Shown here: positions 1 through 64,000 of the stretch, one piece after another
Position numbering within the stretch: position 1 is the stretch's first letter
How the letters are laid out: the number at the start of each line of letters is the position of its first letter
Source: Minisyncoccota bacterium
Lineage (GTDB): Bacteria; Patescibacteriota; JACMRA01
Direction of reading: 5' to 3'
Assembly: GCA_043772945.1 (NCBI GenBank)
Contig: JAYVFR010000023.1
Span: 4,159 to 68,158 of the forward strand
DNA length: 64,000 bases
Notes under the pieces: generated by a model
Told to the model about the DNA's origin: nothing
The model's input: the letters and a program-made list of their open reading frames with translations, nothing else
Database searches by the model: none
Translations under genes and position numbers: made by a program

Positions 1-323
1 CTGAAGCTACTTGAGAGAATTTCTAAAAGATCACTATCTGAATATTGATCAGAAAGCTTTGTAAGTTTAACACTAAAAACTAACTTACCAATAAATCCAG
101 CATCAATAATTGCCGAATAATAATTATCTATAATTTCAGATTGTTTAGTGTTTGGTCTACAAGCCCTACTTCTTAAACAAATTTTAGCATATACGCCATC
201 AAAAAAAATTACTTCTTTCGTTTCTAGGAAAAGTTTAGAATCTTTTTTGTCGATAACTGCCAGATTAACTAAGTCAAAAGTAGGGTTTTTTTTAATTGAT
301 TGAATTAAATTATCACTAATCAT
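1..323 (-). CDS. hypothetical protein, 3' end cut by window edge
   Basis: Minus-strand frame opens at ATG 321-323 (MISDNLIQSIKKNPTFDL...) and runs off the window. It starts 11 nt after the stop of the upstream M16 peptidase gene, so it is probably co-transcribed. No motif recognised. Confidence 0.4.
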   Translation of the reverse strand, partial: MISDNLIQSIKKNPTFDLVNLAVIDKKDSKLFLETKEVIFFDGVYAKICLRSRACRPNTKQSEIIDNYYSAIIDAGFIGKLVFSVKLTKLSDQYSDSDLLEILSSSF

Positions 324-333
324 ATAATAAAAT

Positions 334-1581
334 TTACAATGGGTTTTTTGAGACTAAAACAATTTTTTTGTTGTCCCAATTAGTTTGAATTTGGGTATAG
401 ACGTTTTTAATATCATCTACGCTAACGGACTGGAGTTTATTAGTAAATTCATCATATTTTTCTAGATGATTGTAATTTAGTAAAGTGTTTTTACTAAAAT
501 TTAAGACAGTTTTTAGGTTGTCTTTGTCAACTAATTGCTTTTTTAGGATACTTTTTTTAAATTGTTCAAATCTATCAGCACGAAAAACTTTTGTGAAATC
601 ATTAAATACTTCTTTGGATTCTTTTTCTATAATTTCTATTAATTTAGCCTCGGCTTGAAAATTTACGATTAAGCTTTGAGTTGAAATATCGTAATAATAA
701 CTTATTCCATAAACCAGTTGTTTCTGATCTCTTAATTTATCGTACAATACCCCACCGTAATTTAAAAATAAGCTAGCAAATATTTGGCGGCTAGCTCTAT
801 TATCAAATTTAATGTCAAGCGGAATAATGTAAGTAGCATCAACATGCTCATGAGCAAATTCGTGTACGATTGGTAGAGTTTTGAAATCTAACAAAAGATT
901 TGGTGGGCAGTAGTCTATTGGTCTAAAATGTTCTATTTGGCGGTTTAGGTTATTTAAATAATGTTGAATTAGTTCCTTAGTGTATTCTAAATCAATGCCA
1001 CCACCAGCAATAGAAATAATGATTTGACTGGTGCTTAAATTTTCTTTTTGTAGTCTATAAAAGTCTTCTAAAATAGTTTGAGCAACTAATTCTGGATCAC
1101 CGAGAGTTTCATGTAATTCTAGACTCTCCTTAGTGTAAACTTGCTTATTAACATCAAAATAGAGTTTGTAGTTAGGATCTCCTCTGCGTTCACTAATTTC
1201 CCTTAATACTATTTCTTTCTCTCTATCTAAATCAATTTGATCAAAAGTAGGTTCAAAGGCCATTTCACAAAGCATTTCTAGCATTTTTTTAAAATCAGAT
1301 TTATGGCCGCTAGCTGTAAGGGCAAGTTTTAAACTGCTGGTAAAAGCATTTAAAGCAATAGATTCAGCATGTTCCCAATCTTTTAGCTCTTCATGATTCA
1401 TTTTTTTAGTACGGCTTGCAATGCAATGTTCAAGTAAATGTTTTTTACCACGGTCGTTTGCTTTTTCAAACCAGGAACCCCCAGAAGTGAAGTTAATTTC
1501 TAAACTTACTAATTCTCGTGGTATATTGTATGAAAATAGATGTACTCCAGGAGCTGGTTGCTGATAATTAAATTCAGACAC
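334..1581 (-). CDS. M16 (pitrilysin/insulinase) family zinc peptidase
   Basis: 415-aa ORF with an N-terminal HxxEH zinc motif (KKHLLEHCIASR). Length and layout fit M16 peptidases. Confidence 0.75.
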   Translation of the reverse strand: MSEFNYQQPAPGVHLFSYNIPRELVSLEINFTSGGSWFEKANDRGKKHLLEHCIASRTKKMNHEELKDWEHAESIALNAFTSSLKLALTASGHKSDFKKMLEMLCEMAFEPTFDQIDLDREKEIVLREISERRGDPNYKLYFDVNKQVYTKESLELHETLGDPELVAQTILEDFYRLQKENLSTSQIIISIAGGGIDLEYTKELIQHYLNNLNRQIEHFRPIDYCPPNLLLDFKTLPIVHEFAHEHVDATYIIPLDIKFDNRASRQIFASLFLNYGGVLYDKLRDQKQLVYGISYYYDISTQSLIVNFQAEAKLIEIIEKESKEVFNDFTKVFRADRFEQFKKSILKKQLVDKDNLKTVLNFSKNTLLNYNHLEKYDEFTNKLQSVSVDDIKNVYTQIQTNWDNKKIVLVSKNPL

Positions 1582-1603
1582 AGTAGTGATTTTTATGATT
1601 GAT

Positions 1604-2053
1604 TTATACTATAGGTAACATTTTCTGAGTAATGTTATGGTAATCTCCTTTTAATAGCTTTAACCTTGTATTCATACGGACATCTTTCTGACGATTTTGT
1701 GGAAGCATACGTTTAATTGCTTGATAAAGTACTTTAGTTGAATCCATCGTCACTTGATCTTTAGCTAAACGAACTTTCAAAGAACCTACACGACCATTAT
1801 CGTAACGAAAATATGGTTTCTTATCCATTTTTTTCCCTGTAAAAACTAGCTTGTCAGTATTAGTAATCATGACACATCCGCCCATATCGACCGAAGGCGT
1901 GTAGTCAGCTCTGTTTTTGCCCATTAATATTGATGCAACACGGGAAGCTATTCTGCCAACTGGCATACTAGAAGCGTCTATTGTGTACCATTCGCGATGT
2001 AATCCTAAAACTTTAGGTAGTGAGGAGCGAACGGAAGTATAAATTTGAGCCAT
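1604..2053 (-). CDS. rplM: 50S ribosomal protein L13
   Basis: 149 aa. Typical L13 N-terminus (REWYTIDASSMPVGRIASRVASILMGKNRADYTP) and length. Confidence 0.95.
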   Translation of the reverse strand: MAQIYTSVRSSLPKVLGLHREWYTIDASSMPVGRIASRVASILMGKNRADYTPSVDMGGCVMITNTDKLVFTGKKMDKKPYFRYDNGRVGSLKVRLAKDQVTMDSTKVLYQAIKRMLPQNRQKDVRMNTRLKLLKGDYHNITQKMLPIV

Positions 2054-2107
2054 GTTATTATATTATTTATTGTAATTTTATTTATTCAAAAGATATTTAG
2101 AGGATCA

Positions 2108-2464
2108 TTAATCAACCAATTTTACAAGGCTAGTGTCATATTGACTAAACTCGCGACTTAATTTGTATTGTTGAGTATATCCGCCATTTCTATCAGTATA
2201 TTTTGGAGCAATTGTTTCTACTAGAATACGGGCCGTATCTTCGCTAAGGAAAGGACGAATTTTACGATAGGCTAATTGAGTATTATCTCCAGCTCGTTTG
2301 CACAAGGTTACTAGTCGTTCAAATCTAGGGCGAAACCACTTAGCGCGAACAGTGAAAGTTTTAATTTGCCCGTTTTTGATTAGGCCTGTTGAAAGATCGA
2401 TCCAGAGGCGACGACGTTCTTCTTCAGTACGGTGAAATTTTTGGGATTTTTTAAGATGGCGCAT
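2108..2464 (-). CDS. rplQ: 50S ribosomal protein L17
   Basis: 118 aa. MRHLKKSQKFHRTEEERRRL... and RAKWFRPRFERLVT are L17 hallmarks. Confidence 0.95.
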   Translation of the reverse strand: MRHLKKSQKFHRTEEERRRLWIDLSTGLIKNGQIKTFTVRAKWFRPRFERLVTLCKRAGDNTQLAYRKIRPFLSEDTARILVETIAPKYTDRNGGYTQQYKLSREFSQYDTSLVKLVD

Positions 2465-2745
2465 ATTAAATTTTTTTGTCTAAAAATTATTGATTTTAAG
2501 GATCAGGTAGTTATAAGCTAGTGAAACAGATAATCAGGCTATATCAGATAGCCAACATTAAAAGGGTTAATTTGTCAATAGTTATGATTTTTGTCCATAA
2601 TTAGGATGGGTCTGACTAGTGGTTATTGGTTTCAATTTTGCTAGATGGCTAAAACCTAATGCATTGACACAAAGTCAACTTTCTGTTAGACGTGTGTATG
2701 AGCTATATTACATAGTTCCTCGTTTAATTTTTTTTAATTCATTTT

Positions 2746-3171
2746 ATGTCAAACACTTCTTTATACTCTATAATAAACAGCTGGAATTTGGATAAAATCC
2801 TACAGTTTACCAAACTAGAATATCCAGAAATCTCTAACGAAGCTTGGCTGGAAGCGCTAGGAGAATACCGAAACTACATATACTTAGGAGTGGTTTCTGG
2901 TAAATATTTGCAAATCCCAAATAAAGTTATGGATTATATTTGGCACTCGCACATTCTTCACACCAGTGATTATCAAGATTTTTGTTACACTGTTAATGAT
3001 GGTAAGTTAATCCATCATGAACCATCTCTGTATGTTGAAACAAAGTTTAATGATGATTTCAAATCACTGTCAGCAACTTCAAAAAAATATTTAGGTTACA
3101 ATGCCTTCGAAACTACTAAAAACTCTTTAGTAAAGAACCTTGTTTTTAGTTGCCCAGGTATCACGAATTAA
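2746..3171 (+). CDS. hypothetical protein with GRDP/DUF1399-like motif
   Basis: 141-aa ORF. The motif DYIWHSHILHTSDYQDFC resembles the W-H-x-H-x-L...Y..C signature of glycine-rich-domain-protein-like (DUF1399) families. Unverified. Confidence 0.5.
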   Translation: MSNTSLYSIINSWNLDKILQFTKLEYPEISNEAWLEALGEYRNYIYLGVVSGKYLQIPNKVMDYIWHSHILHTSDYQDFCYTVNDGKLIHHEPSLYVETKFNDDFKSLSATSKKYLGYNAFETTKNSLVKNLVFSCPGITN

Positions 3172-4363
3172 TTAATATGTATAAAGAGTTGCTTTTTGTT
3201 TTGGATAAACTGCAGTTTAAGTTTTGATTAAAAATTTTACTTAAATACCAATTCACCTCTGGTCTTTTGATTACAAAATGGCAAATATTTTCTGAAAATT
3301 GAAAGTCTAATTTGTAATTAATTTTACCGAAGTCAATGGTAAAATCACTTTTACAAGTGACGTAATATTCACTGTCGTCAAAAAAAACAGGTAGCTTTTC
3401 TTCTTTGTCGTCTACTACGTAATTAGTAATGCCTAGTAATTTGTAAATAAAATTCCATCTCTTTTTGCGAAAACCACTACCTTTATAGGTAGTTTTTTGC
3501 TTTGTGTTTAAAGGGCTTTTATTCTCAGATTTATACGAGCTTTTAACAACAACATAATTGAACTTTGATACTAGTTGCAAGGCTCTGGAGAAATTATATT
3601 CCACATCAAGTGTGTTAAGAGTGCAACATTCTAAAAATAAGCAAAGATTAATTATTTTTTCTTCTACATTAACACTTTCTAAAAGAGTTTTTTGTAAACT
3701 ATCTTGCTCGTAATCTAGTTCGTAACAAATCCCTTCAACTTTAGCCCATGTCCTAACTTTTTGTAGTCTAATTTGATTCATTCTAGGGCTTGCACAAATT
3801 GAAATATACTTTCCGAAAGCTTTTTGAGCTTTTAAATATTTAATCAAATCAATTAGGCAATGAGTTCCATAATCGTGCCCAATTTCCGCTACATTAATTT
3901 TATAACCTTTTTTAATTAAATCATCGCAAACTGTTATCAAATAATCACTAGTTTCTTTCTTGCTTAAAGTACTCACGCTTTCTGAATTCATTAATTCTTC
4001 TTCTACAGCATTAAAATACATATCGGCTCCTTCGGCAAAGTAGCTATATTTAAGTGGAATGAAATTATTAGCCTCAAGATTGTATATTAAATCTGCTAAC
4101 TGATTAGGTGTAAAAGTTTTGTATATATCATTGTTTGGCTTAACAACTGTATTTTGAGCTTTAGGTTTATATCTAGAATTTAGGTTTTTAAGACGATAAA
4201 TTAAGTCAATATTATCTGGAGTATTTTTAATAAAATATTTCCCATTAACTCTAGACAAAATTAATTTTTCACTTCCTTCTATGCTGCGCTTAATCCAATT
4301 AGTGACAGTAGATGGAGATACATCAAATCTTCTAGAAATTTCAATATTGCGTATAACGGTCAC
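3161..4363 (-). CDS. HTH-domain protein with uncharacterised C-terminal region
   Basis: 400 aa. The N-terminus ISRRFDVSPSTVTNWIKRS looks like a helix-turn-helix. The middle region (INVAEIGHDYGTHCLIDLIKYL...YISICAS) vaguely resembles a Rossmann/methyltransferase-like fold. It follows the coupling-protein-like gene on the same strand. Confidence 0.55.
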   Translation of the reverse strand: MTVIRNIEISRRFDVSPSTVTNWIKRSIEGSEKLILSRVNGKYFIKNTPDNIDLIYRLKNLNSRYKPKAQNTVVKPNNDIYKTFTPNQLADLIYNLEANNFIPLKYSYFAEGADMYFNAVEEELMNSESVSTLSKKETSDYLITVCDDLIKKGYKINVAEIGHDYGTHCLIDLIKYLKAQKAFGKYISICASPRMNQIRLQKVRTWAKVEGICYELDYEQDSLQKTLLESVNVEEKIINLCLFLECCTLNTLDVEYNFSRALQLVSKFNYVVVKSSYKSENKSPLNTKQKTTYKGSGFRKKRWNFIYKLLGITNYVVDDKEEKLPVFFDDSEYYVTCKSDFTIDFGKINYKLDFQFSENICHFVIKRPEVNWYLSKIFNQNLNCSLSKTKSNSLYILINS

Positions 4364-4368
4364 AACAA

Positions 4369-4836
4369 CTATCTAAAATTAAATTTACGCATCCAGTATT
4401 GAAATTTGTCTTCCATCTCCTCTTCGTAATTCAGAACTTGACTCATTTGTACGACAAACTCGCTAATTTGCGTATCGCTAGAGTCAATATAGTAGTAGCT
4501 GTAAGGACGAATTGGGTTGTTGCGTCTGATCATAATTTCAATTTGATCGTCTAAGTCATTCATACTCCAAGCGTAGCAATTAGACAAATCAATTGTTTCT
4601 TCATTAAAATTTAAAGTTTGCATGTCAGTGTCTAAAGTTAGCTGAGCAGTTTTGGCTGGGTTAACTAATATAAAAAGTATTACAGTAAAACAAGCAATTG
4701 GTGTTAGTAGACTTGTGATATCTTTGTATAAAAATATATATAAGAGTAATACGCTACTCAAACCGATAAAATAAGTTATATAAATGCGGTTGCGATTAAT
4801 CTGTAAGTACTTATCCGTGGCGGTTATTGTAATCAT
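4369..4836 (-). CDS. small membrane protein
   Basis: 155 aa with two N-terminal hydrophobic helices and an acidic C-terminal domain. Tightly packed between flanking minus-strand genes. Confidence 0.5.
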   Translation of the reverse strand: MITITATDKYLQINRNRIYITYFIGLSSVLLLYIFLYKDITSLLTPIACFTVILFILVNPAKTAQLTLDTDMQTLNFNEETIDLSNCYAWSMNDLDDQIEIMIRRNNPIRPYSYYYIDSSDTQISEFVVQMSQVLNYEEEMEDKFQYWMRKFNFR

Positions 4837-4935
4837 AAAATGATATAAGATTAGAGTTGTTTATTCAACACCAATTTTGACACACAATATATTATTTGTC
4901 TATATAAAAGCTAGTGTATGGTAATGATTTATTGT

Positions 4936-7650
4936 TTAAAAAAAGATTTTAGCACGATCTTTAATTTCTTGTTCAATTTCAGCTTTTGGTCTTCCGTATT
5001 TTTGCTTGACTCTTTCTAAAATCATTAATCTTTGTTCCTCAGCTTTTTTCATTAATTCACGATCTTTTTCGATCGCAAAGTATTCAGGGTAATTAGCCTG
5101 GATATTAAAAGGTGTAGTCCGCTGACCATTAACTAGACAAATAGCATTAAAAGTGTGAGCTTCCGGGTTTGCTATATCGGGTGGAGTTAGAGGAGTGAAT
5201 TCAGTTTCTAAATACTTGGCATCGTCAGCACTGCATCGAAAAATTAGTTTAGTTGCACAATTTGCCATAAGAGAGTCTTTTATGCGTTCACTACCATCAA
5301 CAATAACTTGTTTAACAAATTGGTGAGCTAAGTAGAAGCCAACTTTATACTTACGAATTTCCTCGAGGGCTTTAGGGATGGCATCGAACAAAAAGTTTTG
5401 CATCTCATCAATATAAACAAAATATGGAGGTCTATCAAGCGGGTTCACTCGCTCGGTTGTGCCATCAAGATTGTATTTCAAACCATCACTTCTCCCCATG
5501 CCAGCCATTAAAATACCCCCCACAATTACCATACCTATTAGATAGGCTGAAGTTTCACCAATTAAGCCCTTAGAAAGACTAACTAAAATAATTTTTTTGT
5601 TATCCATAGCTTGTCTAAAGTTTATTGAGCTTTTTTGCTGACCTATCATAGGTTTGATAAAATCATTAGTTACAAAAGGAGCGAGTTTACTTGTAATGTA
5701 AGGTATCATATTTTCAAGACTTGCTTCACCTCCAGCTTTCAAAGCTTCTTTTTCCCAAAAATCAATTACGTCCTGCTCGTCACACATTGCAAGTTTGAAT
5801 GATCGGTAATCATCGTCAGTCAAAATTTTAGGAATTTCTAGTAAAGTAGATCCGCTTTCAGGGTGGGACATTACAAGCCTCATGGCATTTTTCATGTAAT
5901 TTTCAAACATTGGTCCTCCTGTTTTTTTGAGATCATATAATTTATCCCAAATAGCAAAAAGTGTATCAATTACAAGAGTTTTTTGCTGGGGCTGTAAGGG
6001 GTCTGTTTCCATCATATTTAAAGCCAAAGGTCTATCTATCATTGATGGGCTGAAAACAATTACATCATCAATACGTTCAGGTGGAATTCTTCTTAAAATG
6101 TCATCGATGGCCTCACCGTGCGGATCTACTACGCAAGCTCCATTACCCATTTTGATGTCTTGTAAAATTACGTTGTTCATCGTTACAGTTTTTCCTGAAC
6201 CTGAACCGCCTAGCGAATAAATATGTCTAAACCTATCCTCGGTTTGTAAATATATGTCTTTGCGAACTCCACGAGCTTCTGCTCGCCCTAAGTATACATT
6301 ACCTTTACCTTCTTCAGGTATCTCTAAAGGTATAGGGGGTCTCCTAGCTAGTAACCATTTGATGGCGCTGGTTTGTACTTGCCATCCTGGAACATGCCAA
6401 AGAGAGTTAATTTCTTCAGTATTAATTATTCCTTTTTGATTTATATTCGGAGCTCTAAGAATGTAATCTTTAATGGCGTTATCAGTGTTGGTTTTGTTTT
6501 TTTTAAAGCTGTTGAAAGGTCTGATATCGTAAATTTGAAAAGCAGGTATAATATTATCCACAATTCTTTTGGCTTTGTCTTCAGTTTGAGCACTGGCAAC
6601 AACTCTTAATGTAAACAAAAAACCTGGTTTGGAAGCTTTTGCTTCAAGTTGTTTAACCATTTCAACTTGCTGGGGAGTTAATTGAATACTTTGCTTTTGA
6701 CCACTTAAATCTATTTCACGCTTATCTTTTTTATCAAATTTATCTTTCTCGTCTCCGCTATCGCTTTTACCTGATAATGCATCTGCAAATCCCTTAACAA
6801 TCGAACCTATAATTTTACCCCAGTTAATACCTTTATTGCCAGATTTTTTATTAAATAGCACTACTTCAGGGTTTTGTCCTTGTTGAATTTCAAGGGCAAA
6901 TTTTTGAATTTTAGTTTGCCAATCACCATTTTTAATTGGTGTTAAAATTAATTGTATAGAAGCCGATTCTTCTTTTTCTAAGCCACTAAGAGCGTTTGTT
7001 AAACTATTAAGAGGATCATTATCAATTAGCTTATAAGTCTTAAATGGAAGAGCTTGAGTTGTTGATAAAATCATTTCCTGAGCATACACTTGGGATTCAG
7101 GTTTAAAAAATGATGTTTTTTCGAGTCTCGTTATGTGGGCCTTAGGATAAATACTAATCAATTGCTTCTCCATTACTTCTGCAATTTGTTCACGACAGAT
7201 AAGCCAAAAACGGATTTGTTGATCAATAATTGTTATTTCTAAACTAAATCGTTCAAAATTTTTCTTTACCCAAGAGCTAGGGCTATTTTTGCTGTACTCT
7301 GACATTATGCTGTAAATCTGCTCGCCTACAGACAAGCTTTCTTTGGATTCTTTAGAACCAGCCGATCCGTATTCTTTTTGGATTTGTTCTGCACTTTCAC
7401 GCGGGACGCTAATTTCAAGGATGACGCTATCTTGCCACTGCTCTAATTTAATTTTTTGAAAAAATTTCTTTTTATATATTCTGAGACCAATAATTCCTCC
7501 AATTATAATGATTAATAAAAAAACAATTAAAAATATTATTAACGGTGTTAGATTACTTGTCCCAGAGTTACTTTGATTAGATAAACTTACCACTTTAGAG
7601 GTAATACCTGATACTGGTGGAGAAATTTGATATAAATCGTTACTAGCCAT
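4936..7650 (-). CDS. type IV secretion coupling-protein-like ATPase (VirD4/TraG/TraD-like)
   Basis: 904 aa with an N-terminal TM helix, Walker A GGSGSGKT and Walker B-like YFVYIDEMQNF. The C-terminal half has the layout of T4CP/TraM-recognition-domain ATPases. Confidence 0.65.
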   Translation of the reverse strand: MASNDLYQISPPVSGITSKVVSLSNQSNSGTSNLTPLIIFLIVFLLIIIIGGIIGLRIYKKKFFQKIKLEQWQDSVILEISVPRESAEQIQKEYGSAGSKESKESLSVGEQIYSIMSEYSKNSPSSWVKKNFERFSLEITIIDQQIRFWLICREQIAEVMEKQLISIYPKAHITRLEKTSFFKPESQVYAQEMILSTTQALPFKTYKLIDNDPLNSLTNALSGLEKEESASIQLILTPIKNGDWQTKIQKFALEIQQGQNPEVVLFNKKSGNKGINWGKIIGSIVKGFADALSGKSDSGDEKDKFDKKDKREIDLSGQKQSIQLTPQQVEMVKQLEAKASKPGFLFTLRVVASAQTEDKAKRIVDNIIPAFQIYDIRPFNSFKKNKTNTDNAIKDYILRAPNINQKGIINTEEINSLWHVPGWQVQTSAIKWLLARRPPIPLEIPEEGKGNVYLGRAEARGVRKDIYLQTEDRFRHIYSLGGSGSGKTVTMNNVILQDIKMGNGACVVDPHGEAIDDILRRIPPERIDDVIVFSPSMIDRPLALNMMETDPLQPQQKTLVIDTLFAIWDKLYDLKKTGGPMFENYMKNAMRLVMSHPESGSTLLEIPKILTDDDYRSFKLAMCDEQDVIDFWEKEALKAGGEASLENMIPYITSKLAPFVTNDFIKPMIGQQKSSINFRQAMDNKKIILVSLSKGLIGETSAYLIGMVIVGGILMAGMGRSDGLKYNLDGTTERVNPLDRPPYFVYIDEMQNFLFDAIPKALEEIRKYKVGFYLAHQFVKQVIVDGSERIKDSLMANCATKLIFRCSADDAKYLETEFTPLTPPDIANPEAHTFNAICLVNGQRTTPFNIQANYPEYFAIEKDRELMKKAEEQRLMILERVKQKYGRPKAEIEQEIKDRAKIFF

Positions 7651-7736
7651 ATTTGATCAGAGTGTATCTAGAATTTTAATTTTTGTCAGATATGGTGTTT
7701 AGATGGCTAGTGTAGGTTGAAATTATTATTTTTATT

Positions 7737-7813
7737 TGGTGGGAGAGAGCGGACTTGAACCGCCGACCGCAGACTTATAAGATCTGTGCTCTAACCAACT
7801 GAGCTACTCTCCC
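7737..7813 (-). tRNA. tRNA-Ile, anticodon UAU (reads AUA), CCA encoded
   Basis: The reverse complement folds as a cloverleaf. Segments in order: GGGAGAG-TA-GCTC-AGTTGGTTA-GAGC-A-CAGAT-CTTATAA-GTCTG-CGGTC-GGCGG-TTCAAGT-CCGCT-CTCTCCC-A-CCA. Anticodon-loop positions 34-36 are TAT. The body resembles bacterial tRNA-Ile. Confidence 0.85.
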
Positions 7814-7877
7814 TTTCTTATTCAAGAAAATTTTAAATAAATTAAAACTCCCTGTCAAACTTTATTTAAACTAGTTT

Positions 7878-8297
7878 TTAAATGCTTTTTACTTGAATTT
7901 TTTTAGCGGTAGCTCTAATGATAGGTATTTGAATTGTCAAAATTCCATCTTTGAGAGCAGCTTCTATTTTATCTGAATTGATAGTTTCAGTTACTGGAAT
8001 CTCTCGGTAGAAACCTCCCCAAAAACACTCGCTTAGTTGAGAATCGACTTCTGATTCAATATATGGTTTATTGCGAATTCCTTTAATTGTAAGTGTATTG
8101 TTGTCGTACATAACTTCTAAGTCAGGAACAGCGACTCCAGCAATTGTTGATACGATATAAATCATATCACCGCGGCGAAACATATCGACCGTTAGTTGTG
8201 GTATTGATTCTGGCATCCAAGTGGCATTTGGGTCTAAACCTAGGTTATTTGCAGTAACAGACATAGTATCAGTTTGAAAATTCGTGCTAGCGAACAT
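7878..8297 (-). CDS. Hsp20/alpha-crystallin small heat-shock protein
   Basis: 139 aa. The alpha-crystallin domain pattern LTIKGIRN...FYREIPV...ALKDGILTIQIP is present. Confidence 0.9.
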   Translation of the reverse strand: MFASTNFQTDTMSVTANNLGLDPNATWMPESIPQLTVDMFRRGDMIYIVSTIAGVAVPDLEVMYDNNTLTIKGIRNKPYIESEVDSQLSECFWGGFYREIPVTETINSDKIEAALKDGILTIQIPIIRATAKKIQVKSI

Positions 8298-8380
8298 AAT
8301 GTAATTTAATTAAGTAAATAAAATAAAGAAGTTTAAATATTAACTAATATGTGTTTTCTTTTTAGTTTTATGTCAAAGAT

Positions 8381-8410
8381 TTGACTTTTTTTAAAAAATT
8401 ATGCTATAAA
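8381..8410 (+). promoter_or_regulatory. putative sigma70-type promoter for tRNA-His
   Basis: TTGACT (8381-8386), an 18-nt spacer, then TATAAA (8405-8410), about 11 nt upstream of the tRNA start. Confidence 0.4.
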
Positions 8411-8421
8411 AAATATTGTAA

Positions 8422-8497
8422 GGCGGATGTAGTTCAGTGGTAGAGCGCCAGTTTGTGGTACTGGTTGTCGCGGGTTCGATCCCCGTCGTTCGCCCCA
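8422..8497 (+). tRNA. tRNA-His, anticodon GUG, with encoded G-1 and CCA
   Basis: Cloverleaf segments in order: G(-1)-GCGGATG-TA-GTTC-AGTGGTA-GAGC-G-CCAGT-TTGTGGT-ACTGG-TTGTC-GCGGG-TTCGATC-CCCGT-CGTTCGC-C-CCA. The extra 5' G opposite C73 is the His identity element. Confidence 0.9.
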
Positions 8498-8551
8498 TTT
8501 TAAATTTAAAAAATACAGCAATCAAATTTCTTAATTATCAATTTTTACTTT

Positions 8552-9352
8552 TTATTTTTTTATCATACTAACTAAATACAAAACTAAGTTAATAATAATT
8601 ACACTGCTGCTAACAGGAATATTCAAATTAAGAGCAAATAGCAACCCAGCTACAAACCCAAAAATAGAAAAAAAGATACTGTAAATTAAAGTTTGCTTAT
8701 AGCTTAACTGCAAGTTAATTGATGCCAAAGTTGGAAGAATCATAATTCCCGTTGTCATTACAAGTCCAATAATTGGGAGACCAATGGCAATAAACAAGCC
8801 TGCTAAGAATAATCCAAGAAAATTAAGTTTTTTGACGTTTATTTTGTTAACTGTAGCAAGATCAGCATCTAAGCTAATTAAAAAAAAACTAGAGTAATTC
8901 AAGAAATAAAATATTAGAATAACGATTCCAATTAAACTTGTCGTGTATATATCATTCAATGTTACTGTAGTAATGCTACCAAATAAATAGTTACTAAAAG
9001 TTGAGCTTAGATTTTTGGACTTGCTAATTATAATATTGGTAATTGCTAGAAATATTATAGTTAAAGCAATATTAATTGATTCAGGAAATTTTTTTTGGCT
9101 TTGGTTTAATTTAGTTATACTAAAACTCATGATTAAACTTGATAGAATTGCAGTCAAAAAAATCGGAATTTTTAAAAAAACATTAAACAAAGCTATTAAT
9201 AAAGAAGAGTGAGACAGCGTGTCAATTAGACCTGAATTACGCTTAGTAATTAATAGTAAACCTAAAATTGGTCCAATACTTGAAAAGATTATACCTATTA
9301 TAACAGTTCGCCAAAAAAACTCATATCGAAAATATTCAAGATATTCAAACAT
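8552..9352 (-). CDS. metal (Zn/Mn-type) ABC transporter permease, ABC-3 family
   Basis: 266 aa, polytopic membrane protein. Last gene of a three-gene overlapping operon with the ATPase and the binding protein. Confidence 0.8.
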   Translation of the reverse strand: MFEYLEYFRYEFFWRTVIIGIIFSSIGPILGLLLITKRNSGLIDTLSHSSLLIALFNVFLKIPIFLTAILSSLIMSFSITKLNQSQKKFPESINIALTIIFLAITNIIISKSKNLSSTFSNYLFGSITTVTLNDIYTTSLIGIVILIFYFLNYSSFFLISLDADLATVNKINVKKLNFLGLFLAGLFIAIGLPIIGLVMTTGIMILPTLASINLQLSYKQTLIYSIFFSIFGFVAGLLFALNLNIPVSSSVIIINLVLYLVSMIKK

Positions 9353-10049
9353 GATGATGGATTAGATTAATTTTATTTTTGTCTTGGCTTACTAAGAAAT
9401 CACCGACATTATGGTAACACTGAATTTGTTTGTCTAGAAATATAACACGGTGGACTTGGCTAGTAACTTCTCTAATATCATGAGAGATTATGATAATTGA
9501 AATGTTATTATTTTTATTTAAATCGGCTAAAATTTTCCAGAATTCTTCTCTGGTTTTAGAATCAATTCCTGTTGTTGGCTCATCAAGAATTAATAAATTG
9601 GCTTTACTAAGAATTGCTCTGGCTATTAATAATTTTTGAAATTGTCCTCCTGATAATATATTAACATTTTTTGACAAAAGAGTTTGCAGCTGAAATTGAT
9701 TAACTAAATTATTAAAATCTTTTAATTTAAAAATAATTCCTGTTGTTAATAATTCTTTTCCACTAGCTACTAGTTCATTAAAAGCAGAGTTAATTCTCTG
9801 GGGCACATATCCAATTATAACTTCATTGCTAATTATGATCGGTTTGTTAGCTTGAGATGGGGCTTGAATTATTTCAAGAATTAGCTTAATTAAGGTAGTT
9901 TTACCACCACCATTCGGTCCGAGAAGAGCCAAGTAATCACCTTGTTTAACGTTAAAATTAATATTTTCTAGAATTATTTTATTATTAATTTGGTAATCTA
10001 GGTTTTTTATTTCTAGTATTACATTTGTTGTATTTGTCTTTATTGACAT
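9345..10049 (-). CDS. metal ABC transporter ATP-binding protein
   Basis: Walker A GPNGGGKTTL, signature LSGGQFQK and Walker B LLILDEP. Overlaps both neighbouring genes. Confidence 0.85.
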   Translation of the reverse strand: MSIKTNTTNVILEIKNLDYQINNKIILENINFNVKQGDYLALLGPNGGGKTTLIKLILEIIQAPSQANKPIIISNEVIIGYVPQRINSAFNELVASGKELLTTGIIFKLKDFNNLVNQFQLQTLLSKNVNILSGGQFQKLLIARAILSKANLLILDEPTTGIDSKTREEFWKILADLNKNNNISIIIISHDIREVTSQVHRVIFLDKQIQCYHNVGDFLVSQDKNKINLIHHHV

Positions 10050-10921
10050 TCAAGGGCTATTCTAAGATTTTTAAGATTAGTTTCCATTTCGGTAATATAA
10101 TTTTTACCATTGTCAATTTCATCTTGGTTCATAGCTTCAATTGAATTTAATTCTAATTTGTTAATCCCTAAATCTTTTATTGCTGTATTAATTACGGGAA
10201 TATTTTCATTTACTTGCCCTAAAAGATATTGAATTTTAGTGTCTTTAATTTCTTTTATAATCCTTGCTAATTCAACTGGGTCAAGCTCACTTCCGTCATT
10301 CGCTTGCACAAGCGAAATCATTTGTAGATTATAGCGACGGGCTAAGTGTCCAAAAGCAGGGTGCCCTGTGTAGAATTTGCGAGCTTTACACTCTTTTAGA
10401 CCAGCACTGAATTCTTTGTCTAATTTCTCTAATTGCTCAACTAATTGACTCTGATTGTTAGTGTAAACAGTTTTGTTGTTAAAATCTAAGCCAGTAATTT
10501 TGTTAAAAACCAAATCAGACATTTGTCTCATAGAAACTGGATCAAGCCAAATATGTGGATCAGTTTCAAGCGGGTTGAGTTGTAGTTTGAGCGAATTCAA
10601 TTTATTGATTTTTTTGCTCCAAGCTTCTAAGTTACCATGATAAATTAATAATTTGGAGTCTTCAATGTCTTTTTGGTTTGCTGGAGTTAATTCATATTCG
10701 TGAACTTCGCTACCACTAGGTGTTAGGTTTATGACTTTTAAATTTTCACCAACAATTTTTTTAGTAAGGAAATAAAAAGGATAAAAACTGGTTACAATAC
10801 TTTTAACTTGAGTTAGTTTATCATTTTCGGCTGATTTTTTTTGCTGGAAAGATAAAAATCCAATTAAAAAAAACGCAATGATTATTAAGCAACTAAAAAT
10901 AATCTTAAATTTATTTTTCAT
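10040..10921 (-). CDS. metal ABC transporter substrate-binding protein (ZnuA/TroA-like)
   Basis: 293 aa with an N-terminal signal/anchor. HEYE, DPHIWLDP and HPAFGHL motifs are typical of cluster A-I metal-binding proteins. Confidence 0.8.
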   Translation of the reverse strand: MKNKFKIIFSCLIIIAFFLIGFLSFQQKKSAENDKLTQVKSIVTSFYPFYFLTKKIVGENLKVINLTPSGSEVHEYELTPANQKDIEDSKLLIYHGNLEAWSKKINKLNSLKLQLNPLETDPHIWLDPVSMRQMSDLVFNKITGLDFNNKTVYTNNQSQLVEQLEKLDKEFSAGLKECKARKFYTGHPAFGHLARRYNLQMISLVQANDGSELDPVELARIIKEIKDTKIQYLLGQVNENIPVINTAIKDLGINKLELNSIEAMNQDEIDNGKNYITEMETNLKNLRIALECQ

Positions 10922-10978
10922 ATTCTTAAAAAATTGTGCAACTCACTTTGCCTTGTCAAGTTAAAATTTAAGTAAAGG

Positions 10979-13411
10979 TTATTTACTATCTTCTTCTAAT
11001 TCTTTTTTCATTAAATCTTTAGGGTTGGTCGTGATAATTTCATGTTCACGGGGAAAGGGTATAATTTCAATACCGACGTGTCGTGAACCCGCAAAGAATA
11101 TTCCTTGCCCTACATTAGCTTCTAATAACAATTGTCTTTCACGGTTTGTTAGACTAAAAGTTTCAACTAGTTGATCTATGGCAGCAGGCGATTGCTTTAA
11201 AAGAATTTTCATGGCTGAGTTTGTGATAATTGGTTTTCCGAGTGGCGATGATAAAAAGTCTGTAACGTCTTGAGAGATGGTTGTAATTCCCAAATAATAT
11301 TTACGAGCCCTTTTAGCTAGCCCATAGAGAAAGCGAGCAGAATCTTCGTACTGCATCATAATCCAAGCTTCATCTACCACAAGTATACGTCTCTTTAATT
11401 TAGAGCGGATTTCAGTCCAAACGTATTTAAGTAAAATGTACATGGCAATAGGTCTTAGTGTTTCTTGGAGATCTCTAATACTAAAAACGATAAAATCATT
11501 GCTAATGTTAATATTAGTTGGGCGATTAAACATTCCCGAGAAAGTTCCTTCTGTATATCTATAAAGTCTTTGGGCAAGGCTTTCACCACCAACAATTCCG
11601 TTTAAAATTTCAACCAAATCCCCCATAGTAGGTGGAGTTATCGTTCCTAAATCACTACTATCAGTAATATCACGTTTAGCGTAAGCTTGCTGAACGGCTT
11701 TTTCCATTACACTCACTTCGGTTGGGTTGAGTTTACCGAGCATCAAATTAAATAACCCCATTAAATCAATAATTGCAGTTCGCAAAATATCTGCTACACT
11801 CTCGCCTGGGAGAGGTTTAGGTAAGTCAAATGGATTGATGCGACTAGAAGCGTTTAAACTTAAATTAATATAAACTCCCCCCAGAGCATCTGCTAGAATT
11901 TTATATTCTTGCTCAGGATCAATTACAATAACTCCTACTCCAAGCATACGACTACGAAGAATTTCAAGTTTAACTGTGTAACTTTTACCAGCTCCAGAAG
12001 TAGCAAAAACCAACGAATTGGCATTTTCAAGCTCAAAACGATCAAAAATTACGAGGGAACTGTTGTGAATATTAACTCCGTAGAGAATTCCAGAATCACT
12101 TGACAAGTCAGAAGAAACAAAAGGAAAAGCTGCGCTTAAAGGTGAAGTATTCATATTAGTTACTACGTCTAAATCATCTTTGAGAATTGGTAAGCAGGCA
12201 TTAAAGCCGTCATCCATCTGAAGAGCAGAGCGCTTTATCAAAATATTTTGCTGAGAAAGGATTCCTTCAACAGTTTGACTTGATTTTTCTAATTCTTCTT
12301 GAGTGTTACCGTATACTTGAATGTAAATACCAACGCGATAAAACTTCTCTACACCTTGTTGGATTGCATCCCGTAAGCCCTCAACGTCTCGGTAGGCTGT
12401 TTCTAACTGGGGATCCCTTGCTTTTCCTTGCTCCTGATTTAGGTTTAAACTGGCTTGAATTTTACCCACTTTACCGCGAAGCTCACGCAATACCTCACTT
12501 GAATCTCTAGGATAAATAAAAATGGATAAATCAAGTTGGATATCAGAATTTACAATTCCTTCAAGCCACCCCATAGTTACTACACGAGGGTAAACCAAAA
12601 CAAAATGCGAGCGAACGAGTTTAGTATTTATTTGAATTTCACGATTTCCAATGCTAACACCAGATGGAGCAATCAAGTCACGGATATTAGTAGTTCCTTG
12701 CCTATACGACTTTTCGCTGGCAATAAGAGTTTTTTGGATATCTATTTCAGTTTTAATAATCTCTCTCTTTAGTTCTGTTGGGTTTAATGATCTTAAATAT
12801 TCTAAACTATTGGTGTCGACTTTTGGTTTAATTGCTCCACGAGGGTTAGGTCGATTCGGTTGTGAGTTTGTTATTTGTTGATTATTTGTAACTTGCTTAC
12901 CAACTGGAAATGTAGATTGTTGGTTAATGGTTTGCTGTTGTGGTCTCTGATTCAAGTTAGGCCTAAATTGTTGCTGAGTTTGTTGCTGTGAATTTGATTG
13001 AGGAGATGGTCTAAAAAAATTATTTTGAGAGTTTGGTTGTGGAATTTGTTGCGGAGGTCTCTGGTTTGGGTTGTTTGTATTTTGACGAATTTGTCCAAAG
13101 TTGCTGGTTGAATTAACTATAGCGCCAGTGTTAGGTTTTGTTGTAGGGTTTTGTTGTAGCGATCTCTTTAAATCTTGATTAGTTGCGGTGGTGCCATATT
13201 GACCATAGGCACCTACTGAATCATTTCGTCTTGCAAGTTCAGTTTGTAGATTTTGATTTGATGCAATCGGTTTAGCTCCAGCTACTGCTTTAGCCCCAAA
13301 ATTTGTTGGTTTGTTAGTTTGGTTTAAATTAGTGTGTGTAGCCCCAAAATTTGTAGGTAGCACTCGATTGTTAGAGTTGTTGCTATTGTTGCGGGGAAGA
13401 GGATTAGACAT
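10979..13411 (-). CDS. VirB4/TraC-like type IV secretion ATPase with N/Q/P-rich N-terminal extension
   Basis: 810 aa with Walker A SGAGKSYT and Walker B ILVVDEAW. The C-terminal 600 aa have a VirB4-like layout. The first ~200 aa are low-complexity N/Q/P-rich. Confidence 0.75.
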   Translation of the reverse strand: MSNPLPRNNSNNSNNRVLPTNFGATHTNLNQTNKPTNFGAKAVAGAKPIASNQNLQTELARRNDSVGAYGQYGTTATNQDLKRSLQQNPTTKPNTGAIVNSTSNFGQIRQNTNNPNQRPPQQIPQPNSQNNFFRPSPQSNSQQQTQQQFRPNLNQRPQQQTINQQSTFPVGKQVTNNQQITNSQPNRPNPRGAIKPKVDTNSLEYLRSLNPTELKREIIKTEIDIQKTLIASEKSYRQGTTNIRDLIAPSGVSIGNREIQINTKLVRSHFVLVYPRVVTMGWLEGIVNSDIQLDLSIFIYPRDSSEVLRELRGKVGKIQASLNLNQEQGKARDPQLETAYRDVEGLRDAIQQGVEKFYRVGIYIQVYGNTQEELEKSSQTVEGILSQQNILIKRSALQMDDGFNACLPILKDDLDVVTNMNTSPLSAAFPFVSSDLSSDSGILYGVNIHNSSLVIFDRFELENANSLVFATSGAGKSYTVKLEILRSRMLGVGVIVIDPEQEYKILADALGGVYINLSLNASSRINPFDLPKPLPGESVADILRTAIIDLMGLFNLMLGKLNPTEVSVMEKAVQQAYAKRDITDSSDLGTITPPTMGDLVEILNGIVGGESLAQRLYRYTEGTFSGMFNRPTNINISNDFIVFSIRDLQETLRPIAMYILLKYVWTEIRSKLKRRILVVDEAWIMMQYEDSARFLYGLAKRARKYYLGITTISQDVTDFLSSPLGKPIITNSAMKILLKQSPAAIDQLVETFSLTNRERQLLLEANVGQGIFFAGSRHVGIEIIPFPREHEIITTNPKDLMKKELEEDSK

Positions 13412-13602
13412 TTAATTTATAAATTTATTTTTAGCTTTTTTATTTAGTTTAAATTTCCTAGCGATTATACCTAATATATTATAAGATTGCAAATTTCTAA
13501 TTTTCTGAGAGTTTATATATAAACAAAAGAATAAACATAAAAAAATTCACCCTATAATTAAGGTGAGTATTAAAAACAATATTGATTTTAAAAAGTCTGT
13601 CT

Positions 13603-14271
13603 TTATTTTAAAAATAGTGAGGCTGCGTATCTATTGCCAATTAAGGGAGTTAAATGATACATCTGTCCATTAACCTTACAAAAAATTGGTTTAAGATTGC
13701 TGTATTCAATCTCTACTTCAGTTCCATTTTTTAAGGAGCTAATTTTTTTGCAATTTTTATCACGAGTATTAAGGCCATTTGAGCTGCTTACTAATTGCTT
13801 TGAAGAAAGGTTTGAAGGTATATTACCAATAATGTTAGTGAATTCTTTAGCTACATATGTACCAGTATAAGGACCGTTAGTATCTGTTATTGAAACCACA
13901 TTTACAGGGATCATCAGATAGCTTTTATTTCCTACTTTGCAGCTAAGATTTTGTTTGTCGCCATCTAATAGGTAAACATTTTGAATTAAAATAGCCTCAC
14001 TATTAACAGCCCCAATTTTCTCGCAGTTTGCGTTTCGTAGATTTGCTCCATTGCTAGATGTAACTTCTAAATAGTTATATTGCAAATTTTGTGAGGCAGC
14101 TTGAGTGTTAACAGCGGTATTAAGAGAAAGTCCTGTAATAACAACTGTCAATACTGAAAGTAAAGTTAGTTTGTTTAAAATAGTAAAAAAAGTTGTAGTC
14201 ATATAAATAATAAATAAAAAAATAATGATTAGTTGAGATGTTTTTTTGTTCTCATCTAGTAAGTCGTACAA
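13603..14271 (-). CDS. secreted protein with two SH3b-like repeats
   Basis: 222 aa with a signal-like N-terminus; an alternative start is M24, at 14200-14202. Two internal repeats: SSNGANLRNANCEKIGAVNSEA...CKVGNKSYLMIPV and SSNGLNTRDKNCKKISSLKNGTEV...CKVNGQMYHLTPL. Confidence 0.55.
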   Translation of the reverse strand: MYDLLDENKKTSQLIIIFLFIIYMTTTFFTILNKLTLLSVLTVVITGLSLNTAVNTQAASQNLQYNYLEVTSSNGANLRNANCEKIGAVNSEAILIQNVYLLDGDKQNLSCKVGNKSYLMIPVNVVSITDTNGPYTGTYVAKEFTNIIGNIPSNLSSKQLVSSSNGLNTRDKNCKKISSLKNGTEVEIEYSNLKPIFCKVNGQMYHLTPLIGNRYAASLFLK

Positions 14272-14558
14272 ACTACATATTTTGTGACAATTAAATTTTT
14301 ACTTAATTTCAATAGATTGTAATAATAAAAAAAAGTAGCCCAAACTCCTTTAAACAAGACTTTATATAACAAAGTAAATAAACATTCAAGCACTTTTTTA
14401 AAGCTCACAAAGACTAAAGCAGTAGGGCAGATTACATATATCTCTCCAACTGGCGTAATGATAGCAATAACGGCCAAAGTTCATCAAACCCTGTTAAAAC
14501 ACTTGTTAGAGCTAGAGATATGTTCAGAAGATATGTTCATAGTTGATAAATTACAAAC

Positions 14559-15350
14559 TTATTTCAAATAGTCTTTTATTTGATCAATAATAGCTTGGCG
14601 GTTATTTTCAACTGCTTCTGTGAATAATGATTCTCTTTTAATTTCTATTACTTGAGGAATATTTGGCAATTCATTCTTATAAATATTCTTGATTGTTTGC
14701 TTATCATCTTCACTTAGCTTATTGTTTAAAGGTTTATTTTCTATAATTTTTGTTAATTCTATAGTAATTATTTTTTGATTTTCTATTTCAGACAGGATTT
14801 TAGCCCTATCATTAACATCTTGAATCTTAATTGAGTTATAATCTAATTTTTCTAAGATTTTTTTGATAGCTTTAATAATTTCATCTAGTTGTGAATATTG
14901 TAATTCATCTAAATTTTGTAATTTACTTATTTTTTCCCAATTATTTAGTTGCTCGCTTTGGAGAGTTATTCCTTGATTTTGTTTTTCTAAATTTGTCTTT
15001 AAGCCTGATATCAAAGCTTCATAATTGTTTAAAATTTGATTGGTTTGATTATCTTTTGGTTGTAAATCTATCCAGGTAATTTCTCTCTCAAAAACTTGAT
15101 TTAATTCTTCAATTTGTTTTTTTATTTCTGTGTAAATATCATCACTTGGTTTAAGGTTATTTTTTGAATATTGAGTTAAGTTATTAGTTTTTTTCTCAAT
15201 ACTATGACTTTTTTCAATTATATGAATAACTATGTCTGAAAGCTTACGCTGGCCATTGCCAAAGCTGTAAATTAGAGAGCTTAAAACCAGCAACATAAAT
15301 GCTAGAAAACTCACCATCCCCAAATTGCGTTTAATCCAGTTACTAAGCAT
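14559..15350 (-). CDS. membrane-anchored coiled-coil protein
   Basis: 263 aa. N-terminal TM helix followed by a charged, heptad-like sequence. Lies directly downstream of pnp. Confidence 0.5.
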   Translation of the reverse strand: MLSNWIKRNLGMVSFLAFMLLVLSSLIYSFGNGQRKLSDIVIHIIEKSHSIEKKTNNLTQYSKNNLKPSDDIYTEIKKQIEELNQVFEREITWIDLQPKDNQTNQILNNYEALISGLKTNLEKQNQGITLQSEQLNNWEKISKLQNLDELQYSQLDEIIKAIKKILEKLDYNSIKIQDVNDRAKILSEIENQKIITIELTKIIENKPLNNKLSEDDKQTIKNIYKNELPNIPQVIEIKRESLFTEAVENNRQAIIDQIKDYLK

Positions 15351-15375
15351 ACAAATTTTTTAATTATATTAGTGA

Positions 15376-17469
15376 TTATATTAGACTTAGATCCATTTGC
15401 CCTTTATCGTTAAAACCTGCAACTTCACATTGCAATACGTCACCAATTTTATACCTAGTGCTTGGTGGAACGCCGCGAGCCATTTTAAGGTTGCTGATGT
15501 GAATCATTGACTCTTTATCACCATCGTCTAGTTTCACAAATACTCCGTAATTTTCCATTCGAAAGATTTTAGCCATTACTTTATCTCCTGTTTGATAAAC
15601 TTTAATAATACTCTCAATTTGTTTGTAACAAGCGTCAACATCTTCCATTTTACTACTATAAATTGCGCATTTACCAGTTTCATTTTCTAGATCAATTTTA
15701 ACTTTGAATTTATCTTGCATGCCGTTAATAACAGCCCCACTTGGTCCAATCACATCTCTCATTTTGTCACTTGGAACTATAATAATTCTAACCTTGGGAG
15801 CTTTAGGGTGGATGTTTCGATTAGATGAGCTAATAGTTTGATTCATTATCGACAGAATGTGTTGACGAGCCTCTTTTGCTTGTTTGAGAGCCTCTTTTAA
15901 AACTAGTGAAGTTACTCCTCCAACTTTATTATCTAATTGAATGGCAGTAACGCCAGTTTCTGTTCCTGTAACTTTAAAATCCATATCAGCATGATGATCT
16001 TCAAGTCCTTGTATATCAGTTAAAACGCTGTAGTCCCCATTCTCATTTATTGCAAGTCCCATCGCAACCCCAGCAACATGAGATTTGATCGGAACGCCAG
16101 CCGTCATTAGTGAAAGGGAGCTAGCACAAGTGCTTGCCATGCTAGTGGATCCGTTTGACCCAAGACACTCACTAACTGTTCTGATCATGTAAGGAAAATC
16201 ATCTTTATTTGGCAATACTGGCTCTAAAGCTTTTTGAGCAAGGTTTCCATGTCCTATTTCACGCCTGCCTGCTCCAATGTAGCGACCAGTTTCCCCGACT
16301 GAATAAGCAGGAAAATTATAATGGTGGATATAACCTAAATAAACCTCATTTTCATCTTCGGCGTTATCCGTTAGCTGCATTTGATCGAGAGTTCCTAAGG
16401 TCAATGTATTCAAAACTTGAGTTTCACCTCTGCTAAATAAGCTTGATCCGTGTGGCTCTGAAAGCACATTAATTTGGCAACTAATAGCTCGTGTTTCGGT
16501 TAATAAACGACCATCAACTCGTCTTTTGTTATTAATTAAATTATCTTTAATTAGCTTTGTTAAGTATTCATCAAGAGCTAGGTGAAGCTTTTTTTCTATC
16601 AAATTATTATCATCACTTAAAACTAAAATCTGACGAGTTAAAACATCTATTTGCCTAGCTAATTTATTATGAATATCACTAAAATTAACTAAAATTTGCT
16701 CCTCTGGCAGAATTGTCTCAAGCTCACTCTGGTTATGAAATCCCCAACTACACCCAAAAATCTGTTCTTTTGCTAAAAGGTTAGAAGCCTCCTTGATATC
16801 TCTAATAGTGTCAGTAAAAAAGACTATTTGATCCAGTGATACATTCCAATCACGAGCAATATTTTTAATGCAAGTTTCTTTACTAAAATTTGCCTTAAAG
16901 CCTTCTAAGTGAGTGAATTTTAAACCGCTAGCTACTGCAAACTCGTCTAGAACTGGTTGATAAGCTGTAGAAACAATTGCCATCTTGGCGTTTTTATATT
17001 GCTTGACTTCTTCTACAAATTCTTTGAAATATCCGAGCCCGATTTGTTTTTTTAAATTATATTCTTCCTCTCTAAACTTTAAGAGGTTTTCTGTTTCTTC
17101 GTCCGTATAAACTCTATCTTTAGTGTAGCGTGGATTAACTAGTCTATCAGTTTTAAGATATTTAATTACTTCTTCTTGATTCTCTTTCTTCTCTAAATGC
17201 ATAAAAGCTTTTACGGTAGCGTTCCAAGAATCTCCAAAAACTCCATCAAAGTCAAAAATTAAATACTTAGATGTATTAACTTTATTTTTAGCTTCAATAA
17301 TTTCTTTAATCTTAAAATCTACAAATTCTTTTAACTTTAAATTTTTCTCATTTTTTGATAAATCATTATAAAGAGCATCTTCAATTTGATTTTTATTTGA
17401 CTTCCAGTAATTGAGATAAACAGATTCAGGCCTCGTTACTTTTAGTTTTATTTGTTTATAGTAAGTCAT
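15376..17469 (-). CDS. pnp: polynucleotide phosphorylase-like protein with N-terminal HAD hydrolase domain in place of the first RNase PH domain
   Basis: 697 aa. Residues ~316-550 carry the second-core RNase PH signature (RVDGRLLTETRAIS...HGSSLFSRGETQVLNTLTLG). KH and S1 domains follow at the C-terminus. Residues ~66-265 carry HAD motifs: DFDGV, VSTA, a conserved K, and FFTDTIRD. Confidence 0.85.
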   Translation of the reverse strand: MTYYKQIKLKVTRPESVYLNYWKSNKNQIEDALYNDLSKNEKNLKLKEFVDFKIKEIIEAKNKVNTSKYLIFDFDGVFGDSWNATVKAFMHLEKKENQEEVIKYLKTDRLVNPRYTKDRVYTDEETENLLKFREEEYNLKKQIGLGYFKEFVEEVKQYKNAKMAIVSTAYQPVLDEFAVASGLKFTHLEGFKANFSKETCIKNIARDWNVSLDQIVFFTDTIRDIKEASNLLAKEQIFGCSWGFHNQSELETILPEEQILVNFSDIHNKLARQIDVLTRQILVLSDDNNLIEKKLHLALDEYLTKLIKDNLINNKRRVDGRLLTETRAISCQINVLSEPHGSSLFSRGETQVLNTLTLGTLDQMQLTDNAEDENEVYLGYIHHYNFPAYSVGETGRYIGAGRREIGHGNLAQKALEPVLPNKDDFPYMIRTVSECLGSNGSTSMASTCASSLSLMTAGVPIKSHVAGVAMGLAINENGDYSVLTDIQGLEDHHADMDFKVTGTETGVTAIQLDNKVGGVTSLVLKEALKQAKEARQHILSIMNQTISSSNRNIHPKAPKVRIIIVPSDKMRDVIGPSGAVINGMQDKFKVKIDLENETGKCAIYSSKMEDVDACYKQIESIIKVYQTGDKVMAKIFRMENYGVFVKLDDGDKESMIHISNLKMARGVPPSTRYKIGDVLQCEVAGFNDKGQMDLSLI

Positions 17470-17605
17470 TTCATCAACCTATACATTAGAATTATTCTGG
17501 TCAAATTACTACCTTTGTTTTTTGACTAAAATAGATAATTGGAGATATTTATTGTTTGTAACTTTTCTACTTTCAAAAGTAAAAATTTCTTATAGGAGAT
17601 TTCAA

Positions 17606-17944
17606 ATGGGTACGGTTGTTAAACGTAACAAAAAAAACCAGATAACGTATTTTGAAGTTGATTTACCATCTTGGTACAAAATCAAAATCACGACTGAGGA
17701 TGATACATTAAGTAAAAAACTCAAATATTTTTGGTGGTTATTTGGCACTGTTAGAGAAGATAAAGTTTTAACCCATTCAGCTAATGACAGCCTTGACTTT
17801 CAGAGTTGTTGCAAAGATTTGATTATTTCTGTAGAAGCTTGGATAAACACGAAACCTCGTAAACCAGGCCAAAACCCAACCAATGGCGAAAGAAAGCTAG
17901 TTAAGAATTTGGAAAAAGCCTTAGCAGATGTTTTCAAAAACTAG
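17606..17944 (+). CDS. hypothetical protein
   Basis: I prefer the ATG at 17606 (MGTVVKRNKK...) because AGGAGAT lies 7 nt upstream. The ORF-track start at 17522 is TTG and has no such signal. Confidence 0.45.
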   Translation: MGTVVKRNKKNQITYFEVDLPSWYKIKITTEDDTLSKKLKYFWWLFGTVREDKVLTHSANDSLDFQSCCKDLIISVEAWINTKPRKPGQNPTNGERKLVKNLEKALADVFKN

Positions 17945-18241
17945 TTTACTTCTGTTAGTTATTACAAACCACCTCATCAAAGCTGTATTAATTTATGTTT
18001 TGGTGTTTTTTTATGGACAAAACTAAGAAACTATGCTTTTTTATAATTCAAAATGAGGAATACAAGGCTAATCAAAATGGGAACATTATAACTTTTTCAT
18101 AGTTTTTATTTTCATAAAGTTTAGACTTTTCTACTCCCGATAATCACTTTTGTTATTTACTATTTTAGTATTTTATAAACAGGGGTGATTTTTTTTATCT
18201 TTTAAGATTATTTGACAGATTTTTTAATAAATAATTAATTT

Positions 18242-18685
18242 GTGATTAATATGTCCAGTAAATTTCAAGTTTATAGCGCCGTTTATTTAATTCTTTTTAA
18301 TAAAGACAATCAAATTCTTTTATCAAAGCGAGCTAGTACAGGCTTTATGGACGGTTATTACGGTTTACCAAGTGGACATCTAGAAGCGGGTGAAACTATT
18401 TCGGAGGCTATTGTGCGTGAATCCAGAGAAGAGATTAACATTACGCCAATTAATTTTGAATTTGTGAGGGTCAATCACCGCAAAGCCACTACGGAAAACA
18501 AACGAGATTATATTGATTTTTATTTTATGACTAATGATTATGAGGGAGAGGTTCAAAACTTAGAACCAGATAAATGTGCTGAATTAAAATGGTTTGATGT
18601 AAACGAATTACCAGAAAATATAATTCCATATATTAAAAATGTGTTACAGCCATCCGATATTGTTAAATTCTTTGCTGAAGTTTGA
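18242..18685 (+). CDS. NUDIX hydrolase
   Basis: Nudix box GLPSGHLEAGETISEAIVRESREEINI. The start may be the ATG at 18251. Confidence 0.8.
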   Translation: MINMSSKFQVYSAVYLILFNKDNQILLSKRASTGFMDGYYGLPSGHLEAGETISEAIVRESREEINITPINFEFVRVNHRKATTENKRDYIDFYFMTNDYEGEVQNLEPDKCAELKWFDVNELPENIIPYIKNVLQPSDIVKFFAEV

Positions 18686-18790
18686 CAATTTCTTGACTAA
18701 TCTTGACTAAAAGTAGAGAATACTTTTACTTTGACCGTTATAGAGCCGTAAAACGCAAAAAAAAGCTAGAAAAAATTATATTTATATATT

Positions 18791-20503
18791 ATGTTTAGAA
18801 GATTGTTATTAGTTTTTACTGATAAAGAGTTACGGATGAAGCTATTGGCTGTTCTCGGGCTTTTAGTCATGGCAAGACTTTTGTCTCACGTTCCTATTCC
18901 AATTATCAAAGGTAAGGACATCGCTAATTTAATTGATAATGATGCTGTGTTTAGTTTGTTGAACACTGTTTCAGGAGGATCCTATGGAAAACTTAGTTTC
19001 GTCATGCTCGGAGTTGGTCCTTATATTACTGCTAGTATTGTAATGCAGTTGCTTGGAGTTATAGTTCCAAAGCTCAATGAAATCCAAAAAGAAGAAGGGG
19101 AGCAAGGTCGCAATAAAATCAATCGTTGGACTCGCATGATAGCAGTTCCTTTGGCTGCACTTAACTCGTGGGGGATATTGCAATTCCTGGCTTCTAATAA
19201 TACAGGAGGAGTTAAGATTGAATTACCTGAAGTTTTAACCACTGGAAATTTTGCTCAAACTTTTCCTTACTGGTTTGTAGTAATTCTCTCAATGGTGGCG
19301 GGTAGTATTATTATGATGTGGATTGGTGAAATTATTACAGAATATAAAATGGGAAATGGAATTTCTTTAATTATTTTGTCTGGAATTGTGGTAAGGCTTC
19401 CGAGCCAGCTAGTCAAGTTTTGGAATGGAGTTTCTGAGAATATCTACCTCATACCTAAGAGAATTTTTGAAAATCCTGCTAAGCTACTTAATCCAGACAC
19501 GTGGAAAAAGTTTTTGTGGGAAAATGAGTTCTGGCAACCCAGTCGTTGCTTTTTTATTTATATTGCTATTTTCCTTGGAACTCTTTTATTTGTAGTCTTT
19601 ATTAACGATGCAGTTCGTAAATTACAAGTGGTTTATTCCCGTCGTGGGCATACAGAAGGAAAATCACGAACCATGGATAGTGTTAAGGCTGATTTGCCAT
19701 TAAAAGTAAATATGGCAGGTGTTTTACCAATTATTTTTGCAGTTTCTTTCATCTTATTTCCTAGTATTTTATCAAGATTTTTCCTTACTTCTAACACTGG
19801 TGTTCTGCGGGATACCGCTAAAGCTGCTGAAAGCTATTTAAGTACACAAAATAAACAAGTGGCAAATCCTGGTTCAATCAATCTCCCTAAAAAAGAATTT
19901 TTAGGATTTTATCTCTCAGGGACTAAAGATGAGATTGAAAGTGTTAAAAATTACGACACAACTGAAGGTCAGGAATTGTTTGGTTTTACTATTAGTACAA
20001 TGGGAGATACTAAAAATTCTTTTTTTGAAGCAACTCCAATTAATGACGTGCCTTTCTTAAAATTTAATGGTGGTAATATGGGCTTTTTACCGCAAGTTGT
20101 TATCCGTTGGAACGGAATTTTGGCTTATACATTTTACTATTTTGTATTGATTGTATTCTTTACTTTCTTCTACACTTCAACTATTGCTTTTAAAACTGAT
20201 GAAGTGGCAGAAAACCTTCAAAAAAGTGGAGCCTATATTCCTGGATACAGACCTGGGCTTGAGACCCAAGATTATCTAACTCACGTTTCTAACAGATTAA
20301 ACATTGCTGGAGCCCTCTTTCTAGCTTTGATTGCAATTTTCCCGATTGTGTTTAACCGCTATACTCAAGTCGGTGGAGATCAAACTTTGAGTGGGATTGT
20401 AGGCGGTACTACAATGCTTATTCTAGTATCCGTTACTATTGAAACTCTTAAGCAAATTGAGGCTCAGGCAACGGTTGTAGACTATGACAGATTTGTAAAA
20501 TAG
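18791..20503 (+). CDS. secY: preprotein translocase subunit SecY with expanded loops
   Basis: 570 aa with SecY hallmarks (GVGPYITASIVMQLL, MWIGEIITE, LPLKVNMAGVLPIIFA, GAYIPGYRPG). It is ~120 aa longer than typical SecY because of an insertion at about aa 335-440. Confidence 0.9.
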   Translation: MFRRLLLVFTDKELRMKLLAVLGLLVMARLLSHVPIPIIKGKDIANLIDNDAVFSLLNTVSGGSYGKLSFVMLGVGPYITASIVMQLLGVIVPKLNEIQKEEGEQGRNKINRWTRMIAVPLAALNSWGILQFLASNNTGGVKIELPEVLTTGNFAQTFPYWFVVILSMVAGSIIMMWIGEIITEYKMGNGISLIILSGIVVRLPSQLVKFWNGVSENIYLIPKRIFENPAKLLNPDTWKKFLWENEFWQPSRCFFIYIAIFLGTLLFVVFINDAVRKLQVVYSRRGHTEGKSRTMDSVKADLPLKVNMAGVLPIIFAVSFILFPSILSRFFLTSNTGVLRDTAKAAESYLSTQNKQVANPGSINLPKKEFLGFYLSGTKDEIESVKNYDTTEGQELFGFTISTMGDTKNSFFEATPINDVPFLKFNGGNMGFLPQVVIRWNGILAYTFYYFVLIVFFTFFYTSTIAFKTDEVAENLQKSGAYIPGYRPGLETQDYLTHVSNRLNIAGALFLALIAIFPIVFNRYTQVGGDQTLSGIVGGTTMLILVSVTIETLKQIEAQATVVDYDRFVK

Positions 20504-20531
20504 CAATTGCAGAGACTTATCATCAATTCAA

Positions 20532-22211
20532 ATGAAGTATTTTAACTTAGTACAAACAGCAAGCACCTATTCGTGGGTGTTTTTACCTATTTTGGGTTAT
20601 TTAGTTGCTTTTTTTATAGTTGAAATATTTTTTAAATCTAATAGATTTTGGCTAAAAGCTTGGAATCATAAATTTAATTGGTTAAACCGCCTAGATTTTA
20701 GCATTTTCATTTCATTAGTGTGTGTAAGTTATTTTGTTTTAATTAAGTATTTAAATCACTTATCGTTTCAAACCTCTGCTTTTGATTTTGCTATTTTTGA
20801 TCAGAACTTTTTTGTGCAATCTCAAGGCATTTTCCCACCCATTAACTCTGTTAGGGAAATGTCTAATCTCTGGATTGATCATCAGCATTTTAGTCAAATT
20901 ATTTTAGCGCCATTGTATTGGATGAATTCAGGCATGAGTGGATTAGTTATGATATTCTTATCACCTTTATTATTGATTCTAATTCCTAGCATATTAGTCT
21001 ATTTAAGTTACAAAAATTTAACAGAGAACCAAGCCACAAATCAAACTAATTATTGGATAATAGGCTTTAGCTCATTAATATTATCAATTCATCCATATAC
21101 TCAGAGTGCGATTGAATTTTATTATCACGAACAGTATTTATTTAGCTTGTTTTTTGGATTAGTGGTTTACTTTATCACTAGATATTTTTCGAAAAGAGAT
21201 AGGTTTAGTTTGTATGGGTTATTGTTTTCTTACATTGGATGGCTTGGTGTAAAAGAGGATCAGTGGCTTTACATCTTAACATTTTTCCTTTCTCTTGTAA
21301 TTTTAGGAATAGTCTTTTGTAAAAGAAAGTTTTTTGTTTTTATTAAGGCTAATAAAGTTTTTGTTTTTATTAACAGTTTTTTTGGTATTTTTAGTTTAAT
21401 TTATTGGGAGTTAATTCAAAGATGGATGAAATCTGTAAGTCCTAATTGGGGTGGCTATATATCAAATTATACACAATTTAAAAATGTAACTCAAGAATTT
21501 TTTCAAACTGGAAATGTAGGTGATTATTGGAATTCCTTACCGTCACTACGGGAAGATGCAAGTGCATATATGTATCAACATTTTCTTCATTTTGATATTT
21601 TTGGGATTATTTTATTCCCCTTTAGTATATGTGTAAATTATGCTATCAGGCTTTTTAGTTCAAATCAGTTTCTTAGGCACCCTTGGTTTCACTATGGATC
21701 TGAAGTTCCAACAATTGTACTTTTTGGAATCATTTTTACTTATTTTTTATTTATTAAATACAACAAAAAACAGCTAGCTCAAAAATTTATTTATTTTATT
21801 TTGATTAGTTATATTTTTGGATTTATCTCTATAATTGGCTGGAGTGGTAGTATTGATATGCAGCGTGTTAATAACTATTCATTTTTTTCACTTAAGAATG
21901 CTAAATTAGGTTATTTAACTACAAGTGATGAGCGTCAAGATTTAAATTATATCAAACAATTTATAAAACCTAATTATAAGCTTCGTACAAGTAGAGAGTA
22001 CATGCCACAGTTTTCAGCTCGTCTGAATTTAAGCTTTCTTTATGGGATTGATACACCAGAGGGGCTCGAAAAAATGAAAAGTGATGAATATAATTATTGG
22101 CTTATCCCAAAAAAAGCTAAACAAGATAAAATATATATAGAAAGTCTAAAGCAAAATAATTTGAAAATTATTGTGGAAACTAGCAATCAAATTTTATTTA
22201 AAACTAATTAA
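20532..22211 (+). CDS. polytopic membrane protein, DUF2079/GT-C-like
   Basis: 559 aa with more than 10 TM helices. The early loop motif AFDFAIFDQ resembles DUF2079-type predicted membrane glycosyltransferases. Unverified. Confidence 0.5.
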   Translation: MKYFNLVQTASTYSWVFLPILGYLVAFFIVEIFFKSNRFWLKAWNHKFNWLNRLDFSIFISLVCVSYFVLIKYLNHLSFQTSAFDFAIFDQNFFVQSQGIFPPINSVREMSNLWIDHQHFSQIILAPLYWMNSGMSGLVMIFLSPLLLILIPSILVYLSYKNLTENQATNQTNYWIIGFSSLILSIHPYTQSAIEFYYHEQYLFSLFFGLVVYFITRYFSKRDRFSLYGLLFSYIGWLGVKEDQWLYILTFFLSLVILGIVFCKRKFFVFIKANKVFVFINSFFGIFSLIYWELIQRWMKSVSPNWGGYISNYTQFKNVTQEFFQTGNVGDYWNSLPSLREDASAYMYQHFLHFDIFGIILFPFSICVNYAIRLFSSNQFLRHPWFHYGSEVPTIVLFGIIFTYFLFIKYNKKQLAQKFIYFILISYIFGFISIIGWSGSIDMQRVNNYSFFSLKNAKLGYLTTSDERQDLNYIKQFIKPNYKLRTSREYMPQFSARLNLSFLYGIDTPEGLEKMKSDEYNYWLIPKKAKQDKIYIESLKQNNLKIIVETSNQILFKTN

Positions 22212-22317
22212 AAAAAAGTTACTAGCCAAGAACTAAAAAAATGTTTTAATTCTTTCTTATTAAAAGCTTTCTCTTTAGATTACTTTTTATTTTAAACATT
22301 TATCTCTTATTATCAAT

Positions 22318-22914
22318 ATGGAACAAAACATTAAACCGACTGCCGAAAATTCTCTGGATACATTAGAAACTGTACAATTAAAAGAAGCGGTAGAGCTAGA
22401 TAAGCAAAACGACCAACCAGTAATTCAATTAGCAAATAAAAATCTAATATTCTGGCTTAAATTTGAAGGAGTCATTAGTTATATTGGATTTGGCTTTTGT
22501 GTGCTCGCTGGGCTTATTTCAATTATTACCATTTTTGGAATTTTTACCTCATTGCCGTTCTTTGTTATTGGTGGAGCGTACTCATCTTATCGAGCTCGTA
22601 AACACTTTAAAATTGCAAACGCTTTGAAGTTAAATTTGTCTAGCGATAGTATATTGCCAGACTTAAAAGATATTTATAAATGGTCTGGTATTGTTAATTT
22701 AATTAGTATTATTGGTACAGTGCTATCAATTGTTGCAATGATTGGGGTTTCGGCACTCTTTTATTCTGGTTTTAACGGAAACTACAAAAATGACTATAAA
22801 CCAACTTCAAGTGAATGTGAAAAAGCCCCATATTCAATTCAATGTGCTAATACTCAAAAATCTCAAGCACTAGATGATAAAACCAATGATGATGCCAATG
22901 ATAAAATGAGATAA
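22318..22914 (+). CDS. membrane protein
   Basis: 198 aa with three hydrophobic helices and an acidic C-terminal tail. No motif recognised. Confidence 0.5.
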   Translation: MEQNIKPTAENSLDTLETVQLKEAVELDKQNDQPVIQLANKNLIFWLKFEGVISYIGFGFCVLAGLISIITIFGIFTSLPFFVIGGAYSSYRARKHFKIANALKLNLSSDSILPDLKDIYKWSGIVNLISIIGTVLSIVAMIGVSALFYSGFNGNYKNDYKPTSSECEKAPYSIQCANTQKSQALDDKTNDDANDKMR

Positions 22915-22921
22915 AAAATAC

Positions 22922-22950
22922 TTGACATATAGTTAAAAAATTTCTAAATC
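22922..22950 (+). promoter_or_regulatory. putative promoter upstream of pgl
   Basis: TTGACA (22922-22927), a 17-nt spacer, then TAAATC (22945-22950). The -10 element is weak. Confidence 0.3.
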
Positions 22951-22992
22951 TATTCTAGATTAAATAGTCTTTAAAATAGCTACAAAAACAGT

Positions 22993-23703
22993 ATGTCAAC
23001 ACAATTATATAAACCGTTTGTCACGGAATTTGAATCGCGCGACCAATTTCTTAATCTTTCAACTAACGTTATAGAAAGTATAATCTTAGAGAACCAAACT
23101 AATCTAGGGATTGCTAGGGTTGCCTTAGCGGGTGGCAAGACTCCATTACCAATTTATAGCAAATTATCAAGGAGCGGGGCTATTGACTGGGCAAACTTAG
23201 AAGTATTTATAACTGATGAGAGAAATGTTTCGAATACTGATGAAAAATCAAACAGCTACCAAATTAAAAAATCACTTGGGCAAGAAGTAATTGAAAATCT
23301 TTATGAATTTCATGAATTTAGAACTGATTTATTAAAAGACGAATGTTTACGAGACTATCAAGTAAAGTTAGATAGTTTAGATGATATTTGGTTTGAATTA
23401 TGCGTTTTGGGGATTGGAAGTGATGGGCATATTGCTTCGCTTTTTGCTGATACTCCTTATCTAAGACACCAAGAAAACGGAGCTATTGCAACCCTTGCTC
23501 CTCGTGAATATGAAATTCCAGCAAGATATAGCCTTACTATTGAGAGTATTCTCAACAGCCGTGAAATTGTTGTACTATTAGAAGGTCATAATAAAATGCA
23601 AGTTTTAACTGAATTGTTAGAGGGTAAGCTGCTAGCTAGTCAATATCCTGCTAAGTTTCTTCTCTCTCATCCTAAGGTACACATCTATACTTGCTTTGAA
23701 TAA
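22993..23703 (+). CDS. pgl: 6-phosphogluconolactonase (NagB/Pgl family)
   Basis: 236 aa. ALAGGKTP and GIGSDGHIASLF motifs are characteristic of the family. Confidence 0.8.
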   Translation: MSTQLYKPFVTEFESRDQFLNLSTNVIESIILENQTNLGIARVALAGGKTPLPIYSKLSRSGAIDWANLEVFITDERNVSNTDEKSNSYQIKKSLGQEVIENLYEFHEFRTDLLKDECLRDYQVKLDSLDDIWFELCVLGIGSDGHIASLFADTPYLRHQENGAIATLAPREYEIPARYSLTIESILNSREIVVLLEGHNKMQVLTELLEGKLLASQYPAKFLLSHPKVHIYTCFE

Positions 23704-23774
23704 AAAAATACCTACCTAATATTAAATCTAATTAATTTTTAGGCAGGGGTTACGCGAATGTTTTATTAGCTTTA

Positions 23775-23933
23775 TTATTTAATTGATAAAAAGAAGATGA
23801 AAGCTGCTATTAACAGCAAAAATAAAGGTATAACAGGTAGATTTAAGTTGAATAATATTGATACCAATAAAACAAAAATATCAATAACACAAACAAAAAA
23901 CCAAACAGCTTTCCAATTTATTTTCGTTTTCAT
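23775..23933 (-). CDS. possible 52-aa two-helix membrane peptide
   Basis: Minus-strand ORF MKTKINWKAVWFFVCVIDIFVLLVSILFNLNLPVIPLFLLLIAAFIFFLSIK. It looks more protein-like than the overlapping plus-strand 62-aa ORF. No other support. Confidence 0.3.
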   Translation of the reverse strand: MKTKINWKAVWFFVCVIDIFVLLVSILFNLNLPVIPLFLLLIAAFIFFLSIK

Positions 23934-24103
23934 TAAGTCAACCTATAAACTTCTCTACAAACAGGAAGTAAAAAATTATTTTTGACAAGGGTTGTAACTG
24001 TTTTTAAAAACTTTATTAAGAAAATACACAATAATCAATTACGGAACAAAGACCATCGTAGAAACTGCCCTAATTGGATTTTAGTAATGCTAATTTATGT
24101 ATT

Positions 24104-24385
24104 TTATTTACGGACGACTTTTGCGGCCTTACCACCATGAGCTTTAAAAAAAGTTGTTGGGGAGAACTCACCTAAACGATGACCTACCATATCTTCAGTT
24201 ACTAAAACTTCAATGAATTTACGACCATTATGAACACCGAATTTCAATCCGACGAATTCTGGTAAAATTGTGCTAGGGCGGCTCCAAGTTTGAATTACAT
24301 CATTTTTGTCGCTTGCTTTCATGGCGGTAGCTTTAGCTTGTAACTTAAGGTCAATATAAGGTCCTTTTTTGAGTGATCGAGACAT
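24104..24385 (-). CDS. rpsS: 30S ribosomal protein S19
   Basis: 93 aa. [12 protein letters not shown]...[18 protein letters not shown] is typical S19. Confidence 0.95.
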
Positions 24386-24575
24386 TAGGATTTTGTTTAA
24401 AAAATAATTTAATTATAGATGTATGATCTATACCTATTCTAAAATCAACTAGATTGTCAAATCAACTTGATAAAAACTGGATTAAAACTACTTACTCTTT
24501 GCTTATCTTCTGGTTACTTGTCAAGAAAGAAAGAAAGTGCTTGATTATGATAATATTAAAATATTAGAATTTATA

Positions 24576-25079
24576 ATGACTTTTTGGAATGAATTACAGC
24601 GATTTATTATTTTTGGCTTGATCGGCGCTTTGAACTCAGTTTTAGATGTCTTACTATGGAAATTTTTTGTTAATTATTTTAGTAAAAAACCAAAGATTTT
24701 ATCCTTAGTAAAAAAAATTAGATTAAATGTCCACACCCTCGCTCATACTTTATCTTTTGGTATCACTGTAGTCTCTAGTTACTTTTTAAACAAAAATATA
24801 ACTTGGAACGATTCCTCTAACAAAGGTGATTACTTTCAAGGAGTGAGGTTTTTTGCTGTTGCTATTTTTAGTTGGATCGTAACAACATTCATTTTAAATT
24901 ATTTAATTAATAACAAAAAAGTAATTAAAATTGTTGATACAATAGCCCTTTTTGAGCAGACATTTACTAGAAAAGAAAGTTTAATCAAAAAACATTATCC
25001 AACTCTTGCTAAAATAATAACAATAGTTATAAGTATGGTCACTAATTTCATCGGTTATAAAATTCTTGTATTTAAATAA
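24576..25079 (+). CDS. GtrA-family membrane protein
   Basis: Four-TM protein beginning FIIFGLIGALNSVLDVLLW. It sits immediately upstream of a GT2 polyprenyl-phosphate glycosyltransferase, which is the usual GtrA context. The ATG at 24576 is preferred over the ORF-track GTG at 24537. Confidence 0.7.
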   Translation: MTFWNELQRFIIFGLIGALNSVLDVLLWKFFVNYFSKKPKILSLVKKIRLNVHTLAHTLSFGITVVSSYFLNKNITWNDSSNKGDYFQGVRFFAVAIFSWIVTTFILNYLINNKKVIKIVDTIALFEQTFTRKESLIKKHYPTLAKIITIVISMVTNFIGYKILVFK

Positions 25080-25119
25080 ACCACAATAAATAAACCACAA
25101 TAAAAAAATATATAAATTT

Positions 25120-25857
25120 ATGAACAATTACAAATATACTCTTGGAATAGTAGTCCCAACATATAAAGAAAAAGATAATATTGAAACACTTTTACTACGA
25201 GTTAAAACTGAAGTAGAAAAGTATCATATCAATACTACTTTATTAGTCATGGATGACTCAAGTCCAGATGGAACAGCCGACATAGTGAAATCTTTAATTC
25301 CAAAATTAAATAGCGAATATTTGAAAATACAAATTAATGTTCGTCCAGGCAAAATGGGCCTCGGTAGTGCGTACACTCAGGGCTTTACTGCGCTTAAGGA
25401 TGATTGTGAATACTTACTTGAAATGGATGCTGATTTATCACATCAACCCGAATATGTACATGAATTTATTAGTTTAATGCTGGCGGGTAACGACTTAGTT
25501 ATAGGGTCTAGATACATTGAAGGGGGTGACGTAGAAAATTGGGGTTGGCATCGAAAGGCAATTAGTTCTGGTGCTAGTGTCTATTGCCAGACTATATTAG
25601 GGATTCCTATTCATGATTGGACAGGAGGGTATAATATGTACAAATCAACTGTTTTTGATATTGTTAAATTAGACAAAATTTTTGCGGAAGGCTATTTGTT
25701 CCAAGTAGAGATGAAGTATAAGACAGTAAAAGCTAATTTTAAATGGGCTGAGTCAGCTATAATTTTTCCTGATCGTTCGGCTGGACACTCTAAGTTTAGC
25801 AAAAAAATTCTTTTAGAAGCTCTATTAGGTGTTTGGAAGCTAAGGTTTAGTAAATAA
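25120..25857 (+). CDS. GT2 polyprenyl-phosphate mannosyl/glucosyl transferase (Dpm1-like)
   Basis: 245 aa. VVPTYKEKDNI, MDDSSPDGT, EMDADLSH and GSRY motifs are typical of Dpm1/GtrB-type GT2 enzymes. Confidence 0.85.
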   Translation: MNNYKYTLGIVVPTYKEKDNIETLLLRVKTEVEKYHINTTLLVMDDSSPDGTADIVKSLIPKLNSEYLKIQINVRPGKMGLGSAYTQGFTALKDDCEYLLEMDADLSHQPEYVHEFISLMLAGNDLVIGSRYIEGGDVENWGWHRKAISSGASVYCQTILGIPIHDWTGGYNMYKSTVFDIVKLDKIFAEGYLFQVEMKYKTVKANFKWAESAIIFPDRSAGHSKFSKKILLEALLGVWKLRFSK

Positions 25858-25896
25858 AAGGTAAATTTCGAATTCTTTTAACTTTTATTAATAACT

Positions 25897-26337
25897 CTAG
25901 GATTTTACCAGTTTTATTTTAGGTTTACCAATTTTAACGTCATGTAAATATGTTAATTGTACTGGATTTAATACCCATTCAAATGAATTATTATGAGACA
26001 TTAGGAATTTGTTTTGGTGATCAAACATCTGCCAAGTTTTAAGCCAAATATAAATAACTCGTGAATCACTAAAACTAGCTTTGTCATTTATCAGATAGTA
26101 AATTTCAGACATTAAATATTGAGTTTCTAGCCATGTCCAAATTTTTTCAAATTTCTGGCTTAAATCTAGGACTTTTAAATTTTCTCGTTTTAAGCTATAG
26201 ACCAATTGTTTTGACTCATTATCCATTTTGTGATTTGTTAATTGGTATATTTCTAAATCCCAATCTAAAAAAATCAGAATCTTAGTTGTTTCTTTTTTCA
26301 TAAAAAAATAATGAAGCACTCTATTAAAAAATGTCAA
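25897..26337 (-). CDS. hypothetical protein
   Basis: 146-aa ORF with good coding appearance. No confident motif; only a faint resemblance to truncated TsaB-like proteins. Confidence 0.45.
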   Translation of the reverse strand: MTFFNRVLHYFFMKKETTKILIFLDWDLEIYQLTNHKMDNESKQLVYSLKRENLKVLDLSQKFEKIWTWLETQYLMSEIYYLINDKASFSDSRVIYIWLKTWQMFDHQNKFLMSHNNSFEWVLNPVQLTYLHDVKIGKPKIKLVKS

Positions 26338-26357
26338 AATAAAACTTTTATATAAAT

Positions 26358-26693
26358 ATGACTCAAATAACTACACTTTCAGAATACAATCAATTTATTA
26401 AAGATATTTCAAAAGATTATATTATTAGTGATCCGGATCACACACTTGAGCTTGTGGCTTTTGGGCTACTTGAAGAGGCTGGGGAAGTTGCTGGCAAACT
26501 TAAACGTAAGTATAGAGAAGGCAATTTTGATAGATTGGAAACAATTAAAGAACTTGGGGATGTTTTAGGTTATTTAACTTGCATTGCCCATGAACTTGAT
26601 TCGAGCTTAGAAGAGGTAGTTAACCTTAATTATAAAAAATTAGTCCAAAGAAAGCAAGGTAATACTTTGGTTGGTAGTGGTGACAACAGATAG
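26358..26693 (+). CDS. MazG-like nucleotide pyrophosphohydrolase
   Basis: 111 aa. The EExxE motif (LLEEAGEVAGKL) and ELGDVLGYL are typical of the all-alpha NTP-PPase/MazG fold. Confidence 0.75.
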   Translation: MTQITTLSEYNQFIKDISKDYIISDPDHTLELVAFGLLEEAGEVAGKLKRKYREGNFDRLETIKELGDVLGYLTCIAHELDSSLEEVVNLNYKKLVQRKQGNTLVGSGDNR

Positions 26694-26757
26694 AAATAAC
26701 AAATTCTTGGTTTTTAGACTTGCCTTTTTTCAAAAAACTTATATAACTAGTTGAGTT

Positions 26758-27471
26758 ATGCAAAAAGTCGATTTAGCACATAGTTTAAAGTTATTTGAAT
26801 TGATTGGTTTGGAAAGCCAGACTGATGAAACGTTGCGTTCTCAGTATCGTCATTTAGCCAAAAAATATCATCCTGACACAGGAGGATCTGCCGAGGAGTT
26901 TATTTACCTAAGGCAATGCTATATATTTCTAAAAAATAAGTTGCAAGATCCCGCTTATAAAACTAAAAATAAGTATAATTTCCAAACTGGGAATAATCCA
27001 GTATCTTTTAGTGATAAGTATAGTGAGAGTGATTTTTTAAGAGATAAATTAAAGCGTAGTGAAAATGAAATTCAGGATTTTAATATTAAGCTCGAACGTT
27101 TTGAGCAGGGCTTTGTTAATCTGATGGCAGAAAAAACTCACTACGAAGAAATTATGAACCAGCAAATTCAAATTATTAATCAAGCTAAAAGACACAGCCT
27201 AGGTCTTGTCGAGGCATACGAAGTTAAGAAATCCAAAAATACTAGATATTATAAAGAGAAGTTTGCGAAATTATCAAACCAACACAAACCAGTAAACACT
27301 AAAAATAAAAAAGATATTTCAGAGTATAACGATGATTATATAGATGATCACAACAATTTGGTTGATGAATATAGAGAAAGTACTCAAGGAATTGAAAATG
27401 AATTTCATGAATCGGTTGTGAAAGCTTACCAGATGAGTTTTAATGAGATTATGCGTTTAGTAGAATTTTAA
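26758..27471 (+). CDS. J-domain (DnaJ-like) protein
   Basis: N-terminal J domain with HPD (YRHLAKKYHPDTGGS). The remainder is charged and coiled-coil-like. Confidence 0.75.
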   Translation: MQKVDLAHSLKLFELIGLESQTDETLRSQYRHLAKKYHPDTGGSAEEFIYLRQCYIFLKNKLQDPAYKTKNKYNFQTGNNPVSFSDKYSESDFLRDKLKRSENEIQDFNIKLERFEQGFVNLMAEKTHYEEIMNQQIQIINQAKRHSLGLVEAYEVKKSKNTRYYKEKFAKLSNQHKPVNTKNKKDISEYNDDYIDDHNNLVDEYRESTQGIENEFHESVVKAYQMSFNEIMRLVEF

Positions 27472-28295
27472 ATTATTCCAATTAAGACTCGCTCTAATTT
27501 GTTTTGATCTAACCAAACTTGCCAATTGTAATTTGGTAAAGCCTCTTTAACTACTTTTTTAGCTGTTTTAATATTTCTAGGATCAAGCTCTAAATAAATT
27601 TCCTTAATTTGGTGTTTTTTGTTCCAATTATAAATTTGTTTTATTACTTTCTTAAATAAATCTAAACCATCAAAACCTGAATAAAGAGCTGTATCTGGTT
27701 CATATTCAATTTTGTTTTTAGTGGCATTTTTTTTATCTGATTCTGGGACGTAGGGTAAGTTGGCTGTTAAAATATCAATTTTTAGGTTTTTGGGATAATT
27801 TTGTAACAAGTCAGATTGTAAAATAACACAATTTTTTTTGAGTGATTCTAGCGACTTGAAATTAAGATCAAGGTTTTTTTTGGCAATTTCTAGGGCATTT
27901 AAATCTATATCACTAATATAAACTTGTGCAAAAAATTCTTTTAAGGAAATTCCAATTACTCCGCTCCCTGTAGCTATATCAACAAGGGTTTGAGTTTTAT
28001 AATATTCTATGTTTGTTTGAAATTTATAAATAAGTCTTTTAACCCAGTATTCAGTTTCTTCTCTAGGAATTAAAACTGATTTGTTAATTAAAAACTTTTT
28101 ATCTAAGAAGATTATCTCACCAAAAATATAGTCCAGCGGAAACCCTTCTCTATAATTACAAATTGCTCCGTTAATTTGATTGATAATTTCTGTAGAAAGA
28201 GCTGGAAAGAAATGCTTATTACTAATAATTTCTAATTCGTTTAAACTTGTGTAGTGTGAAATGATTTTAATCTCATTTATATCTTGTGGTGTCAT
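27468..28295 (-). CDS. prmC: release-factor glutamine N5-methyltransferase PrmC/HemK
   Basis: 275 aa. SAM motif VDIATGSGVIG and catalytic motif ANLPYVP, a variant of NPPY. Its start overlaps the stop of the upstream pilin-repeat gene by 1 nt. Confidence 0.85.
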   Translation of the reverse strand: MTPQDINEIKIISHYTSLNELEIISNKHFFPALSTEIINQINGAICNYREGFPLDYIFGEIIFLDKKFLINKSVLIPREETEYWVKRLIYKFQTNIEYYKTQTLVDIATGSGVIGISLKEFFAQVYISDIDLNALEIAKKNLDLNFKSLESLKKNCVILQSDLLQNYPKNLKIDILTANLPYVPESDKKNATKNKIEYEPDTALYSGFDGLDLFKKVIKQIYNWNKKHQIKEIYLELDPRNIKTAKKVVKEALPNYNWQVWLDQNKLERVLIGII

Positions 28296-29578
28296 TATCT
28301 GCCTCCGCCTAAATCAATATTGAAAGCAAAGTAGGTGACAAGTGAGGTAATGGTTGTTGCAAGTAATAATACAATTAAACCAATTATGGCATTTTTGATT
28401 GCATTTTGAGCTTTTTCAATTTGCTTGGTATCACCATTGGAAGTAATCCAAAACCACCCCCCGAGAACTAAAAAGAAAAGGGCTACCGCACTAGAAATTG
28501 GGATAGCAATTCCTCCCACTACTGCTTTAACAAGGTTTAAAAAAGAAGATAGTCTTAAATCTTTAAAAACACCATCCTGAAGAGTTAAAAGAGTGGTGGA
28601 CTCCTTAGTCGCTGCATCTCTAATTACAAAAACACTATCAATAGCTGTCAATATTACTTTAGTAGTTAAAACTACTATTAAACCTATTACACCATTTCTA
28701 ATACCTTTGAGACCGTCTTCTTTGACCCAGTCCGCTCCTGCAAAAAAATATTTATAACCACTATAAATTACAACTATTATGGCTAACACTGAGGAGAGAG
28801 TTATTAAAATGTTACTAGCGTTAGTTAAAAGCGGAATAAAAATCTGTTGTCCCAGAACGTTTAGTCCACCATTAGCTCCATCGGCTTTAATTTGCCCAAG
28901 TGTATTACTCTTGGCTATTGTTTCGCCAGTAGTTTTGGCTAAGTCAAATACAGAGCTAGCTAAAAATATTACAACAAGTCCAATACCTGAATTACGAATA
29001 CCTTTAATACCAGTTTCTTTTTCCCAATCAAGAGAGCTAAAAAAGAATTTGTAGCCACTCCACATCATAGCAACAACTGCAATAACTATTGAAATAGTAA
29101 CCAGAAAGTTTTTTATTATTTCTAAAAATTTAATTAAACCTTCTGCATTTAGCTTTCCACCTTCTCCAATTAAGGGAGGGGCTCCGTTCCCTCCTCGAAA
29201 AATTAAACTAACAGCAAAATTACCCAATGTGACCACTACTAATCCGATGACTGCAGAAGTAATAGCTTTACGTCCATCACTTTTGCCATCTACGCTACCG
29301 ATTAGATATTGATACCCTCCCCAAGTAATTACGATAACAGCAAGAGGTAGGGCTGCTATTTGAAAAAAGCTTAGAAGGTTTTCAGTTAGTGAGGTTCCTC
29401 CACAATTTAAGGCACTAGGGAATAAGCATTTAATTGCTAATACATTTAGCGTTTCTAAAGTTTGCTCGGCGGTATATGTTACTGGATTAAATAAAGATAA
29501 ACTGACTGAGAGAGTAATGATTAAACCAAAAACTACAGCTATGGTTTTTTGTAAAAAGGTATTTATTGCTTGAGTCAT
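28295..29578 (-). CDS. membrane protein made of four tandem VirB2/TrbC-like (T4SS pilin-type) modules
   Basis: 427 aa. Four repeats of helix, W/Y-x-G-Y/W, short polar loop, basic residue, then I-x-N/S-x-x-IGL-V/I-V helix. The four copies are ITWGGYQYLIGSVDGKSDGRKAITSAVIGLVVV, MMWSGYKFFFSSLDWEKETGIKGIRNSGIGLVVI, VIYSGYKYFFAGADWVKEDGLKGIRNGVIGLIVV and LGGWFWITSNGDTKQIEKAQNAIKNAIIGLIVL. Confidence 0.65.
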   Translation of the reverse strand: MTQAINTFLQKTIAVVFGLIITLSVSLSLFNPVTYTAEQTLETLNVLAIKCLFPSALNCGGTSLTENLLSFFQIAALPLAVIVITWGGYQYLIGSVDGKSDGRKAITSAVIGLVVVTLGNFAVSLIFRGGNGAPPLIGEGGKLNAEGLIKFLEIIKNFLVTISIVIAVVAMMWSGYKFFFSSLDWEKETGIKGIRNSGIGLVVIFLASSVFDLAKTTGETIAKSNTLGQIKADGANGGLNVLGQQIFIPLLTNASNILITLSSVLAIIVVIYSGYKYFFAGADWVKEDGLKGIRNGVIGLIVVLTTKVILTAIDSVFVIRDAATKESTTLLTLQDGVFKDLRLSSFLNLVKAVVGGIAIPISSAVALFFLVLGGWFWITSNGDTKQIEKAQNAIKNAIIGLIVLLLATTITSLVTYFAFNIDLGGGR

Positions 29579-29608
29579 TATGATTGTGTATATTGTGTTT
29601 TTGATTGA

Positions 29609-30145
29609 TTATCTAAAAAATTTACCGAGACCTAGAGTTAAATTAGTTCCTCCAATTATACTCAAAATTGTATTGATAATAATAAAAGTACTGAAAACAA
29701 TTAAAAGGGCATAAACTGCATCTGATAGATTTTTTTTGGCTTGACTGGCTTGGTTTCCATCAATACCGTCCCAGATCCACATCATTCCACTAAAAATTAC
29801 AGTGAAAGAAACTAGATACCAGATTAATGAAGCTATAAATCCCCATAATCTTAGTAAAACTGTACCTAAGTCTTGTAAATCTAAAGCTTTTTCGGAGCAT
29901 TCTTTGGGTATTATTGGTACAAATTTGGCAAATTGAAATATGTCAGTGAGGGTAATAGTGTCAGTTGGTGGGCAAGCTGCTGCGTATGTATTAAGGCTGG
30001 TTAAACTAATCATTAAAACAAACGCTATCATTAAATGAATAATAGGTTTTTTAATTTGTACAATTAGTTGAGTTAATTGATTAATTGCTTTGGGCAATAC
30101 AGGAAACATACATTTGATTTTAACTAGATTTTTTAAAATGGTCAA
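29609..30145 (-). CDS. single-module VirB2/TrbC-like (T4SS pilin-type) protein
   Basis: 178 aa. Signal-like N-terminus ending NTYAAA, then the same module as the downstream gene (FSGMMWIWDGIDGNQASQAKKNLSDAVYALLIVF). Confidence 0.6.
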   Translation of the reverse strand: MTILKNLVKIKCMFPVLPKAINQLTQLIVQIKKPIIHLMIAFVLMISLTSLNTYAAACPPTDTITLTDIFQFAKFVPIIPKECSEKALDLQDLGTVLLRLWGFIASLIWYLVSFTVIFSGMMWIWDGIDGNQASQAKKNLSDAVYALLIVFSTFIIINTILSIIGGTNLTLGLGKFFR

Positions 30146-30172
30146 TTTGACAAAAGGCGTCTTTGTAAGCTT

Positions 30173-32167
30173 ATGAGAAGTAATATGAATATATCAACTT
30201 TAGCTAAAATTTTAGGCGTTGGAGTCAGTGAACTACGGGAAACTGGCGCTAAAAATAGCATCTATGGTTTCAATGGTCGCAATACTCGTATTCCATATAA
30301 TTCAGCTGTTCAAATCACTAAATTATTACGTCCTGATAGACTATCTAAGCTAAAGAATGATGATAAAATTTATTTGCCAGCCAGCCTTACTGTGGCAGAG
30401 TTTGCTGAAACAATAGGTAAGCCAGCAGGTATAGTACTAAAATCTTTAATTATGAACGGGATTATCGTTACAATGAATGAGTTAGTTGACTATGATACTG
30501 CGGTGCTAATAGCTGAAGAGCTTGGAGTCGAAACTCATCCAGAAAGTGAAGATTTAATTAGTGGTAACATTGAAAATTCAAATGATGATTTAATTAAAAT
30601 AATAGATTATGGTGATAGTAGGACAGCGGAGTATATATCACGCCCTCCAGTTATCACAGTTATGGGTCATGTGGATCATGGGAAAACAACGCTTTTAGAT
30701 ACTATTAGAAATACTAATGTCGTCTCAGGAGAGGCGGGCGCTATTACTCAACATATTGCTACTTATCAAATATCTTATAAACCTGTAACTGAGGGAGCTA
30801 AAAATCTAAATTTAGTTAAATCGAGTGATGGGGGCTATTTAGTAACTTTTGTTGATACTCCTGGACATGAAGCCTTTACTGCAATGAGAGCTCGTGGCAC
30901 ACAATTAGCCGATTATATAATTTTAATGGTTTCGGCAGTGGAAGGTCCTAAACCTCAAACAGTTGAAGTTATTGAGCGTGCTAAATTATCTAAAACTCCA
31001 GTTATTGTAGCTCTTAATAAAATTGATTTACCAGATGTAGATTTAGAGAGGGTTAAGGGTGAAATAGCAAAATACGGACTCGTTCCTGACGAGTGGGGTG
31101 GTGATACACCTTTTATACCAATCTCAGCAAAAACTGGCTTAGGTATTGATAAGCTTCTTGAAACTATTCTAGTACATTCAGAAATGCTAGAATTAAAAGG
31201 TCAAATTAACTGTCCAGGTCAGGCTGTAGTTATTGAAAGTCATTTAGATAATCAACTTGGAATTGTAGGAACAGCACTCGTTGTGAAAGGAGAGATAGCT
31301 ACGGGCGATACCGTAAGGATCGGAACTGAAGTAACAAGGCTGCGTAGACTTGAGACAACGGACTCTAAAGCTATTACAAAAGCTGGTTTGAGTGAGCCAG
31401 TAATAATACTTGGGTTGTCTAGTATAGCAAATATTGGAGAAAATTTAATTGTTTACCCAACCGTTAAAAAAGCTCAAAATGATGCAAGTTTGGAAATTAT
31501 TAAAAGATCCCAGAGCAAACGTATTACAAATACTAAATCGACCGCTACTCAATCAGGTGAAGTTGTAATTAATTTAGTTCTCAAGGCAGATGTAAACGGA
31601 TCGCTTGAAGCTTTGAAAGAAAGTATTTTAAAAATTCCACAAGATAAAGTAAAGATTGTAATCAAATTTGAAGCAGTAGGTGCTATCAATGAAGGAGATA
31701 TCGATTTTGCGGAAACTAGTAATTCTACAATTTTAGCCTTTCATACGTCAGTTAGCTCTAAACTAGAGCAGCTAATTCAAATTCGTAAACTAACTTTAAT
31801 TAAATCTGATATTATTTATGAAATTCTAGAATGGGTAGAGGAGCAAATCTTAGCTAATACTAAACACGAAACCAAAGAAATAATCTTAGGCGAGGCTAAA
31901 GTTTTAGCTATTTTCAAGTCAGAAAAAAACAATCAATTTGTCTTTGGAGGTGAGGTTATTAGTGGTAAAATTACTGATAGTAAAGAAGTAAAAATTATTA
32001 GAGGGCAACAAATAATTGGTAAATATGAAATTGTTGAATTACAAAGAAATAAAGTTAAAGCCACCGAGATAAATATAAGTCAGCAGTTTGGTATCTCAAT
32101 TAAAGGTAAGCAGAAAATTCAAGTAGGAGATATAATGCAATCAATTGATGAAATTCTGGTTAAATAA
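30173..32167 (+). CDS. infB: translation initiation factor IF-2
   Basis: 664 aa. GTPase motifs GHVDHGKTT, DTPGHEAF and NKID, plus the IF-2 C-terminal domains. Confidence 0.95.
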   Translation: MRSNMNISTLAKILGVGVSELRETGAKNSIYGFNGRNTRIPYNSAVQITKLLRPDRLSKLKNDDKIYLPASLTVAEFAETIGKPAGIVLKSLIMNGIIVTMNELVDYDTAVLIAEELGVETHPESEDLISGNIENSNDDLIKIIDYGDSRTAEYISRPPVITVMGHVDHGKTTLLDTIRNTNVVSGEAGAITQHIATYQISYKPVTEGAKNLNLVKSSDGGYLVTFVDTPGHEAFTAMRARGTQLADYIILMVSAVEGPKPQTVEVIERAKLSKTPVIVALNKIDLPDVDLERVKGEIAKYGLVPDEWGGDTPFIPISAKTGLGIDKLLETILVHSEMLELKGQINCPGQAVVIESHLDNQLGIVGTALVVKGEIATGDTVRIGTEVTRLRRLETTDSKAITKAGLSEPVIILGLSSIANIGENLIVYPTVKKAQNDASLEIIKRSQSKRITNTKSTATQSGEVVINLVLKADVNGSLEALKESILKIPQDKVKIVIKFEAVGAINEGDIDFAETSNSTILAFHTSVSSKLEQLIQIRKLTLIKSDIIYEILEWVEEQILANTKHETKEIILGEAKVLAIFKSEKNNQFVFGGEVISGKITDSKEVKIIRGQQIIGKYEIVELQRNKVKATEINISQQFGISIKGKQKIQVGDIMQSIDEILVK

Positions 32168-33692
32168 AGTATTATATCAGGTACTGACTAACTATTTACT
32201 TGCCTGGTTAGCAATTCTAGTAATTGCTCGAATTCCAAGTTTATTTGATTATCTTCGGGGTGTCGATGAGGACTATTATATGGTGATTGCTCAGAGTTTG
32301 TCTAAGGGTGGGAGGTTATATATTGATATTTGGGATAACAAACCACCTTTTTTGTATTTTGTATATTTGTTCAACTATATTTTAATTGGTCCAAGCTTGA
32401 TCGGAGTTCGTTGTGTGGGCTTGCTATTAAGTTTTTTTAGTCTAATTAGATTTAAACAAATATTAGAGTTACAAATTTTTAACTTATCTAAACAAAAAAT
32501 TTTTTTAGCTTTTAGTTTGTTTGCTTTTTTGACTACTTTTGGATGGCAAACAGTAACTTTCAATGCCGAAAATTTATTTTTACCATTGATAACTTTTGGT
32601 TTCTATTATTGGACGAGGAATTTAAATGATGCTAATTTTGATAATCTAAACTATTACAAAGGTTTAATTTGGTTTGCTCTCGCTGGATTTACTAAATTTA
32701 ATTCCTTGATAGAGGTTTTAATTTTATTATTCATTTATTTAGTAATTTTATTTAAAGATCAAACAGAAAGCCAGAAATACGTTATACAAAGTTTAACAGA
32801 AACATCAATCATAAAATCAGAAATTAAGTCAAAAATAAAAATAGATTTCCAAATTATATTGAAGGGTTTATTAATTATCGCATCGCCTTATTTAATTCTG
32901 ATACTAGTTTACGGTTTCTGGAATAAGTTACCTGAATTATACTTTGGCATTTTTGGTTTTGGTGGTAGCTATATACCGAGAGATCAGCTGTTATTGAGAG
33001 TCTTTTTCTATGTAGGATTTATTTGTATTAGCTTATTTTTATTCTTAAAATCTAAAATTTCCAAGCTCCAATACTGGGTTTGGAATTTGTGTGGAATCGA
33101 GCTTTTTGCGATTCTTTTATCAGGTAGAGGTTATCACCATTACTTAATTCAAGGATTTTTAGGGTTTGGACTTTTAATCGCTTTATTTTTAAAAGAAAAG
33201 TTTAGGATTTTAAAAACTTTGATTCTAGGAATTTCTACTCTTTTATTTTTAATCAGTTTTTTAAACACAAAAGATATTTGGAGTGGTTTCGGGACTGATA
33301 CAAATTACAATTTATTTTTAAAAACTGTTATGGGGCAAACTACTTTGCGCCAGTGGCAACTTGATAGTAGGCCTGATGCTCAGCTCGCAGAAGTTCTAGT
33401 CCCAATTATTCAAAATCACACTCAAAGCACTAATAAAATTTACTTATTTGCCAACAAACCTTTTATTTATAGTCTTGCAAATAGGCTTCCAGCCTACCCC
33501 TACCCTGTTGAGTATCAGTATCATGAACCACTTGAGGAAGTTTATCTTAAAATCAAAAAAAACGAGGCTAAACTAATAATTTTAGACAATAAATTAGAGA
33601 ATTATTCCAAATATAAAGCGCTAATTCAATCAGATTACAAACTAAATCAAATAATAAATTCACAATGGGAAGTATATGTTTTTGATAATTAG
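32145..33692 (+). CDS. GT-C membrane glycosyltransferase (ArnT/PMT, GT39/83-like)
   Basis: 515 aa, polytopic. The first-loop motif VDEDYYMVIAQSL...IWDNKPP is typical of ArnT/PMT-type polyprenyl-phosphate-sugar-dependent transferases. Confidence 0.7.
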   Translation: MMKFWLNKVLYQVLTNYLLAWLAILVIARIPSLFDYLRGVDEDYYMVIAQSLSKGGRLYIDIWDNKPPFLYFVYLFNYILIGPSLIGVRCVGLLLSFFSLIRFKQILELQIFNLSKQKIFLAFSLFAFLTTFGWQTVTFNAENLFLPLITFGFYYWTRNLNDANFDNLNYYKGLIWFALAGFTKFNSLIEVLILLFIYLVILFKDQTESQKYVIQSLTETSIIKSEIKSKIKIDFQIILKGLLIIASPYLILILVYGFWNKLPELYFGIFGFGGSYIPRDQLLLRVFFYVGFICISLFLFLKSKISKLQYWVWNLCGIELFAILLSGRGYHHYLIQGFLGFGLLIALFLKEKFRILKTLILGISTLLFLISFLNTKDIWSGFGTDTNYNLFLKTVMGQTTLRQWQLDSRPDAQLAEVLVPIIQNHTQSTNKIYLFANKPFIYSLANRLPAYPYPVEYQYHEPLEEVYLKIKKNEAKLIILDNKLENYSKYKALIQSDYKLNQIINSQWEVYVFDN

Positions 33693-33746
33693 TCTTTTTT
33701 AGAACTAATTTTTGTCAGTTCTTTCGTTTATTTTTGAGATAAAATC

Positions 33747-34061
33747 ATGACACTTAATCAGTTAATCGAACAGTTATCAAAAAATTCTAGTTTGGAAAAT
33801 TTTTCTCCACTTCCAGAGTCAGTAAAAACAGTTTGTGAAACCTTTGGTCTATTGTATGGAAATTTAAAAGCTTACCAAAATATAAGCGATAATTATGCTG
33901 ATAGATTTGATTTTGCTTATGATAGTTCTACTTCAGTACATTTTGTAAGATATTACCCAGAAAATTTGCAATCATCTAATGATGATATCATTATTGTTCA
34001 GGATCTTACAGCTAAATTTTGGTCTTATTCTGTTTCTAATGGATGGTATACTAAGAATTGA
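33747..34061 (+). CDS. hypothetical protein
   Basis: 104-aa ORF followed by a strong terminator at 34098-34132. Confidence 0.45.
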   Translation: MTLNQLIEQLSKNSSLENFSPLPESVKTVCETFGLLYGNLKAYQNISDNYADRFDFAYDSSTSVHFVRYYPENLQSSNDDIIIVQDLTAKFWSYSVSNGWYTKN

Positions 34062-34089
34062 TAAAAAAAGTCTAATGCTTTTTGATTAT

Positions 34090-34156
34090 TTCAGTATTTC
34101 CTTAATCATTTATTTGATTAGGGAATTTTTTTGTGCGTATAAAAAAACTAACTGAG
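34090..34156 (+). repeat. direct repeat copy 1 (contains terminator hairpin)
   Basis: The 58-nt block ttcagtatttccttaatcatttatttgattagggaatttttttgtgcgtataaaaaaa is identical at 34090-34147 and 35825-35882. Similarity continues through c(t/c)aactgag, with copy 2 carrying two extra A. Confidence 0.9.
34098..34132 (+). terminator. Rho-independent terminator
   Basis: 11-bp stem TTCCTTAATCA/TGATTAGGGAA (one G-U pair), a 6-nt loop and T7. Confidence 0.7.
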
Positions 34157-34236
34157 GTTAATTTACAAAACGAAAAAAGAGTGCTTAGCTAAAAGAGTTC
34201 AACGATTTATCAAGTTAAATTATTAGGAGATTTACA

Positions 34237-35148
34237 GTGAAAACTCAAAAATTGAAAAAAGACTTAGACTTATACTTGTCTTGTGCCCAGTATGAAAGAC
34301 CTTTAATCACAGATTTGAAGCTAATTCTAAAGAATTGCAATTTTAATGATATTGAGTTTTTTTTGAAAAAGTTAGGTTATAATCCACCATCTTTAAAAGA
34401 TGTTTTATGTGAGACAAGACAAATTTTATCACTTATGCCTCTTTTAGCTAAAAAATTGTTATCTCTAGCAGGTAATAAAAATTTAGTTTTTTTAGGGCGA
34501 GATGCTGAAATTATGTATGACTATTTTGTTTTACATTATCCCAAATTAAGGCACAAACTAAGACTATTACCAGCAAGTACAGCTCTTTGGGATTACTTTG
34601 ATTCAGAATCAAATCCCCAAAAAGTGAGAAAATTCTTTGAATACTATGAAGTTCCAGTGAATTATTTAGCTAATTCTGTATTAGTTGACACTGGTTTTGT
34701 TGGAAGAATCGGATATAGAATTTGGAGAAATTTATCTCAAATTACAGGTAACAGTATTGAATCACACAAGTTGCAGACTCCAATTTACTTAGTTTGTAAG
34801 TTTGTAAGAGCAGGTTATGGAACTCAGATTGAAGCTTTTGCAAACCTCGATGAAGATAGTATTTGTTATTCTTTTTTTCCTCGAGAACACGCCCAGATTA
34901 TATACCCCCGAAGCGAAAATTTTGCTTATCACTTAGCTACTGCAATGCAATTTAGTCCTCGTTATTTCGGGCATTATAATAGAGTTGATAGAAGTGGCAG
35001 AGCTTTATTTGCAAATGAACCTCTGGTTTTTGATATTGCGTCACCGATTCTAAATCAGTATGCCAAAATAATTTATAACTGGTCATGTGTCAACCCTCTT
35101 GGGGCTTTAGCAGTTCAAATGGAGCAAATTTGTTTGCTAAACATTTAG
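34237..35148 (+). CDS. hypothetical protein (cassette gene 1)
   Basis: 303 aa with a GTG start 7 nt after AGGAGAT. LVFLGRDAEIMYDYF and VLVDTGFVGRIG loosely resemble a family of predicted HAD-like hydrolases. Unverified. Confidence 0.55.
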   Translation: MKTQKLKKDLDLYLSCAQYERPLITDLKLILKNCNFNDIEFFLKKLGYNPPSLKDVLCETRQILSLMPLLAKKLLSLAGNKNLVFLGRDAEIMYDYFVLHYPKLRHKLRLLPASTALWDYFDSESNPQKVRKFFEYYEVPVNYLANSVLVDTGFVGRIGYRIWRNLSQITGNSIESHKLQTPIYLVCKFVRAGYGTQIEAFANLDEDSICYSFFPREHAQIIYPRSENFAYHLATAMQFSPRYFGHYNRVDRSGRALFANEPLVFDIASPILNQYAKIIYNWSCVNPLGALAVQMEQICLLNI

Positions 35149-35214
35149 CAATGTGTGTGAATTACTGAATACAGTTAGTGTCAATTAAAAAATCTGCAAA
35201 ACAGGAGATTAATA

Positions 35215-35808
35215 GTGAATAAAGTAGAATTAGCAAGACTTATCAACTCACTTTCCACCGAAACTAATCATACTCAACCAAGCTGGTTTAATTCAGGTTT
35301 AGCCTTTTTGTACTGCGATGCGGGTAGTTCCGAATCATTAAAAAAATTAAACTTGTTGTTTAGGAAAATGCATATTAAAACTTGCTGGTCGTACGTTGGA
35401 GGTATTGCTGTTTTTAAAGTCCAGTATCAAAGAGACGTTACAAGAGCTTTAAGCTTTCTCGTGGAAAATATCTACGTTAAAGTTGAGGTTGATCTTCCTT
35501 CTTCTTGTAGGAAATTTAGAGGTAAACTCCCTCTTAATCCTAAGTTTTTAACTAATATTCCTCCGCTAGAAGTTAATGAGTATACGAATGAAAAGATTTT
35601 AGCACGCCATGTCTATGCATTTCCTCTGGCAATTTATAAGTCAAATACTTTAGCTTTATTGCGTAAAGCTGATCGTAGAGTTGTCAAAGGAAATAATTCT
35701 CAAACTTATTATTGGCATCGTGTTTATCCAATTCTTTTGGATTTACCTGATATTGGGTTTCGCTATGATCAGGATCTTTTTGGTGTAGAATTTCCTTATC
35801 AAAGGTAG
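35215..35808 (+). CDS. hypothetical protein (cassette gene 2)
   Basis: 197 aa with a GTG start 7 nt after AGGAGAT. No motif recognised. Confidence 0.55.
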   Translation: MNKVELARLINSLSTETNHTQPSWFNSGLAFLYCDAGSSESLKKLNLLFRKMHIKTCWSYVGGIAVFKVQYQRDVTRALSFLVENIYVKVEVDLPSSCRKFRGKLPLNPKFLTNIPPLEVNEYTNEKILARHVYAFPLAIYKSNTLALLRKADRRVVKGNNSQTYYWHRVYPILLDLPDIGFRYDQDLFGVEFPYQR

Positions 35809-35824
35809 TTGGCTGGTCACATAA

Positions 35825-35893
35825 TTCAGTATTTCCTTAATCATTTATTTGATTAGGGAATTTTTTTGTGCGTATAAAAAAAAACCAACTGAG
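35825..35893 (+). repeat. direct repeat copy 2 (contains terminator hairpin)
   Basis: Second copy of the 34090-34156 element, 1735 nt downstream of the first. Confidence 0.9.
35833..35867 (+). terminator. Rho-independent terminator (duplicate)
   Basis: Same hairpin plus T7 as 34098-34132. Confidence 0.7.
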
Positions 35894-35960
35894 ACTAAAT
35901 AAATTAGAATAGTTAGTTATGAGGTTGGGCGACCGAAAGCAAAGTTAGGACTAAGCTAGA

Positions 35961-36656
35961 TTATACATGGAAATATCGACGAAGCTCTTTTTCATTTGTT
36001 TGAATGTAAGGTGTGATCCATGGATCAATGCTCAATTCTGAACTTAGGGCAATCTTCAATTCGTCCCAAGTTAGATACGCAATTGATAAGTCTACATCTT
36101 TTTCACGTTGAGTATTCGTAATGTTACCTTTACAGATGTACACAACGCAAGAGTGCACTAGTCGCGGAGTTGGGTTTGCGACCATAATTGGTTCGATAGC
36201 CGAAAGGGTAATACCACATTCTTCCTTAAATTCTCTTATCAAAGCTCCATCGTAAACTTTTTTAGCTTCTTGGTTACTATTTCCAGCAGTTCCACCAGGA
36301 AGAGCAACTCCCTGCAACAATGGTTTATTTTTAAAAACTGCCACAAATTTTCCTTTGTACTTTCCAGATTGAATTTGACAAACCCCAATACTTGCACCTG
36401 ACGAGTAAGTAAAAGCAATACTTCCATCGCTGTTTAAAACAGCAATTTGTTTACTGTAGTCTCCAGAGTCTCCTGTGGGAGCGCCAGAGAGGAAACGGCG
36501 ACCGTTAAGAACTTGAAATGGAGTAGGTGGGTATTCTTCAAAAACACTCCAAATACGACGGGGATTTTTGAACATATCTTTGATTGCATCCTCAGGAATT
36601 TTAGTTCCTGTCGTAAAGCCAGCTTTGTCCAAAATTTTGCGAATATTAGTAGCCAT
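35961..36656 (-). CDS. NUDIX-like hydrolase
   Basis: 231 aa. LPGGTAGNSNQEAKKVYDGALIREFKEECGI approximates a Nudix box with extended spacing. Confidence 0.55.
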   Translation of the reverse strand: MATNIRKILDKAGFTTGTKIPEDAIKDMFKNPRRIWSVFEEYPPTPFQVLNGRRFLSGAPTGDSGDYSKQIAVLNSDGSIAFTYSSGASIGVCQIQSGKYKGKFVAVFKNKPLLQGVALPGGTAGNSNQEAKKVYDGALIREFKEECGITLSAIEPIMVANPTPRLVHSCVVYICKGNITNTQREKDVDLSIAYLTWDELKIALSSELSIDPWITPYIQTNEKELRRYFHV

Positions 36657-36891
36657 TGTTTTTTAAAAACGGGTGAATAGGTTTGAATTCCCGTCTCCTA
36701 GAGAGGAGATAAGCATGAAAATTTGTTTTGTGCAAGCACTCAAAACTTTATTAAAACCTTGATTATCTTTCTACCACTTGCTTTTTTTGTAAAAAAGTGT
36801 TTATGCTAATTGCAAATTAATTTAACATTCAATTTGTTATTTTAAAATCACTTCTTCTATATTTTTTTCTCTATCGTTTTTACTACTATTT

Positions 36892-38703
36892 ATGACTAAA
36901 AAAATTTTACTTTCATTAACTATTCTACTACTTTTTATTAGCACTCTTTCAATTTTAAGTATTAAAACTATCAACACTCAGGCCGCAACCAATGACTGGC
37001 AGGAAAAAGGAATTAACGTACAATCAAACTACGCTGAGGATTTTGCATCTGATAATTTCAAACAATCAATGCGTAAGGCTTACGAGGCAGGAATTCGCAC
37101 TGCTGTGCTTGTAGTTAGTTATTCGCAATCAAATCTTTATGCTGATGATTTGAAGCCTGCTTATAATACACCATCTGATAATGCTCTTCAGGTTGCTATA
37201 ACTTATTTGAAAAGTATTGGAATCACTCCTTCAATTAAAGTTTTTGCAGAAAGTCCTGATGGCTGGCGAGCTTATATGAATCCAACTAATCGTGATGCAT
37301 GGTTTACTAATTACAACAATATTTTAATTAAATACGCTAAAATTGCTGAATCTAATGGTTTAAAGCTTTTTTGTATTGGGACTGAGATGATTAAATTAAC
37401 TAGTAGTAACGAAAATCCTGACAATACTAGAAGATGGAAAGAGATGATAGCAAATTTACGTAAAATTTACAGTGGGAAACTTACTTATAGTGCCCAATTT
37501 GATAGAACTTGGTGGAATGAAATTGATAATATTGGGTTTTTTGATGATTTAGATATAATTAGTATTTCAGCTTATTACATACTTACTAAGTCAACTAATC
37601 CAAGTGTTGAGGATTTGAAATCTGCTTGGAGCCAGACCGAAGCAAGAGATATTTTGCCAATTTACAATAAATACAAGAAGCCAATAACTTTTACTGAATT
37701 TGGTTATAAATCTATGGATAGAGCTTTTGAAGTTCCTGGAGATTGGTCAATTAATAGTGGCTACAATGAAAACAATCAGGTTAACGGCTTTGAGGCATTT
37801 TTCCAATATTTTAGTAATAAACCATATTTTAATGGTGTTCACATTTGGGATTGGTCTACTAATCCTAATGCTGGGGGCTACGGCAATACTGATTATACTC
37901 CCCAGAACAAAAAAACTGAAGCGGTAATCAAAAAATATTTTGGAGGATCTGGAAGTGTCGTTTCATCATCTTCTTCAACTTCTACACAAACTAGCCCTGC
38001 AACTAGCTCAAGCTCAGCGAGTTCCTCAAGCTCTACACCAAACACAAATCCTAGTCCTCAAACTAAAACTTTTGGGTTAAGTGCCAATCAAAGCCAGAAT
38101 AATTTATTAGTTAATGTAAAAAATAACTCAAATACTAATTACAGTGGTTTAAATTTGATTATAGAAATTTATAATTCTAACAACCAAAGGGTGAATCAAA
38201 TTGTTTATGCTAACGCAAGTTATAAAGCTGGCGAAAAAGAAACTTTGACAATTGACTTAAACAAACTGCCTAAAACTGCGGGTAAATACACTATTAAAGT
38301 TGGAATTTTTAATACTAATTGGACAGTAGCGTACACCTGGGAAGGACTGGCTGGTGAATACACAATTAAAGAAAACACCGCTAATCCTGCAAATCCCATT
38401 CAGGCTCCAGGCAAAATTGAAATTTGGTGGCCAGCAGATAATAAGGCAGTTAGCGGAGTTCAGCCGTTTAAAGCAATCGTTAGCGGTATGAAATTAACAG
38501 ACTACAAAATGTATTGGCAAGTAGATAATGGCAGACTGATTGAGATGTACGATTCAAACGACGGTTACGCTCACAAAGAATCTTGGGTTGATTTATCTAA
38601 TTGGAAGTGGCAAGGAACAAACGCTTATACATTAAACTTCATTGCTAAAGACAAAGCAGATGTTACAATCCAGACCCAAACCACAAAAATCTATGTGAAG
38701 TAG
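36892..38703 (+). CDS. secreted clan GH-A-like TIM-barrel glycoside hydrolase with Ser-rich linker and C-terminal beta-rich domains
   Basis: 603 aa with a signal peptide ending TQAA. Candidate acid/base CIGTEM and nucleophile ITFTEFGY are spaced about 100 aa apart. A poly-Ser/Thr linker sits at about aa 355-385. Family not assigned. Confidence 0.65.
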   Translation: MTKKILLSLTILLLFISTLSILSIKTINTQAATNDWQEKGINVQSNYAEDFASDNFKQSMRKAYEAGIRTAVLVVSYSQSNLYADDLKPAYNTPSDNALQVAITYLKSIGITPSIKVFAESPDGWRAYMNPTNRDAWFTNYNNILIKYAKIAESNGLKLFCIGTEMIKLTSSNENPDNTRRWKEMIANLRKIYSGKLTYSAQFDRTWWNEIDNIGFFDDLDIISISAYYILTKSTNPSVEDLKSAWSQTEARDILPIYNKYKKPITFTEFGYKSMDRAFEVPGDWSINSGYNENNQVNGFEAFFQYFSNKPYFNGVHIWDWSTNPNAGGYGNTDYTPQNKKTEAVIKKYFGGSGSVVSSSSSTSTQTSPATSSSSASSSSSTPNTNPSPQTKTFGLSANQSQNNLLVNVKNNSNTNYSGLNLIIEIYNSNNQRVNQIVYANASYKAGEKETLTIDLNKLPKTAGKYTIKVGIFNTNWTVAYTWEGLAGEYTIKENTANPANPIQAPGKIEIWWPADNKAVSGVQPFKAIVSGMKLTDYKMYWQVDNGRLIEMYDSNDGYAHKESWVDLSNWKWQGTNAYTLNFIAKDKADVTIQTQTTKIYVK

Positions 38704-38842
38704 GTACGCGAAAAAAAGTACAAATAAAAAGCATTTGACAAAACCCTCATTTTTTTTTTTATGTTATTAGGTAGGTTTTGATAATTCATTTTATCATCGC
38801 TCATTGACCTACTCTTCTGCTTGAAACCAAGTAGATGAACTC

Positions 38843-39166
38843 ATGTTTAAGCGTTCTGGTTTTCAAAAAGCGATTGCAACTACTTTAAGCGTTGCTAGCC
38901 TTACAGCTCTTTCCATTTTGCCACTTGCTAAACCCGCAGAAGCGCTTGGTAAACCTATTCGACTAGGTGCACCCTTTACGATTTGTATCGATCGATCAGA
39001 TCCCAATTGCGTGTATCTTTTACGACGAGCAAACTTGTTTATTCCTGACAAAGACTGCAAAGTTTCTTATTCACGTGAATATCCAACTGTTAAGGTTGTT
39101 AGGGTCTGGGGAGTACCATTTTGTGCTGTTCTAGCAAGTGATGCGAAAACCACTCCTGAATCTTAA
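38843..39166 (+). CDS. small secreted cysteine-containing protein
   Basis: 107 aa with a signal peptide ending AKPAEA. The mature part has five Cys. Visibly more G+C-rich than its surroundings. Confidence 0.5.
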   Translation: MFKRSGFQKAIATTLSVASLTALSILPLAKPAEALGKPIRLGAPFTICIDRSDPNCVYLLRRANLFIPDKDCKVSYSREYPTVKVVRVWGVPFCAVLASDAKTTPES

Positions 39167-39192
39167 GTTTCTTTAAAATCTAGTTGATTTAC

Positions 39193-39230
39193 CTCTCTTA
39201 TCATAATTAAAAAAGGTAAGAGAGTTTTTT
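39193..39230 (+). terminator. Rho-independent terminator
   Basis: 8-bp stem CTCTCTTA/TAAGAGAG, a 16-nt loop and T6, 27 nt after the stop of the 107-aa gene. Confidence 0.55.
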
Positions 39231-39474
39231 AAATTCCATATTATGACCATCTCCAAATTCATTAAAAACTTAGATTATAAATTACAAGGCAATCCATTTT
39301 TTATAGTATGGCTTTTTTATATATGCCTTAGAGTACCTCTAATGTGGTATGAAGGATTAACAAAAATAATAAAAAAAAGAAATAAGTAATTTAAGCCATT
39401 CTACTTGCACATTATATTTTATTGTACCTAGTATTAGATTCTAATTCCCGAGGGTTCTTTTTAATTTAATATTT

Positions 39475-39546
39475 ATCAACCTTTAAATAGGCTTCAGTTG
39501 TAAAATTTTTAATCCATATTTTTGCATTTTCATCAAAGTTAAAATT
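39475..39546 (-). pseudogene. relic of the N-terminal coding region (codons ~25-48) of an RM enzyme like the one at 40891-44142
   Basis: 66 of 72 nt are identical to 43999-44070. The minus strand translates to NFNFDENAKIWIKNFTTEAYLKVD, against NFDSDEDAKIWIKNFTTGAYLKVD in the intact gene. It is followed at once by a stop and has no start codon. Confidence 0.7.
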
Positions 39547-40888
39547 TTAAGATTCTTATAATCTGCCCCTCACCAAAACCTAAACTTTTAAGAAAACAAT
39601 ATTTAGCAATCCTCTCAAGAATAAAAGCTAAATTAAAAGGAGGTGCTTTTATTAGGTTGTTTTGATCTACAGCATCACCATGCATTAAAGCTTTTTTAAG
39701 TTTAAGAAAGTATTCCGTGTAATTTATTGTTAATTTTAAATGATTGTTTAAATAATCACTATTATCAATTAGATAAGTGAATTTTTCTTTCCATGTAGGT
39801 CTATTATCCGTCATTTTTAATAACTTCGGAGTACCATTTTTGCAATTCCTCCAGTGATTGCTTTTTACAAACTCATTATATAAAGGTAGTTTAATCACCA
39901 CATTTAAGTAGTTTTCAATACCTTTAAAATAATTTGAGAGTAAATTTTCATATCCATTGTTGTCTTTCAATATATTAGATAAGGTGTAGCCATATAAAGT
40001 CGCAAATTTACTCCTGTTATTCCACCAATTATTTATAATGAATTCAAATCTATTAATAGTTTTTATATCAAACAAACAATTAATAGATTTACAAGGACTA
40101 CACAAACCTACTGAGTTTTCGGAAATAATTTCGAAACAAGTTTCTCCAATGTAACCACTAGTTTCTCTTATGTAACAATTACTTTGAAAAGCAAAGGATA
40201 AAAATCTTTGAAAAAAAGCTTGCAACTCTTCAATATCTTGAATATCAAGAAACTTACCTCTAATATCCCGCCTTATCTCTAGGAAATACATCTCTTTTAC
40301 ATCTAAATTTACACAATTACCATTTAAAATATAATTACCCAGTCCAAGACCTTTGACATAGCTTTTAACTCTTAAAATATAATCACCCAGTCGAAATATA
40401 CACAATTCGTCCTTTTTTCTATCCGCAGTTATTTGGTAAAAATCTAAATTTCTTAAATTATCCTTAAAAACATTCATCAATTTTAATTTGCCTAAATCAG
40501 AAAAGAATGTTGAAAGGTGATCAATCTTTAAGTGAATCTTTTCAAAGCTATTTTGACTTCTAAAGTCAGAGCTACACCTCCAGAAAACTCCATATCTAAA
40601 ATTGCTATATCTATGATTAAATCCATGAGAACCAATATTCATTGACGAACTCCCAGCATAAAAATGGAAAGAATTACCACGAGTATCAAAGCCTGAAACA
40701 TAATTAAACTCAGGGATATTGCTATCTCCATAAAGATCTCTTGTTTGTAATCTATCTTTAGCCCAATCAAAAATCTCAATTTCAATTCGTCCATTTTCAC
40801 GAATGAGGTATGTGCCGTGTTTTTCTATATCTTTATCAGTGTTAAAGTAGAATTTACATGGAATTCTTTCACATTTTATTATTGACAT
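39539..40888 (-). CDS. uncharacterised 449-aa protein coupled to the RM gene (candidate defence partner)
   Basis: Starts 2 nt after the RM stop. No TM segment or signal peptide. The N-terminal beta-rich pattern (HGTYLIRENGRIEIEIFD...VSGFDTRGNSFHFY) and a C-terminal helix LKKALMHGD faintly recall ApeA/HEPN-type abortive-infection proteins. Unverified. Confidence 0.6.
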   Translation of the reverse strand: MSIIKCERIPCKFYFNTDKDIEKHGTYLIRENGRIEIEIFDWAKDRLQTRDLYGDSNIPEFNYVSGFDTRGNSFHFYAGSSSMNIGSHGFNHRYSNFRYGVFWRCSSDFRSQNSFEKIHLKIDHLSTFFSDLGKLKLMNVFKDNLRNLDFYQITADRKKDELCIFRLGDYILRVKSYVKGLGLGNYILNGNCVNLDVKEMYFLEIRRDIRGKFLDIQDIEELQAFFQRFLSFAFQSNCYIRETSGYIGETCFEIISENSVGLCSPCKSINCLFDIKTINRFEFIINNWWNNRSKFATLYGYTLSNILKDNNGYENLLSNYFKGIENYLNVVIKLPLYNEFVKSNHWRNCKNGTPKLLKMTDNRPTWKEKFTYLIDNSDYLNNHLKLTINYTEYFLKLKKALMHGDAVDQNNLIKAPPFNLAFILERIAKYCFLKSLGFGEGQIIRILKF

Positions 40889-40890
40889 AT

Positions 40891-43800
40891 TTACTTCAAA
40901 AACTTATCTAAAATACCTTGTTTTTTTTGTTTAATTAGCTTGTCAAATTCTTGAGAAGATAATCCATCCGTAAATAGCCTACCTTTAGAATTTTCTAAAG
41001 ATTCTATTTCTTTTACAATCTTCCCTTGGATTTCTAACGGCGGAACTGGGATTTTAACTTGGTTTTTTAGATATTCACTATTTAGACTTTTACCAAATAC
41101 TTTTGCCCCTACACTTTCAGGTAATAGAATATTTGAATTCGTGAATAATTGGTATAAATATTGATTGGTTAAGCTATCATTTTTTGGAATCAGTCCAGCT
41201 ATTGCCTCGTTTGTGTATAAATCTTGTCCTGCAATTGCTGTTTTACCAATAGAAAGTTTAAAGCTTACTAAAGTCGTATCCTTTGGAATTAATTTTACAT
41301 TTGACTTTGAAACACCTTCATCAGATATTTTTTCTTTAGTTGTTGTAATAATCTGACCTTTCATTTCTGAAATCGAAACCCATAAATTTTCACCTTCAAA
41401 ATATTGATTTATTGCACGCGATGGTGTACCACCAATTAAAACATCACAAGCTTCGCCTAATTTAATCATCGGGTATTTGCTTACAACCTCTACGCTTCCA
41501 ACGACTTTCTTTGGGGTCAAGCTAATAGCTTTGTTAAAGCTGGTTCCCGTGAAATCAAGAAGGTTTGTAAGTGAGTGATAACTGCAATGTTTAGCTAGGG
41601 TTTCTGGTAGTTCTTGAATTTGTTCATTTTTAATAAAATTCTGGCGAATATAATAACTAATTTTTGTTTCATCATTCCTGTCTTTGGGGTTAAACATTAT
41701 TGTGTTGATGTCATGAATAGTGTCTCCGCCATAATAGTGTATTCCTTCACTACCCTTTGATCCACTCCACTCATAACCTACAAACTTCTTTCGATCTTTG
41801 GTCTCAGTTGGGCATCTTACGATCAAAACTGGCTTTGGGTTTGAGAAAGCGAGAACAAAGTAATACAATTTGTCTTTTTCAATGTCTTGGAGATACGTGG
41901 TGAAATTACTGTTATATTTTCGTTTTTTATCAGTGCTTAACTTATCAAAACTCACTTTATATTCTGTAAATATTTCCGTTTCTAAAAGTTCTTTGGTTGG
42001 TTTAACGTTCAAAAGGGTTAAATAATCTTCATGGTTATAATCATTGTGCTCGCAGTAGTTTTTGATTAGAATATTATCTTCAAAATCTTCGTTTGTAATT
42101 TGATTATCAAAAAAACTTTCTACCCTATCCTTGTAATGTTCTTCGATTTCAGGTCTTTCTTTTTTTCGTTCTAGATATATAATTAATGTGTTTGTGCCAG
42201 TTTTACCAAAAGTACTTGGCGGAAGTTCTACAATTGAAATAAAATTAAAATATCTAAGGAGAATTTGGCGGGTTTGGATACTGACTTTATCAGTATTTGT
42301 TAGGATTGTATTTGGGATTACGATTCCTGCAATTCCACCTTTATTAAGGAGCTGCTTTGCTCGCTCTAAAAAGAAGTTTTGGATGTCGTCATTGGTATTT
42401 ATGTCTGAAACGGTTTTTGTTAGTTCATATTTATCACGCTCCTCGACTGGGATAGTGGTTAAAAACTCCTTAACAGCAAAGGGCGGATTGGCAATTAAAA
42501 TATCAAAACTCTCTTCCTTGATTTTAGGATTTTCAATTAATGCATCACTATCAACAATATTCACACCATCAAAACCATACATAAAAGCACTAACTTTAGC
42601 CACTTTAGCAAGTCTATCTTCTTTCTCTATACCATAGATTTCTTTATAAAAACTGGTGGGATTTTGCCCGTTATTTTTAGCAATTTGTTCAATTTGACTA
42701 GCATATTCGGTTAAAAAATGTCCCGACCCGCAGGCGTAATCAATTACCTTCAATGGTTCTATATTTTGTCTAACCATACTTTCAAGTGGAAGCGACATCA
42801 GGATAAATTTACAAATAGGAACTGGGGTAAAATACTGACCCTCCGACTGCTTGACCCCATTATCAAGGAAAAACTCGAACATATCTCCTAAAAATTGATT
42901 CTGCTCTTTAGTTTTGAGTCTCAATGACTGCCACATTTGAGTAACCTCTAAAATTATTTTTACGTTTTTATTAAAACCTTCTTTGTTTTTAACCCCAATA
43001 AATCCAAAATTATTATCGTTATAAAATTTTAACTTTTTAAATAGCTCTTCGATTGTGTTTCTAGTTGCGTTTTTCTTATTTTTATATGCCCAGAATGCTC
43101 CCTCGATCTCTCCATTACTAACATAAGTTATTTCTTGCTCTAAATATTTCTCCATTCCCACCTTGTAGAGTTCCTGAAGCCTATCTATAAAATCGTAATA
43201 ATTATCATAGGCTATTCCTTTCCAATAAAATTTTAAATCTGTTGGGTTCTGAGTTTCATCAACAATTTTACACAAAAATAGATTTACAAGTATTTCAAAA
43301 GCATTTTCTTTCCTAGATACATTATATTTTCGCAAAATTGTAGCAAATTGATTGTATTTGCCTTTTTTATCAGCGTTTGTTATAATTCTTGTGTCATCTG
43401 ACAGAGTATATTTATCTTTACCAATTTGGTAAGGTTGCACATTATCTTCAAAAATACCACTCTCTGTAAATTCTAAATTATAAGTTTGTTGCCACACTCT
43501 AAATCTTTCCTTTACATTTTTAGCTCTTAAATAGCTTTCAAGGTTAGTATTTTCATCTAATATTTTTTGATTATCTTTATGAGATATAACTTTTTGATCT
43601 ACTATTATTTGATTAAGCTCTGAATTTAGACTACAGGCGTATAAACAAACATATTTTACATCTTTTTCTTGCTCAATATAGCTAAATAGTTGATCGCCAT
43701 CGTTTAGTGTTTTCTTCCAAGCGTTCTCAAATTCTTTGCCAGCTGTTTTGCATTCAATTATCAAGAGTGGTTTATTATTTTGATCTCTCACAAACACATC

Positions 43801-44142
43801 TGCCCTACCACCGCTTGCACCATGACCTAATTTCCACTTAGGTTCCAACTCAATATGCTCGGGTTTGTACCCTTTTTCAAATAGACGATTAACGCATTCA
43901 AATACTACAAAGTTTTCATCACTACTAAAATTAGTTGTAAATTCACCGTTCACAATAAAACGCTGATCGGTTGGGTAAATTAACTTTTGATTATCAAAAT
44001 CAACCTTTAAATAGGCTCCAGTTGTAAAATTTTTAATCCATATTTTTGCATCTTCATCAGAATCGAAATTCAGGGTTTTTAGTAAATCGGGTAACGTTTT
44101 TTTGTTGAGCATACATAAAATTAATCCAAAATCCTCCGCCAT
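40891..44142 (-). CDS. single-chain restriction-modification-specificity enzyme (type IIG/IIB-like)
   Basis: 1083 aa in three parts. (1) N-terminal PD-(D/E)xK nuclease: D115 in ADVFV, then E130-C-K132 in LLIIECK. (2) Gamma-class N6-adenine methyltransferase motifs GQYFTP, VIDYACGSGHFL and, at aa 552-555, NPPF. (3) One C-terminal HsdS-type target-recognition domain (LGEACDVLIGGTPSR...NLWVSISEM...YTNEAIAGL). Confidence 0.85.
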   Translation of the reverse strand: MAEDFGLILCMLNKKTLPDLLKTLNFDSDEDAKIWIKNFTTGAYLKVDFDNQKLIYPTDQRFIVNGEFTTNFSSDENFVVFECVNRLFEKGYKPEHIELEPKWKLGHGASGGRADVFVRDQNNKPLLIIECKTAGKEFENAWKKTLNDGDQLFSYIEQEKDVKYVCLYACSLNSELNQIIVDQKVISHKDNQKILDENTNLESYLRAKNVKERFRVWQQTYNLEFTESGIFEDNVQPYQIGKDKYTLSDDTRIITNADKKGKYNQFATILRKYNVSRKENAFEILVNLFLCKIVDETQNPTDLKFYWKGIAYDNYYDFIDRLQELYKVGMEKYLEQEITYVSNGEIEGAFWAYKNKKNATRNTIEELFKKLKFYNDNNFGFIGVKNKEGFNKNVKIILEVTQMWQSLRLKTKEQNQFLGDMFEFFLDNGVKQSEGQYFTPVPICKFILMSLPLESMVRQNIEPLKVIDYACGSGHFLTEYASQIEQIAKNNGQNPTSFYKEIYGIEKEDRLAKVAKVSAFMYGFDGVNIVDSDALIENPKIKEESFDILIANPPFAVKEFLTTIPVEERDKYELTKTVSDINTNDDIQNFFLERAKQLLNKGGIAGIVIPNTILTNTDKVSIQTRQILLRYFNFISIVELPPSTFGKTGTNTLIIYLERKKERPEIEEHYKDRVESFFDNQITNEDFEDNILIKNYCEHNDYNHEDYLTLLNVKPTKELLETEIFTEYKVSFDKLSTDKKRKYNSNFTTYLQDIEKDKLYYFVLAFSNPKPVLIVRCPTETKDRKKFVGYEWSGSKGSEGIHYYGGDTIHDINTIMFNPKDRNDETKISYYIRQNFIKNEQIQELPETLAKHCSYHSLTNLLDFTGTSFNKAISLTPKKVVGSVEVVSKYPMIKLGEACDVLIGGTPSRAINQYFEGENLWVSISEMKGQIITTTKEKISDEGVSKSNVKLIPKDTTLVSFKLSIGKTAIAGQDLYTNEAIAGLIPKNDSLTNQYLYQLFTNSNILLPESVGAKVFGKSLNSEYLKNQVKIPVPPLEIQGKIVKEIESLENSKGRLFTDGLSSQEFDKLIKQKKQGILDKFLK
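43999..44070 (-). repeat. direct repeat partner of 39475-39546, inside the RM gene 5' region
   Basis: See the relic feature at 39475-39546. The first 53 nt differ at only one position. Confidence 0.9.
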
Positions 44143-44242
44143 GTCAATTATATAATAAATTTAATTTCGGTGGTTTCTGGCGTTTTAAAACATAAATTGA
44201 CTAGACAAAAATATTTAGTATCAAGTAAAAAAACAAATTAAT

Positions 44243-44941
44243 ATGCCAGTGATTATAAAGATCGATAATCTATCTAAAAACTACGGCACCAAAAAGAACT
44301 TAATTAAAGCCCTTGGCCCAATTAGCCTTGAGATTAATAAGTCAGATTTTGTGGTGATTCTGGGTCGCAGTGGGAGTGGTAAGTCAACACTTTTAAATCT
44401 AATGGCTGGGCTTGATACTCCAACCGAGGGTAGGATTGTTGTAAGTCATCAAAACATTACTCATTCTAAATCAGGAACTTTGGCTAAGTACCGCTCTAAA
44501 ATTGGGATAATTTTTCAGTTTTATAATCTTTTGCCAAATTTGAATGTAGTTGAAAATATTCAAATGGGAGCTTGGGTTGCGGGAAATAGTGTTGATTCTA
44601 AATATCTTGACAAACTCTTGGAGCAATTTGGTTTAACTCATCGAAGGGGTGCAAATGTTAAAACTCTCTCTGGTGGTGAGAAACAGCGAGTAGCTATAGC
44701 TAGGGCACTAATTAATAAGCCGACAATTCTCTTTTGTGATGAGCCAACAGGAGCTCTTGATACTACTAATGAGAAGCAAGTTGAGTTAATTTTAAAGGAG
44801 TTAAATAACGAGGGTTTAACAATTGTGATGGTTACGCATAATCCAGAATTTTCTGATTTGGCAAACCAAGTAATTACAATGAAAGACGGTTTGATAATTA
44901 GCAATATTTTAAAAACTGTTGAAATAAATAAATCTAACTAA
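44243..44941 (+). CDS. ABC transporter ATP-binding protein (MacB/LolD/FtsE-like)
   Basis: Walker A GRSGSGKST, signature LSGGEKQR and Walker B ILFCDEPTGALD. Confidence 0.9.
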   Translation: MPVIIKIDNLSKNYGTKKNLIKALGPISLEINKSDFVVILGRSGSGKSTLLNLMAGLDTPTEGRIVVSHQNITHSKSGTLAKYRSKIGIIFQFYNLLPNLNVVENIQMGAWVAGNSVDSKYLDKLLEQFGLTHRRGANVKTLSGGEKQRVAIARALINKPTILFCDEPTGALDTTNEKQVELILKELNNEGLTIVMVTHNPEFSDLANQVITMKDGLIISNILKTVEINKSN

Positions 44942-44955
44942 AACAAACTAAAAAT

Positions 44956-46425
44956 ATGACTTCAAAATCTTTTTTGCTTATTCTAAGCAGGCAAATTACT
45001 AGTAAATGGGGGCGTACACTTCTTGCTAGTTGTGGGATTATGATTGGAATTTGGGCAATTACTCTGACTTCTAGCATTTCAATAGGGCTTTCTGACACTA
45101 TAATTGAGGCTATAAATTCACAATCAATTGCCAAGCAAATTACGCTTAATAAAACCAGTGCAGGTGAAGGTAGTTTCTTTGATTTGAAGGCTCCACCAGT
45201 TTTTGTTCCTTTTAGTCGGGAAGAAATTAGCTCTATTAAAACTAAATATCCTGAAATTGTAGATATTGGTCCTACTTCGCGAATGAATTTTTTTGTGCAA
45301 ACTAATTCAAATACTTTAGAACAAATTAAGTGCGTAGAGTTTGAAAATTCTATAAACTTGTCTATTACTCCTCAAAGCCCTAAACCAAAACTAGAAGATA
45401 CTAATAAATTAGCTAGTAACTGCAAAAATATTAGTCATAGCTTTACTGGTTTTGAAGAATTTTATGACGCCAAAAAAAAGAATTGGTACGGTCAAAAAAG
45501 CAAACCTGCAATTGGGGAAATTGCTCTCTGTTTTAAATGCGGAAACACAAATCTGAATCAAATTTTGAAAGTAGAAAAGCCTGAAGATCTTCTAAACAAA
45601 CAAATTCAAATTGAATTGCAACGGGCTCCAGAATTGTATGAAATAGGCAAAAATGTGGACGTAACTAATATTGATAGACCGGCTACTAAAATCAATAAAT
45701 CTGAAACAATAACTTTAAAAGTAGTGTCAGTAATTGACGATCGTGAGGCTAGTATTTTTGATGGATCGGCTATTTATTTTGATTACAATTATTTCCAAAA
45801 AGCCTTTGAGCTAGCCAGACCAAATGATAATTTTTTGCAATACGGATCAATTCAATACAATGTATTTTTGGATAAATACCAAAGTCTGGATAAAACTATA
45901 AATAGTTTGCGAGGTGATAAACTTTTAGCCTTTTCTGTAGCCCAAGAAACCATCAAAGGGGTATCGGTTGCCTTTCAAGTTTTAACAGTTGGGCTTTCGG
46001 CTCTTGGATTTATTGCATTAATTGTATCGGTATTTGGGATTATAAATGTGATGACAATCTCGGTTTTGGAGCGTCAAAAAGAAATTGGAATTTTAAAATC
46101 GCTCGGTGCTAGGAATTTAGACATTTTTGTTATGTTTTTATTAGAAAGTTCAATTCTTGGTTTGATTGGCTGGATTCTGGGAACTTTGCTGGCTTTCCTT
46201 TCAAATCTGGCAATCTCAAAAGTCTTTAAGCTAGTTCTAGAGAACAACAAAGATTTAAACTCGAGCTTAACGGGCTTGAATATTACTCAATTTAATCCTT
46301 CAATTCCTATTTGGCTTGGGTTTGGGACGTTGATTCTAGCCCTTTTCTTTACTATTATTTCAGGAATTTACCCGTCTTTTAAAGCTAGTCGCCAGAATCC
46401 AGTAGACGTCCTACGCTCGGAGTAG
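44956..46425 (+). CDS. FtsX/MacB-type ABC permease with large extracytoplasmic domain
   Basis: 489 aa. One TM helix, a ~300-aa loop, then three TM helices. The FtsX-domain motif is ERQKEIGILKSLGA. Confidence 0.85.
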   Translation: MTSKSFLLILSRQITSKWGRTLLASCGIMIGIWAITLTSSISIGLSDTIIEAINSQSIAKQITLNKTSAGEGSFFDLKAPPVFVPFSREEISSIKTKYPEIVDIGPTSRMNFFVQTNSNTLEQIKCVEFENSINLSITPQSPKPKLEDTNKLASNCKNISHSFTGFEEFYDAKKKNWYGQKSKPAIGEIALCFKCGNTNLNQILKVEKPEDLLNKQIQIELQRAPELYEIGKNVDVTNIDRPATKINKSETITLKVVSVIDDREASIFDGSAIYFDYNYFQKAFELARPNDNFLQYGSIQYNVFLDKYQSLDKTINSLRGDKLLAFSVAQETIKGVSVAFQVLTVGLSALGFIALIVSVFGIINVMTISVLERQKEIGILKSLGARNLDIFVMFLLESSILGLIGWILGTLLAFLSNLAISKVFKLVLENNKDLNSSLTGLNITQFNPSIPIWLGFGTLILALFFTIISGIYPSFKASRQNPVDVLRSE

Positions 46426-46484
46426 AATATTTTTAGCGCTATCCTTTACTTGGTGAAATAATTGCTATGCTTCGTTTGGTGTAG

Positions 46485-46512
46485 TGTCATGCCTCGTTTG
46501 ACGGGGCATCTA
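46485..46512 (+). repeat. left inverted repeat / hairpin
   Basis: tgtcatgcctcgtttgacggggcatcta. It is itself an 8-bp hairpin, ATGCCTCG/CGGGGCAT. Confidence 0.8.
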
Positions 46513-46517
46513 AAGAA

Positions 46518-46817
46518 TTACAAACATAACCTAGTAGCAAAAAGGTCTAATAACGTGGGGTTCGTATTTTTAACTAAATCAATCTTCCAGTCATATTTCT
46601 AATGTTTAATTTGTTTTTCACGAATAATAATTGATTCTATATTTTGACTTTGCTCCCAGTAGACTAATTTTTTGAGATTATATTTAGCAGTATAAGAATC
46701 TGGGTTGGTTTTATTTTTATGTTCAAAAATTCTTCGTTCTAAATCATTTGTCATTCCAACATAAAGAGGTTTATTGCTATTGTTAGTGATTATATAGGTG
46801 TAATAATTTTTAGTCAT
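46518..46817 (-). pseudogene. GIY-YIG nuclease family gene (UPF0213/YhbQ-like) interrupted by an in-frame TAG
   Basis: The 72-aa ORF at 46599-46817 carries YTYIITNNSNKPLYVGMTNDLERRIFEH. The same frame continues past the TAG as KYDWKIDLVKNTNPTLLDLF up to a TAA at 46518. The total of 99 codons matches the usual length of this family. Confidence 0.6.
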
Positions 46818-46834
46818 ATAAAATATTTGTTAAG

Positions 46835-46862
46835 TAGATGCCCCTTCAAGCGAGGCATGACA
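46835..46862 (+). repeat. right inverted repeat / hairpin
   Basis: tagatgccccttcaagcgaggcatgaca, the reverse complement of the left repeat with 2 mismatches. Confidence 0.8.
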
Positions 46863-47056
46863 GTAGGATAAGCCATCCGCCAGAATCTAGTAGACGTCCT
46901 ACGTTCGGAGTAAAGCTGGGTTTTATCTTTTTCAGTAGAAAATAGTAGAGTTACCGCCACTTATAGATTTTACTAAATTTTCAAACTGGTCATGAAATCA
47001 CAACAAAATTTTTGTTGATATAATTCATTATCAATTTCTAATGGATCGATTCTACT

Positions 47057-47680
47057 TTATTTCCCGAGGATTTGTTCGGTTTTGGATTTTTGGTTTGCTT
47101 TCCAGAGGTGGTAAAGGGCAGGGGCCAGACTTGCTGCAACCATGACTATTAAAATTGGCTCTACGTATTTCTCTAAATGTACTTCTGGGAAAAGCTTTGT
47201 TATCCCATACCCAACGACTGGAAGCCCGATTGCCCATAATCCACCTCCCATTACGTTGTAGGTTAAAAATGTTTTGTAGTCCATATTCCCAATACCCGCC
47301 ACCGTAGGTGCAAAGGTTCTGATGATTGGAACAAAGCGGGCTAGGACGATAGTTTTTTTGCCGTGTTTCTCATAGAAATGTTCTGCTGATGCTAAATGTT
47401 TGCGATGGAAAAATACTGAATCTTCTTTAGAAAAAAGCTTGACTCCATATTTCTTGCCGATTAAATATCCGAGGCTATCTCCTAAAACAGCAGCAATAAA
47501 GCAAAGAATAATTGTAAGCGGAAGGTTAAAAATTCCGAGAGCTGATAAAACTCCTGCGCTCAGCAAAAGTGTATCTCCTGGTAAAAAGAATCCAATTAAC
47601 AGTCCACTTTCAGCAAAAATAATGCTAAAAATAATTAAGCTTCCAAGTACTGGTCCGAGATTGATTAGAATGTTTTCCAT
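47057..47680 (-). CDS. DedA-family membrane protein
   Basis: 207 aa. FFLPGDTLL and VLARFVPIIRTFAPTVAGIGNMDY are DedA/SNARE-associated motifs. Confidence 0.85.
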   Translation of the reverse strand: MENILINLGPVLGSLIIFSIIFAESGLLIGFFLPGDTLLLSAGVLSALGIFNLPLTIILCFIAAVLGDSLGYLIGKKYGVKLFSKEDSVFFHRKHLASAEHFYEKHGKKTIVLARFVPIIRTFAPTVAGIGNMDYKTFLTYNVMGGGLWAIGLPVVGYGITKLFPEVHLEKYVEPILIVMVAASLAPALYHLWKANQKSKTEQILGK

Positions 47681-47744
47681 ATTTTATTTAATAAATTAGT
47701 TTATGTGAATTTGTGTTAGTTTTCAGTTTGTTTGATAGGTTTTT

Positions 47745-48767
47745 TTAAGCTTGCCAGAGAGCGAGGCCTATACTTGTTGATAATTGATTAGCAAGAGGGC
47801 TAATAACAGGTAGCATTTGAGGATCTATAATTAAGGATCGAAGAGGGTTTCCGATATAGACCGGCGTTGGAAATCTTTTGAAATAATCAATTAAGCCAAC
47901 ACTATAAACACCTCCTCCTGTAAATACGACTTTACTAGGCTTTTGTCCAATTTTATTATTTAGTTCAATAAAAGTTGTTAGTTCAGATTTGAGAATTTTG
48001 TAGTAATCACTTAAAGCTTTTGGTAGTTTAAATAAATTTACTAAATGCAAGTCTTTTTTAAATAGTTCTGCAACAGCCTCTTCAACACCAAGGGAAGCGG
48101 CTAAATCTTTAGTGATTTGGTTAGCTCCAATTGGAATATGTGAAGATGATCGTAACTGACTACCTACAATAATGTTAAAAGTCGTTTGATTAGCCCCAAT
48201 ATCAGCTAGTATTGTGTTTCCTGTATCGCCCGTTAGAAGTGAGCGGACTTGAGAGATTGTTTGATTTTCGAGTGAAATTCCATCTAAATTAATTTGCTCT
48301 AGCAGGTTACGGCTGTTATCAATCACAAAATCAGGAAGGGCGGTGATGCTAACTCGTTGCTTTGAAGTGTACTCGTTAATAGCGCTGTTACTATCAACTA
48401 ATTTCCAGCTCAAATGAACTTCGTCGGTAGAATATGGCAGGAAATATTTGGATTGTTTTTCAATTTCAGTTTGAATTTGATTTTTTGACCAAACCGAATC
48501 AAAATCCATTGAAGTGACGTAAACATCTTTACTACTAATTCCCATAATAGTCTTGAGACCAGTAAATTTGTTAACCTCTAGCAATTCCTCAATGATAATT
48601 GATAGCTGTTTAAGTTTATTGGAGTGCCAATATGAGCTTAAATCGAGAGAGTGAGTGGCTAATCCAAACGTCAATAGTTTATAACCTTCTGGTGTTTGTT
48701 TAAGCTCTACAATTTTAATGCTGTAACTTCCGATTTCAAGCCCTATTGTGGTTTTATCATTGAACAT
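47745..48767 (-). CDS. pilM: PilM-like actin-fold type IV pilus assembly protein
   Basis: 340 aa. The GLEIGSYSIKIVEL start, DIGANQTTFNI and VFTGGG motifs fit the PilM/FtsA-like ATPase fold. No pilN or pilO follows. Confidence 0.7.
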   Translation of the reverse strand: MFNDKTTIGLEIGSYSIKIVELKQTPEGYKLLTFGLATHSLDLSSYWHSNKLKQLSIIIEELLEVNKFTGLKTIMGISSKDVYVTSMDFDSVWSKNQIQTEIEKQSKYFLPYSTDEVHLSWKLVDSNSAINEYTSKQRVSITALPDFVIDNSRNLLEQINLDGISLENQTISQVRSLLTGDTGNTILADIGANQTTFNIIVGSQLRSSSHIPIGANQITKDLAASLGVEEAVAELFKKDLHLVNLFKLPKALSDYYKILKSELTTFIELNNKIGQKPSKVVFTGGGVYSVGLIDYFKRFPTPVYIGNPLRSLIIDPQMLPVISPLANQLSTSIGLALWQA

Positions 48768-48867
48768 AAAATTACGGTAAATAAAATTTTTAGTTTTGAC
48801 AATTAGCCAATTATCAGCTTATTATAATTGAGTTCATTTGTTTTTAAAAACAAGGAGAAATGTTACA

Positions 48868-58438: not shown

Positions 58439-60418
58439 ATGATTTTAAAGCTCTCTAGTGAATTAGATTCTAATCTAAACAGCACAGTAAACAAAAATAT
58501 TAAACTTAAAAGTAATTCAAAAGCCGAATTTAATCAGACTAATCAAGTTTTTGAGGACTATATTAAAGAAGTAGAATTAGAATCAAAATTAGCAACTGAA
58601 AACGCTCAAGAAGCAAGACCTGAATTTGATGCTCTTTACCAAAGCGATTATACAGATGGCGAGCTTAATCAGTTAATTGCTAAATGGGAACGCAAGCCCA
58701 AAGTAATTAACGTCCCAACTTTCAGAGAAATTTTAACTACAACAAGTTTGGATGAGATGACTGAATTAGAGGTTTCTAACATTAGTCAATTAGAAGCAAA
58801 GAGTGCTATTGAGAGACTAAATCGCGAAAAGACTATTAGCGGAGAAACTAAGCCTCAAACTAACCTAGATCAAGCTACTCCAACAATTGAAAAAGTTTCT
58901 AAAGACAGAGCTAAAAACACTTTGGCTCCTATAATTAATTCAACTATTAAATTGCAGATTGCTAATCCAAACTTTAAAGACGTTGTTAAAGAAAAACAAG
59001 CAAATCAAAAAATTCTAGACGAGCAACAGAAACAAGTAGAAACCCAGGATAAAATCCAGCGACTAGAAAAAGAATTTAAACAGAATAATAAACAACCAAC
59101 AACCGAATTAGAGAAACTAGATTATGAATCAAATAGAACTAATTATTTAATTGATAATGACAGTAATTTAACCACAGACCAAAAAACTCAAGCTAAAAGA
59201 AATTACAAAAATACTTTAAAGAGAAATAGTCCAAGTAATCAATCAAGTTCATCACAGTCTTCCCGCTCTCAAAGTTCAAGTGACAATTCAAGTACTTCAT
59301 CTCAGACAAACAACAGCTCAAGCTCCTCTAACTCAAGCCCAATAGTATTAAATAATAATCAGCCAAGTTCTAATAATTGGGTTACTAGCCTTGCTAACGC
59401 AGTTTTTGGAGGTGGTATTCAGGCGGAGGCTAAAGGATTAAACAACTCTGACACAGCCTTATCAATTTATTCATGGGACTATAATGGTGGCTTTGCCTTG
59501 GATATACCGAACGGGAATACAAACATCGGGACACAAATTGCAGTGAATTATAATAATAACGATAATGCTCAGAAATGGTGGACGAATAACAGCCAAGAGA
59601 TTAGATCTAAGCTAAATACAGACAGATGTTTAGATATTAGCGGAGGAAATTATACTAATGGAACTACAATAGCCTTGCATTATTGTACAGGCAACGATGC
59701 TCAGAAGTTCTTTTTTTATGGGAATACTTTGCGGTCTTGGGCTAATCCAAATTATTGTATAGATGTACCGAGTAATAACTGGACTCCGAATGTAGTTCAA
59801 TTATGGGATTGCAATAGTAGCGGTGCTCAGAAATTCGTCCCAGGAGACAACGGCTTCAACAACACCTTCCAAGTCCAGATAGCTACTAATGGAGGTATTT
59901 TAGCAGGTAATGGATTAAGCTCTGGTCATACTTTTGTAATTTTCAAAACTAATAACCAATTGAATAACACTATGTCGCTTTGGCCAGATTATGACACAAA
60001 TTGTGATAATGGTCGCCCAGGTTGGGCAAGTACTAGAGACTTTTTAAGACAAAATAATATGTGTGATTTTGATGGAGTAAAAGTTGACTGGGAAAAAACT
60101 CAAACAGAAGGAGATTTATACTATGCCTTAAATACAGCCAATACTGGATTTACCGTTAAGACGACTAGCATTAAAAAAACAACATCCGATCTTTATAGAT
60201 TTGGTGGTGGCTATCGCATAGGAGATAATTGGGGTCGTGATAATGTGAATTACGATTACAATGCTTTTTGGTGGGGAGCAAACAGAAATAATGGAAATTG
60301 TGTGTCTTTTTCTCAATATCTTTGGAATGATATGATGTCAACAGATGGAAAGTTATTTATGCGAATTAAACCTGATGCAGTGATCTCAGCACCTGCTACA
60401 TTATTGAACTATTATTAA
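58439..60418 (+). CDS. ricin-type beta-trefoil lectin protein with uncharacterised His...Cys C-terminal domain (putative toxin)
   Basis: 659 aa with no signal peptide of its own. A Ser-rich linker is followed by three QxW-type repeats (AQKWW, AQKFFF, AQKFV) at about aa 330-470. The C-terminal ~175 aa contain GHTFVIF and NGNCVSFSQYLW. Confidence 0.7.
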   Translation: MILKLSSELDSNLNSTVNKNIKLKSNSKAEFNQTNQVFEDYIKEVELESKLATENAQEARPEFDALYQSDYTDGELNQLIAKWERKPKVINVPTFREILTTTSLDEMTELEVSNISQLEAKSAIERLNREKTISGETKPQTNLDQATPTIEKVSKDRAKNTLAPIINSTIKLQIANPNFKDVVKEKQANQKILDEQQKQVETQDKIQRLEKEFKQNNKQPTTELEKLDYESNRTNYLIDNDSNLTTDQKTQAKRNYKNTLKRNSPSNQSSSSQSSRSQSSSDNSSTSSQTNNSSSSSNSSPIVLNNNQPSSNNWVTSLANAVFGGGIQAEAKGLNNSDTALSIYSWDYNGGFALDIPNGNTNIGTQIAVNYNNNDNAQKWWTNNSQEIRSKLNTDRCLDISGGNYTNGTTIALHYCTGNDAQKFFFYGNTLRSWANPNYCIDVPSNNWTPNVVQLWDCNSSGAQKFVPGDNGFNNTFQVQIATNGGILAGNGLSSGHTFVIFKTNNQLNNTMSLWPDYDTNCDNGRPGWASTRDFLRQNNMCDFDGVKVDWEKTQTEGDLYYALNTANTGFTVKTTSIKKTTSDLYRFGGGYRIGDNWGRDNVNYDYNAFWWGANRNNGNCVSFSQYLWNDMMSTDGKLFMRIKPDAVISAPATLLNYY

Positions 60419-60433
60419 ATTATCATTATTTTT

Positions 60434-61051
60434 ATGTACTTCTATCTTATACTTTTTTTTATAATAATTACATCTATTTTTATCTACTTATTAAATAAAA
60501 GTAACCTACAAAAAAAGACTAAAATAATATTAAGGACTCTAATATTTTTGCCAATAACTTTTTTTCTACTTGGAATAATAGTACTTAATCTATTGCAGTT
60601 TTTACAATTTCGTACATCGGATCCAGTATTATTAAATTGTAATGTAAATGACTATACATCTAATAAAAGCTATCGTTTAAACATATTTGGCGAGGAATAT
60701 ATATCTAATCAAGATGGGAGTATGATGCCATCTACAATACAAAATCGCTGGAATTTTAATAAAATTAGTCTTTTCGAAGAAGAATTGAGCAAGGAAAATA
60801 ATGCAAAGTATGAATTAAAAGAAAAATACGGTCAATTTATACAAGATTGCAGCAATAAAAAAGATATAGATTACAAATATCAAGTTTATACGCGTGAAAT
60901 ATCAGATAAAAATAATGATACTATAACTTATCCTAGCAAAAAAATAGTTCTTCCTGAAACTATTTGCTATCTCAAGAAAGTTACAAGTAGTGCTACTGAT
61001 TATCCTGATTGCTCCAGCGAAATTAAAGCTAAGTTTGGTCTCGGGAAGTAA
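60434..61051 (+). CDS. membrane-anchored tail-motif protein 1 (immunity-like)
   Basis: 205 aa with two N-terminal TM helices and an extracytoplasmic Cys-containing domain. Ends ...CYLKKVTSSATDYPDCSSEIKAKFGLGK. Confidence 0.55.
   Translation: MYFYLILFFIIITSIFIYLLNKSNLQKKTKIILRTLIFLPITFFLLGIIVLNLLQFLQFRTSDPVLLNCNVNDYTSNKSYRLNIFGEEYISNQDGSMMPSTIQNRWNFNKISLFEEELSKENNAKYELKEKYGQFIQDCSNKKDIDYKYQVYTREISDKNNDTITYPSKKIVLPETICYLKKVTSSATDYPDCSSEIKAKFGLGK
60995..61038 (+). repeat. 44-nt block identical to 61913-61956
   Basis: actgattatcctgattgctccagcgaaattaaagctaagtttgg occurs identically in two genes that are otherwise diverged. Confidence 0.9.
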
Positions 61052-61060
61052 TATTAATTT

Positions 61061-61324
61061 ATGTTTTTAATTAAGTATTCTTTTAGAAGAGTTTCTGACA
61101 TCTATCGTTTTAGTGGCGGGTATAGATGGGGTAGAAGTAACTGGGGTAAAGATAATATTAGATATACACCTGTTTATCTTGGTACAAATAATACTGGTAA
61201 CTGTGCTTCCTTTAGTTACATACTTTGGAATCAAATTATGGAAGATAATGGAATGTCTCGATTATTTGTTATCGGTTTTGATGTACCTGGTTTTATTAAG
61301 TTTGCTTTAGATGGTAGTATTTAA
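61061..61324 (+). CDS. orphan C-terminal fragment homologous to the toxin tip
   Basis: 87 aa. SDIYRFSGGYRWGRSNWGKDNIRY...NNTGNCASFSYILWNQIM aligns with SDLYRFGGGYRIGDNWGRDNVNY...NNGNCVSFSQYLWNDMM of the 659-aa protein. The upstream His-containing half is missing. Confidence 0.5.
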   Translation: MFLIKYSFRRVSDIYRFSGGYRWGRSNWGKDNIRYTPVYLGTNNTGNCASFSYILWNQIMEDNGMSRLFVIGFDVPGFIKFALDGSI

Positions 61325-61333
61325 TAATTTAGT

Positions 61334-61963
61334 ATGTTTATTTTACTTATTTTAATTGTATCAATTTTACTTTTTACTTTAATATATTTTAATGTATTAA
61401 GAAAGGCAAAAATACATAAATCAAAAAATTTATTACTTATCGGTTTATTTGTAAGTGTAGCAATTATAGTGTTTTTAATTATTAATTCCCTGGTAATTTA
61501 TTTTCCAGAATATAAATCTTTACAGTGTGGAGATACTAAGTTTTCTTTTCAAAAAAGTGTTAAAGGTACGGAATCGTTTACAATTTATGGAGGGGACTGG
61601 AATTTAGATTTAAATAAAGTTTCAAATAGTTTCGTCGGTATAAATCCTAGGTTAGTTTTAACTTTTGTTAATTATGATCTAGATAATGACAAATTAAGTT
61701 CAGAATATAAACTTTTAAGAAGTAATGAAGCAACCCGTAAAGCTAATGTTATTAAAAAGCTTCTAGATTGTAAGGGCTACGATAATGATGTTATTTATTC
61801 AGTTGGCAAACCTAAAAGTGTTAATGAAAATGGCTTTCCTGTTCCTGATTCCAATGGTAATAATACATATTTATATGATCGTTACTGCTATATTGCCAAT
61901 TACTCTAAAGTCACTGATTATCCTGATTGCTCCAGCGAAATTAAAGCTAAGTTTGGGATTTAA
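61334..61963 (+). CDS. membrane-anchored tail-motif protein 2 (immunity-like)
   Basis: 209 aa with two N-terminal TM helices. Ends ...CYIANYSKVTDYPDCSSEIKAKFGI. Confidence 0.55.
   Translation: MFILLILIVSILLFTLIYFNVLRKAKIHKSKNLLLIGLFVSVAIIVFLIINSLVIYFPEYKSLQCGDTKFSFQKSVKGTESFTIYGGDWNLDLNKVSNSFVGINPRLVLTFVNYDLDNDKLSSEYKLLRSNEATRKANVIKKLLDCKGYDNDVIYSVGKPKSVNENGFPVPDSNGNNTYLYDRYCYIANYSKVTDYPDCSSEIKAKFGI
61913..61956 (+). repeat. 44-nt block identical to 60995-61038
   Basis: See the partner repeat at 60995-61038. Confidence 0.9.
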
Positions 61964-61977
61964 TTAATTAAAAAAAT

Positions 61978-63573
61978 ATGTCTAAAAATTTAATTAATAT
62001 TACCAATATTACCAAATCAATTTTTCAAAAAATTATTCTAATTGGAATTTCTCTGATATTTGTTATTAATAAGCTAATTATTGTTCTAAATGATTTTCAT
62101 CAAGGTGGAATCACATATATGCCAAGTAGGTTTGAGCGAATTTCACTTTTAATCTCAAATTTTGAATTTTTTGGAATTGCGATTGTAATAGTTAGCTGTT
62201 TGTATTTGAATATTCGTTATTATAAATCAAAGTTAGTTTATCTATTGACATTTTTAATTTTGTTTAAAGATTTATTTTTTACCAATATTAGCCTGCTATT
62301 TCCTTCATTTTTTATATATTTTAGTAATCCATCTAATTATAAGTTTTATTTATTGGTTAGTGTTATCTTTAGTAATTTATTCTTTGCTTTGTTGCTTGGA
62401 ATTTACCAAATTTGGTTGATCAATATCTTTAAAAAACCTGTGGAGCTAGAGAAATATAAAGCATTTAACAATAAATTATTTACGCCTTGGAATAAGTTAA
62501 ATCAGACTAATTCAATGAAAGTGCTTTATTATATTTTAATGGTTGTTATTACTCTATTAGCGGGAGCTAGTATTTATCTAACAATCAAGGGCTTATTATT
62601 TGGCAATATAACTGGCGAGCTAGGAGGTGCTAGAAATGGATTAGAGGCTTTTTCAGTTTTATTGTTTGGATTGCCCATTTATATAACTTTTAATTTATGC
62701 CACATTACCTTTATAAATGCGAATAAACAAATTTATAAAAACCTAAATATTTATAAAAAGAGGATGATTGCTTGGTTTGTGATAATTGGCATAGTTATAA
62801 TTTCAACAATAGCGTTATTATATTTCTATCAAAATTATTATGATAATAACTTAGCTGTTACAATTTTAACTTCATATTTTGGCATTTTCATTATTCTACC
62901 TACTATTTATGATTTGTTTTTAACAAGAATTCAAATAAACAAAAAAAATCTTTTATTTGTATTTATTTTTTTAACCACTATAATAATTGCAGGATTGATT
63001 GGTGGTTATTTATATAATGATTATACTCACAAATTACGTGATATTGAAACTGTAGAATTGAATTGTAAACAAGGTAAACTCACTAAATATACAAGCTTTG
63101 ATTTTAATATTAACCGCAAAAGAAGCGTATTTCAAACAAAGGATTCAACTATTGATAACTATTTAAAAACTATTACTAAAAATGATGATAATTTAAATTT
63201 AGTTTTTTCTTTACCCTCTTTATCTGATGGATTGTATGTCAAAACACTGACTGGGGGTTATAGTGAATCAATGGTTCAGGATTGGATTAAAGCAGAAAAT
63301 GAAAGACGCTCTGTTACTATGTCAAAATATGGTAACTTGATTGAAAGTTGTTATGAATCTAATAATTTAAATTATTTATTTCAAGAGCTTAAAACCATTG
63401 ATAAATCTGATTCAAAAGTATCAAAAAGTTACAGTCCTAGGACTGGTGATGAACTTCATCAATACGAGGACGTAATTATTCCAGAATCAACCTGCTATCT
63501 TAAGAAAGTCACAATCAATGCGAATGACTATCCTGATTGTAGCTCTGAGATTAAAGCTAAGTTTGGGTTATAA
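61978..63573 (+). CDS. polytopic membrane protein with C-terminal tail-motif domain (family member 3)
   Basis: 531 aa. About 10 TM helices are followed by a ~170-aa domain similar to the two short members. Ends ...CYLKKVTINANDYPDCSSEIKAKFGL. Confidence 0.6.
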   Translation: MSKNLINITNITKSIFQKIILIGISLIFVINKLIIVLNDFHQGGITYMPSRFERISLLISNFEFFGIAIVIVSCLYLNIRYYKSKLVYLLTFLILFKDLFFTNISLLFPSFFIYFSNPSNYKFYLLVSVIFSNLFFALLLGIYQIWLINIFKKPVELEKYKAFNNKLFTPWNKLNQTNSMKVLYYILMVVITLLAGASIYLTIKGLLFGNITGELGGARNGLEAFSVLLFGLPIYITFNLCHITFINANKQIYKNLNIYKKRMIAWFVIIGIVIISTIALLYFYQNYYDNNLAVTILTSYFGIFIILPTIYDLFLTRIQINKKNLLFVFIFLTTIIIAGLIGGYLYNDYTHKLRDIETVELNCKQGKLTKYTSFDFNINRKRSVFQTKDSTIDNYLKTITKNDDNLNLVFSLPSLSDGLYVKTLTGGYSESMVQDWIKAENERRSVTMSKYGNLIESCYESNNLNYLFQELKTIDKSDSKVSKSYSPRTGDELHQYEDVIIPESTCYLKKVTINANDYPDCSSEIKAKFGL

Positions 63574-63758
63574 AAAGTTTGTATCACTTCTTCTTTTTTA
63601 AATTTATATTTTTTTAAATTATTTTTATAACTATCACAATTGTAAGTGATCTCCGCTCTAGGAGCAAACATATAGATTATAAATAAAGATGGAAATACAA
63701 CAATAGCAAGTAGCGTTAATATGATTGATTTTTTAGTTATTTTAAACATAAAATACAA
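63528..63758 (-). pseudogene. probable truncated N-terminal fragment of a tail-motif family member
   Basis: The N-terminus (TM helix, then EITYNCDSYKNNLKKYKF) resembles family members for about 55 aa. The frame then runs antisense through the end of the 531-aa gene. It starts 4 nt after the stop of the upstream minus-strand member. Confidence 0.3.
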
Positions 63759-63761
63759 ATC

Positions 63762-64000
63762 CTACTTTAACTCAAACTTAGCTTTAATTTCAGCAGAACA
63801 ATCAGGATAATCAGTCTCACCCGTTCGGTTTAGAAGGTAGCAATATTCTGAATTAGTTATTTTATTAATCTCTGTGATTGTGTCAATATTTAGAGATTTA
63901 CAACTTGAATATTTTTTAAAATCTAATTTAATGTCTTCAATAATTGATTGCGATAAGAAATTATCATAATTTCCAAAAAGTATATACTTGTTATTGTATA
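63762..64000 (-). CDS. tail-motif family member on the minus strand, 5' end outside the window
   Basis: Translates to ...NSEYCYLLNRTGETDYPDCSAEIKAKFELK followed by a stop (TAG at 63762-63764). Confidence 0.55.
   Translation of the reverse strand, partial: YNNKYILFGNYDNFLSQSIIEDIKLDFKKYSSCKSLNIDTITEINKITNSEYCYLLNRTGETDYPDCSAEIKAKFELK

What the first reader, a model, noticed from the sequence alone, without database searches (positions are those of the whole stretch)
39475..44142. 4.5-kb RM-plus-partner module bracketed by 72-nt direct repeats; the distal copy is a relic of the RM N-terminus
39475-39546 matches 43999-44070 at 66 of 72 nt, and at 52 of the first 53. On the minus strand the relic encodes the equivalent of RM codons 25-48. 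It sits just past the end of the 449-aa gene, overlapping its stop, and is followed at once by a stop codon.

So the segment 'RM codons 49-1083 plus the 449-aa gene' lies between two copies of the same N-terminal handle. That is the expected product if a circular or incoming cassette recombined through this conserved 5' region and replaced the nuclease-methylase-specificity body and its partner in one step. I have not seen a cassette-exchange route for single-chain RM enzymes that uses an N-terminal coding handle described.
Basis: seen in the sequence. Interest (0 to 1): 0.65.

Follow-up and report, generated by a model that had tools for sequence, protein, structure and literature searches.

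The report
Dead gene-fragment scar in defence islet
The 72-base repeat is real, but it looks like a dead leftover copy of the start of a restriction enzyme gene, sitting inside a small two-gene defence island that some strains carry and others lack, and nothing suggests it works as a gene-swapping site.

Summary
Window 39475-39546 matches 43999-44070 at 66/72. There are only two copies in the window, and none is expected by chance.

The interpretation mostly fails.
1. Two strain-level metagenome contigs join the flanks directly. Window ~39411-44167 is therefore one 4.76-kb presence/absence unit that contains both repeat copies. The empty site has no copy of the 72-mer.
2. The N-terminus is the least conserved non-specificity part of this Type IIG family. 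In 114 pairs of homologues with N-termini at least 80% identical, none has a divergent body, while 48 have divergent specificity domains.
3. Among 84 family loci, only this islet has an N-terminal remnant. Four others carry C-terminal remnants.
4. No other copy of the handle was found in the collections searched.

The secure copy is 61 nt (59/61). The other 11 nt overlap the partner gene's own stop codon and read best as junction microhomology.

Best reading: a non-functional scar of illegitimate recombination. It is either a short ectopic patch or a collapsed partial duplication, inside a horizontally acquired Type IIG RM plus ApeA-like HEPN islet.

Interest is low. The conserved RM/ApeA-like linkage is the more interesting by-product.

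The parts
39411..44167 (.). 4.76-kb two-gene defence islet, present or absent as one unit between strains. The right edge is uncertain between 44167 and 44182.
   Evidence: L009/L010 positions 1-1500 match window 37914-39410 (91%). Positions 1525-3865 match window 44183-46512 (96.8%). About 24 nt in L009 replace the islet. No target duplication, terminal inverted repeat or mobility gene is present. GC is 30.7% against 32.2% for the window.
39411..39474 (-). 64-nt tail between the remnant and the islet's left edge; origin unknown.
   Evidence: It has no similarity to RM sequence after the handle in four alleles (scores at or below the shuffle mean). The only hits among all loci are to the same islet.
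39475..39546 (-). Distal repeat copy: a non-coding remnant of RM nt 43-114, counted from the M11 start. The secure core is 39475-39535. Positions 39536-39546 overlap the partner gene's stop codon and are probably junction microhomology.
   Evidence: It has no start codon, and stop codons lie on both sides in its frame.
39539..40888 (-). 449-aa partner gene, a distant ApeA-like HEPN protein (ApeA_NTD1 plus HEPN_Apea). Its HEPN RxxxxH motif reads KKALMH.
   Evidence: No Pfam hit at E <= 0.01 and none to either ApeA model at E <= 5. A profile of P0121 plus P0122 finds only 8 proteins among 1.84 billion representatives. Of these, P0131 hits HEPN_Apea at 6e-12, and P0137 hits ApeA_NTD1 at 2e-22 and PADLOC PDC-S58 at 1e-30. 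The gene starts 2 nt after the RM stop codon.
40891..44112 (-). Single-chain Type IIG restriction-modification gene: a PD-(D/E)XK nuclease, a gamma-class N6-adenine methylase and one HsdS-like specificity domain. It encodes 1073 aa from M11. The ORF is open up to an ATG at 44142.
   Evidence: Pfam hits HSDR_N_2, N6_Mtase, Eco57I and Methylase_S. PADLOC REase_MTase_IIG scores 1197 bits, with residues 11-1058 matching model positions 1-1050 of 1271, so the second specificity domain is missing. Thousands of homologues exist, mostly about 1250-1280 aa.
43999..44070 (-). Proximal repeat copy, inside the RM gene. It covers codons 15-38 from M11, which are codons 25-48 of the longest ORF.
44113..44167 (-). 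Islet-borne RM upstream region. It holds a TATAAT (44152-44147) and a TTGACA (44147-44142) read directly from the sequence.
   Evidence: Sequence. The consensus promoter scan did not list this region, so promoter function is only inferred.

Best explanation
The distal copy is a dead, non-coding ectopic copy of about 61 nt from the 5' coding region of the islet's own Type IIG RM gene. An illegitimate, microhomology-level recombination event placed it directly behind the stop codon of the ApeA-like partner gene.

I favour one of two routes. The first is a single short-patch event, in which a short single strand copied from 4.5 kb upstream annealed at the AT-rich stop-codon context and was built in, as in short-patch double illegitimate recombination. 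The second is a partial tandem duplication of 'RM body plus partner' whose second copy was later almost wholly deleted.

The event happened inside the islet before, or independently of, the islet's arrival at this chromosomal site, because the islet is gained or lost as one unit that carries both copies. The remnant has no demonstrable function. Its only mechanistic consequence is inferred, not shown: 61 nt of near-identical direct repeat could allow rare RecA-dependent loss of the RM body and the partner together.

Shown: the repeat, its origin in the RM gene, the indel unit, the empty site without a copy, and the lack of N-terminal conservation or mosaicism in the family.
Inferred: the type of recombination event and its timing.
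For: The repeat is real and unique.

The secure copy is 59/61 identical to the resident gene. The closest other allele, L003 (90% aa identity), is only 73-83% identical in 60-nt windows over the first ~250 nt. The copy therefore came from this gene or a near-identical one, not from an older, different resident.

Both differences in the core are G in the gene and A in the remnant, as expected for decay of non-coding DNA in a genome of about 32% GC.

The copy has sharp ends. Nothing after it resembles RM sequence beyond codon 48. Upstream of it lies the partner gene's native C-terminus.

The junction lies on AAATTTTAA at the partner's stop codon, which resembles the RM sequence just before the copy (7/11 with the resident allele, 9-nt exact with the L003-type allele).

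The size fits the 3 to ~100 bp patches described for short-patch double illegitimate recombination at extended microhomologies.

Empty-site contigs show the whole 4.76-kb islet as one indel with no handle at the empty site.

The islet carries no recombinase or transposase.
Against: The microhomology argument is weak. About 3% of random 36-nt islet windows align as well to the L003 N-terminal DNA.

The sequence that existed before the event is unknown, so the second junction cannot be tested.

Short-patch events are extremely rare in the laboratory. The duplication-plus-deletion route needs two events.

If all 72 nt are taken as homologous, five of the six mismatches cluster in 19 nt. The remnant then reads NFNFD like allele P0005 rather than NFDSD, which could instead point to a different source allele.
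Confidence: 0.6

Rival explanations
1. An incoming or circular cassette carrying a new RM body plus the partner recombined with a resident RM gene through the shared 5' coding region, by Campbell-type or homology-facilitated illegitimate recombination. This left the old gene's codons 15-38 behind the partner gene. The old body was later deleted, and the whole product then moved to this site.
For: The topology is what such an event predicts. Read over all 72 nt, the remnant differs from the resident gene in a 5' cluster and matches allele P0005 at NFNFD, which is compatible with a different source allele. Remnants of replaced gene ends do occur in this family at the C-terminus: L036, L057 and L082, and 32 nt behind a Fic gene in L006.
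Against: The empty site has no handle. No trace of an old body follows the remnant. The N-terminus is the least conserved non-TRD segment, at both protein and DNA level. In 0 of 114 pairs with the same N-terminus is the body different, whereas 48 have different specificity domains. None of about 80 other loci has an N-terminal remnant. The handle was not found elsewhere. The 59/61 core identity is far above inter-allele identity, so 'old' and 'new' would have been nearly the same gene.
Confidence: 0.17
2. The direct repeats are a working switch. Recombination between them excises the RM body plus the ApeA-like gene as a 4.5-kb circle and leaves a promoter plus a 38-codon stub. This would give programmed or frequent on/off variation of both defence genes.
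For: The two copies share an exact 33-nt run within a 61-nt stretch at 59/61. From general knowledge of RecA-dependent recombination, that length should be enough for occasional recombination. Logan contigs break at the repeat, but this is also what k-mer assembly does at any repeat.
Against: There is no recombinase gene, no inverted-repeat shufflon architecture and no stub-only allele. The only alternative allele seen lacks the whole islet. An excised circle would not replicate. Islet sequences are identical in the two other ENA assemblies of the one sample that span it.
Confidence: 0.04
3. Chance similarity in AT-rich DNA, or an assembly artefact.
For: The genome is AT-rich, and the outer 11 nt of the repeat are no better than chance.
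Against: There were 0 matches in 100 shuffles and blastn gives E = 2e-24. The copy is imperfect, with unique flanks. It is reproduced in other assemblies of the sample, and k-mer assemblies from other runs break at it.
Confidence: 0.01

Closest known systems
RM gene units flanked by direct repeats (Furuta, Abe & Kobayashi 2010, PMC2853133): 'insertion with long target duplication' versus 'substitution'
   Same: This is an RM unit without mobility genes. It is present or absent between close strains and is associated with a direct repeat longer than 30 bp.
   Different: In a long target duplication the repeat aligns with a single copy at the empty site. [quoted passage not shown] The repeat brackets only part of the RM gene plus a partner, and one copy is RM coding sequence.
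Specificity-domain (TRD) exchange in Type I and Type IIG enzymes (allelic TRD diversity, PMC2853133; domain movement, PMC3077401)
   Same: It is modular replacement within an RM gene through conserved flanking sequence, and it can leave remnants of replaced ends.
   Different: This family clearly does this at the C-terminal specificity end: 48 pairs have the same body and a different TRD, and four loci carry C-terminal remnants. The window's remnant is N-terminal, and no body exchange is seen.
Short-patch double illegitimate recombination (Harms et al. 2016, as summarised in bioRxiv 10.1101/2023.11.22.568220)
   Same: It produces an ectopic patch of tens of bases from elsewhere in the genome, built in at imperfect microhomologies, with sharp ends and no other rearrangement.
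   Different: It is known from selection experiments in Acinetobacter baylyi at about 1e-13 per cell. Here it is only inferred from the product, and the second junction cannot be checked.
ApeA, a HEPN anticodon nuclease defence protein (Gao et al. 2020, from my own knowledge; bioRxiv 10.64898/2026.01.26.701840)
   Same: The 449-aa partner has the same two-domain layout by transitive profile hits.
   Different: The relationship is very distant, and direct Pfam hits fall below threshold. The HEPN arginine is a lysine. The gene is in an operon with an RM gene rather than standing alone.
RM.BsaXI and the two-TRD Type IIB/IIG single-chain enzymes
   Same: The methylase core is shared (PDB 8w0p, E = 2.5e-28). 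The family is PADLOC REase_MTase_IIG.
   Different: The window enzyme has one specificity domain instead of two, like a minority of the family (about 1090-1110 aa).

Membership tests
Insertion with long target duplication (Kobayashi group) | The inserted unit contains the R and M functions and no other mobile element | tested here: met
   The islet holds a fused R-M-S gene plus one partner and no integrase or transposase.
Insertion with long target duplication (Kobayashi group) | A direct repeat longer than 30 bp flanks the whole insert | tested here: not met
   The repeat is 61-72 nt, but both copies lie inside the indel unit. One is 98 nt from the right edge and the other 64 nt from the left edge.
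Insertion with long target duplication (Kobayashi group) | The repeat aligns with a single copy at the empty site of a related genome | tested here: not met
   L009 and L010 have no match to either copy.
   N-terminal conservation is 0.52, against 0.71-0.87 in the neighbouring nuclease and methylase core blocks. In 0 of 114 pairs with the same N-terminus do the bodies differ. DNA identity to the closest allele is 73-83%.
   This needs raw reads or PCR.
Phase-variable RM shufflon | Inverted repeats flank alternative specificity modules, next to a recombinase | tested here: not met
   The repeats are direct and N-terminal, there is no recombinase, and there is only one TRD.
Short-patch double illegitimate recombination product | An ectopic patch of 3 to ~100 bp with an identifiable source | tested here: met
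   The core is 61 nt, and its source lies 4.5 kb away in the same islet.
Short-patch double illegitimate recombination product | Microhomology (possibly extended) at both junctions | tested here: inconclusive
   The 5' junction matches 7/11 with the resident allele and has a 9-nt exact match with the L003-type allele, but 3% of control windows do as well. The 3' junction is untestable without the ancestral sequence.
Type IIG restriction-modification enzyme | A single chain with a PD-(D/E)XK nuclease, an N6-adenine methylase (NPPF motif) and a specificity domain | tested here: met
   Pfam and PADLOC hits. D115, E130, K132 and N552-P553-P554 are invariant in the family alignment. Enzymatic activity was not tested.
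ApeA (HEPN defence protein) | An ApeA N-terminal domain plus an Apea-like HEPN domain | tested here: inconclusive
   Support is only transitive. P0131 and P0137 pass Pfam thresholds and match the 449-aa profile. P0122 scores 19.4 bits against a cutoff of 24.4, and P0121 has no Pfam hit. The AlphaFold model was too poor for a fold search (pLDDT 42).
ApeA (HEPN defence protein) | The catalytic HEPN RxxxxH motif | tested here: not met
   P0121 and P0122 have KKALMH and KKALLH where relatives have RNALAH or RHSIAH.

The most novel reading that the evidence does not exclude
The repeat could mark a real plug-in site. In this lineage, a non-replicating circle carrying 'RM body plus ApeA-like partner plus handle' would integrate into, and excise from, a short promoter-plus-N-terminus stub by homologous recombination. 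Both defence genes would then be gained, lost or swapped in one step through a coding-sequence handle. The evidence does not exclude this for the donor lineage, because no donor locus was found and read-level junctions could not be searched.
Probability: 0.06. Interest if true: 0.6.

Novelty: new member of a known kind. Interest (0 to 1): 0.2.

Why it matters
As it stands, this is one more rearrangement scar at a restriction-modification locus, and it teaches little that is new. Its main value is negative. A direct repeat that brackets a defence module need not be an exchange site, and an empty-site comparison settles that quickly.

Two by-products are more useful. First, the family-wide result shows that specificity domains, not enzyme bodies, are what is exchanged, and that this leaves C-terminal remnants. 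Second, a very rare ApeA-like protein is tightly linked to methylase-plus-specificity modules in two unrelated architectures. That linkage could be tested as a coupled two-layer defence.

Tried and rejected
- Extending the repeat. A gapped local alignment of both surroundings gave only low-grade AT-rich similarity beyond the 72 nt. The 64-nt tail shows no similarity to RM sequence after the handle in four alleles.
- A remnant reaching into the partner gene's C-terminus. Rejected, because P0122 aligns to the last residue, so that sequence is native.
- The relic keeping an ancestral NFNFD state. Rejected as weak. The matching bases lie in the partner's own stop-codon context, and L003 is simply AT-richer at every difference.
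- Synteny search in species-representative genomes with the FtsX permease. No relatives were found. Strain variants came instead from cluster members.
- PilM-variant contigs. They belong to a relative in which synteny is lost at the site.
- Handle search by degenerate DNA patterns in JGI metagenome contigs (twice) and in viral contigs. No hits.
- N-terminal 52-aa protein search. It returned nothing because of the word index.
- Partner gene in viral contigs. None found.
- Structure prediction of the partner. pLDDT was 42, so no fold search was run.
- Promoter and terminator scan of the islet. Hits were at shuffle level, with nothing at the remnant.
- Rfam. Only two tRNAs, both far away.
- Organism identity. 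No source names the proteins.
Full report
**Observation**

Window 39475-39546 and 43999-44070 align without gaps at 66/72, and at 52/53 over the first 53 + strand bases (family D1). The 53-mer, allowing 3 mismatches, occurs exactly twice in the window and never in 100 shuffles. In a self-search of the locus the match has blastn E = 2e-24 and tblastn E about 4e-7.

On the minus strand the order is:
- a Type IIG RM gene (40891-44142 as the longest ORF);
- a 449-aa gene (39539-40888), starting 2 nt after the RM stop codon;
- the distal copy, which overlaps the 449 gene's stop codon by 8 nt;
- 64 nt of unrelated sequence.

The distal copy has no start codon and has stop codons on both sides in its frame.

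Two refinements apply. First, the RM protein almost certainly starts at M11 (44112). The PADLOC Type IIG model aligns its positions 1-1050 to residues 11-1058, and homologues start MLNK or MINK. The repeat therefore covers codons 15-38. Second, blastn-short keeps only 61 nt at 59/61. The remaining 11 nt, with four of the six mismatches, cover the 449 gene's stop-codon context. That context is native to the 449 gene, because its one close homologue, P0122, aligns end to end at identical length. I read those 11 nt as junction microhomology, not as copied sequence. This also removes the apparent clustering of mismatches. All six mismatches are transitions, and the two in the core are G in the gene and A in the remnant.

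**What the genes are**

The RM protein has an HSDR_N-type PD-(D/E)XK nuclease, an N6-adenine methylase (Eco57I/N6_Mtase) and one HsdS-like specificity domain. It scores 1197 bits on PADLOC REase_MTase_IIG but stops at model position 1050 of 1271. It therefore lacks the second specificity domain that most of its thousands of homologues carry. The nearest solved relative is RM.BsaXI.

The 449-aa protein has no Pfam hit at E <= 0.01, and no hit to either ApeA model even at E <= 5. A word-indexed search found a single homologue. A full HMMER scan of 1.84 billion representatives with a two-sequence profile found eight proteins. Two of these place it:
- P0131 (E = 5e-46 to the profile) hits Pfam HEPN_Apea at 6e-12.
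- P0137 (full-length match) hits ApeA_NTD1 at 2e-22 and PADLOC PDC-S58 at 1e-30.

It is thus a very distant ApeA-like HEPN protein. The HEPN arginine is a lysine in both close members. The structure model was too poor to use. The one close homologue sits directly behind a separate methylase gene, a specificity gene and a T5orf172 nuclease gene. tblastn with the window RM protein finds no match in that contig, so those genes are at most distant relatives of the window's RM. The partner relationship is therefore conserved, though on only two examples.

**The decisive comparison: the empty site**

Cluster members of the neighbouring FtsX permease led to strain-level contigs. In L009 and L010 the GH113 gene, the 105-aa gene and the ABC ATPase gene are adjacent. 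L009 1-1500 matches window 37914-39410 (91%), and L009 1525-3865 matches window 44183-46512 (96.8%). About 24 nt stand in place of window ~39411-44167.

The indel unit therefore contains everything: the tail, the remnant, the partner gene, the RM gene and 55 nt upstream of it. The empty site has no copy of the 72-mer. The islet has no target duplication, no terminal inverted repeats and no mobility gene. Its GC content is only slightly below that of the window.

The islet sequence is identical in two other ENA assemblies of a single sample. Logan contigs from two further runs carry the same RM start and break inside the repeat at window 44022, as k-mer assemblers do at a repeated 33-mer. So the repeat did not arise by recombination between an incoming cassette and a handle resident at this locus.

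**Is the N-terminus a conserved handle?**

It is not. In an alignment of 114 long homologues, mean column conservation is 0.52 for residues 11-50. It is 0.71-0.87 in the neighbouring nuclease and methylase core blocks, and only the specificity domain is lower. Against the closest allele (L003, 90% aa identity, truncated by an IS1 element), DNA identity is 73-83% over the first 250 nt and 90-95% at nt 271-420.

Among the 114 pairs with N-termini at least 80% identical, none has a body below 75% identity. By contrast, 48 have specificity domains below 50%. The family exchanges specificity domains, which is the known pattern (PMC2853133, PMC3077401). It does not exchange bodies.

I fetched 80 family loci from species-representative genomes. 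I then searched each locus with its own gene. The only N-terminal remnant is the one in this islet. C-terminal remnants of 30-40 codons at 94-97% nucleotide identity lie downstream in L036, L057 and L082. In L006 a Fic gene is bracketed by 32-nt copies of the RM gene's 3' end.

Degenerate-codon patterns for the handle found nothing in JGI metagenome contigs or in viral contigs.

**How the remnant most likely arose**

The core is 59/61 identical to the resident gene, in a segment where the nearest known allele is only 73-83% identical (60-nt windows). The source was therefore this gene or a near-identical copy, which argues against an older, different resident gene. The ends are sharp: native partner sequence upstream and unrelated tail downstream. 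The upstream junction sits on AAATTTTAA, which resembles the RM sequence just before the copied stretch.

Two routes fit:
- A single short-patch ectopic insertion at imperfect microhomology. Its size range of 3 to ~100 bp matches.
- A microhomology-mediated tandem duplication of 'RM codon 15 to partner stop', followed by deletion of nearly all of the second copy.

I cannot separate them. The microhomology is statistically weak (3% of control windows do as well), and the ancestral sequence is unknown. [quoted passage not shown]

I give it about 0.17. A working excision switch is not excluded at read level, but it has no positive support.

**Verdict**

The remnant's origin was correctly identified, but the cassette-exchange mechanism is not supported. 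The feature is a rearrangement scar inside a small, horizontally acquired defence islet, and interest is low. The more interesting lead is the operon-level linkage of a rare ApeA-like protein with RM modules. A recent preprint reports that one ApeA variant (Ec2ApeA) is activated by 5'-phosphorylated deoxydinucleotides, thought to be intermediates of DNA degradation (10.64898/2026.01.26.701840). Any functional coupling to the RM nuclease here is speculation on my part.

Noticed in passing
window 39539-40888; L005 4007-5356: The 449-aa partner is one of only about eight detectable members of a very rare ApeA-like branch, and its HEPN arginine is replaced by lysine (KKALMH). In both full-length close members it directly follows a methylase-plus-specificity module of a different architecture: a fused Type IIG gene here, and a split M plus S with a T5orf172 nuclease in L005. 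A 2026 preprint reports that an ApeA variant is activated by deoxydinucleotides from DNA breakdown, so coupling to the RM nuclease is a testable idea.
   Followed up: partly
L036 7935-8051; L057 14232-14331; L082 13906-14008; L006 10699-10730: C-terminal remnants of the RM gene (the last 30-40 codons, 94-97% nt identity) lie 50-480 nt downstream of the intact gene in three family loci. In L006 a Fic gene is bracketed by 32-nt copies of the RM 3' end. These look like footprints of specificity-domain or cargo replacement at the 3' end.
   Followed up: partly
window 46382-46912: A segment of about 400 nt carrying a small GIY-YIG gene is inverted relative to strains L008-L010 (blastn hits in reverse orientation at 85%). 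It is flanked by 31-nt inverted repeats (46482-46512 and 46835-46865). A 43-nt copy of the FtsX gene's 3' end (46382-46424) recurs at 46870-46912. The GIY-YIG ORF is 72 aa here and 103 aa in the other strains.
   Followed up: no
L003 2341-3107: The closest RM allele (P0005, 90% aa identity) is cut off after 750 residues by an IS1-family transposase insertion, so its specificity domain cannot be compared.
   Followed up: no
window 40891-41200 (RM C-terminus): The window RM has one specificity domain (1073 aa), whereas most of the family has two (about 1250-1280 aa). The partner gene starts 2 nt after the stop codon. A minority of relatives (P0004, P0010, P0041, P0090, P0118) are also single-domain, so this is probably a natural variant rather than a truncation.
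   Followed up: partly
window 38700-38900: Identity between the window and the empty-site strain drops to 64-85% around the start of the 107-aa gene, while the rest of the flank is 89-97%. This is a local hypervariable patch on the islet's left flank.
   Followed up: no

What the first reader, a model, noticed from the sequence alone, without database searches (positions are those of the whole stretch)
39539..40888. Uncharacterised 449-aa protein translationally coupled to the RM enzyme: candidate defence effector
The gene starts 2 nt after the RM stop, is co-oriented with it, and lies inside the repeat-bounded module. It has no TM segment, no signal peptide and no motif I can assign with confidence.

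The N-terminal beta-strand-rich pattern (G-TYLIRENGRIEIEIFD, then VSGFDTRGNSFHFY) and a C-terminal helix LKKALMHGD are reminiscent of ApeA-type HEPN abortive-infection proteins. However, the position where HEPN has Arg is Lys here. RM genes commonly cluster with second-line defence effectors, so this pair may work as a two-layer system.
Basis: inference. Interest (0 to 1): 0.6.

Follow-up and report, generated by a model that had tools for sequence, protein, structure and literature searches.

The report
ApeA-type HEPN gene behind restriction enzyme
The unknown 449-residue gene behind the restriction enzyme is a very divergent relative of the ApeA-type RNA-cutting anti-phage proteins that often ride at the end of restriction operons. 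Its one unusual feature is that the arginine normally essential for RNA cutting has been stably replaced by lysine.

Summary
A 449-aa ORF (39539-40888, minus strand) starts 2 nt after the stop of a complete Type IIG restriction-modification gene (40891-44142). It lies inside a unit bracketed by 72-nt direct repeats.

Only two intact proteins of this clade exist in about 1.8 billion representatives. Homology follows transitively:
- Relatives found by exhaustive HMMER hit Pfam ApeA_NTD1 (80 bits), HEPN_Apea (46 bits) and PADLOC candidate PDC-S58 (1e-30).
- hhalign of this clade against canonical members gives 98.5% probability over 414 columns.

The catalytic Rx4H reads K398-K399-A-L-M-H403. All eight other members aligned at that column have Arg. 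Lys is derived, shared with the 58%-identical orthologue, and kept under purifying selection.

In 7 of 13 family loci an RM gene lies directly upstream. The RM types are unrelated, four loci carry decayed copies, and homologous Type IIG enzymes in a sister genus stand alone. The best reading is an autonomous, exchangeable second-layer HEPN effector. It is not an RM subunit or an obligate PrrC-type guard.

Whether the Lys-Lys site still cuts RNA is untested. This is ordinary in kind and modestly interesting in detail.

The parts
39539..40888 (-). P0001, 449 aa: divergent ApeA_NTD1 + HEPN_Apea-type protein (stop codon included)
   Evidence: ORF and translation. Orthologue P0003 is 58% identical. 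hhalign to the canonical clade gives 98.5% probability, E = 3.8e-15.
40034..40888 (-). N-terminal ~285-aa beta-rich domain (ApeA_NTD1-like), presumed sensor
   Evidence: The AF2 model has strands through residues 8-256 plus helix 216-234. Aligned relatives P0010, P0005 and P0007 hit Pfam PF18862 at 80.2, 28.7 and 26.6 bits. The sensor role is inference.
39539..40033 (-). C-terminal all-helical HEPN(Apea)-like domain, aa 286-449
   Evidence: AF2 places helices at 292-448, with pLDDT up to 90 around residues 370-410. P0004 (41% identical to P0001) hits PF18739 at 46.5 bits and P0003 at 19.4 bits. The P0001 half alone scores 14.3 bits and this is its only Pfam hit.
39680..39697 (-). Variant HEPN motif K398-K399-A-L-M-H403 in place of R-N-x3-H
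   Evidence: Translation. The column has R in 8 of 8 other members, and H and G are invariant. Both orthologues use AAA AAA.
40889..40890 (-). 2-nt spacer between the RM stop (TAA) and the P0001 ATG; probable translational coupling
   Evidence: Sequence. No promoter or terminator signal above chance lies between the genes. Coupling itself is inference.
40891..44142 (-). P0002, 1083 aa: single-chain Type IIG restriction-modification enzyme (PD-ExK nuclease, gamma N6-adenine MTase, one TRD)
   Evidence: PADLOC REase_MTase_IIG, E = 0, 1196 bits. Pfam HSDR_N_2 at 88-141, N6_Mtase at 415-688 and Methylase_S at 892-1051. Motifs D..ECK, DYACGSGHF and NPPF are visible in the translation.
39475..39546 (.). 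Distal copy of the 72-nt direct repeat: an orphan relic of an RM N-terminus (reads NFNFDENAKIWIKNFTTEAYLKVD on the minus strand), abutting the P0001 stop
43999..44070 (.). Proximal copy of the 72-nt repeat, inside codons ~25-48 of the RM gene

Best explanation
P0001 is a highly divergent relative of the short (~450-470 aa) ApeA_NTD1 + HEPN_Apea proteins. This is the 'ApeA/BMEI1217' clade of Anantharaman et al. 2013, catalogued by PADLOC as the single-gene candidate PDC-S58.

It is an autonomous, exchangeable defence gene carried as the last gene of restriction-modification operons. Here it is co-transcribed, and probably translationally coupled, with a complete Type IIG enzyme.

Proposed mechanism:
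1. The RM enzyme cuts unmodified incoming DNA as the first layer.
2. If infection proceeds, the beta-rich N-terminal domain senses an infection cue.
3. That cue licenses the C-terminal HEPN domains, which act as a dimer, to cleave RNA. By analogy with ApeA, the target would be tRNA anticodon loops or phage RNA.
4. Translation stops, giving abortive or static immunity.

In this clade the catalytic Arg-Asn of Rx4H has become Lys-Lys and is maintained by purifying selection. I infer the site is still used, perhaps with lower basal activity or altered specificity.

Shown: gene structure, homology, motif state, derived status of Lys, purifying selection, and recurrent but non-specific RM linkage.

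Inferred: co-translation, sensing, RNase activity, and the defence phenotype.
For: Homology chain:
- Exhaustive HMMER finds only 8 relatives.
- These relatives hit ApeA_NTD1 (P0010 80.2 bits; P0005 and P0007 above the gathering cutoff), HEPN_Apea (P0004 46.5 bits; P0009 24.9 bits) and PDC-S58 (P0010, E = 1.4e-30 over its full length).
- hhalign of the K-clade against 8 canonical members gives 98.5% probability, E = 3.8e-15, over 414 columns.
- The AF2 model with the 13-sequence MSA (pLDDT 73, pTM 0.69) shows a beta-rich N-terminal half and a helical C-terminal half. [quoted passage not shown]

Constraint:
- P0001 and P0003 keep 25 of the 41 columns that are at least 80% conserved in the rest of the family (38 of them lie in P0001), among them E314, K333, H403, G404 and K434. 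Of the four such columns in the motif (398, 402-404) they keep H403 and G404 and differ at R398->K and A402->M/L; N399->K lies beside them.
- pN is 0.26 against a saturated pS of 0.80.
- The tree puts (P0001, P0003) as sister to R-bearing P0004 with 100/100 support, so Lys is derived and stable.

Linkage:
- An RM gene lies co-directionally and immediately upstream in 7 of 13 family loci: the window (IIG), L001 (BcgI-like), L002 and L021 (Type I), L019/L020 (Eco57I type), L004 (PLD-helicase plus Eco57I-type MTase) and L005 (Type I).

Autonomy:
- The RM partners of the 58%-identical P0001 and P0003 share only 22% identity in the MTase core.
- Four loci lack an upstream RM gene within the sequence held (P0010/L003, P0014/L006-8, G182/L013 and P0007/L018).
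- Homologous Type IIG enzymes in G035 stand alone between housekeeping genes.

Mechanistic analogy:
- ApeA is a ligand-activated HEPN tRNA anticodon nuclease, or a cutter of phage RNA, that acts as a single gene (10.64898/2026.01.26.701840 and 10.64898/2026.03.20.713152).
Against: - The defining catalytic Arg is absent, and so is the adjacent Asn. R-to-A mutation abolishes ApeA defence, and I found no data showing that Lys can substitute.
- P0001 passes no curated threshold in Pfam, NCBIfam, PHROGs or PADLOC.
- Foldseek found no significant structural neighbour in the PDB or BFVD. HMM searches of PDB sequences also found nothing.
- The experimentally characterised ApeA proteins are ~600 aa with a helical N-terminal and Mid domain, not ApeA_NTD1. 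Function is therefore transferred only through the HEPN domain.
- The family sample is small: 13 loci, several of them short contigs.
Confidence: 0.55

Rival explanations
1. Pseudo-enzyme. The Lys-Lys clade has lost RNase chemistry but is kept as a non-catalytic RNA- or ligand-binding protein. It could act as a regulator, as a translation blocker by binding alone, or as a dominant-negative partner or decoy of ApeA-type proteins.
For: Two of the three residues usually considered catalytic in Rx4H (the R and the following N/H/D) are replaced in both known intact members. HEPN families lacking the motif are proposed to be RNA-binding only (PMC3710099). R-to-A kills ApeA defence. The gene is nonetheless under purifying selection, so it has some function.
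Against: His403, Gly404 and the rest of the motif helix are retained (10 of 11 residues at 395-405 are identical between the orthologues), and Lys keeps the positive charge. No second ApeA-type gene exists in this genome for a decoy to act on. I found no precedent for a non-catalytic ApeA.
Confidence: 0.25
2. PrrC-type guard. P0001 binds the Type IIG enzyme, is held silent by it, and fires its RNase when a phage anti-restriction factor disables the enzyme.
For: The two genes are separated by 2 nt, which is compatible with co-translational assembly. An RM gene lies directly upstream in 7 of 13 family loci. PrrC-EcoprrI is the precedent, and the same logic was proposed for RM-linked HEPN genes (PMC3710099).
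Against: The partner RM systems are of unrelated types (IIG, IIB-like, Type I, Eco57I type, PLD-helicase). The partners of the 58%-identical P0001 and P0003 share only 22% identity in the MTase core, which makes a conserved interface unlikely. Some members have no RM neighbour. ApeA and PDC-S58 are catalogued as single-gene systems. P0001 has no ATPase regulatory domain like that of PrrC.
Confidence: 0.12
3. Accessory subunit or regulator of the RM enzyme itself, affecting specificity, control of expression or DNA handling, with no RNA-directed role.
For: It rests only on the tight operon position and on the repeat-bounded unit that contains both genes.
Against: P0002 is a self-contained Type IIG enzyme with its own nuclease, MTase and TRD. 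Its homologues in G035 lack any partner. P0001 is homologous along its full length to ApeA_NTD1-HEPN proteins, which also occur away from RM genes.
Confidence: 0.03

Closest known systems
Short ApeA_NTD1 + HEPN_Apea proteins ('ApeA/BMEI1217' HEPN clade, Anantharaman et al. 2013, PMC3710099; Pfam PF18862 + PF18739; PADLOC candidate PDC-S58)
   Same: Same length class (449 against 439-475 aa). Same two-domain order, a beta-rich N-terminal ~285 aa followed by a helical HEPN domain. Full-length profile-profile homology. Same habit of sitting at the 3' end of R-M operons.
   Different: Only ~17-22% identical to canonical members, and below every curated HMM threshold. The catalytic R-N of Rx4H is K-K, whereas the family is listed as 'Rx4-6H conserved: yes'. 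The family is described only computationally, and I found no experimental test of PDC-S58.
ApeA anti-phage system (Gao et al. 2020; Ec1ApeA/Ec2ApeA; Juozapaitis et al. 2026, 10.64898/2026.01.26.701840; Drobysheva et al. 2026, 10.64898/2026.03.20.713152)
   Same: C-terminal Apea-type HEPN domain with a single motif per chain, so dimerisation is needed. Single-gene sensor-effector logic. It is the likely model for how P0001 works: ligand- or RNA-triggered cleavage of tRNA anticodon loops or phage RNA.
   Different: ApeA is ~600 aa with helical N-terminal and Mid domains and forms decamers or dodecamers. P0001 is 449 aa with a beta-rich N-terminal domain. No sequence or fold match to any PDB entry was obtained. 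ApeA needs the Arg (R521A and R502A are dead), and P0001 has Lys. ApeA is not described as RM-linked.
PrrC anticodon nuclease in the EcoprrI Type Ic R-M locus (and RloC)
   Same: A HEPN-type RNase gene embedded in an R-M operon, giving a conceptual two-layer defence.
   Different: PrrC and RloC carry an N-terminal ABC-ATPase regulatory domain, and PrrC is specifically tied to Type Ic hsd genes and physically masked by them. P0001 has no ATPase domain, and its family pairs with many unrelated RM types or with none.

Membership tests
ApeA_NTD1 + HEPN_Apea short proteins (PF18862 + PF18739; PDC-S58) | N-terminal ~300-aa, mostly beta-strand ApeA_NTD1 domain | tested here: met
   Met only indirectly. 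P0001 itself has no PF18862 hit. Its aligned relatives score 80.2, 28.7 and 26.6 bits. hhalign of the K-clade against the canonical clade covers residues 12-447 at 98.5% probability. AF2 shows a beta-rich stretch at 8-256.
ApeA_NTD1 + HEPN_Apea short proteins (PF18862 + PF18739; PDC-S58) | C-terminal Apea-type HEPN domain recognised by the Pfam model at its gathering score | tested here: inconclusive
   The P0001 C-terminal half scores 14.3 bits and P0003 scores 19.4 bits, both under the gathering cutoff of 24.4, though PF18739 is the only or best hit. Sister P0004 (48% identical to P0001 over the HEPN half) scores 46.5 bits.
ApeA_NTD1 + HEPN_Apea short proteins (PF18862 + PF18739; PDC-S58) | Conserved catalytic Rx4-6H motif | tested here: not met
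   The motif is K398-K-A-L-M-H403. The Arg column is R in 8 of 8 other members, and His and Gly are kept.
ApeA_NTD1 + HEPN_Apea short proteins (PF18862 + PF18739; PDC-S58) | Frequent embedding in R-M operons or defence islands | tested here: met
   An RM gene lies directly upstream in 7 of 13 loci. Other defence genes are nearby: PDC-S57, a Dsr1-like protein and an AAA_15/21 ATPase.
ApeA (Gao 2020 / Ec1-Ec4ApeA) | ~600-aa architecture with helical N-terminal and Mid domains forming the ligand pocket with HEPN | tested here: not met
   P0001 is 449 aa with a beta-rich N-terminal half. The ApeA architecture is as described. There is no PDB sequence or fold hit, and no PADLOC hit to any named system, only to the candidate PDC-S58 and Cas13-ApeA models.
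ApeA (Gao 2020 / Ec1-Ec4ApeA) | HEPN-dependent tRNA anticodon or phage RNA cleavage, and a decameric ring | not testable with these tools
   This needs biochemistry or cryo-EM.
PrrC/RloC anticodon nucleases | N-terminal ABC-type ATPase fused to HEPN | tested here: not met
   No ATPase or P-loop family hit in Pfam, NCBIfam or PADLOC. The N-terminal half is beta-rich.
Type IIG restriction-modification enzyme (for the upstream gene P0002) | Single chain with PD-(D/E)xK nuclease, gamma-class N6-adenine MTase motifs and a TRD | tested here: met
   PADLOC REase_MTase_IIG, 1196 bits. Pfam HSDR_N_2, N6_Mtase and Methylase_S. Motifs are visible in the translation.

The most novel reading that the evidence does not exclude
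The Lys-Lys-x3-His site may not be a crippled HEPN site. It could be a working alternative catalytic or gating configuration, fixed in a clade of RM-riding ApeA_NTD1 proteins from small-genome bacteria. The structurally unmatched beta-rich N-terminal domain would be a new kind of sensor that reads a generic by-product of restriction, for example short DNA breakdown products, by analogy with the deoxydinucleotide activation of Ec2ApeA. That would explain why the gene attaches to any type of RM enzyme without needing a specific protein interface.
Probability: 0.1. Interest if true: 0.65.

Novelty: new variant of a known kind. Interest (0 to 1): 0.35.

Why it matters
- It gives a name and a testable function to a gene that every standard annotation library leaves blank, in a small-genome (Patescibacteria-type) bacterium whose defence repertoire is poorly known.
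- It adds independent loci to the old computational observation that ApeA-type HEPN genes ride on RM operons. The evidence here shows the attachment is promiscuous in RM type rather than tied to a partner.
- The stably inherited Lys-Lys replacement of the catalytic Arg-Asn is a natural experiment on what the HEPN active site tolerates. If the protein still cuts RNA, the Rx4-6H rule used to call HEPN domains active or inactive is too strict.

Tried and rejected
**Searches that found nothing**
- Direct scans of P0001 against Pfam, NCBIfam, PHROGs and PADLOC found nothing above threshold.
- phmmer and profile searches against PDB sequences found nothing. I tried full-length P0001, A3, P0014 and the HEPN-only profile A5.
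- Foldseek of the pLDDT-73 model against the PDB and BFVD gave no hit with E <= 0.001 and a meaningful TM-score. The best PDB TM-score was <= 0.15. There were weak PilZ-barrel hits (MrkH, PP4397, VCA0042; probability <= 0.47), which I do not trust.
- The first AF2 run on the 2-sequence MSA was useless (pLDDT 42).
- Word-indexed homologue searches returned only 1-6 proteins each.
- Pattern scans of viral contigs and JGI metagenome contigs found no relatives. A3 was too divergent for pattern design.
- tblastn against the plasmid and phage collections found no match.
- The promoter/terminator scan gave no signal above shuffles.
- A literature search for Arg-to-Lys HEPN variants found nothing.

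**Readings considered and rejected**
- *An RM specificity or control subunit.* The RM enzyme is self-contained, and its homologues stand alone.
- *A PrrC/RloC member.* P0001 has no ATPase domain.
- *A recent inactivating mutation at codon 398.* The same AAA-AAA codons occur in an orthologue that is 42% diverged, under purifying selection.
- *A relocated compensating Arg.* R292 and R363 are conserved in the K-clade and are mostly not Arg elsewhere. Without model coordinates I could not test their proximity to the active site.
Full report
**Observation.** The upstream minus-strand ORF (40891..44142, 1083 aa) ends in TAA, two bases follow, and then comes the ATG. No segment is hydrophobic enough for a membrane helix or signal peptide; the highest 19-residue Kyte-Doolittle mean is 1.07. 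A 72-nt direct repeat (92% identical) lies at 39475-39546, beginning at this gene's stop codon. Its other copy lies at 43999-44070, inside codons ~25-48 of the RM gene. These are the only two copies in the 0.95-Mb genome. The downstream copy reads as an orphan fragment of an RM N-terminus. The gene is real: a 449-aa orthologue (P0003) aligns without gaps at 58% identity. Non-synonymous divergence is 0.26, while synonymous sites are saturated at 0.80.

**The upstream gene.** P0002 is a complete single-chain Type IIG restriction-modification enzyme.
- PADLOC REase_MTase_IIG scores 1196 bits.
- Pfam finds HSDR_N_2 (88-141), N6_Mtase (415-688) and one Methylase_S TRD (892-1051).
- The D...ECK nuclease motif and the DYACGSGHF and NPPF methylase motifs are visible in the translation.

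**What P0001 is.** No library recognises it directly.
- Pfam, NCBIfam and PHROGs give nothing, and PADLOC gives only PDC-S58 at E = 0.0078.
- The family is extremely sparse. There is one homologue among 5.8 billion clusters. An exhaustive HMMER pass over 1.84 billion representatives found eight hits, most of them fragments.

Those relatives supply the identification.
- P0004 is the C-terminal half of a sister protein (41% identical to P0001). It hits Pfam HEPN_Apea at 46.5 bits against a gathering cutoff of 24.4.
- P0010 is full length. It hits ApeA_NTD1 at 80.2 bits and PADLOC PDC-S58 at E = 1.4e-30 over its whole length.
- P0005 and P0007 hit ApeA_NTD1 above the cutoff. P0003 hits HEPN_Apea at 19.4 bits.
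- A profile of P0001+P0003, compared by hhalign with a profile of eight canonical members, gives 98.5% probability (E = 3.8e-15) over 414 columns, residues 12-447.
- The isolated C-terminal half of P0001 has HEPN_Apea as its only Pfam hit (14.3 bits, below the cutoff).

With the 13-sequence alignment, AlphaFold2 gives pLDDT 73 and pTM 0.69. The model has a beta-rich N-terminal part (strands through 8-256) and an all-helical C-terminal part (292-448), with the highest confidence around the motif helix. [quoted passage not shown]

**The active site.** Relatives carry the canonical HEPN motif: IRNALAHGD in P0004 and P0009, and LRHSIAHGG, VRNAIAHGG and similar in P0010-P0015. P0001 has LKKALMHGD and P0003 has LKKALLHGD at the same place.
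- In the column audit, all eight other members with residues there have Arg.
- His403 and Gly404 are invariant.
- The K-clade keeps 25 of the 41 columns that are at least 80% conserved in the rest of the family (38 of them lie in P0001), among them E314, K333 and K434. Of the four such columns in the motif (398, 402-404) it keeps H403 and G404 and differs at R398->K and A402->M/L, and N399->K lies beside them.
- Both orthologues encode the pair as AAA AAA.
- A maximum-likelihood tree groups (P0004,(P0001,P0003)) with 100/100 support, and the K pair with 95/95, nested among R-bearing lineages. Lys is therefore derived and has persisted through ~42% protein divergence.
- P0001 contains 25 Arg elsewhere, so this is not general Arg avoidance.

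Whether Lys can do the job of the HEPN Arg is unknown to me. R-to-A mutants of ApeA are dead, and a literature search for Arg-to-Lys HEPN variants found nothing.

**Genomic context.** I examined 13 loci carrying family members. In seven, an RM gene lies co-directionally and immediately upstream.

| Locus | RM gene(s) immediately upstream | Gap or note |
|---|---|---|
| Window | Type IIG | 2 nt |
| L001 | T5orf172/PDC-S57, then BcgI-like nuclease-MTase plus S | 6 nt |
| L002 | Type I HsdS-HsdR-DUF45 | family gene reduced to a 39-aa stub |
| L021 | Type I HsdM...HsdS-HsdR-YgjP | family gene reduced to a 71-aa stub, followed by IS66 |
| L019/L020 | Eco57I/TaqI_C-type enzyme | genes overlap |
| L004 | PLD-helicase plus Eco57I-type MTase | followed by an AAA_15/21 ATPase |
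| L005 | Type I RM plus a Dsr1-like protein | 2 nt |

- Four loci (L003, L006-8, L013 and L018) show no RM gene immediately upstream in the sequence held. L011 and L017 are too short to tell.
- Four loci carry decayed copies: the two stubs above, an IS1595-truncated copy in L018, and an in-frame TAG in L022. This fits a costly, dispensable gene.
- The RM partners are not one family. P0002 and the L001 methylase share only 22% identity over 223 residues, and their specificity parts share nothing. Yet the attached ApeA-like proteins are 58% identical.

**The window's own lineage.**
- The genome (948 kb, 81% complete) has a single copy.
- Only 4 of 401 sampled genomes of the phylum have any family member, and none is in the same family.
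- Homologues of the Type IIG enzyme (37% identical) occur at two loci in a sister genus, G035. At both they stand alone between housekeeping genes, with no ApeA-like partner.
- In the window, the module sits between a GH113 hydrolase with a small secreted protein on one side and an ABC transporter on the other. This is not a large defence island.

**How it most likely works.** The anatomy is that of a single-chain sensor-effector: an N-terminal domain of unknown ligand and a C-terminal HEPN domain that must dimerise to form an active site.
- The experimentally studied ApeA proteins act alone. A pocket ligand activates them: 5'-phosphorylated deoxydinucleotides for Ec2ApeA and probably an RNA structure for Ec1ApeA. 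They then cut tRNA anticodon loops or phage RNA.
- Anantharaman et al. noted in 2013 that ApeA/BMEI1217 genes are embedded in R-M operons. They proposed second-line, PrrC-like logic for RM-linked HEPN genes.
- My evidence favours an autonomous add-on that is co-expressed and co-mobilised with whatever RM system it lands behind. A partner-specific guard is less likely, because the partners are unrelated and dispensable.
- Co-transcription and translational coupling follow only from the 2-nt gap and the absence of intervening signals.
- RNase activity, the trigger and the phenotype are all inferred. The Lys-Lys site leaves a substantial chance (about one in four) that this clade is non-catalytic.

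**Comparison with known systems and novelty.** In architecture, length and context, P0001 belongs with the short ApeA_NTD1 + HEPN_Apea proteins, which PADLOC catalogues as candidate PDC-S58. I found that candidate only as a table entry, with no experimental test. It fails the family's defining Rx4-6H feature, so I file it as a variant rather than a plain member. It shares only the HEPN domain type with the characterised ~600-aa ApeA, whose N-terminal and Mid domains are helical. No sequence or fold match to any solved structure was obtained. It is not PrrC/RloC-like, because it has no ATPase domain. Notes from other windows of this scan report many ApeA-like genes behind RM genes, and Lys-for-Arg HEPN variants in other families. 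I treat these notes as unchecked leads. They agree that the RM linkage is commonplace, and this lowers the novelty.

**Verdict.** The gene is a very rare, unannotated branch of a computationally known defence-gene family in its usual place behind a restriction enzyme. The one feature worth a bench test is the conserved Lys-Lys replacement in the HEPN catalytic motif.

Noticed in passing
window 39475-39546 and 43999-44070: 72-nt direct repeats (92% identical) bracket a 4524-bp unit made of the RM body plus P0001. The distal copy is an orphan piece of an RM N-terminus (NFNFDENAKIWIKNFTTEAYLKVD) that begins exactly at the P0001 stop codon. This suggests cassette replacement or tandem duplication by recombination within the RM 5' end. 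There are only two copies in the genome.
   Followed up: partly
L002:10001-10120 and L021:8001-8216: Two independent Type I RM operons (HsdM-DUF3800-...-HsdS-HsdR-YgjP/DUF45) end in a truncated stub of this gene family, 39 aa and 71 aa. In L021 an IS66 transposase follows the stub. These are decayed copies of the same add-on gene.
   Followed up: partly
L022:418-1872: An R-bearing family member (motif RNALAH) is interrupted by a single in-frame TAG between its N-terminal and HEPN halves. The gene caller had split it into two proteins.
   Followed up: partly
L018:1659-3357: A family member is truncated at 296 aa, directly followed by an IS1595-type transposase gene.
   Followed up: no
L030 (G035:C63) 428-6604: In a sister genus, a solo Type IIG RM gene (37% identical to P0002) is inserted between an aconitase-family large-subunit gene, which is fused to a HAD hydrolase domain, and the matching small-subunit (Aconitase_C) gene.
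   Followed up: no
G000:C4:37982-38467: A second TRD-like stretch in the window's own genome matches P0002 residues 887-1049 at 35% identity. It lies in a 772-aa frame that contains one internal TAA, so it may be a broken RM or S gene.
   Followed up: no
L005:5212-7998: A 928-aa protein that matches the C-terminal two thirds of PADLOC Dsr1 (E = 6e-27), but has no Pfam domain, sits between a Type I RM operon and the ApeA-like gene.
   Followed up: no
L001:206-799: A T5orf172/PDC-S57 gene (E = 3e-66) precedes the BcgI-like RM genes and P0003. A serine-recombinase C-terminal fragment lies at the contig start, which suggests a mobile defence cassette.
   Followed up: no
P0001 residues ~8-256 (AF2 model m9942cca4d51b): The only recurring Foldseek hits for the N-terminal half are weak and non-significant. 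They are PilZ-type c-di-GMP-binding barrels (MrkH, PP4397, VCA0042; probability 0.2-0.47, TM <= 0.27 by target). This is a lead on a nucleotide-binding sensor at best.
   Followed up: no

Follow-up and report, generated by a model that had tools for sequence, protein, structure and literature searches.

A probable decaying Ssn/SRM nuclease cassette between two copies of a permease gene terminus in a Minisyncoccota bacterium

Background

The Ssn/SRM system was described for the nuclease SsnA of Neisseria meningitidis (Chenal et al. 2025, Nat Commun 16:2388; PMC11893778). Ssn enzymes cut exclusively single-stranded DNA, a few nucleotides upstream of the sequence element called NTS, as was shown for four homologues, and in N. 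meningitidis SsnA the catalytic and cofactor residues are Y6, Y17 and E64 (PMC11893778). The Ssn-related motif (SRM) is the hairpin repeat that brackets the nuclease gene. The NTS-ssnA-NTS layout was likened to an insertion sequence by its authors, who also raised, without data, the idea that it constitutes a present or past mobile element (PMC11893778).

Nuclease genes located between two copies of a host gene terminus have been described in fungal mitochondria. There, mORFs carry the C-terminus of a gene and leave the native one behind, as in atp6 of Allomyces and in atp6, atp9, cox2 and nad3 of Glomus (PMC3630166).

Here we analysed a stretch of 64,000 nucleotides (hereafter: the window) from a Minisyncoccota bacterium, in which a GIY-YIG nuclease gene bracketed by inverted hairpins lies between two copies of the end of an FtsX-type permease gene. 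Judged from its sequence, the locus appears to be a decaying member of the known Ssn/SRM system that carries a one-off footprint.

Methods

The window was compared with assemblies of sister strains whose flanking regions are 95–99% identical. The strain contigs originated from the samples SRR23617235, SRR22198315 and SRR22198322 and from the runs behind ERZ27272698, ERZ27272737, ERZ27280939 and ERZ28573549. Whether the nuclease gene contains TAG or TGG was judged from the independent assemblies of these sister strains. A single-tail allele, if existing, would read permease...GGAGTAA and then directly AGCTGGGTTTTATC.

Results

The locus and its two permease termini

The features of the locus are compiled in Table 1. 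The C-terminus of the permease, KASRQNPVDVLRSE*, equals that of its orthologues from about 17 other genera in length and motif. Its coding end recurs downstream as a direct repeat of 43 nt with 88% identity (46382–46424 versus 46870–46912); when the stop codons TAG and TAA are included, 38 of 44 positions are identical. This extends a 35-nt core, identical at 33 of 35 nt, that had already been recognized in the first-pass annotation. The upstream copy (tail1) completes the permease reading frame, while the downstream copy (tail2), with an in-frame TAA ahead of it, does not code and is a relic, in line with the earlier reading of a terminus left behind. The gap of 0.44 kb between the copies holds the cassette, and the sequences following tail1 and tail2 are unrelated from the first base past the stop codons.

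Table 1. Positions of the permease gene, the cassette and the duplicated terminus in the window.
Feature	Position	Strand	Remarks
FtsX-type ABC permease gene, 489 aa, intact	44956..46425	+	Pfam FtsX, E 2e-21; stop TAG at 46423-46425
tail1, functional last 14 codons plus TAG	46382..46425	+	upstream copy of the direct repeat
spacer from permease stop to cassette arm, 31 nt	46426..46456		kept in all strain variants
'ext', AATAATTGCTATGCTTCGTTTGGTGTAG	46457..46484	+	degenerate half-hairpin
left SRM hairpin, TGTCATGCCTCGTTTGACGGGGCATCTA	46485..46512	+	5'-TGTCAT on + strand; predicted cut side outward
ssn pseudogene, putative Ssn-family single-domain GIY-YIG	46521..46817	-	99 codons if TAG read through
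2-nt deletion in A-run, relative to intact L065 allele	46540..46544	-	frameshifts poorly conserved C-terminal tail
in-frame TAG, codon 73	46599..46601	-	TGG (Trp) in all intact alleles (L065, L067, L068, L069)
right SRM hairpin, TGTCATGCCTCGCTTGAAGGGGCATCTA (minus-strand reading)	46835..46862	-	
junction between 5' side of right SRM and tail2, 7 nt	46863..46869		GTAGGAT
tail2, AIRQNLVDVLRSE plus TAA	46870..46913	+	non-coding relic of the permease terminus

Comparison with Ssn/SRM and other known systems

The minus-strand reading frame at 46817..46599 encodes 72 aa matching Pfam GIY-YIG (E 3e-13). Intact alleles of sister strains encode 110 and 112 aa and end inside an SRM; the GIY-YIG profile matches with an E of 7e-14 over its positions 1–78 of 78 (residues 4–80), with no other domain found. 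The protein consists of a catalytic domain of 80 residues and a short tail partly encoded by the hairpin, and has no DNA-binding domain. This single-domain architecture of about 100 aa resembles that of the Ssn family, whose members range from about 90 to 110 aa. Upstream of the TAG lie the motifs YTYII (Y6/Y8), LYVG (Y19), RR (28–29), EH (32–33) and REKQIK (E67), so that counterparts of the GIY/YIG tyrosines and of the cofactor glutamate of SsnA are present. One homologue, whose gene has the published NTS in its literal form, CGTCATTCCCGCGCAAGCGGGAATCCAG, beside it, shares 44% identity with the window protein (E 9e-21), an indirect pointer to a possible place in the cd10448 clade or homology to SsnA. 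In the PDB, there was no sequence match for the nuclease.

The hairpins likewise resemble those of Ssn/SRM systems, as they are inverted and carry YGTCAT on the 5' side, ATC on the 3' side and, in between, an 8-bp stem whose first letters are AT. Across the phylum, homologous nuclease genes are flanked by inverted hairpins of the form YGTCAT-stem-loop-stem-ATC, with co-varying stems.

Several characters set the locus apart from the published systems. While Ssn hosts typically possess many SRMs, up to hundreds, just the two flanking hairpins were found here; DNA, protein and fuzzy hairpin searches of the genome (0.95 Mb, about 81% complete) yielded no further copy of hairpin or cassette, nor any of the additional hairpins beside GIY-YIG genes that the first-pass annotation had proposed to look for. 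The published degenerate SRM pattern HGTCWYN(0-2)YYVSBRHN(0-5)WNVSBRGN(0-2)RNCYNB gave 0 matches genome-wide, missing both hairpins, whereas it does match the canonical NTS and the hairpin of one relative. Furthermore, the nuclease gene of the window is a pseudogene, the cassette lies between 44-bp duplicate host-gene termini, a layout absent from the Ssn paper, and the strain data show turnover of the cassette in both orientations. The junction to tail2 is 7 nt away from TGTCAT, as compared to a cut distance of about 3 nt for the N. meningitidis enzyme.

Other elements share parts of this architecture. By analogy, REP/REPIN repeats with their RAYT transposase gene (REPtron) and the hairpin-ended IS200/IS605 elements would be comparable in the nuclease gene between inverted copies of the hairpin repeat that its product recognises and in the action on single-stranded DNA. 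Those systems employ HUH/Y1 transposases with covalent intermediates, whereas the enzyme encoded here is a hydrolytic GIY-YIG nuclease, and, unlike with REP/REPIN, the genome has no dispersed gene-less repeats. The inverted arms of 28–56 nt are reminiscent of an insertion sequence or MITE; the locus differs from these in the flanking repeat of 44 bp instead of a short target-site duplication, in lacking a transposase and in being single-copy. Homology-facilitated illegitimate recombination and Campbell-type integration also join accessory DNA to a gene 3' end with preservation of the terminus; a short direct repeat around the insert and one junction with at most 1–3 nt of microhomology are shared with such joins, but the locus has neither an integrase nor an attachment site.

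Variation among sister strains

The arrangement of the window recurs in no fewer than three assemblies made independently (L070/L075, L074 and L076) and is thus no assembly artefact. The layout reported earlier, a hairpin-bounded GIY-YIG accessory cassette between two permease termini, is supported. The terminus duplication (43/44 nt) is present in four of the five strain structures.

Among the strains there are two cassette haplotypes, lying in opposite orientations between the same hairpin arms. These haplotypes differ from each other with a dS of 0.55 and a dN/dS of 0.13, compared with a dS of 0.04–0.14 for the flanking genes. From these values, the haplotypes are far older than their flanks, and the intact alleles of the sister strains are under purifying selection. 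The occurrence of a minus-oriented ssn remnant beside the plus-oriented cassette was not significant.

Two of the structural differences located at the hairpins are deletions from one direct SRM copy to another, and a further one is the loss of 22 nt at a half-hairpin. The element 'ext' and the left SRM together form a 56-nt arm, and the inverted partner of 'ext' is kept in L065, L067 and L068 but deleted in the window. In the same three strains, two direct SRM copies still stand apart; in the window, a deletion between them has produced the right SRM. Such repeat-to-repeat deletions suggest that the hairpins act as recombination boundaries. At the outer edge, the junction GTAGGAT reads GTRGGTT in other strains. 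Tail2 begins 7 nt outside the right SRM, and the same point is a breakpoint in the relic-less strain L069, in which the 7–8 nt of the junction are followed by unrelated DNA.

An empty site was not found in a collection of 15 billion proteins: all four permease variants with at least 90% identity carry the cassette, and insertion is therefore something that we infer rather than see. The next permease relatives in metagenomes, with 54–55% aa identity, are not syntenic, a JGI metagenome scan returned nothing for the tail sequence, and Logan contigs searched for the empty site break inside the repeat. A weak GIY-like match downstream of the permease in another genus (g8, L014) was rejected, as it is part of an unrelated, longer ORF that lacks hairpins.

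Origin of the cassette and the duplicated terminus

We consider it fairly probable that an SRM-ssn-SRM cassette came to lie at the permease end through a break-repair event that duplicated 44 bp, and that the nuclease has been lost since. As shown for its homologues, Ssn would nick single-stranded DNA close to each SRM, a few nucleotides away on the 5' side, and with both cut sides facing outward this would create recombinogenic ends at the cassette edges. At the very end of the permease gene, the cassette may then have been set in place or reconstructed by one break-repair event that duplicated 44 bp of resident sequence. This event could with equal likelihood have been a widely staggered insertion or an illegitimate join, anchored by homology, for which a closely related strain provided the DNA. 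Selection would keep only arrangements with a complete permease ORF, so that one tail remains coding and the other decays. In the window strain, the nuclease would have been lost later, with the hairpins beginning to decay. Against this reading speak the distance of 7 nt from TGTCAT to the tail2 junction, the mismatch of the hairpins to the published pattern and the presence of just two SRMs. The left edge of the duplication lies 59 nt from the nearest SRM, hence a single junction adjoins a predicted cut site. Moreover, a phylum-wide scan of 93 Ssn loci for host-gene-end duplications was positive only for the present one; since the duplication is missing at the approximately 90 other loci, the footprint may be unrelated to the Ssn chemistry.

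A more far-reaching version, in which the 44 duplicated bp are a genuine footprint of insertion and Ssn cassettes would represent a mechanistically novel kind of mobile element, we regard as unlikely. Here, a hydrolytic nickase of single-stranded DNA would make outward-facing ends beside its own hairpins. Widely staggered nicks would then let the cassette join a new site; alternatively, transforming DNA cut by Ssn would be joined illegitimately, with homology as the anchor. Later swaps of the cassette, in either orientation, would occur between the resident hairpin arms.

According to the first-pass annotation, the element had supplied a replacement terminus. If this terminus came from outside, a homing-type element would have brought it from a donor genome and inserted inside the permease gene, with the native terminus staying behind. 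The geometry fits, as the relic borders on the edge of the cassette and the upstream copy provides the ORF with its end, and the fungal mORFs share this order of gene core, functional terminus, endonuclease gene and non-functional duplicate terminus, including a GIY-YIG case in atp9 (PMC3630166). Yet tail1 and tail2 are 86–93% identical to each other (38–40 of 44 nt), compared to 48–73% (21–32 of 44 nt) for the tails of other genera, so both are the species' own sequence, with no foreign terminus carried in. The inserted, foreign terminus of the fungal mORFs, by contrast, is only 64–81% identical to the native one (PMC3630166). In addition, mORFs encode multi-domain homing endonucleases for double-stranded DNA, in contrast to the domain of 100 aa without a DNA-binding domain encoded here, which belongs to a family reported to cut only single strands. 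A host-gene terminus occurs in none of the about 90 related cassettes, and neither a cassette nor a second tail copy is present at the orthologous permeases of other genera (about 20 loci). A carried-in terminus is therefore a distinctly unlikely explanation; local duplication or recombination within the population would fit the sequences better.

It appears quite improbable, too, that the relic is unrelated to an insertion and that the permease region was recently duplicated in tandem, with the second copy mostly deleted and its last 44 bp left. Related genera do possess tandem permease paralogues (G011, G019 and G004), and SRM-ended deletions are demonstrably frequent at this locus. Those paralogues are only about 40% identical, compared with the high identity of the tails here; at least two events would be needed in addition to the cassette, and the unrelated sequence directly after both stop codons is unexpected for a simple tandem copy.

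The hairpin repeats

Each SRM consists of TGTCAT, an 8-bp stem, a loop, the second half of the stem and ATCTA, and the two are mutually inverted around the gene. The inverted repeat spans 31 nt with 90% complementarity (46482–46512 versus 46835–46865). As single-stranded DNA, the left arm is predicted to fold at −7.0 kcal/mol (z −3.4) and the right arm at −3.6 kcal/mol (z −1.6), the stem of the right SRM being weakened by a strain-specific C to A change. The earlier description of inverted repeats that are hairpins themselves holds for both arms. An extension of the inverted repeat past the 56-nt arms into the tail was not significant (254 of 2000 shuffles scored as well), the tail folds no better than shuffled sequences as a pseudo-SRM hairpin for the nuclease (z about +0.5), and no Rfam family matched the hairpins or the tail.

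The hairpins sit at gene ends and fold as stem-loops, as would ordinary terminators of the neighbouring genes, or their regulatory stem-loops, in an incidentally inverted layout. We judge this very improbable, and concur with the first-pass annotation, which had not taken them for generic terminators: neither is followed by a T-run or was called by a terminator scan, the genome holds no further copies of them, and hairpins with the same tag flank homologous nuclease genes throughout the phylum.

Inactivation of the nuclease gene

The ssn gene of the window is dead, due to the change of TGG to TAG at Trp73 and the 2-nt deletion. The affected codon is located at 46599–46601 and not at 46596–46598, the sole error in the first-pass description. 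The TGG at this position in the sister strains indicates that the nuclease was freshly inactivated, one of two possibilities put forward earlier. The other, a functional nuclease with the TAG decoded via read-through or a variant genetic code, has a next to negligible probability, despite the family-like sequence that continues in frame to 99 codons and includes the conserved NP (N86), because TAG serves this genome as a regular stop codon, with the permease itself ending at TAG exactly where all orthologues end, the downstream deletion also breaks the frame, intact alleles exist, and about one sixth of the family members in the phylum contain in-frame stops, pointing to common decay.

Conclusions

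For the annotation of this genome, the TAG is to be read as a real stop, ssn as a pseudogene and the permease as intact, and the hairpin class present here is one that the published SRM search pattern misses. With regard to the idea that Ssn cassettes are mobile elements, the locus provides a small, strain-resolved data set that bears on the question: a cassette lies between duplicated resident sequence, and its outer edge, 7 nt from the hairpin, is a breakpoint in two arrangements. These data do not show transposition; they support, at the level of sequence comparison, a role of the hairpins as putative recombination boundaries.

Layout of the locus

The locus lies in a genome of the Patescibacteria type (0.95 Mb in 26 contigs, 32% GC, completeness about 81%). 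The first-pass annotation described a permease 3′ end duplicated around a GIY-YIG gene on the minus strand, with inverted hairpins on both sides of this gene. Both observations were confirmed, the duplication over 43 nt at 88% identity and the inverted repeat over 31 nt at 90% complementarity. ORF reading likewise bore out that the nuclease frame is interrupted by a TAG following codon 72 and runs on to 99 codons; the TAG is located three bases from the position 46596-46598 assigned to it initially. The gap between the right hairpin and the second tail copy is only 7 nt.

Features of the permease-nuclease locus
Feature	Position	Length	Strand	Remarks
FtsX-type permease gene	44956-46425		+	C-terminus ...KASRQNPVDVLRSE, stop TAG
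Permease tail, upstream copy	46382-46424	43 nt	+	
Spacer		31 nt		between the tail copies
'ext', degenerate half-hairpin		28 nt		between the tail copies
Left hairpin repeat	46485-46512			
GIY-YIG ORF			minus	between the two hairpins; Pfam E 3e-13
In-frame TAG	46599-46601		minus	
Right hairpin repeat	46835-46862			inverted copy of left hairpin
Permease tail, downstream copy	46870-46912	43 nt		non-coding relic

The motif of a 12-nt half-hairpin (ATGCTTCGTTTG) recurs 22 nt downstream, within the left hairpin (46467-46500; 6508-6535 in the variant contig L070). Further upstream, ahead of the ABC ATPase gene, the window (40891-44142) and L070 possess a large restriction-modification gene. In strains with the opposite nuclease orientation (L067:1-1584, L068:1-1584) small unrelated ORFs replace it, and the transporter operon is therefore variable on both sides.

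Relationship to the Ssn family

SsnA is a 94 aa, single-domain GIY-YIG enzyme that binds its hairpin solely in single-stranded form, with cleavage a few nucleotides upstream of the hairpin (PMC11893778). The ssn gene is typically located between NTS/SRM repeats, a layout termed identical to that of an insertion sequence, although mobility was not shown by the authors (PMC11893778). Homologues of ssn were found in 120 of 401 sampled genomes of the phylum, many of which possess several copies. Nearly all fetched homologues lie between inverted hairpins consisting of YGTCAT, a stem of ~8 bp beginning with AT, a loop, the complementary stem and ATC; the stems vary in sequence between genomes but keep their complementarity. 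One homologue in the phylum, with 44% identity to the window protein, has the literal NTS sequence on its flanks. Judged by these sequence features, the window cassette is a member of the published Ssn/SRM system (PMC11893778), now decaying. It deviates from this system in two respects: its hairpins do not match the published degenerate SRM pattern, and the dispersed repeat copies characteristic of the family are lacking, a genome-wide search having detected only the two flanking hairpins and one nuclease gene. The hairpins are not generic terminators: they are confined to this cassette and were not called by terminator prediction. The cassette stretch had no match in Rfam.

Decay of the ssn gene is evidently common in the phylum, because about 24 of the 150 best matches in the 401-genome sample (about one in six) contain in-frame stops. 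Some TGA codons among these may be sense codons, in lineages using code 25.

At Ssn loci of other Patescibacteria (L086, L092, L111, L123, L140, L142), several long host ORFs end inside the hairpin repeat; adjacent genes thus often take their final codons and stop from these repeats. Solo copies of an exact 27-nt hairpin subtype, TGTCATGCCTCGCTTGACGGGGCATCT, were found in unrelated phyla (L144-L150: Fibrobacter, Cloacimonadaceae and Alphaproteobacteria MAGs plus two metagenome contigs), with no ssn gene within the fetched stretch.

State of the nuclease gene

Close variants of the locus from other assemblies were taken from an exact-sequence collection and their contigs fetched. Every open-frame allele (110 aa in L065/L066; 112 aa from the first ATG in L067-L069) has TGG at the position of the TAG, encoding the Trp of the conserved motif REKQIKHW. 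The window allele additionally lacks 2 nt near 46540-46544, by which the frame of the C-terminal tail is shifted. The TAG allele is no sequencing error, as at least three further assemblies (L070/L075, L074, L076) contain it. TAG is a normal stop in this organism, since the permease ends at TAG exactly where every orthologue ends. Of the two initial proposals, fresh inactivation or read-through, these results argue for the former: the nuclease is a recent pseudogene for which read-through need not be invoked. The truncated product would retain the catalytic Tyr, Arg, His and Glu, but it is likely inactive, judging from the loss of the last helix with its conserved Asn. The right hairpin also carries a C to A change (GAAGGGG versus GACGGGG in all other strains), which weakens its stem from -7.0 to -3.6 kcal/mol (as DNA).

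Structural variation among strains

With flanks 95-99% identical between strains, five structures of the locus were distinguished. In the window type, ssn is on the minus strand and the relic is present; L070 is otherwise identical to it but has lost a further 22 nt separating the half-hairpin from the left hairpin. L065/L066 have an intact gene in the same orientation, followed on its right by a hairpin, 'ext', a 55-nt spacer, a second hairpin and the relic. As two direct hairpin copies still exist there, the right end of the window cassette is a deletion between them. L067/L068 have the gene on the plus strand and, ahead of it, three half-hairpins plus one additional hairpin; outer arms and relic are as in other strains. 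L069 resembles these two but has the hairpin-to-hairpin deletion of the window and no relic. Instead, about 770 nt of unrelated DNA (L069:2824-3586, the variant of window 46870-47056) takes the place of the relic plus 144 nt of intergenic sequence. It begins after the 7-8 nt following the hairpin (GTGGGTT), homology resuming exactly at the DedA stop codon, and encodes two ORFs of 112 and 125 aa on the minus strand, neither of which has a Pfam match or a counterpart in the window's genome.

Between minus- and plus-oriented ssn genes dS is 0.55 and dN/dS 0.13, versus a dS of 0.04-0.14 for permease, dedA and pilM of the same strains. This indicates that both cassette haplotypes are functional and far older than the strains carrying them, which argues against a recent in-place flip and for replacement of cassette by cassette, in either orientation, between the conserved hairpin arms.

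Origin of the duplicated permease terminus

Including stop codons, 38 of 44 nt are identical between the tail blocks. Homology ends exactly at the stop codons, with unrelated sequences downstream, and an in-frame TAA precedes the second copy. The tail copies are 86-93% identical to each other, versus 48-73% for tails of other genera compared with either, so both are sequence of the host species itself. A fungal mitochondrial analogue differs in this regard, its carried-in terminus sharing no more than 64-81% identity with the native copy (PMC3630166).

The initial interpretation, an insertion supplying a replacement terminus, was partly right: the layout is real, but the high identity of the tails speaks against an imported terminus. 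Moreover, of 93 Ssn loci scanned, only the window locus itself is flanked by a repeat consisting of a host gene terminus; the cassette does not, as a rule, carry a terminus along. At L114, a locus of another genome, a 50-nt direct repeat that is not hairpin-like (1338-1387, 1789-1838) surrounds an ssn homologue. Orthologous permeases with the same terminal motif at about 20 loci of other genera have neither second tail copy nor cassette; the arrangement that would have spoken against the initial interpretation, both tail copies without the nuclease gene, was thus not encountered. No empty site was found in orthologue, metagenome and assembly comparisons. Four further possibilities were examined but not upheld: an inverted repeat reaching into the permease tail, an older plus-oriented cassette remnant, a tail hairpin mimicking the nuclease site, and a GIY-like match beside the permease of another genus.

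Outward from the right hairpin, the relic begins after 7 nt, at the point where L069 also has its breakpoint and on the hairpin side that homologous enzymes cleave. No hairpin is closer than 59 nt to the left end of the duplication. Recent tandem duplication of the gene with subsequent deletion would be less economical than the history we consider most likely, a single break-repair event at the permease 3′ end. This event would have brought in the hairpin-nuclease island while 44 bp, either resident or nearly identical to resident sequence, became duplicated; selection would have tolerated only the arrangement with a complete permease ORF. The event may have been a widely staggered insertion yielding a long target duplication, or a homology-anchored illegitimate join with DNA of a close relative that had the L069 arrangement. 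Hairpin-to-hairpin deletions and replacement of cassettes would have followed and, in the window lineage, death of the nuclease and incipient decay of one hairpin stem. The 44-bp duplication of the host gene terminus is a one-off among the Ssn loci scanned, and comparison at the strain level shows hairpins that apparently act as recombination boundaries.

What the first reader, a model, noticed from the sequence alone, without database searches (positions are those of the whole stretch)
60434..64000. Five neighbouring genes share the C-terminal tail DYPDCS(S/A)EIKAKF, with a 44-nt block identical between two diverged members
The five tails are:
- ...ATDYPDCSSEIKAKFGLGK (60434-61051);
- ...VTDYPDCSSEIKAKFGI (61334-61963);
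- ...ANDYPDCSSEIKAKFGL (61978-63573);
- ...ETDYPDCSAEIKAKFELK (63762-64000, minus strand);
- a fifth, truncated member lies at 63528-63758.

Upstream of the tail all members share a C-Y-(L/I) motif and an early Cys after the TM helices, but are otherwise diverged. Blocks 60995-61038 and 61913-61956 are 44 of 44 nt identical, while the flanking codons differ. That implies recent gene conversion or selection at the DNA/RNA level.

A conserved 3' handle at the end of each toxin-tip plus immunity unit, paired with the conserved SDxYRF region at its start, would let homologous recombination swap whole cassettes. Alternatively the tail is a sorting or anchoring signal.
Basis: seen in the sequence. 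Interest (0 to 1): 0.75.

Follow-up and report, generated by a model that had tools for sequence, protein, structure and literature searches.

The report
Toxin-immunity gene array with shared tail
A rare, uncultivated low-GC bacterium carries a secreted lectin-toxin gene followed by a row of small membrane-protein genes (probable antidotes) that all end in the same 13-residue tail; the tail is kept by selection on the protein, and neighbouring copies occasionally overwrite each other's tail DNA, which is ordinary toxin/immunity-locus behaviour in two previously undescribed protein families.

Summary
Four ORFs in the window end in DYPDCS(S/A)EIKAKF. The "fifth" is an N-terminal remnant without the tail. 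Four more tail genes lie just past the window end. The 44-nt identity is exact and unlikely by chance (P about 3e-5 given codon usage).

The genes sit behind a signal-peptide, Ricin-B-lectin protein. Its C-terminal domain is an undescribed family with a His...Cys order, possibly a permuted NlpC/P60 hydrolase like TseH. Two 5'-truncated "orphan" toxin ends are interleaved with the tail genes. A related strain keeps the toxin's N-terminal part (about 90-100% nt identity) but has a different C-terminal domain and partner gene.

In distant loci the gene directly after a toxin homologue carries the same C-terminal element, even with no orphans present. Tail dN/dS is 0.07 with saturated synonymous sites, and no RNA structure is predicted.

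So the tail is a protein-level feature of a four-cysteine, membrane-anchored, probably immunity ectodomain. The identical DNA blocks (m1/m2, m5/m6, m4/m7) are recent gene conversion or unequal crossover. The paired-handle cassette-swap idea is weakly supported, because the 5' "handle" shares only 9-14 nt of identity. The sorting-signal idea is not supported. This is a new member of a known kind.

The parts
57808..58434 (+). 5' part of the toxin gene: signal-peptide-like N-terminus (…STVSALA) and N-terminal region, cut off from the rest by a frameshift
   Evidence: ORF. It is collinear with residues 1-190 of the intact 866-aa homologue P0003. Hydrophobic N-terminus.
58401..58432 (+). 16-nt tandem duplication (GYAGGATTCAAACGCT x2) that frameshifts the toxin gene
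   Evidence: Comparison with L005, which has one copy and an uninterrupted 866-aa ORF. The same duplication is present in assemblies L004 and L030.
58439..60418 (+). Toxin body (659 aa): low-complexity/coiled region, Ricin-B lectin (about 59483-59836), C-terminal putative catalytic domain
   Evidence: Pfam Ricin_B_lectin E=1.2e-16. The C-terminal domain family was found by exhaustive HMMER, with 14 representatives, always C-terminal and after a lectin where the protein is long enough to show it.
59864..60415 (+). Toxin C-terminal domain (about 184 aa) with GH (His at 59927), NNxCDxD, SDxYRF, GNCxSFSxxxWNxxM (Cys at 60299)
   Evidence: Alignment. AF2 gave pLDDT 65 and pTM 0.69, with the Cys at the N-terminus of a helix and the His in a strand. 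The best Foldseek hit was TseH 6v98, E=0.53, TM 0.44. No Pfam or PDB sequence match.
60182..60415 (+). Toxin 'tip': the C-terminal half of the domain, from SDLYRF onward. This is the part that the orphan copies retain
   Evidence: Alignment of the main toxin with orphans P0011 and P0014.
60434..61051 (+). m1: tail protein (205 aa; 2 TM helices, 4-Cys ectodomain), 15 nt after the toxin stop; putative cognate immunity
   Evidence: The equivalent position in L005, L006, L017, L031 and L036 holds a protein with the same 4-Cys C-terminal element.
60995..61038 (+). 44-nt block, copy 1 (codons T D Y P D C S S E I K A K F G)
61061..61324 (+). Orphan toxin end oT2 (87 aa). It starts mid-domain at …RRVSDIYRF, keeps the Cys helix and lacks the His-bearing half
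   Evidence: (P0011). The longest exact DNA match to the main toxin is 9 nt.
61334..61963 (+). m2: tail protein (209 aa; 2 TM helices, 4-Cys ectodomain) following the orphan end
61913..61956 (+). 44-nt block, copy 2, identical to 60995-61038
61978..63573 (+). m3: tail protein (531 aa) with about 9 predicted TM helices followed by the 4-Cys ectodomain and tail
   Evidence: Its tail copy 63523-63566 is 80% identical to the 44-mer, and all differences within the DYPDCSSEIKAKF codons are synonymous.
63528..63758 (-). N-terminal remnant of a family member (TM helix + …APRAEITYNCDSYK…), truncated; no tail
   Evidence: It resembles the N-terminus of the L017 partner protein (…ARPEITYNCNGYK…). Its start region (…TATTTTATGTTT) is part of a 101-nt block that is 94% identical to the m7/orphan junction.
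63762..64000 (-). m4: 3' part of a 152-aa tail protein (1 TM helix, 4 Cys), cut by the window end; first gene of a convergent minus-strand array
   Evidence: Full gene in L001 11785-12243. It is a tandem paralogue of m5 (84% nt identity). dN/dS analysis.

Best explanation
The region is a polymorphic toxin locus, and the tail-bearing genes are its immunity genes.

The toxin is a Sec-exported protein with a Ricin-B lectin domain. It ends in a roughly 180-residue His/Asp/Cys domain, most likely a circularly permuted NlpC/P60-type hydrolase that acts on the envelope (lipid or wall) from outside the cell. Each tail gene encodes an N-terminally membrane-anchored protein with a disulfide-stabilised four-cysteine ectodomain on the outer face of the membrane. 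There it can intercept the toxin.

The tail (C-Y-[LIF]-x12-13-C, here …DYPDCSxEIKAKF) is the conserved C-terminal element of that ectodomain. It is held constant by purifying selection on the protein while the rest diversifies.

The tail is also the only stretch of DNA that the paralogues still share. It is therefore where homologous recombination happens between neighbouring copies. Short gene-conversion tracts and unequal crossovers produce the 44-nt identical block (m1/m2) and the junction blocks: about 170 nt at about 98% for m5/m6, and 101 nt at 94% for m4/m7. They also duplicate, delete or re-join units.

The two 5'-truncated toxin ends are remnants of earlier toxin C-termini, pushed downstream with their immunity genes (C-terminal displacement). 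They are not a ready-to-use cassette store.

Shown here: the anatomy, the linkage to toxin genes, the protein-level constraint, and the recombination footprints. Inferred: toxicity, the immunity function, the enzyme class, the disulfides, and the direction of the historical events.
For: 1. Locus anatomy. The order is toxin, then m1 15 nt downstream, orphan end, m2, m3. A convergent array follows: m4, m5, m6, orphan end, m7.

2. Strain comparison (window vs L005). Upstream of the C-terminal domain most 90-nt windows are 86-100% identical, with local dips to 72-78% at the 16-nt duplication, the Ser-rich stretch and one other window. Identity is 54-74% in the first half of the C-terminal domain. 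It falls to the background level of this alignment (about 50% or less) through the tip and partner gene, with local peaks only at the Cys motif and at the tail.

3. Toxin domain family. There are 14 representatives among 1.84 billion, always C-terminal, with the lectin present in every protein long enough to show it, and with conserved GH … NNxCDxD … NCxxFS.

4. Fold. AF2 places the invariant Cys at a helix N-terminus and the His in a strand, in His-then-Cys order. The top PDB fold hit is the T6SS effector TseH. TseH is a permuted NlpC/P60 enzyme whose relatives target lipids and have membrane-associated immunity proteins (PMC12994826).

5. Downstream partner in homologous loci. It has the same 4-Cys C-terminal element in L005, L006, L017, L031 and L036, and is a polytopic membrane protein in L035 and L037. 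All are membrane proteins.

6. Topology. The positive-inside rule puts the Cys-rich domain outside. Every member has exactly 4 Cys after the last TM helix, with constant C3-C4 spacing.

7. Protein-level constraint. Tail dN/dS is 0.07 with pS 0.50, against 0.34 in the ectodomain body. Copies differ by synonymous codons.

8. Recombination footprints. P = 3e-5 for the 44-mer. There are mosaic blocks that ignore gene bodies.
Against: - No experiment or complex model links the tail proteins to toxin neutralisation.
- The enzyme assignment is weak. The Foldseek match is not significant (E=0.53). There is no Pfam or PDB sequence hit. hhalign against PLAAT3 aligns only the 11-residue Cys motif, with probability 0.2%.
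- Toxin-tip and partner-protein identities do not co-vary (Mantel r=0.08, p=0.38), although the partner bodies are near noise level.
- A purely structural role does not obviously explain why 13 contiguous, mostly hydrophilic residues are invariant. Relatives manage with only C-x14-C-x-F.
- The toxin gene in this strain is frameshifted, so the system may be partly decayed here.
Confidence: 0.6

Rival explanations
1. The tail is primarily a DNA-level recombination handle. Together with the conserved SDxYRF…GNCxSFS region at the 5' end of each unit, it lets RecA swap whole toxin-tip plus immunity cassettes into the expressed toxin gene. This would be a pilin-like or CDI/Rhs-orphan-like switching system.
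For: - Three tail blocks are (nearly) identical between otherwise unrelated neighbours: 44/44 nt for m1/m2, about 98% over about 170 nt for m5/m6, and 94% over 101 nt for m4/m7.
- In the window-vs-L005 comparison, homology resumes at the tail after the divergent tip and partner gene.
- Every unit begins ATG TTT a few bases after a tail.
- Orphan-module recombination is documented for Rhs (PMC3967940, listed).
Against: - The main toxin and the orphans share at most 9-14 nt of exact identity at the 5' side. That is below the roughly 20-30 nt needed for efficient RecA exchange (established knowledge).
- Synonymous sites in the tail are saturated between m4 and m5 (pS 0.50, dN/dS 0.07).
- The motif is kept, with different codons, in single-copy loci that have nothing to swap (L006).
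- No RNA or DNA secondary structure was found.
- No cassette-order variants were found. The assemblies of this strain are identical.
Confidence: 0.2
2. The invariant tail is the part of the immunity protein that contacts the conserved catalytic half of the toxin (an active-site plug or common docking peptide). The variable body reads the variable toxin tip.
For: - Thirteen contiguous, mostly polar residues are invariant under strong purifying selection. That is more than a disulfide staple needs.
- The toxin's catalytic residues and first half are also the conserved part of the toxin.
Against: - Toxin homologues with the same conserved core are paired with partners lacking the SxEIKAK stretch (L031, L036), or with unrelated polytopic proteins (L035, L037) or a tail-less protein (L018).
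- No complex model could be made.
Confidence: 0.2
3. The tail is a C-terminal sorting, anchoring or processing signal (for example for a sortase-like or other C-terminal processing enzyme).
For: It lies at the extreme C-terminus, is shared by many paralogues, contains a Cys, and ends in Phe plus 1-4 residues.
Against: - There is no hydrophobic segment or basic tail as in LPXTG, PEP-CTERM or GlyGly-CTERM signals, and the proteins are already anchored by N-terminal TM helices.
- The tail is found only on genes next to this toxin family, and nowhere else in the window's 64 kb or in the other fetched loci.
- The GTDB genome collection, the JGI metagenomes and the viral contigs gave no motif hit other than one toxin locus.
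- No Pfam or NCBIfam signal model matches.
Confidence: 0.05
4. The tail proteins are not immunity proteins but another kind of partner: an export or activation helper, or a surface receptor or adhesin family diversifying for host contact.
For: - No functional data exist.
- The toxin gene is frameshifted in this strain while the array is intact.
- There is no co-variation signal.
Against: - Position, orientation and short intergenic distance directly after the toxin stop recur in seven independent loci.
- Each orphan toxin end is followed by its own member.
- Extra copies accumulate in arrays, as orphan immunity genes do (compare PMC5361080).
- Retaining immunity genes after toxin loss is expected for immunity, not for an export helper.
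Confidence: 0.12

Closest known systems
CDI (CdiA-CT/CdiI) and Rhs orphan toxin-immunity modules (Poole et al. 2011, PMC3150448; Koskiniemi et al. 2014, PMC3967940; Jackson et al. 2009 'C-terminal displacement')
   Same: A large exported protein has a conserved N-terminal part and a variable C-terminal toxin. The immunity gene lies immediately downstream. 5'-truncated 'orphan' toxin ends, each with its own immunity gene, lie further downstream.
   Different: - There are no CdiB/T5SS, Rhs/YD or T6SS/T7SS parts. Export appears to be by a plain signal peptide, with a Ricin-B lectin as the targeting module.
- The orphans begin in the middle of the catalytic domain, not at a VENN/PxxxxDPxGL-type boundary.
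- The orphans lack usable 5' DNA homology to the main toxin.
- The immunity proteins share an invariant C-terminal tail.
Vibrio cholerae T6SS immunity-gene arrays formed by sequential effector displacement (Kirchberger et al. 2017, PMC5361080)
   Same: Arrays of retained 'old' immunity genes lie downstream of the current effector, with a mosaic structure caused by frequent homologous recombination.
   Different: - The delivery system and the protein families are different.
- Here the immunity paralogues belong to one family with a shared tail, and that tail itself carries the recombination footprints.
TseH / Tox-Act1 / LRAT-YiiX group of circularly permuted NlpC/P60 enzymes (PMC12994826)
   Same: - Catalytic His precedes catalytic Cys by about 110-125 residues.
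- The Cys sits at a helix N-terminus in an 'NCxxF' context.
- The toxin is used in bacterial conflict and acts on the envelope, and the immunity is membrane-associated.
   Different: - There is no significant sequence or profile similarity.
- The structural match is only marginal (E=0.53, TM 0.44).
- The domain is fused to a lectin and a Sec signal rather than being T6SS-delivered.
Orphan immunity islands of gut Bacteroidales (for example PMC12247911, PMC10470768)
   Same: Multiple immunity paralogues accumulate next to each other, some without a cognate toxin.
   Different: - Those arrays are associated with T6SS effectors and, in some cases, recombinases.
- No recombinase was seen within about 8 kb upstream or about 2 kb downstream of this locus (gene tables).
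- The immunity families are unrelated.

Membership tests
Polymorphic toxin system (sensu Zhang/Aravind 2012) | Exported multidomain protein with an N-terminal part conserved between strains and a divergent C-terminal toxin domain | tested here: met
   Window vs L005: most 90-nt windows are 86-100% identical up to about 59850, with a few local dips to 72-78%. Identity is 54-74% and then about 50% or less in the C-terminal domain. There is a signal-peptide-like N-terminus.
Polymorphic toxin system (sensu Zhang/Aravind 2012) | Small gene immediately downstream of the toxin that varies with it (immunity gene) | tested here: met
   m1 starts 15 nt after the toxin stop. A partner gene sits 7-25 nt after the stop in L005, L006, L017, L018, L031, L035, L036 and L037. 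Its sequence differs whenever the toxin tip differs.
Polymorphic toxin system (sensu Zhang/Aravind 2012) | Downstream orphan or cassette copies of the toxin end with their own immunity genes | tested here: met
   oT2 (61061-61324) with m2, and oT3 with m6 in L001.
Polymorphic toxin system (sensu Zhang/Aravind 2012) | The C-terminal domain is toxic and is neutralised specifically by the cognate immunity protein | not testable with these tools
   This needs expression and competition assays.
Permuted NlpC/P60 (TseH, Tox-Act1, LRAT, YiiX) | Conserved His in a beta-strand, followed later in the chain by a conserved Cys at the N-terminus of a helix | tested here: met
   GH is invariant in all 11 full domains, and the Cys is invariant in all 14 sequences. 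In the AF2 model the His lies in strand 21-29 (pLDDT about 80) and Cys146 lies at the start of helix 146-160 (pLDDT about 86).
Permuted NlpC/P60 (TseH, Tox-Act1, LRAT, YiiX) | Significant sequence or profile similarity to family models | tested here: not met
   No Pfam hit for any of the 14 members at E<=5. A profile search against PDB sequences found nothing relevant. hhalign vs PLAAT3 aligns only NGNCVSFSQYL to SENCEHFVNEL, with probability 0.2%.
Permuted NlpC/P60 (TseH, Tox-Act1, LRAT, YiiX) | Fold match to a solved family member | tested here: inconclusive
   TseH (6v98) is the top hit among 350,542 chains, but with E=0.53, probability 0.28 and TM 0.44, using a medium-confidence model (pLDDT 65).
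Ricin-type beta-trefoil lectin domain | Match to PF00652 above the gathering score | tested here: met
   61.5 bits against a cut-off of 29, residues 349-466.
C-terminal sorting signals (LPXTG, PEP-CTERM, GlyGly-CTERM and similar) | Short motif followed by a hydrophobic helix and a basic tail, present on many otherwise unrelated exported proteins | tested here: not met
   The tail is hydrophilic and ends 1-4 residues after the Phe. It occurs only on toxin-adjacent genes. No NCBIfam or Pfam signal model matched.
Integron-like or site-specific cassette arrays | Adjacent recombinase, and a structured recombination site (attC-like hairpin) at each cassette boundary | tested here: not met
   No recombinase appears among the called genes from about 50 kb to 2 kb past the window end. 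The tail/junction regions fold no better than shuffles. Only the L006 element has an integrase next to the pair, and it has no array.

The most novel reading that the evidence does not exclude
The invariant tail has a dual role. As a peptide it docks every immunity paralogue onto the conserved catalytic half of the toxin. As DNA it is the cassette boundary at which units are shuffled. This would make a built-in diversification system for toxin-tip/immunity units in a streamlined, probably episymbiotic bacterium, comparable in logic to pilin or CDI orphan switching but using the 3' end of the immunity gene as the crossover point.
Probability: 0.12. Interest if true: 0.65.

Novelty: new member of a known kind. 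Interest (0 to 1): 0.4.

Why it matters
It adds two protein families that Pfam and NCBIfam do not cover:
- a lectin-fused His/Cys toxin domain;
- a four-cysteine, membrane-anchored partner with an invariant C-terminal tail.

These extend the catalogue of bacterial conflict systems. They come from a rare low-GC lineage seen in only a handful of metagenomes.

The locus also separates two causes of sequence identity within one repeat family. Protein-level purifying selection explains the motif. Local gene conversion explains the identical DNA.

If the tail proves to be the toxin-docking element, it would be a simple tag for finding further immunity genes of this class. Otherwise the biology is that of an ordinary polymorphic toxin locus.

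Tried and rejected
- Word-index homologue searches with m1 and with the toxin C-terminal domain found only themselves.
- A profile of the tail searched in the 5.8-billion set returned nothing at E<=10. A local HMM scores true members at 56-73 bits, so this is probably a technical failure. The search was lost.
- The strict tail DNA pattern gave 0 hits in GTDB genomes and JGI metagenomes.
- The loose pattern gave 5 chance hits in genomes, 9 hits in metagenomes of which only L026 (the L006 element) is real, and 0 in viral contigs. The L028 hit lies inside a 411-aa non-membrane protein and was rejected.
- tblastn of m1 against plasmids gave nothing.
No fold search was run on it.
- Mantel test of toxin-tip against partner-body identity: r=0.08, p=0.38, uninformative.
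- Gapped global nucleotide identities of gene bodies were inflated by AT-richness. They were replaced by anchored ungapped comparisons.
- RNA folding of the four tail regions showed no excess structure. Promoter and terminator scans were at background.
- Homology between the 9-TM N-terminus of m3 and the polytopic partners of L035/L037 was not found.
- The apparent split of the toxin gene in L001/L004 into 281 + 306 aa is only a run of N in that scaffold.
- The organism could not be named. 'CPR-like' is my inference from GC content, gene content and metagenome-only occurrence.

Full report
**1. Checking the observation**

The window is AT-rich (32% GC). Four ORFs end in the reported tail:
- 60434-61051 (+), called m1 here;
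- 61334-61963 (+), m2;
- 61978-63573 (+), m3;
- the minus-strand ORF whose 3' part occupies 63762-64000, m4.

A six-frame search finds the motif nowhere else in the 64 kb. A local HMM of the element confirms this.

Blocks 60995-61038 and 61913-61956 are 44/44 identical, and the identity ends exactly at both borders. I took codon usage from twenty long ORFs of the window. With that usage, two genes independently encoding T-D-Y-P-D-C-S-S-E-I-K-A-K-F would use the same 14 codons with probability 3e-5. The shared codons include rare ones: TCC 5%, AGC 17%, AAG 19%. The same sequence is found in three independent assemblies (ENA ERZ28573549, ENA ERZ27314285, Logan SRR23617235), so it is not an assembler artefact.

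The 'fifth member' (63528-63758, minus) is different. It holds only a TM helix and the first-cysteine region (…APRAEITYNCDSYK…) of a family member. Its last residues are merely the antisense reading of m3's tail. It is a truncated remnant with no tail.

**2. The array continues beyond the window**

An identical contig (L001, 99.9% identity) extends about 2 kb past position 64000. On the minus strand it carries, in order:
- m4, complete, 152 aa;
- m5, 152 aa, a tandem paralogue of m4;
- m6, 183 aa;
- a 78-aa orphan toxin end, oT3;
- m7, another tail gene, cut by the contig end.

So at least eight tail genes form two convergent arrays.

**3. What the neighbours are**

*The toxin gene.* ORF 58439-60418 (659 aa) contains a Ricin-B lectin domain (PF00652, E=1.2e-16) followed by about 180 residues with no Pfam, NCBIfam or PDB sequence match.

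An exhaustive HMMER scan of 1.84 billion representatives found only 14 relatives. In all of them the domain is at the C-terminus. A lectin precedes it wherever the protein is long enough to show it. These positions are conserved: GH … NTxSxWP … NNxCDxD … SDxYR[FY] … Y … NCxx[FY]SxxxWNxxM … P.

The best relative, P0003 (866 aa), is collinear with ORF 57808-58434 plus ORF 58439-60418. In the window a 16-nt tandem duplication (58401-58416 / 58417-58432) frameshifts the gene. This separates the signal-peptide part from the body. The same lesion is present in two other assemblies.

*The orphan ends.* ORF 61061-61324 (87 aa, oT2) and oT3 in L001 align only to the second half of the domain. They run from SDxYRF through the invariant Cys to the end.

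*Fold of the toxin domain.*
- AF2 on the 14-sequence alignment gave a medium-confidence model (pLDDT 65, pTM 0.69). The His lies in a strand, and the invariant Cys lies at the N-terminus of a well-predicted helix.
- The best of 350,542 PDB chains was the T6SS effector TseH, but the match is not significant (E=0.53, TM 0.44).
- TseH and Tox-Act1 are circularly permuted NlpC/P60 enzymes (His before Cys). The permuted NlpC/P60 group targets lipids, and Tox-Act1 has a membrane-associated immunity protein (PMC12994826).
- hhalign of the family profile against PLAAT3 aligned only the Cys motif (NGNCVSFSQYL / SENCEHFVNEL), with probability 0.2%.

I therefore treat 'permuted NlpC/P60-like hydrolase' as the most likely class (about 0.55), not as established.

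**4. Behaviour between strains**

I compared the window with L005, which carries P0003.
- Upstream of the toxin C-terminal domain most 90-nt windows are 86-100% identical. There are local dips to 72-78% at the duplication, at the Ser-rich stretch and at one other window.
- Identity falls to 54-74% in the first half of the C-terminal domain.
- It falls to the background level of this alignment (about 50% or less) through the tip and the downstream gene.
- Local peaks occur only at the Cys motif and over the tail, where 93 nt are 79.6% identical.

After the L005 partner gene comes another 2-TM family member, not an orphan end. This is the classical polymorphic-toxin pattern: a conserved delivery part with a replaced toxin end and partner gene.

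**5. The tail is a family-wide protein feature linked to the toxin**

I looked at the gene directly after the toxin homologue in other loci.
- L005: …TCYLKKVTDNTIDYPDCSSEIKTKFGLGK.
- L006: …TCYLSDFYNRKTYPECSPEIKRLFE. This locus has 40% GC, its toxin domain is only 39% identical, it has no orphans, and it sits on a mobile-looking element.
- L017: …CYLLNRNKLTDYPECSKEIKAEFGVV, followed by another paralogue.
- L036: …CWLSNPRNSKDYPMCNF.
- L031: two paralogues ending …CYFSDPYNQKKISNCNF and …CYFANPFKQNLNEDCVF.
- L035 and L037: the partner is a polytopic membrane protein.
- L018: a TM protein without the element.

All members of the tail family have one, two or about nine N-terminal TM helices. The flanking charges put the C-terminal domain outside the cell. 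Each has exactly four Cys after the last helix, and the C3-to-C4 distance is constant at 14-15 residues.

Ectodomain bodies are only 16-30% identical. The last 13 residues are invariant except at one position.

Database scans show that the motif is rare and never unlinked from the toxin family.

**6. Protein-level or DNA-level constraint?**

For the ungapped paralogue pair m4/m5:

| Region | pS | pN | dN/dS |
|---|---|---|---|
| Tail | 0.50 | 0.055 | 0.07 |
| Ectodomain body | 0.37 | 0.15 | 0.34 |
| N-terminus and TM segment | 0.37 | 0.20 | 0.46 |

- Across the ten sequenced tails, most pairs differ by 1-5 synonymous codons in the 13-codon core. Within this genome they differ by 0-1 amino-acid changes. 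Only m1/m2 and m5/m6 show no differences at all.
- The tail regions do not fold better than shuffled controls.

Hence the motif is maintained by selection on the peptide. The identical DNA blocks need a separate explanation.

**7. Recombination footprints**

Besides the 44-mer there are two further blocks.
- The m6-tail/m5-head junction and the m5-tail/m4-head junction are about 98% identical over about 170 nt. The block covers the tail, the stop codon, the spacer and the first ~50 nt of the next gene. Yet m6 and m5 are unrelated upstream, and the bodies of m4 and m5 are only 84% identical.
- The m4 tail plus 20 nt beyond its stop is 94% identical over 101 nt to the m7 tail and junction. Homology ends just after a shared …TATTTTATGTTT. 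After that point one locus continues into the remnant ORF and the other into oT3.

Every unit that follows a tail starts with ATG TTT.

These mosaics are what short gene-conversion tracts and unequal crossovers would leave if they were seeded in the only DNA segment the paralogues still share. In contrast, the supposed 5' handle shares at most 9 nt (T1/oT2) or 14 nt (T1/oT3) of uninterrupted identity. That is below the roughly 20-30 nt that RecA-dependent exchange needs (established knowledge).

The orphan ends therefore look like decaying remnants of displaced toxin C-termini. This matches the C-terminal displacement and sequential-displacement models for Rhs and for Vibrio T6SS arrays (PMC5361080; PMC3967940 and PMC3150448). 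They do not look like a functional cassette store.

**8. Mechanism I commit to**

- A Sec-exported lectin-toxin with a His/Cys hydrolase domain acts on the envelope from outside.
- The tail genes encode membrane-anchored, disulfide-stabilised ectodomains that neutralise it.
- The tail is the conserved C-terminal element of that fold: the C3-C4 staple plus a subfamily-specific SxEIKAK stretch of unknown contact function.
- Its DNA acts passively as the crossover point that homogenises neighbouring copies and rearranges units.

Confidence is about 0.6 for the whole package. It is higher (0.8 or more) for 'protein-level constraint plus recent gene conversion'. It is lower for the enzyme class and for the immunity function, neither of which could be tested.

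**9. Comparison with known systems, and novelty**

The locus meets the anatomical criteria of a polymorphic toxin system. Both the toxin domain and the partner family are absent from Pfam and NCBIfam. They occur in only a handful of metagenome assemblies, in low-GC genomes that look like small, uncultivated bacteria. I could not place them taxonomically.

The differences from CDI, Rhs and T6SS examples are:
- plain Sec plus lectin delivery;
- orphans that begin mid-domain;
- an invariant C-terminal tail on otherwise hypervariable partner proteins.

I rate it a new member of a known kind, of moderate interest. The more novel reading is that the tail is both a docking peptide and a cassette boundary in a dedicated diversification system. 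The evidence does not exclude it, and I give it about 0.12.

Noticed in passing
window 58401-58432: A 16-nt tandem duplication (GCAGGATTCAAACGCT / GTAGGATTCAAACGCT) frameshifts the toxin gene. It separates the signal-peptide part (57808-58434) from the 659-aa body. The homologue in L005 has one copy and an intact 866-aa ORF. This strain may have lost toxin export while keeping the whole immunity array.
   Followed up: yes
L001 11785-13670 (window-equivalent about 63762-65650, minus strand): The array continues past the window: m4, m5 (a tandem duplicate of m4, 84% nt identity), m6, a second orphan toxin end of 78 aa, and another tail gene cut by the contig end. The toxin that heads this convergent array is not in the available sequence.
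   Followed up: partly
window 61978-63573: m3 carries about 9 predicted TM helices in front of the 4-Cys ectodomain. Other toxin homologues (L035, L037) are followed by purely polytopic membrane proteins. No homology between these and the m3 N-terminus was detectable.
   Followed up: partly
window 63519-63570 and 63768-63819: The convergent tails of m3 and m4 form a 52-nt inverted repeat, 83% complementary and 197 nt apart. It flanks the truncated remnant ORF and could have been the site of an inversion or truncation event.
   Followed up: no
L006 (also L007-L011, L026), about 5100-17500: A toxin plus tail-protein pair (40% GC) sits on a mobile-looking element. The element has ParA, a tyrosine integrase directly downstream and convergent, two IS605-type TnpB genes, a DUF3854/DUF5906 primase-like gene and a PIN gene. 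This suggests horizontal spread of the pair.
   Followed up: partly
window 7737-7813: tRNA-Ile with anticodon TAT (UAU), which is uncommon in bacteria. Most bacteria read AUA with a lysidine-modified CAU tRNA.
   Followed up: no
window 53083-55545 (minus): An 820-aa lysyl-tRNA synthetase (tRNA_anti-codon + tRNA-synt_2) is fused to a C-terminal AlaRS-type segment (tRNA-synt_2c, with a faint tRNA_SAD hit), according to the precomputed Pfam list. This is an unusual fusion.
   Followed up: no
window about 59230-59330: A Ser-rich low-complexity stretch in the toxin (…SSSQSSRSQSSSDNSSTSSQTNNSSSSSNSS…). The ENA scaffold has a run of N at 59237-59246, which made its gene caller split the toxin into 281 + 306 aa. 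This is an artefact, not a real difference.
   Followed up: yes
all tail copies (for example window 61026-61034, 61944-61952, 63554-63562): The second Lys of the tail uses the rare codon AAG (19% usage) in all eight copies that have Lys there, including L005. This is unexplained. It may reflect shared ancestry or homogenisation rather than function.
   Followed up: partly
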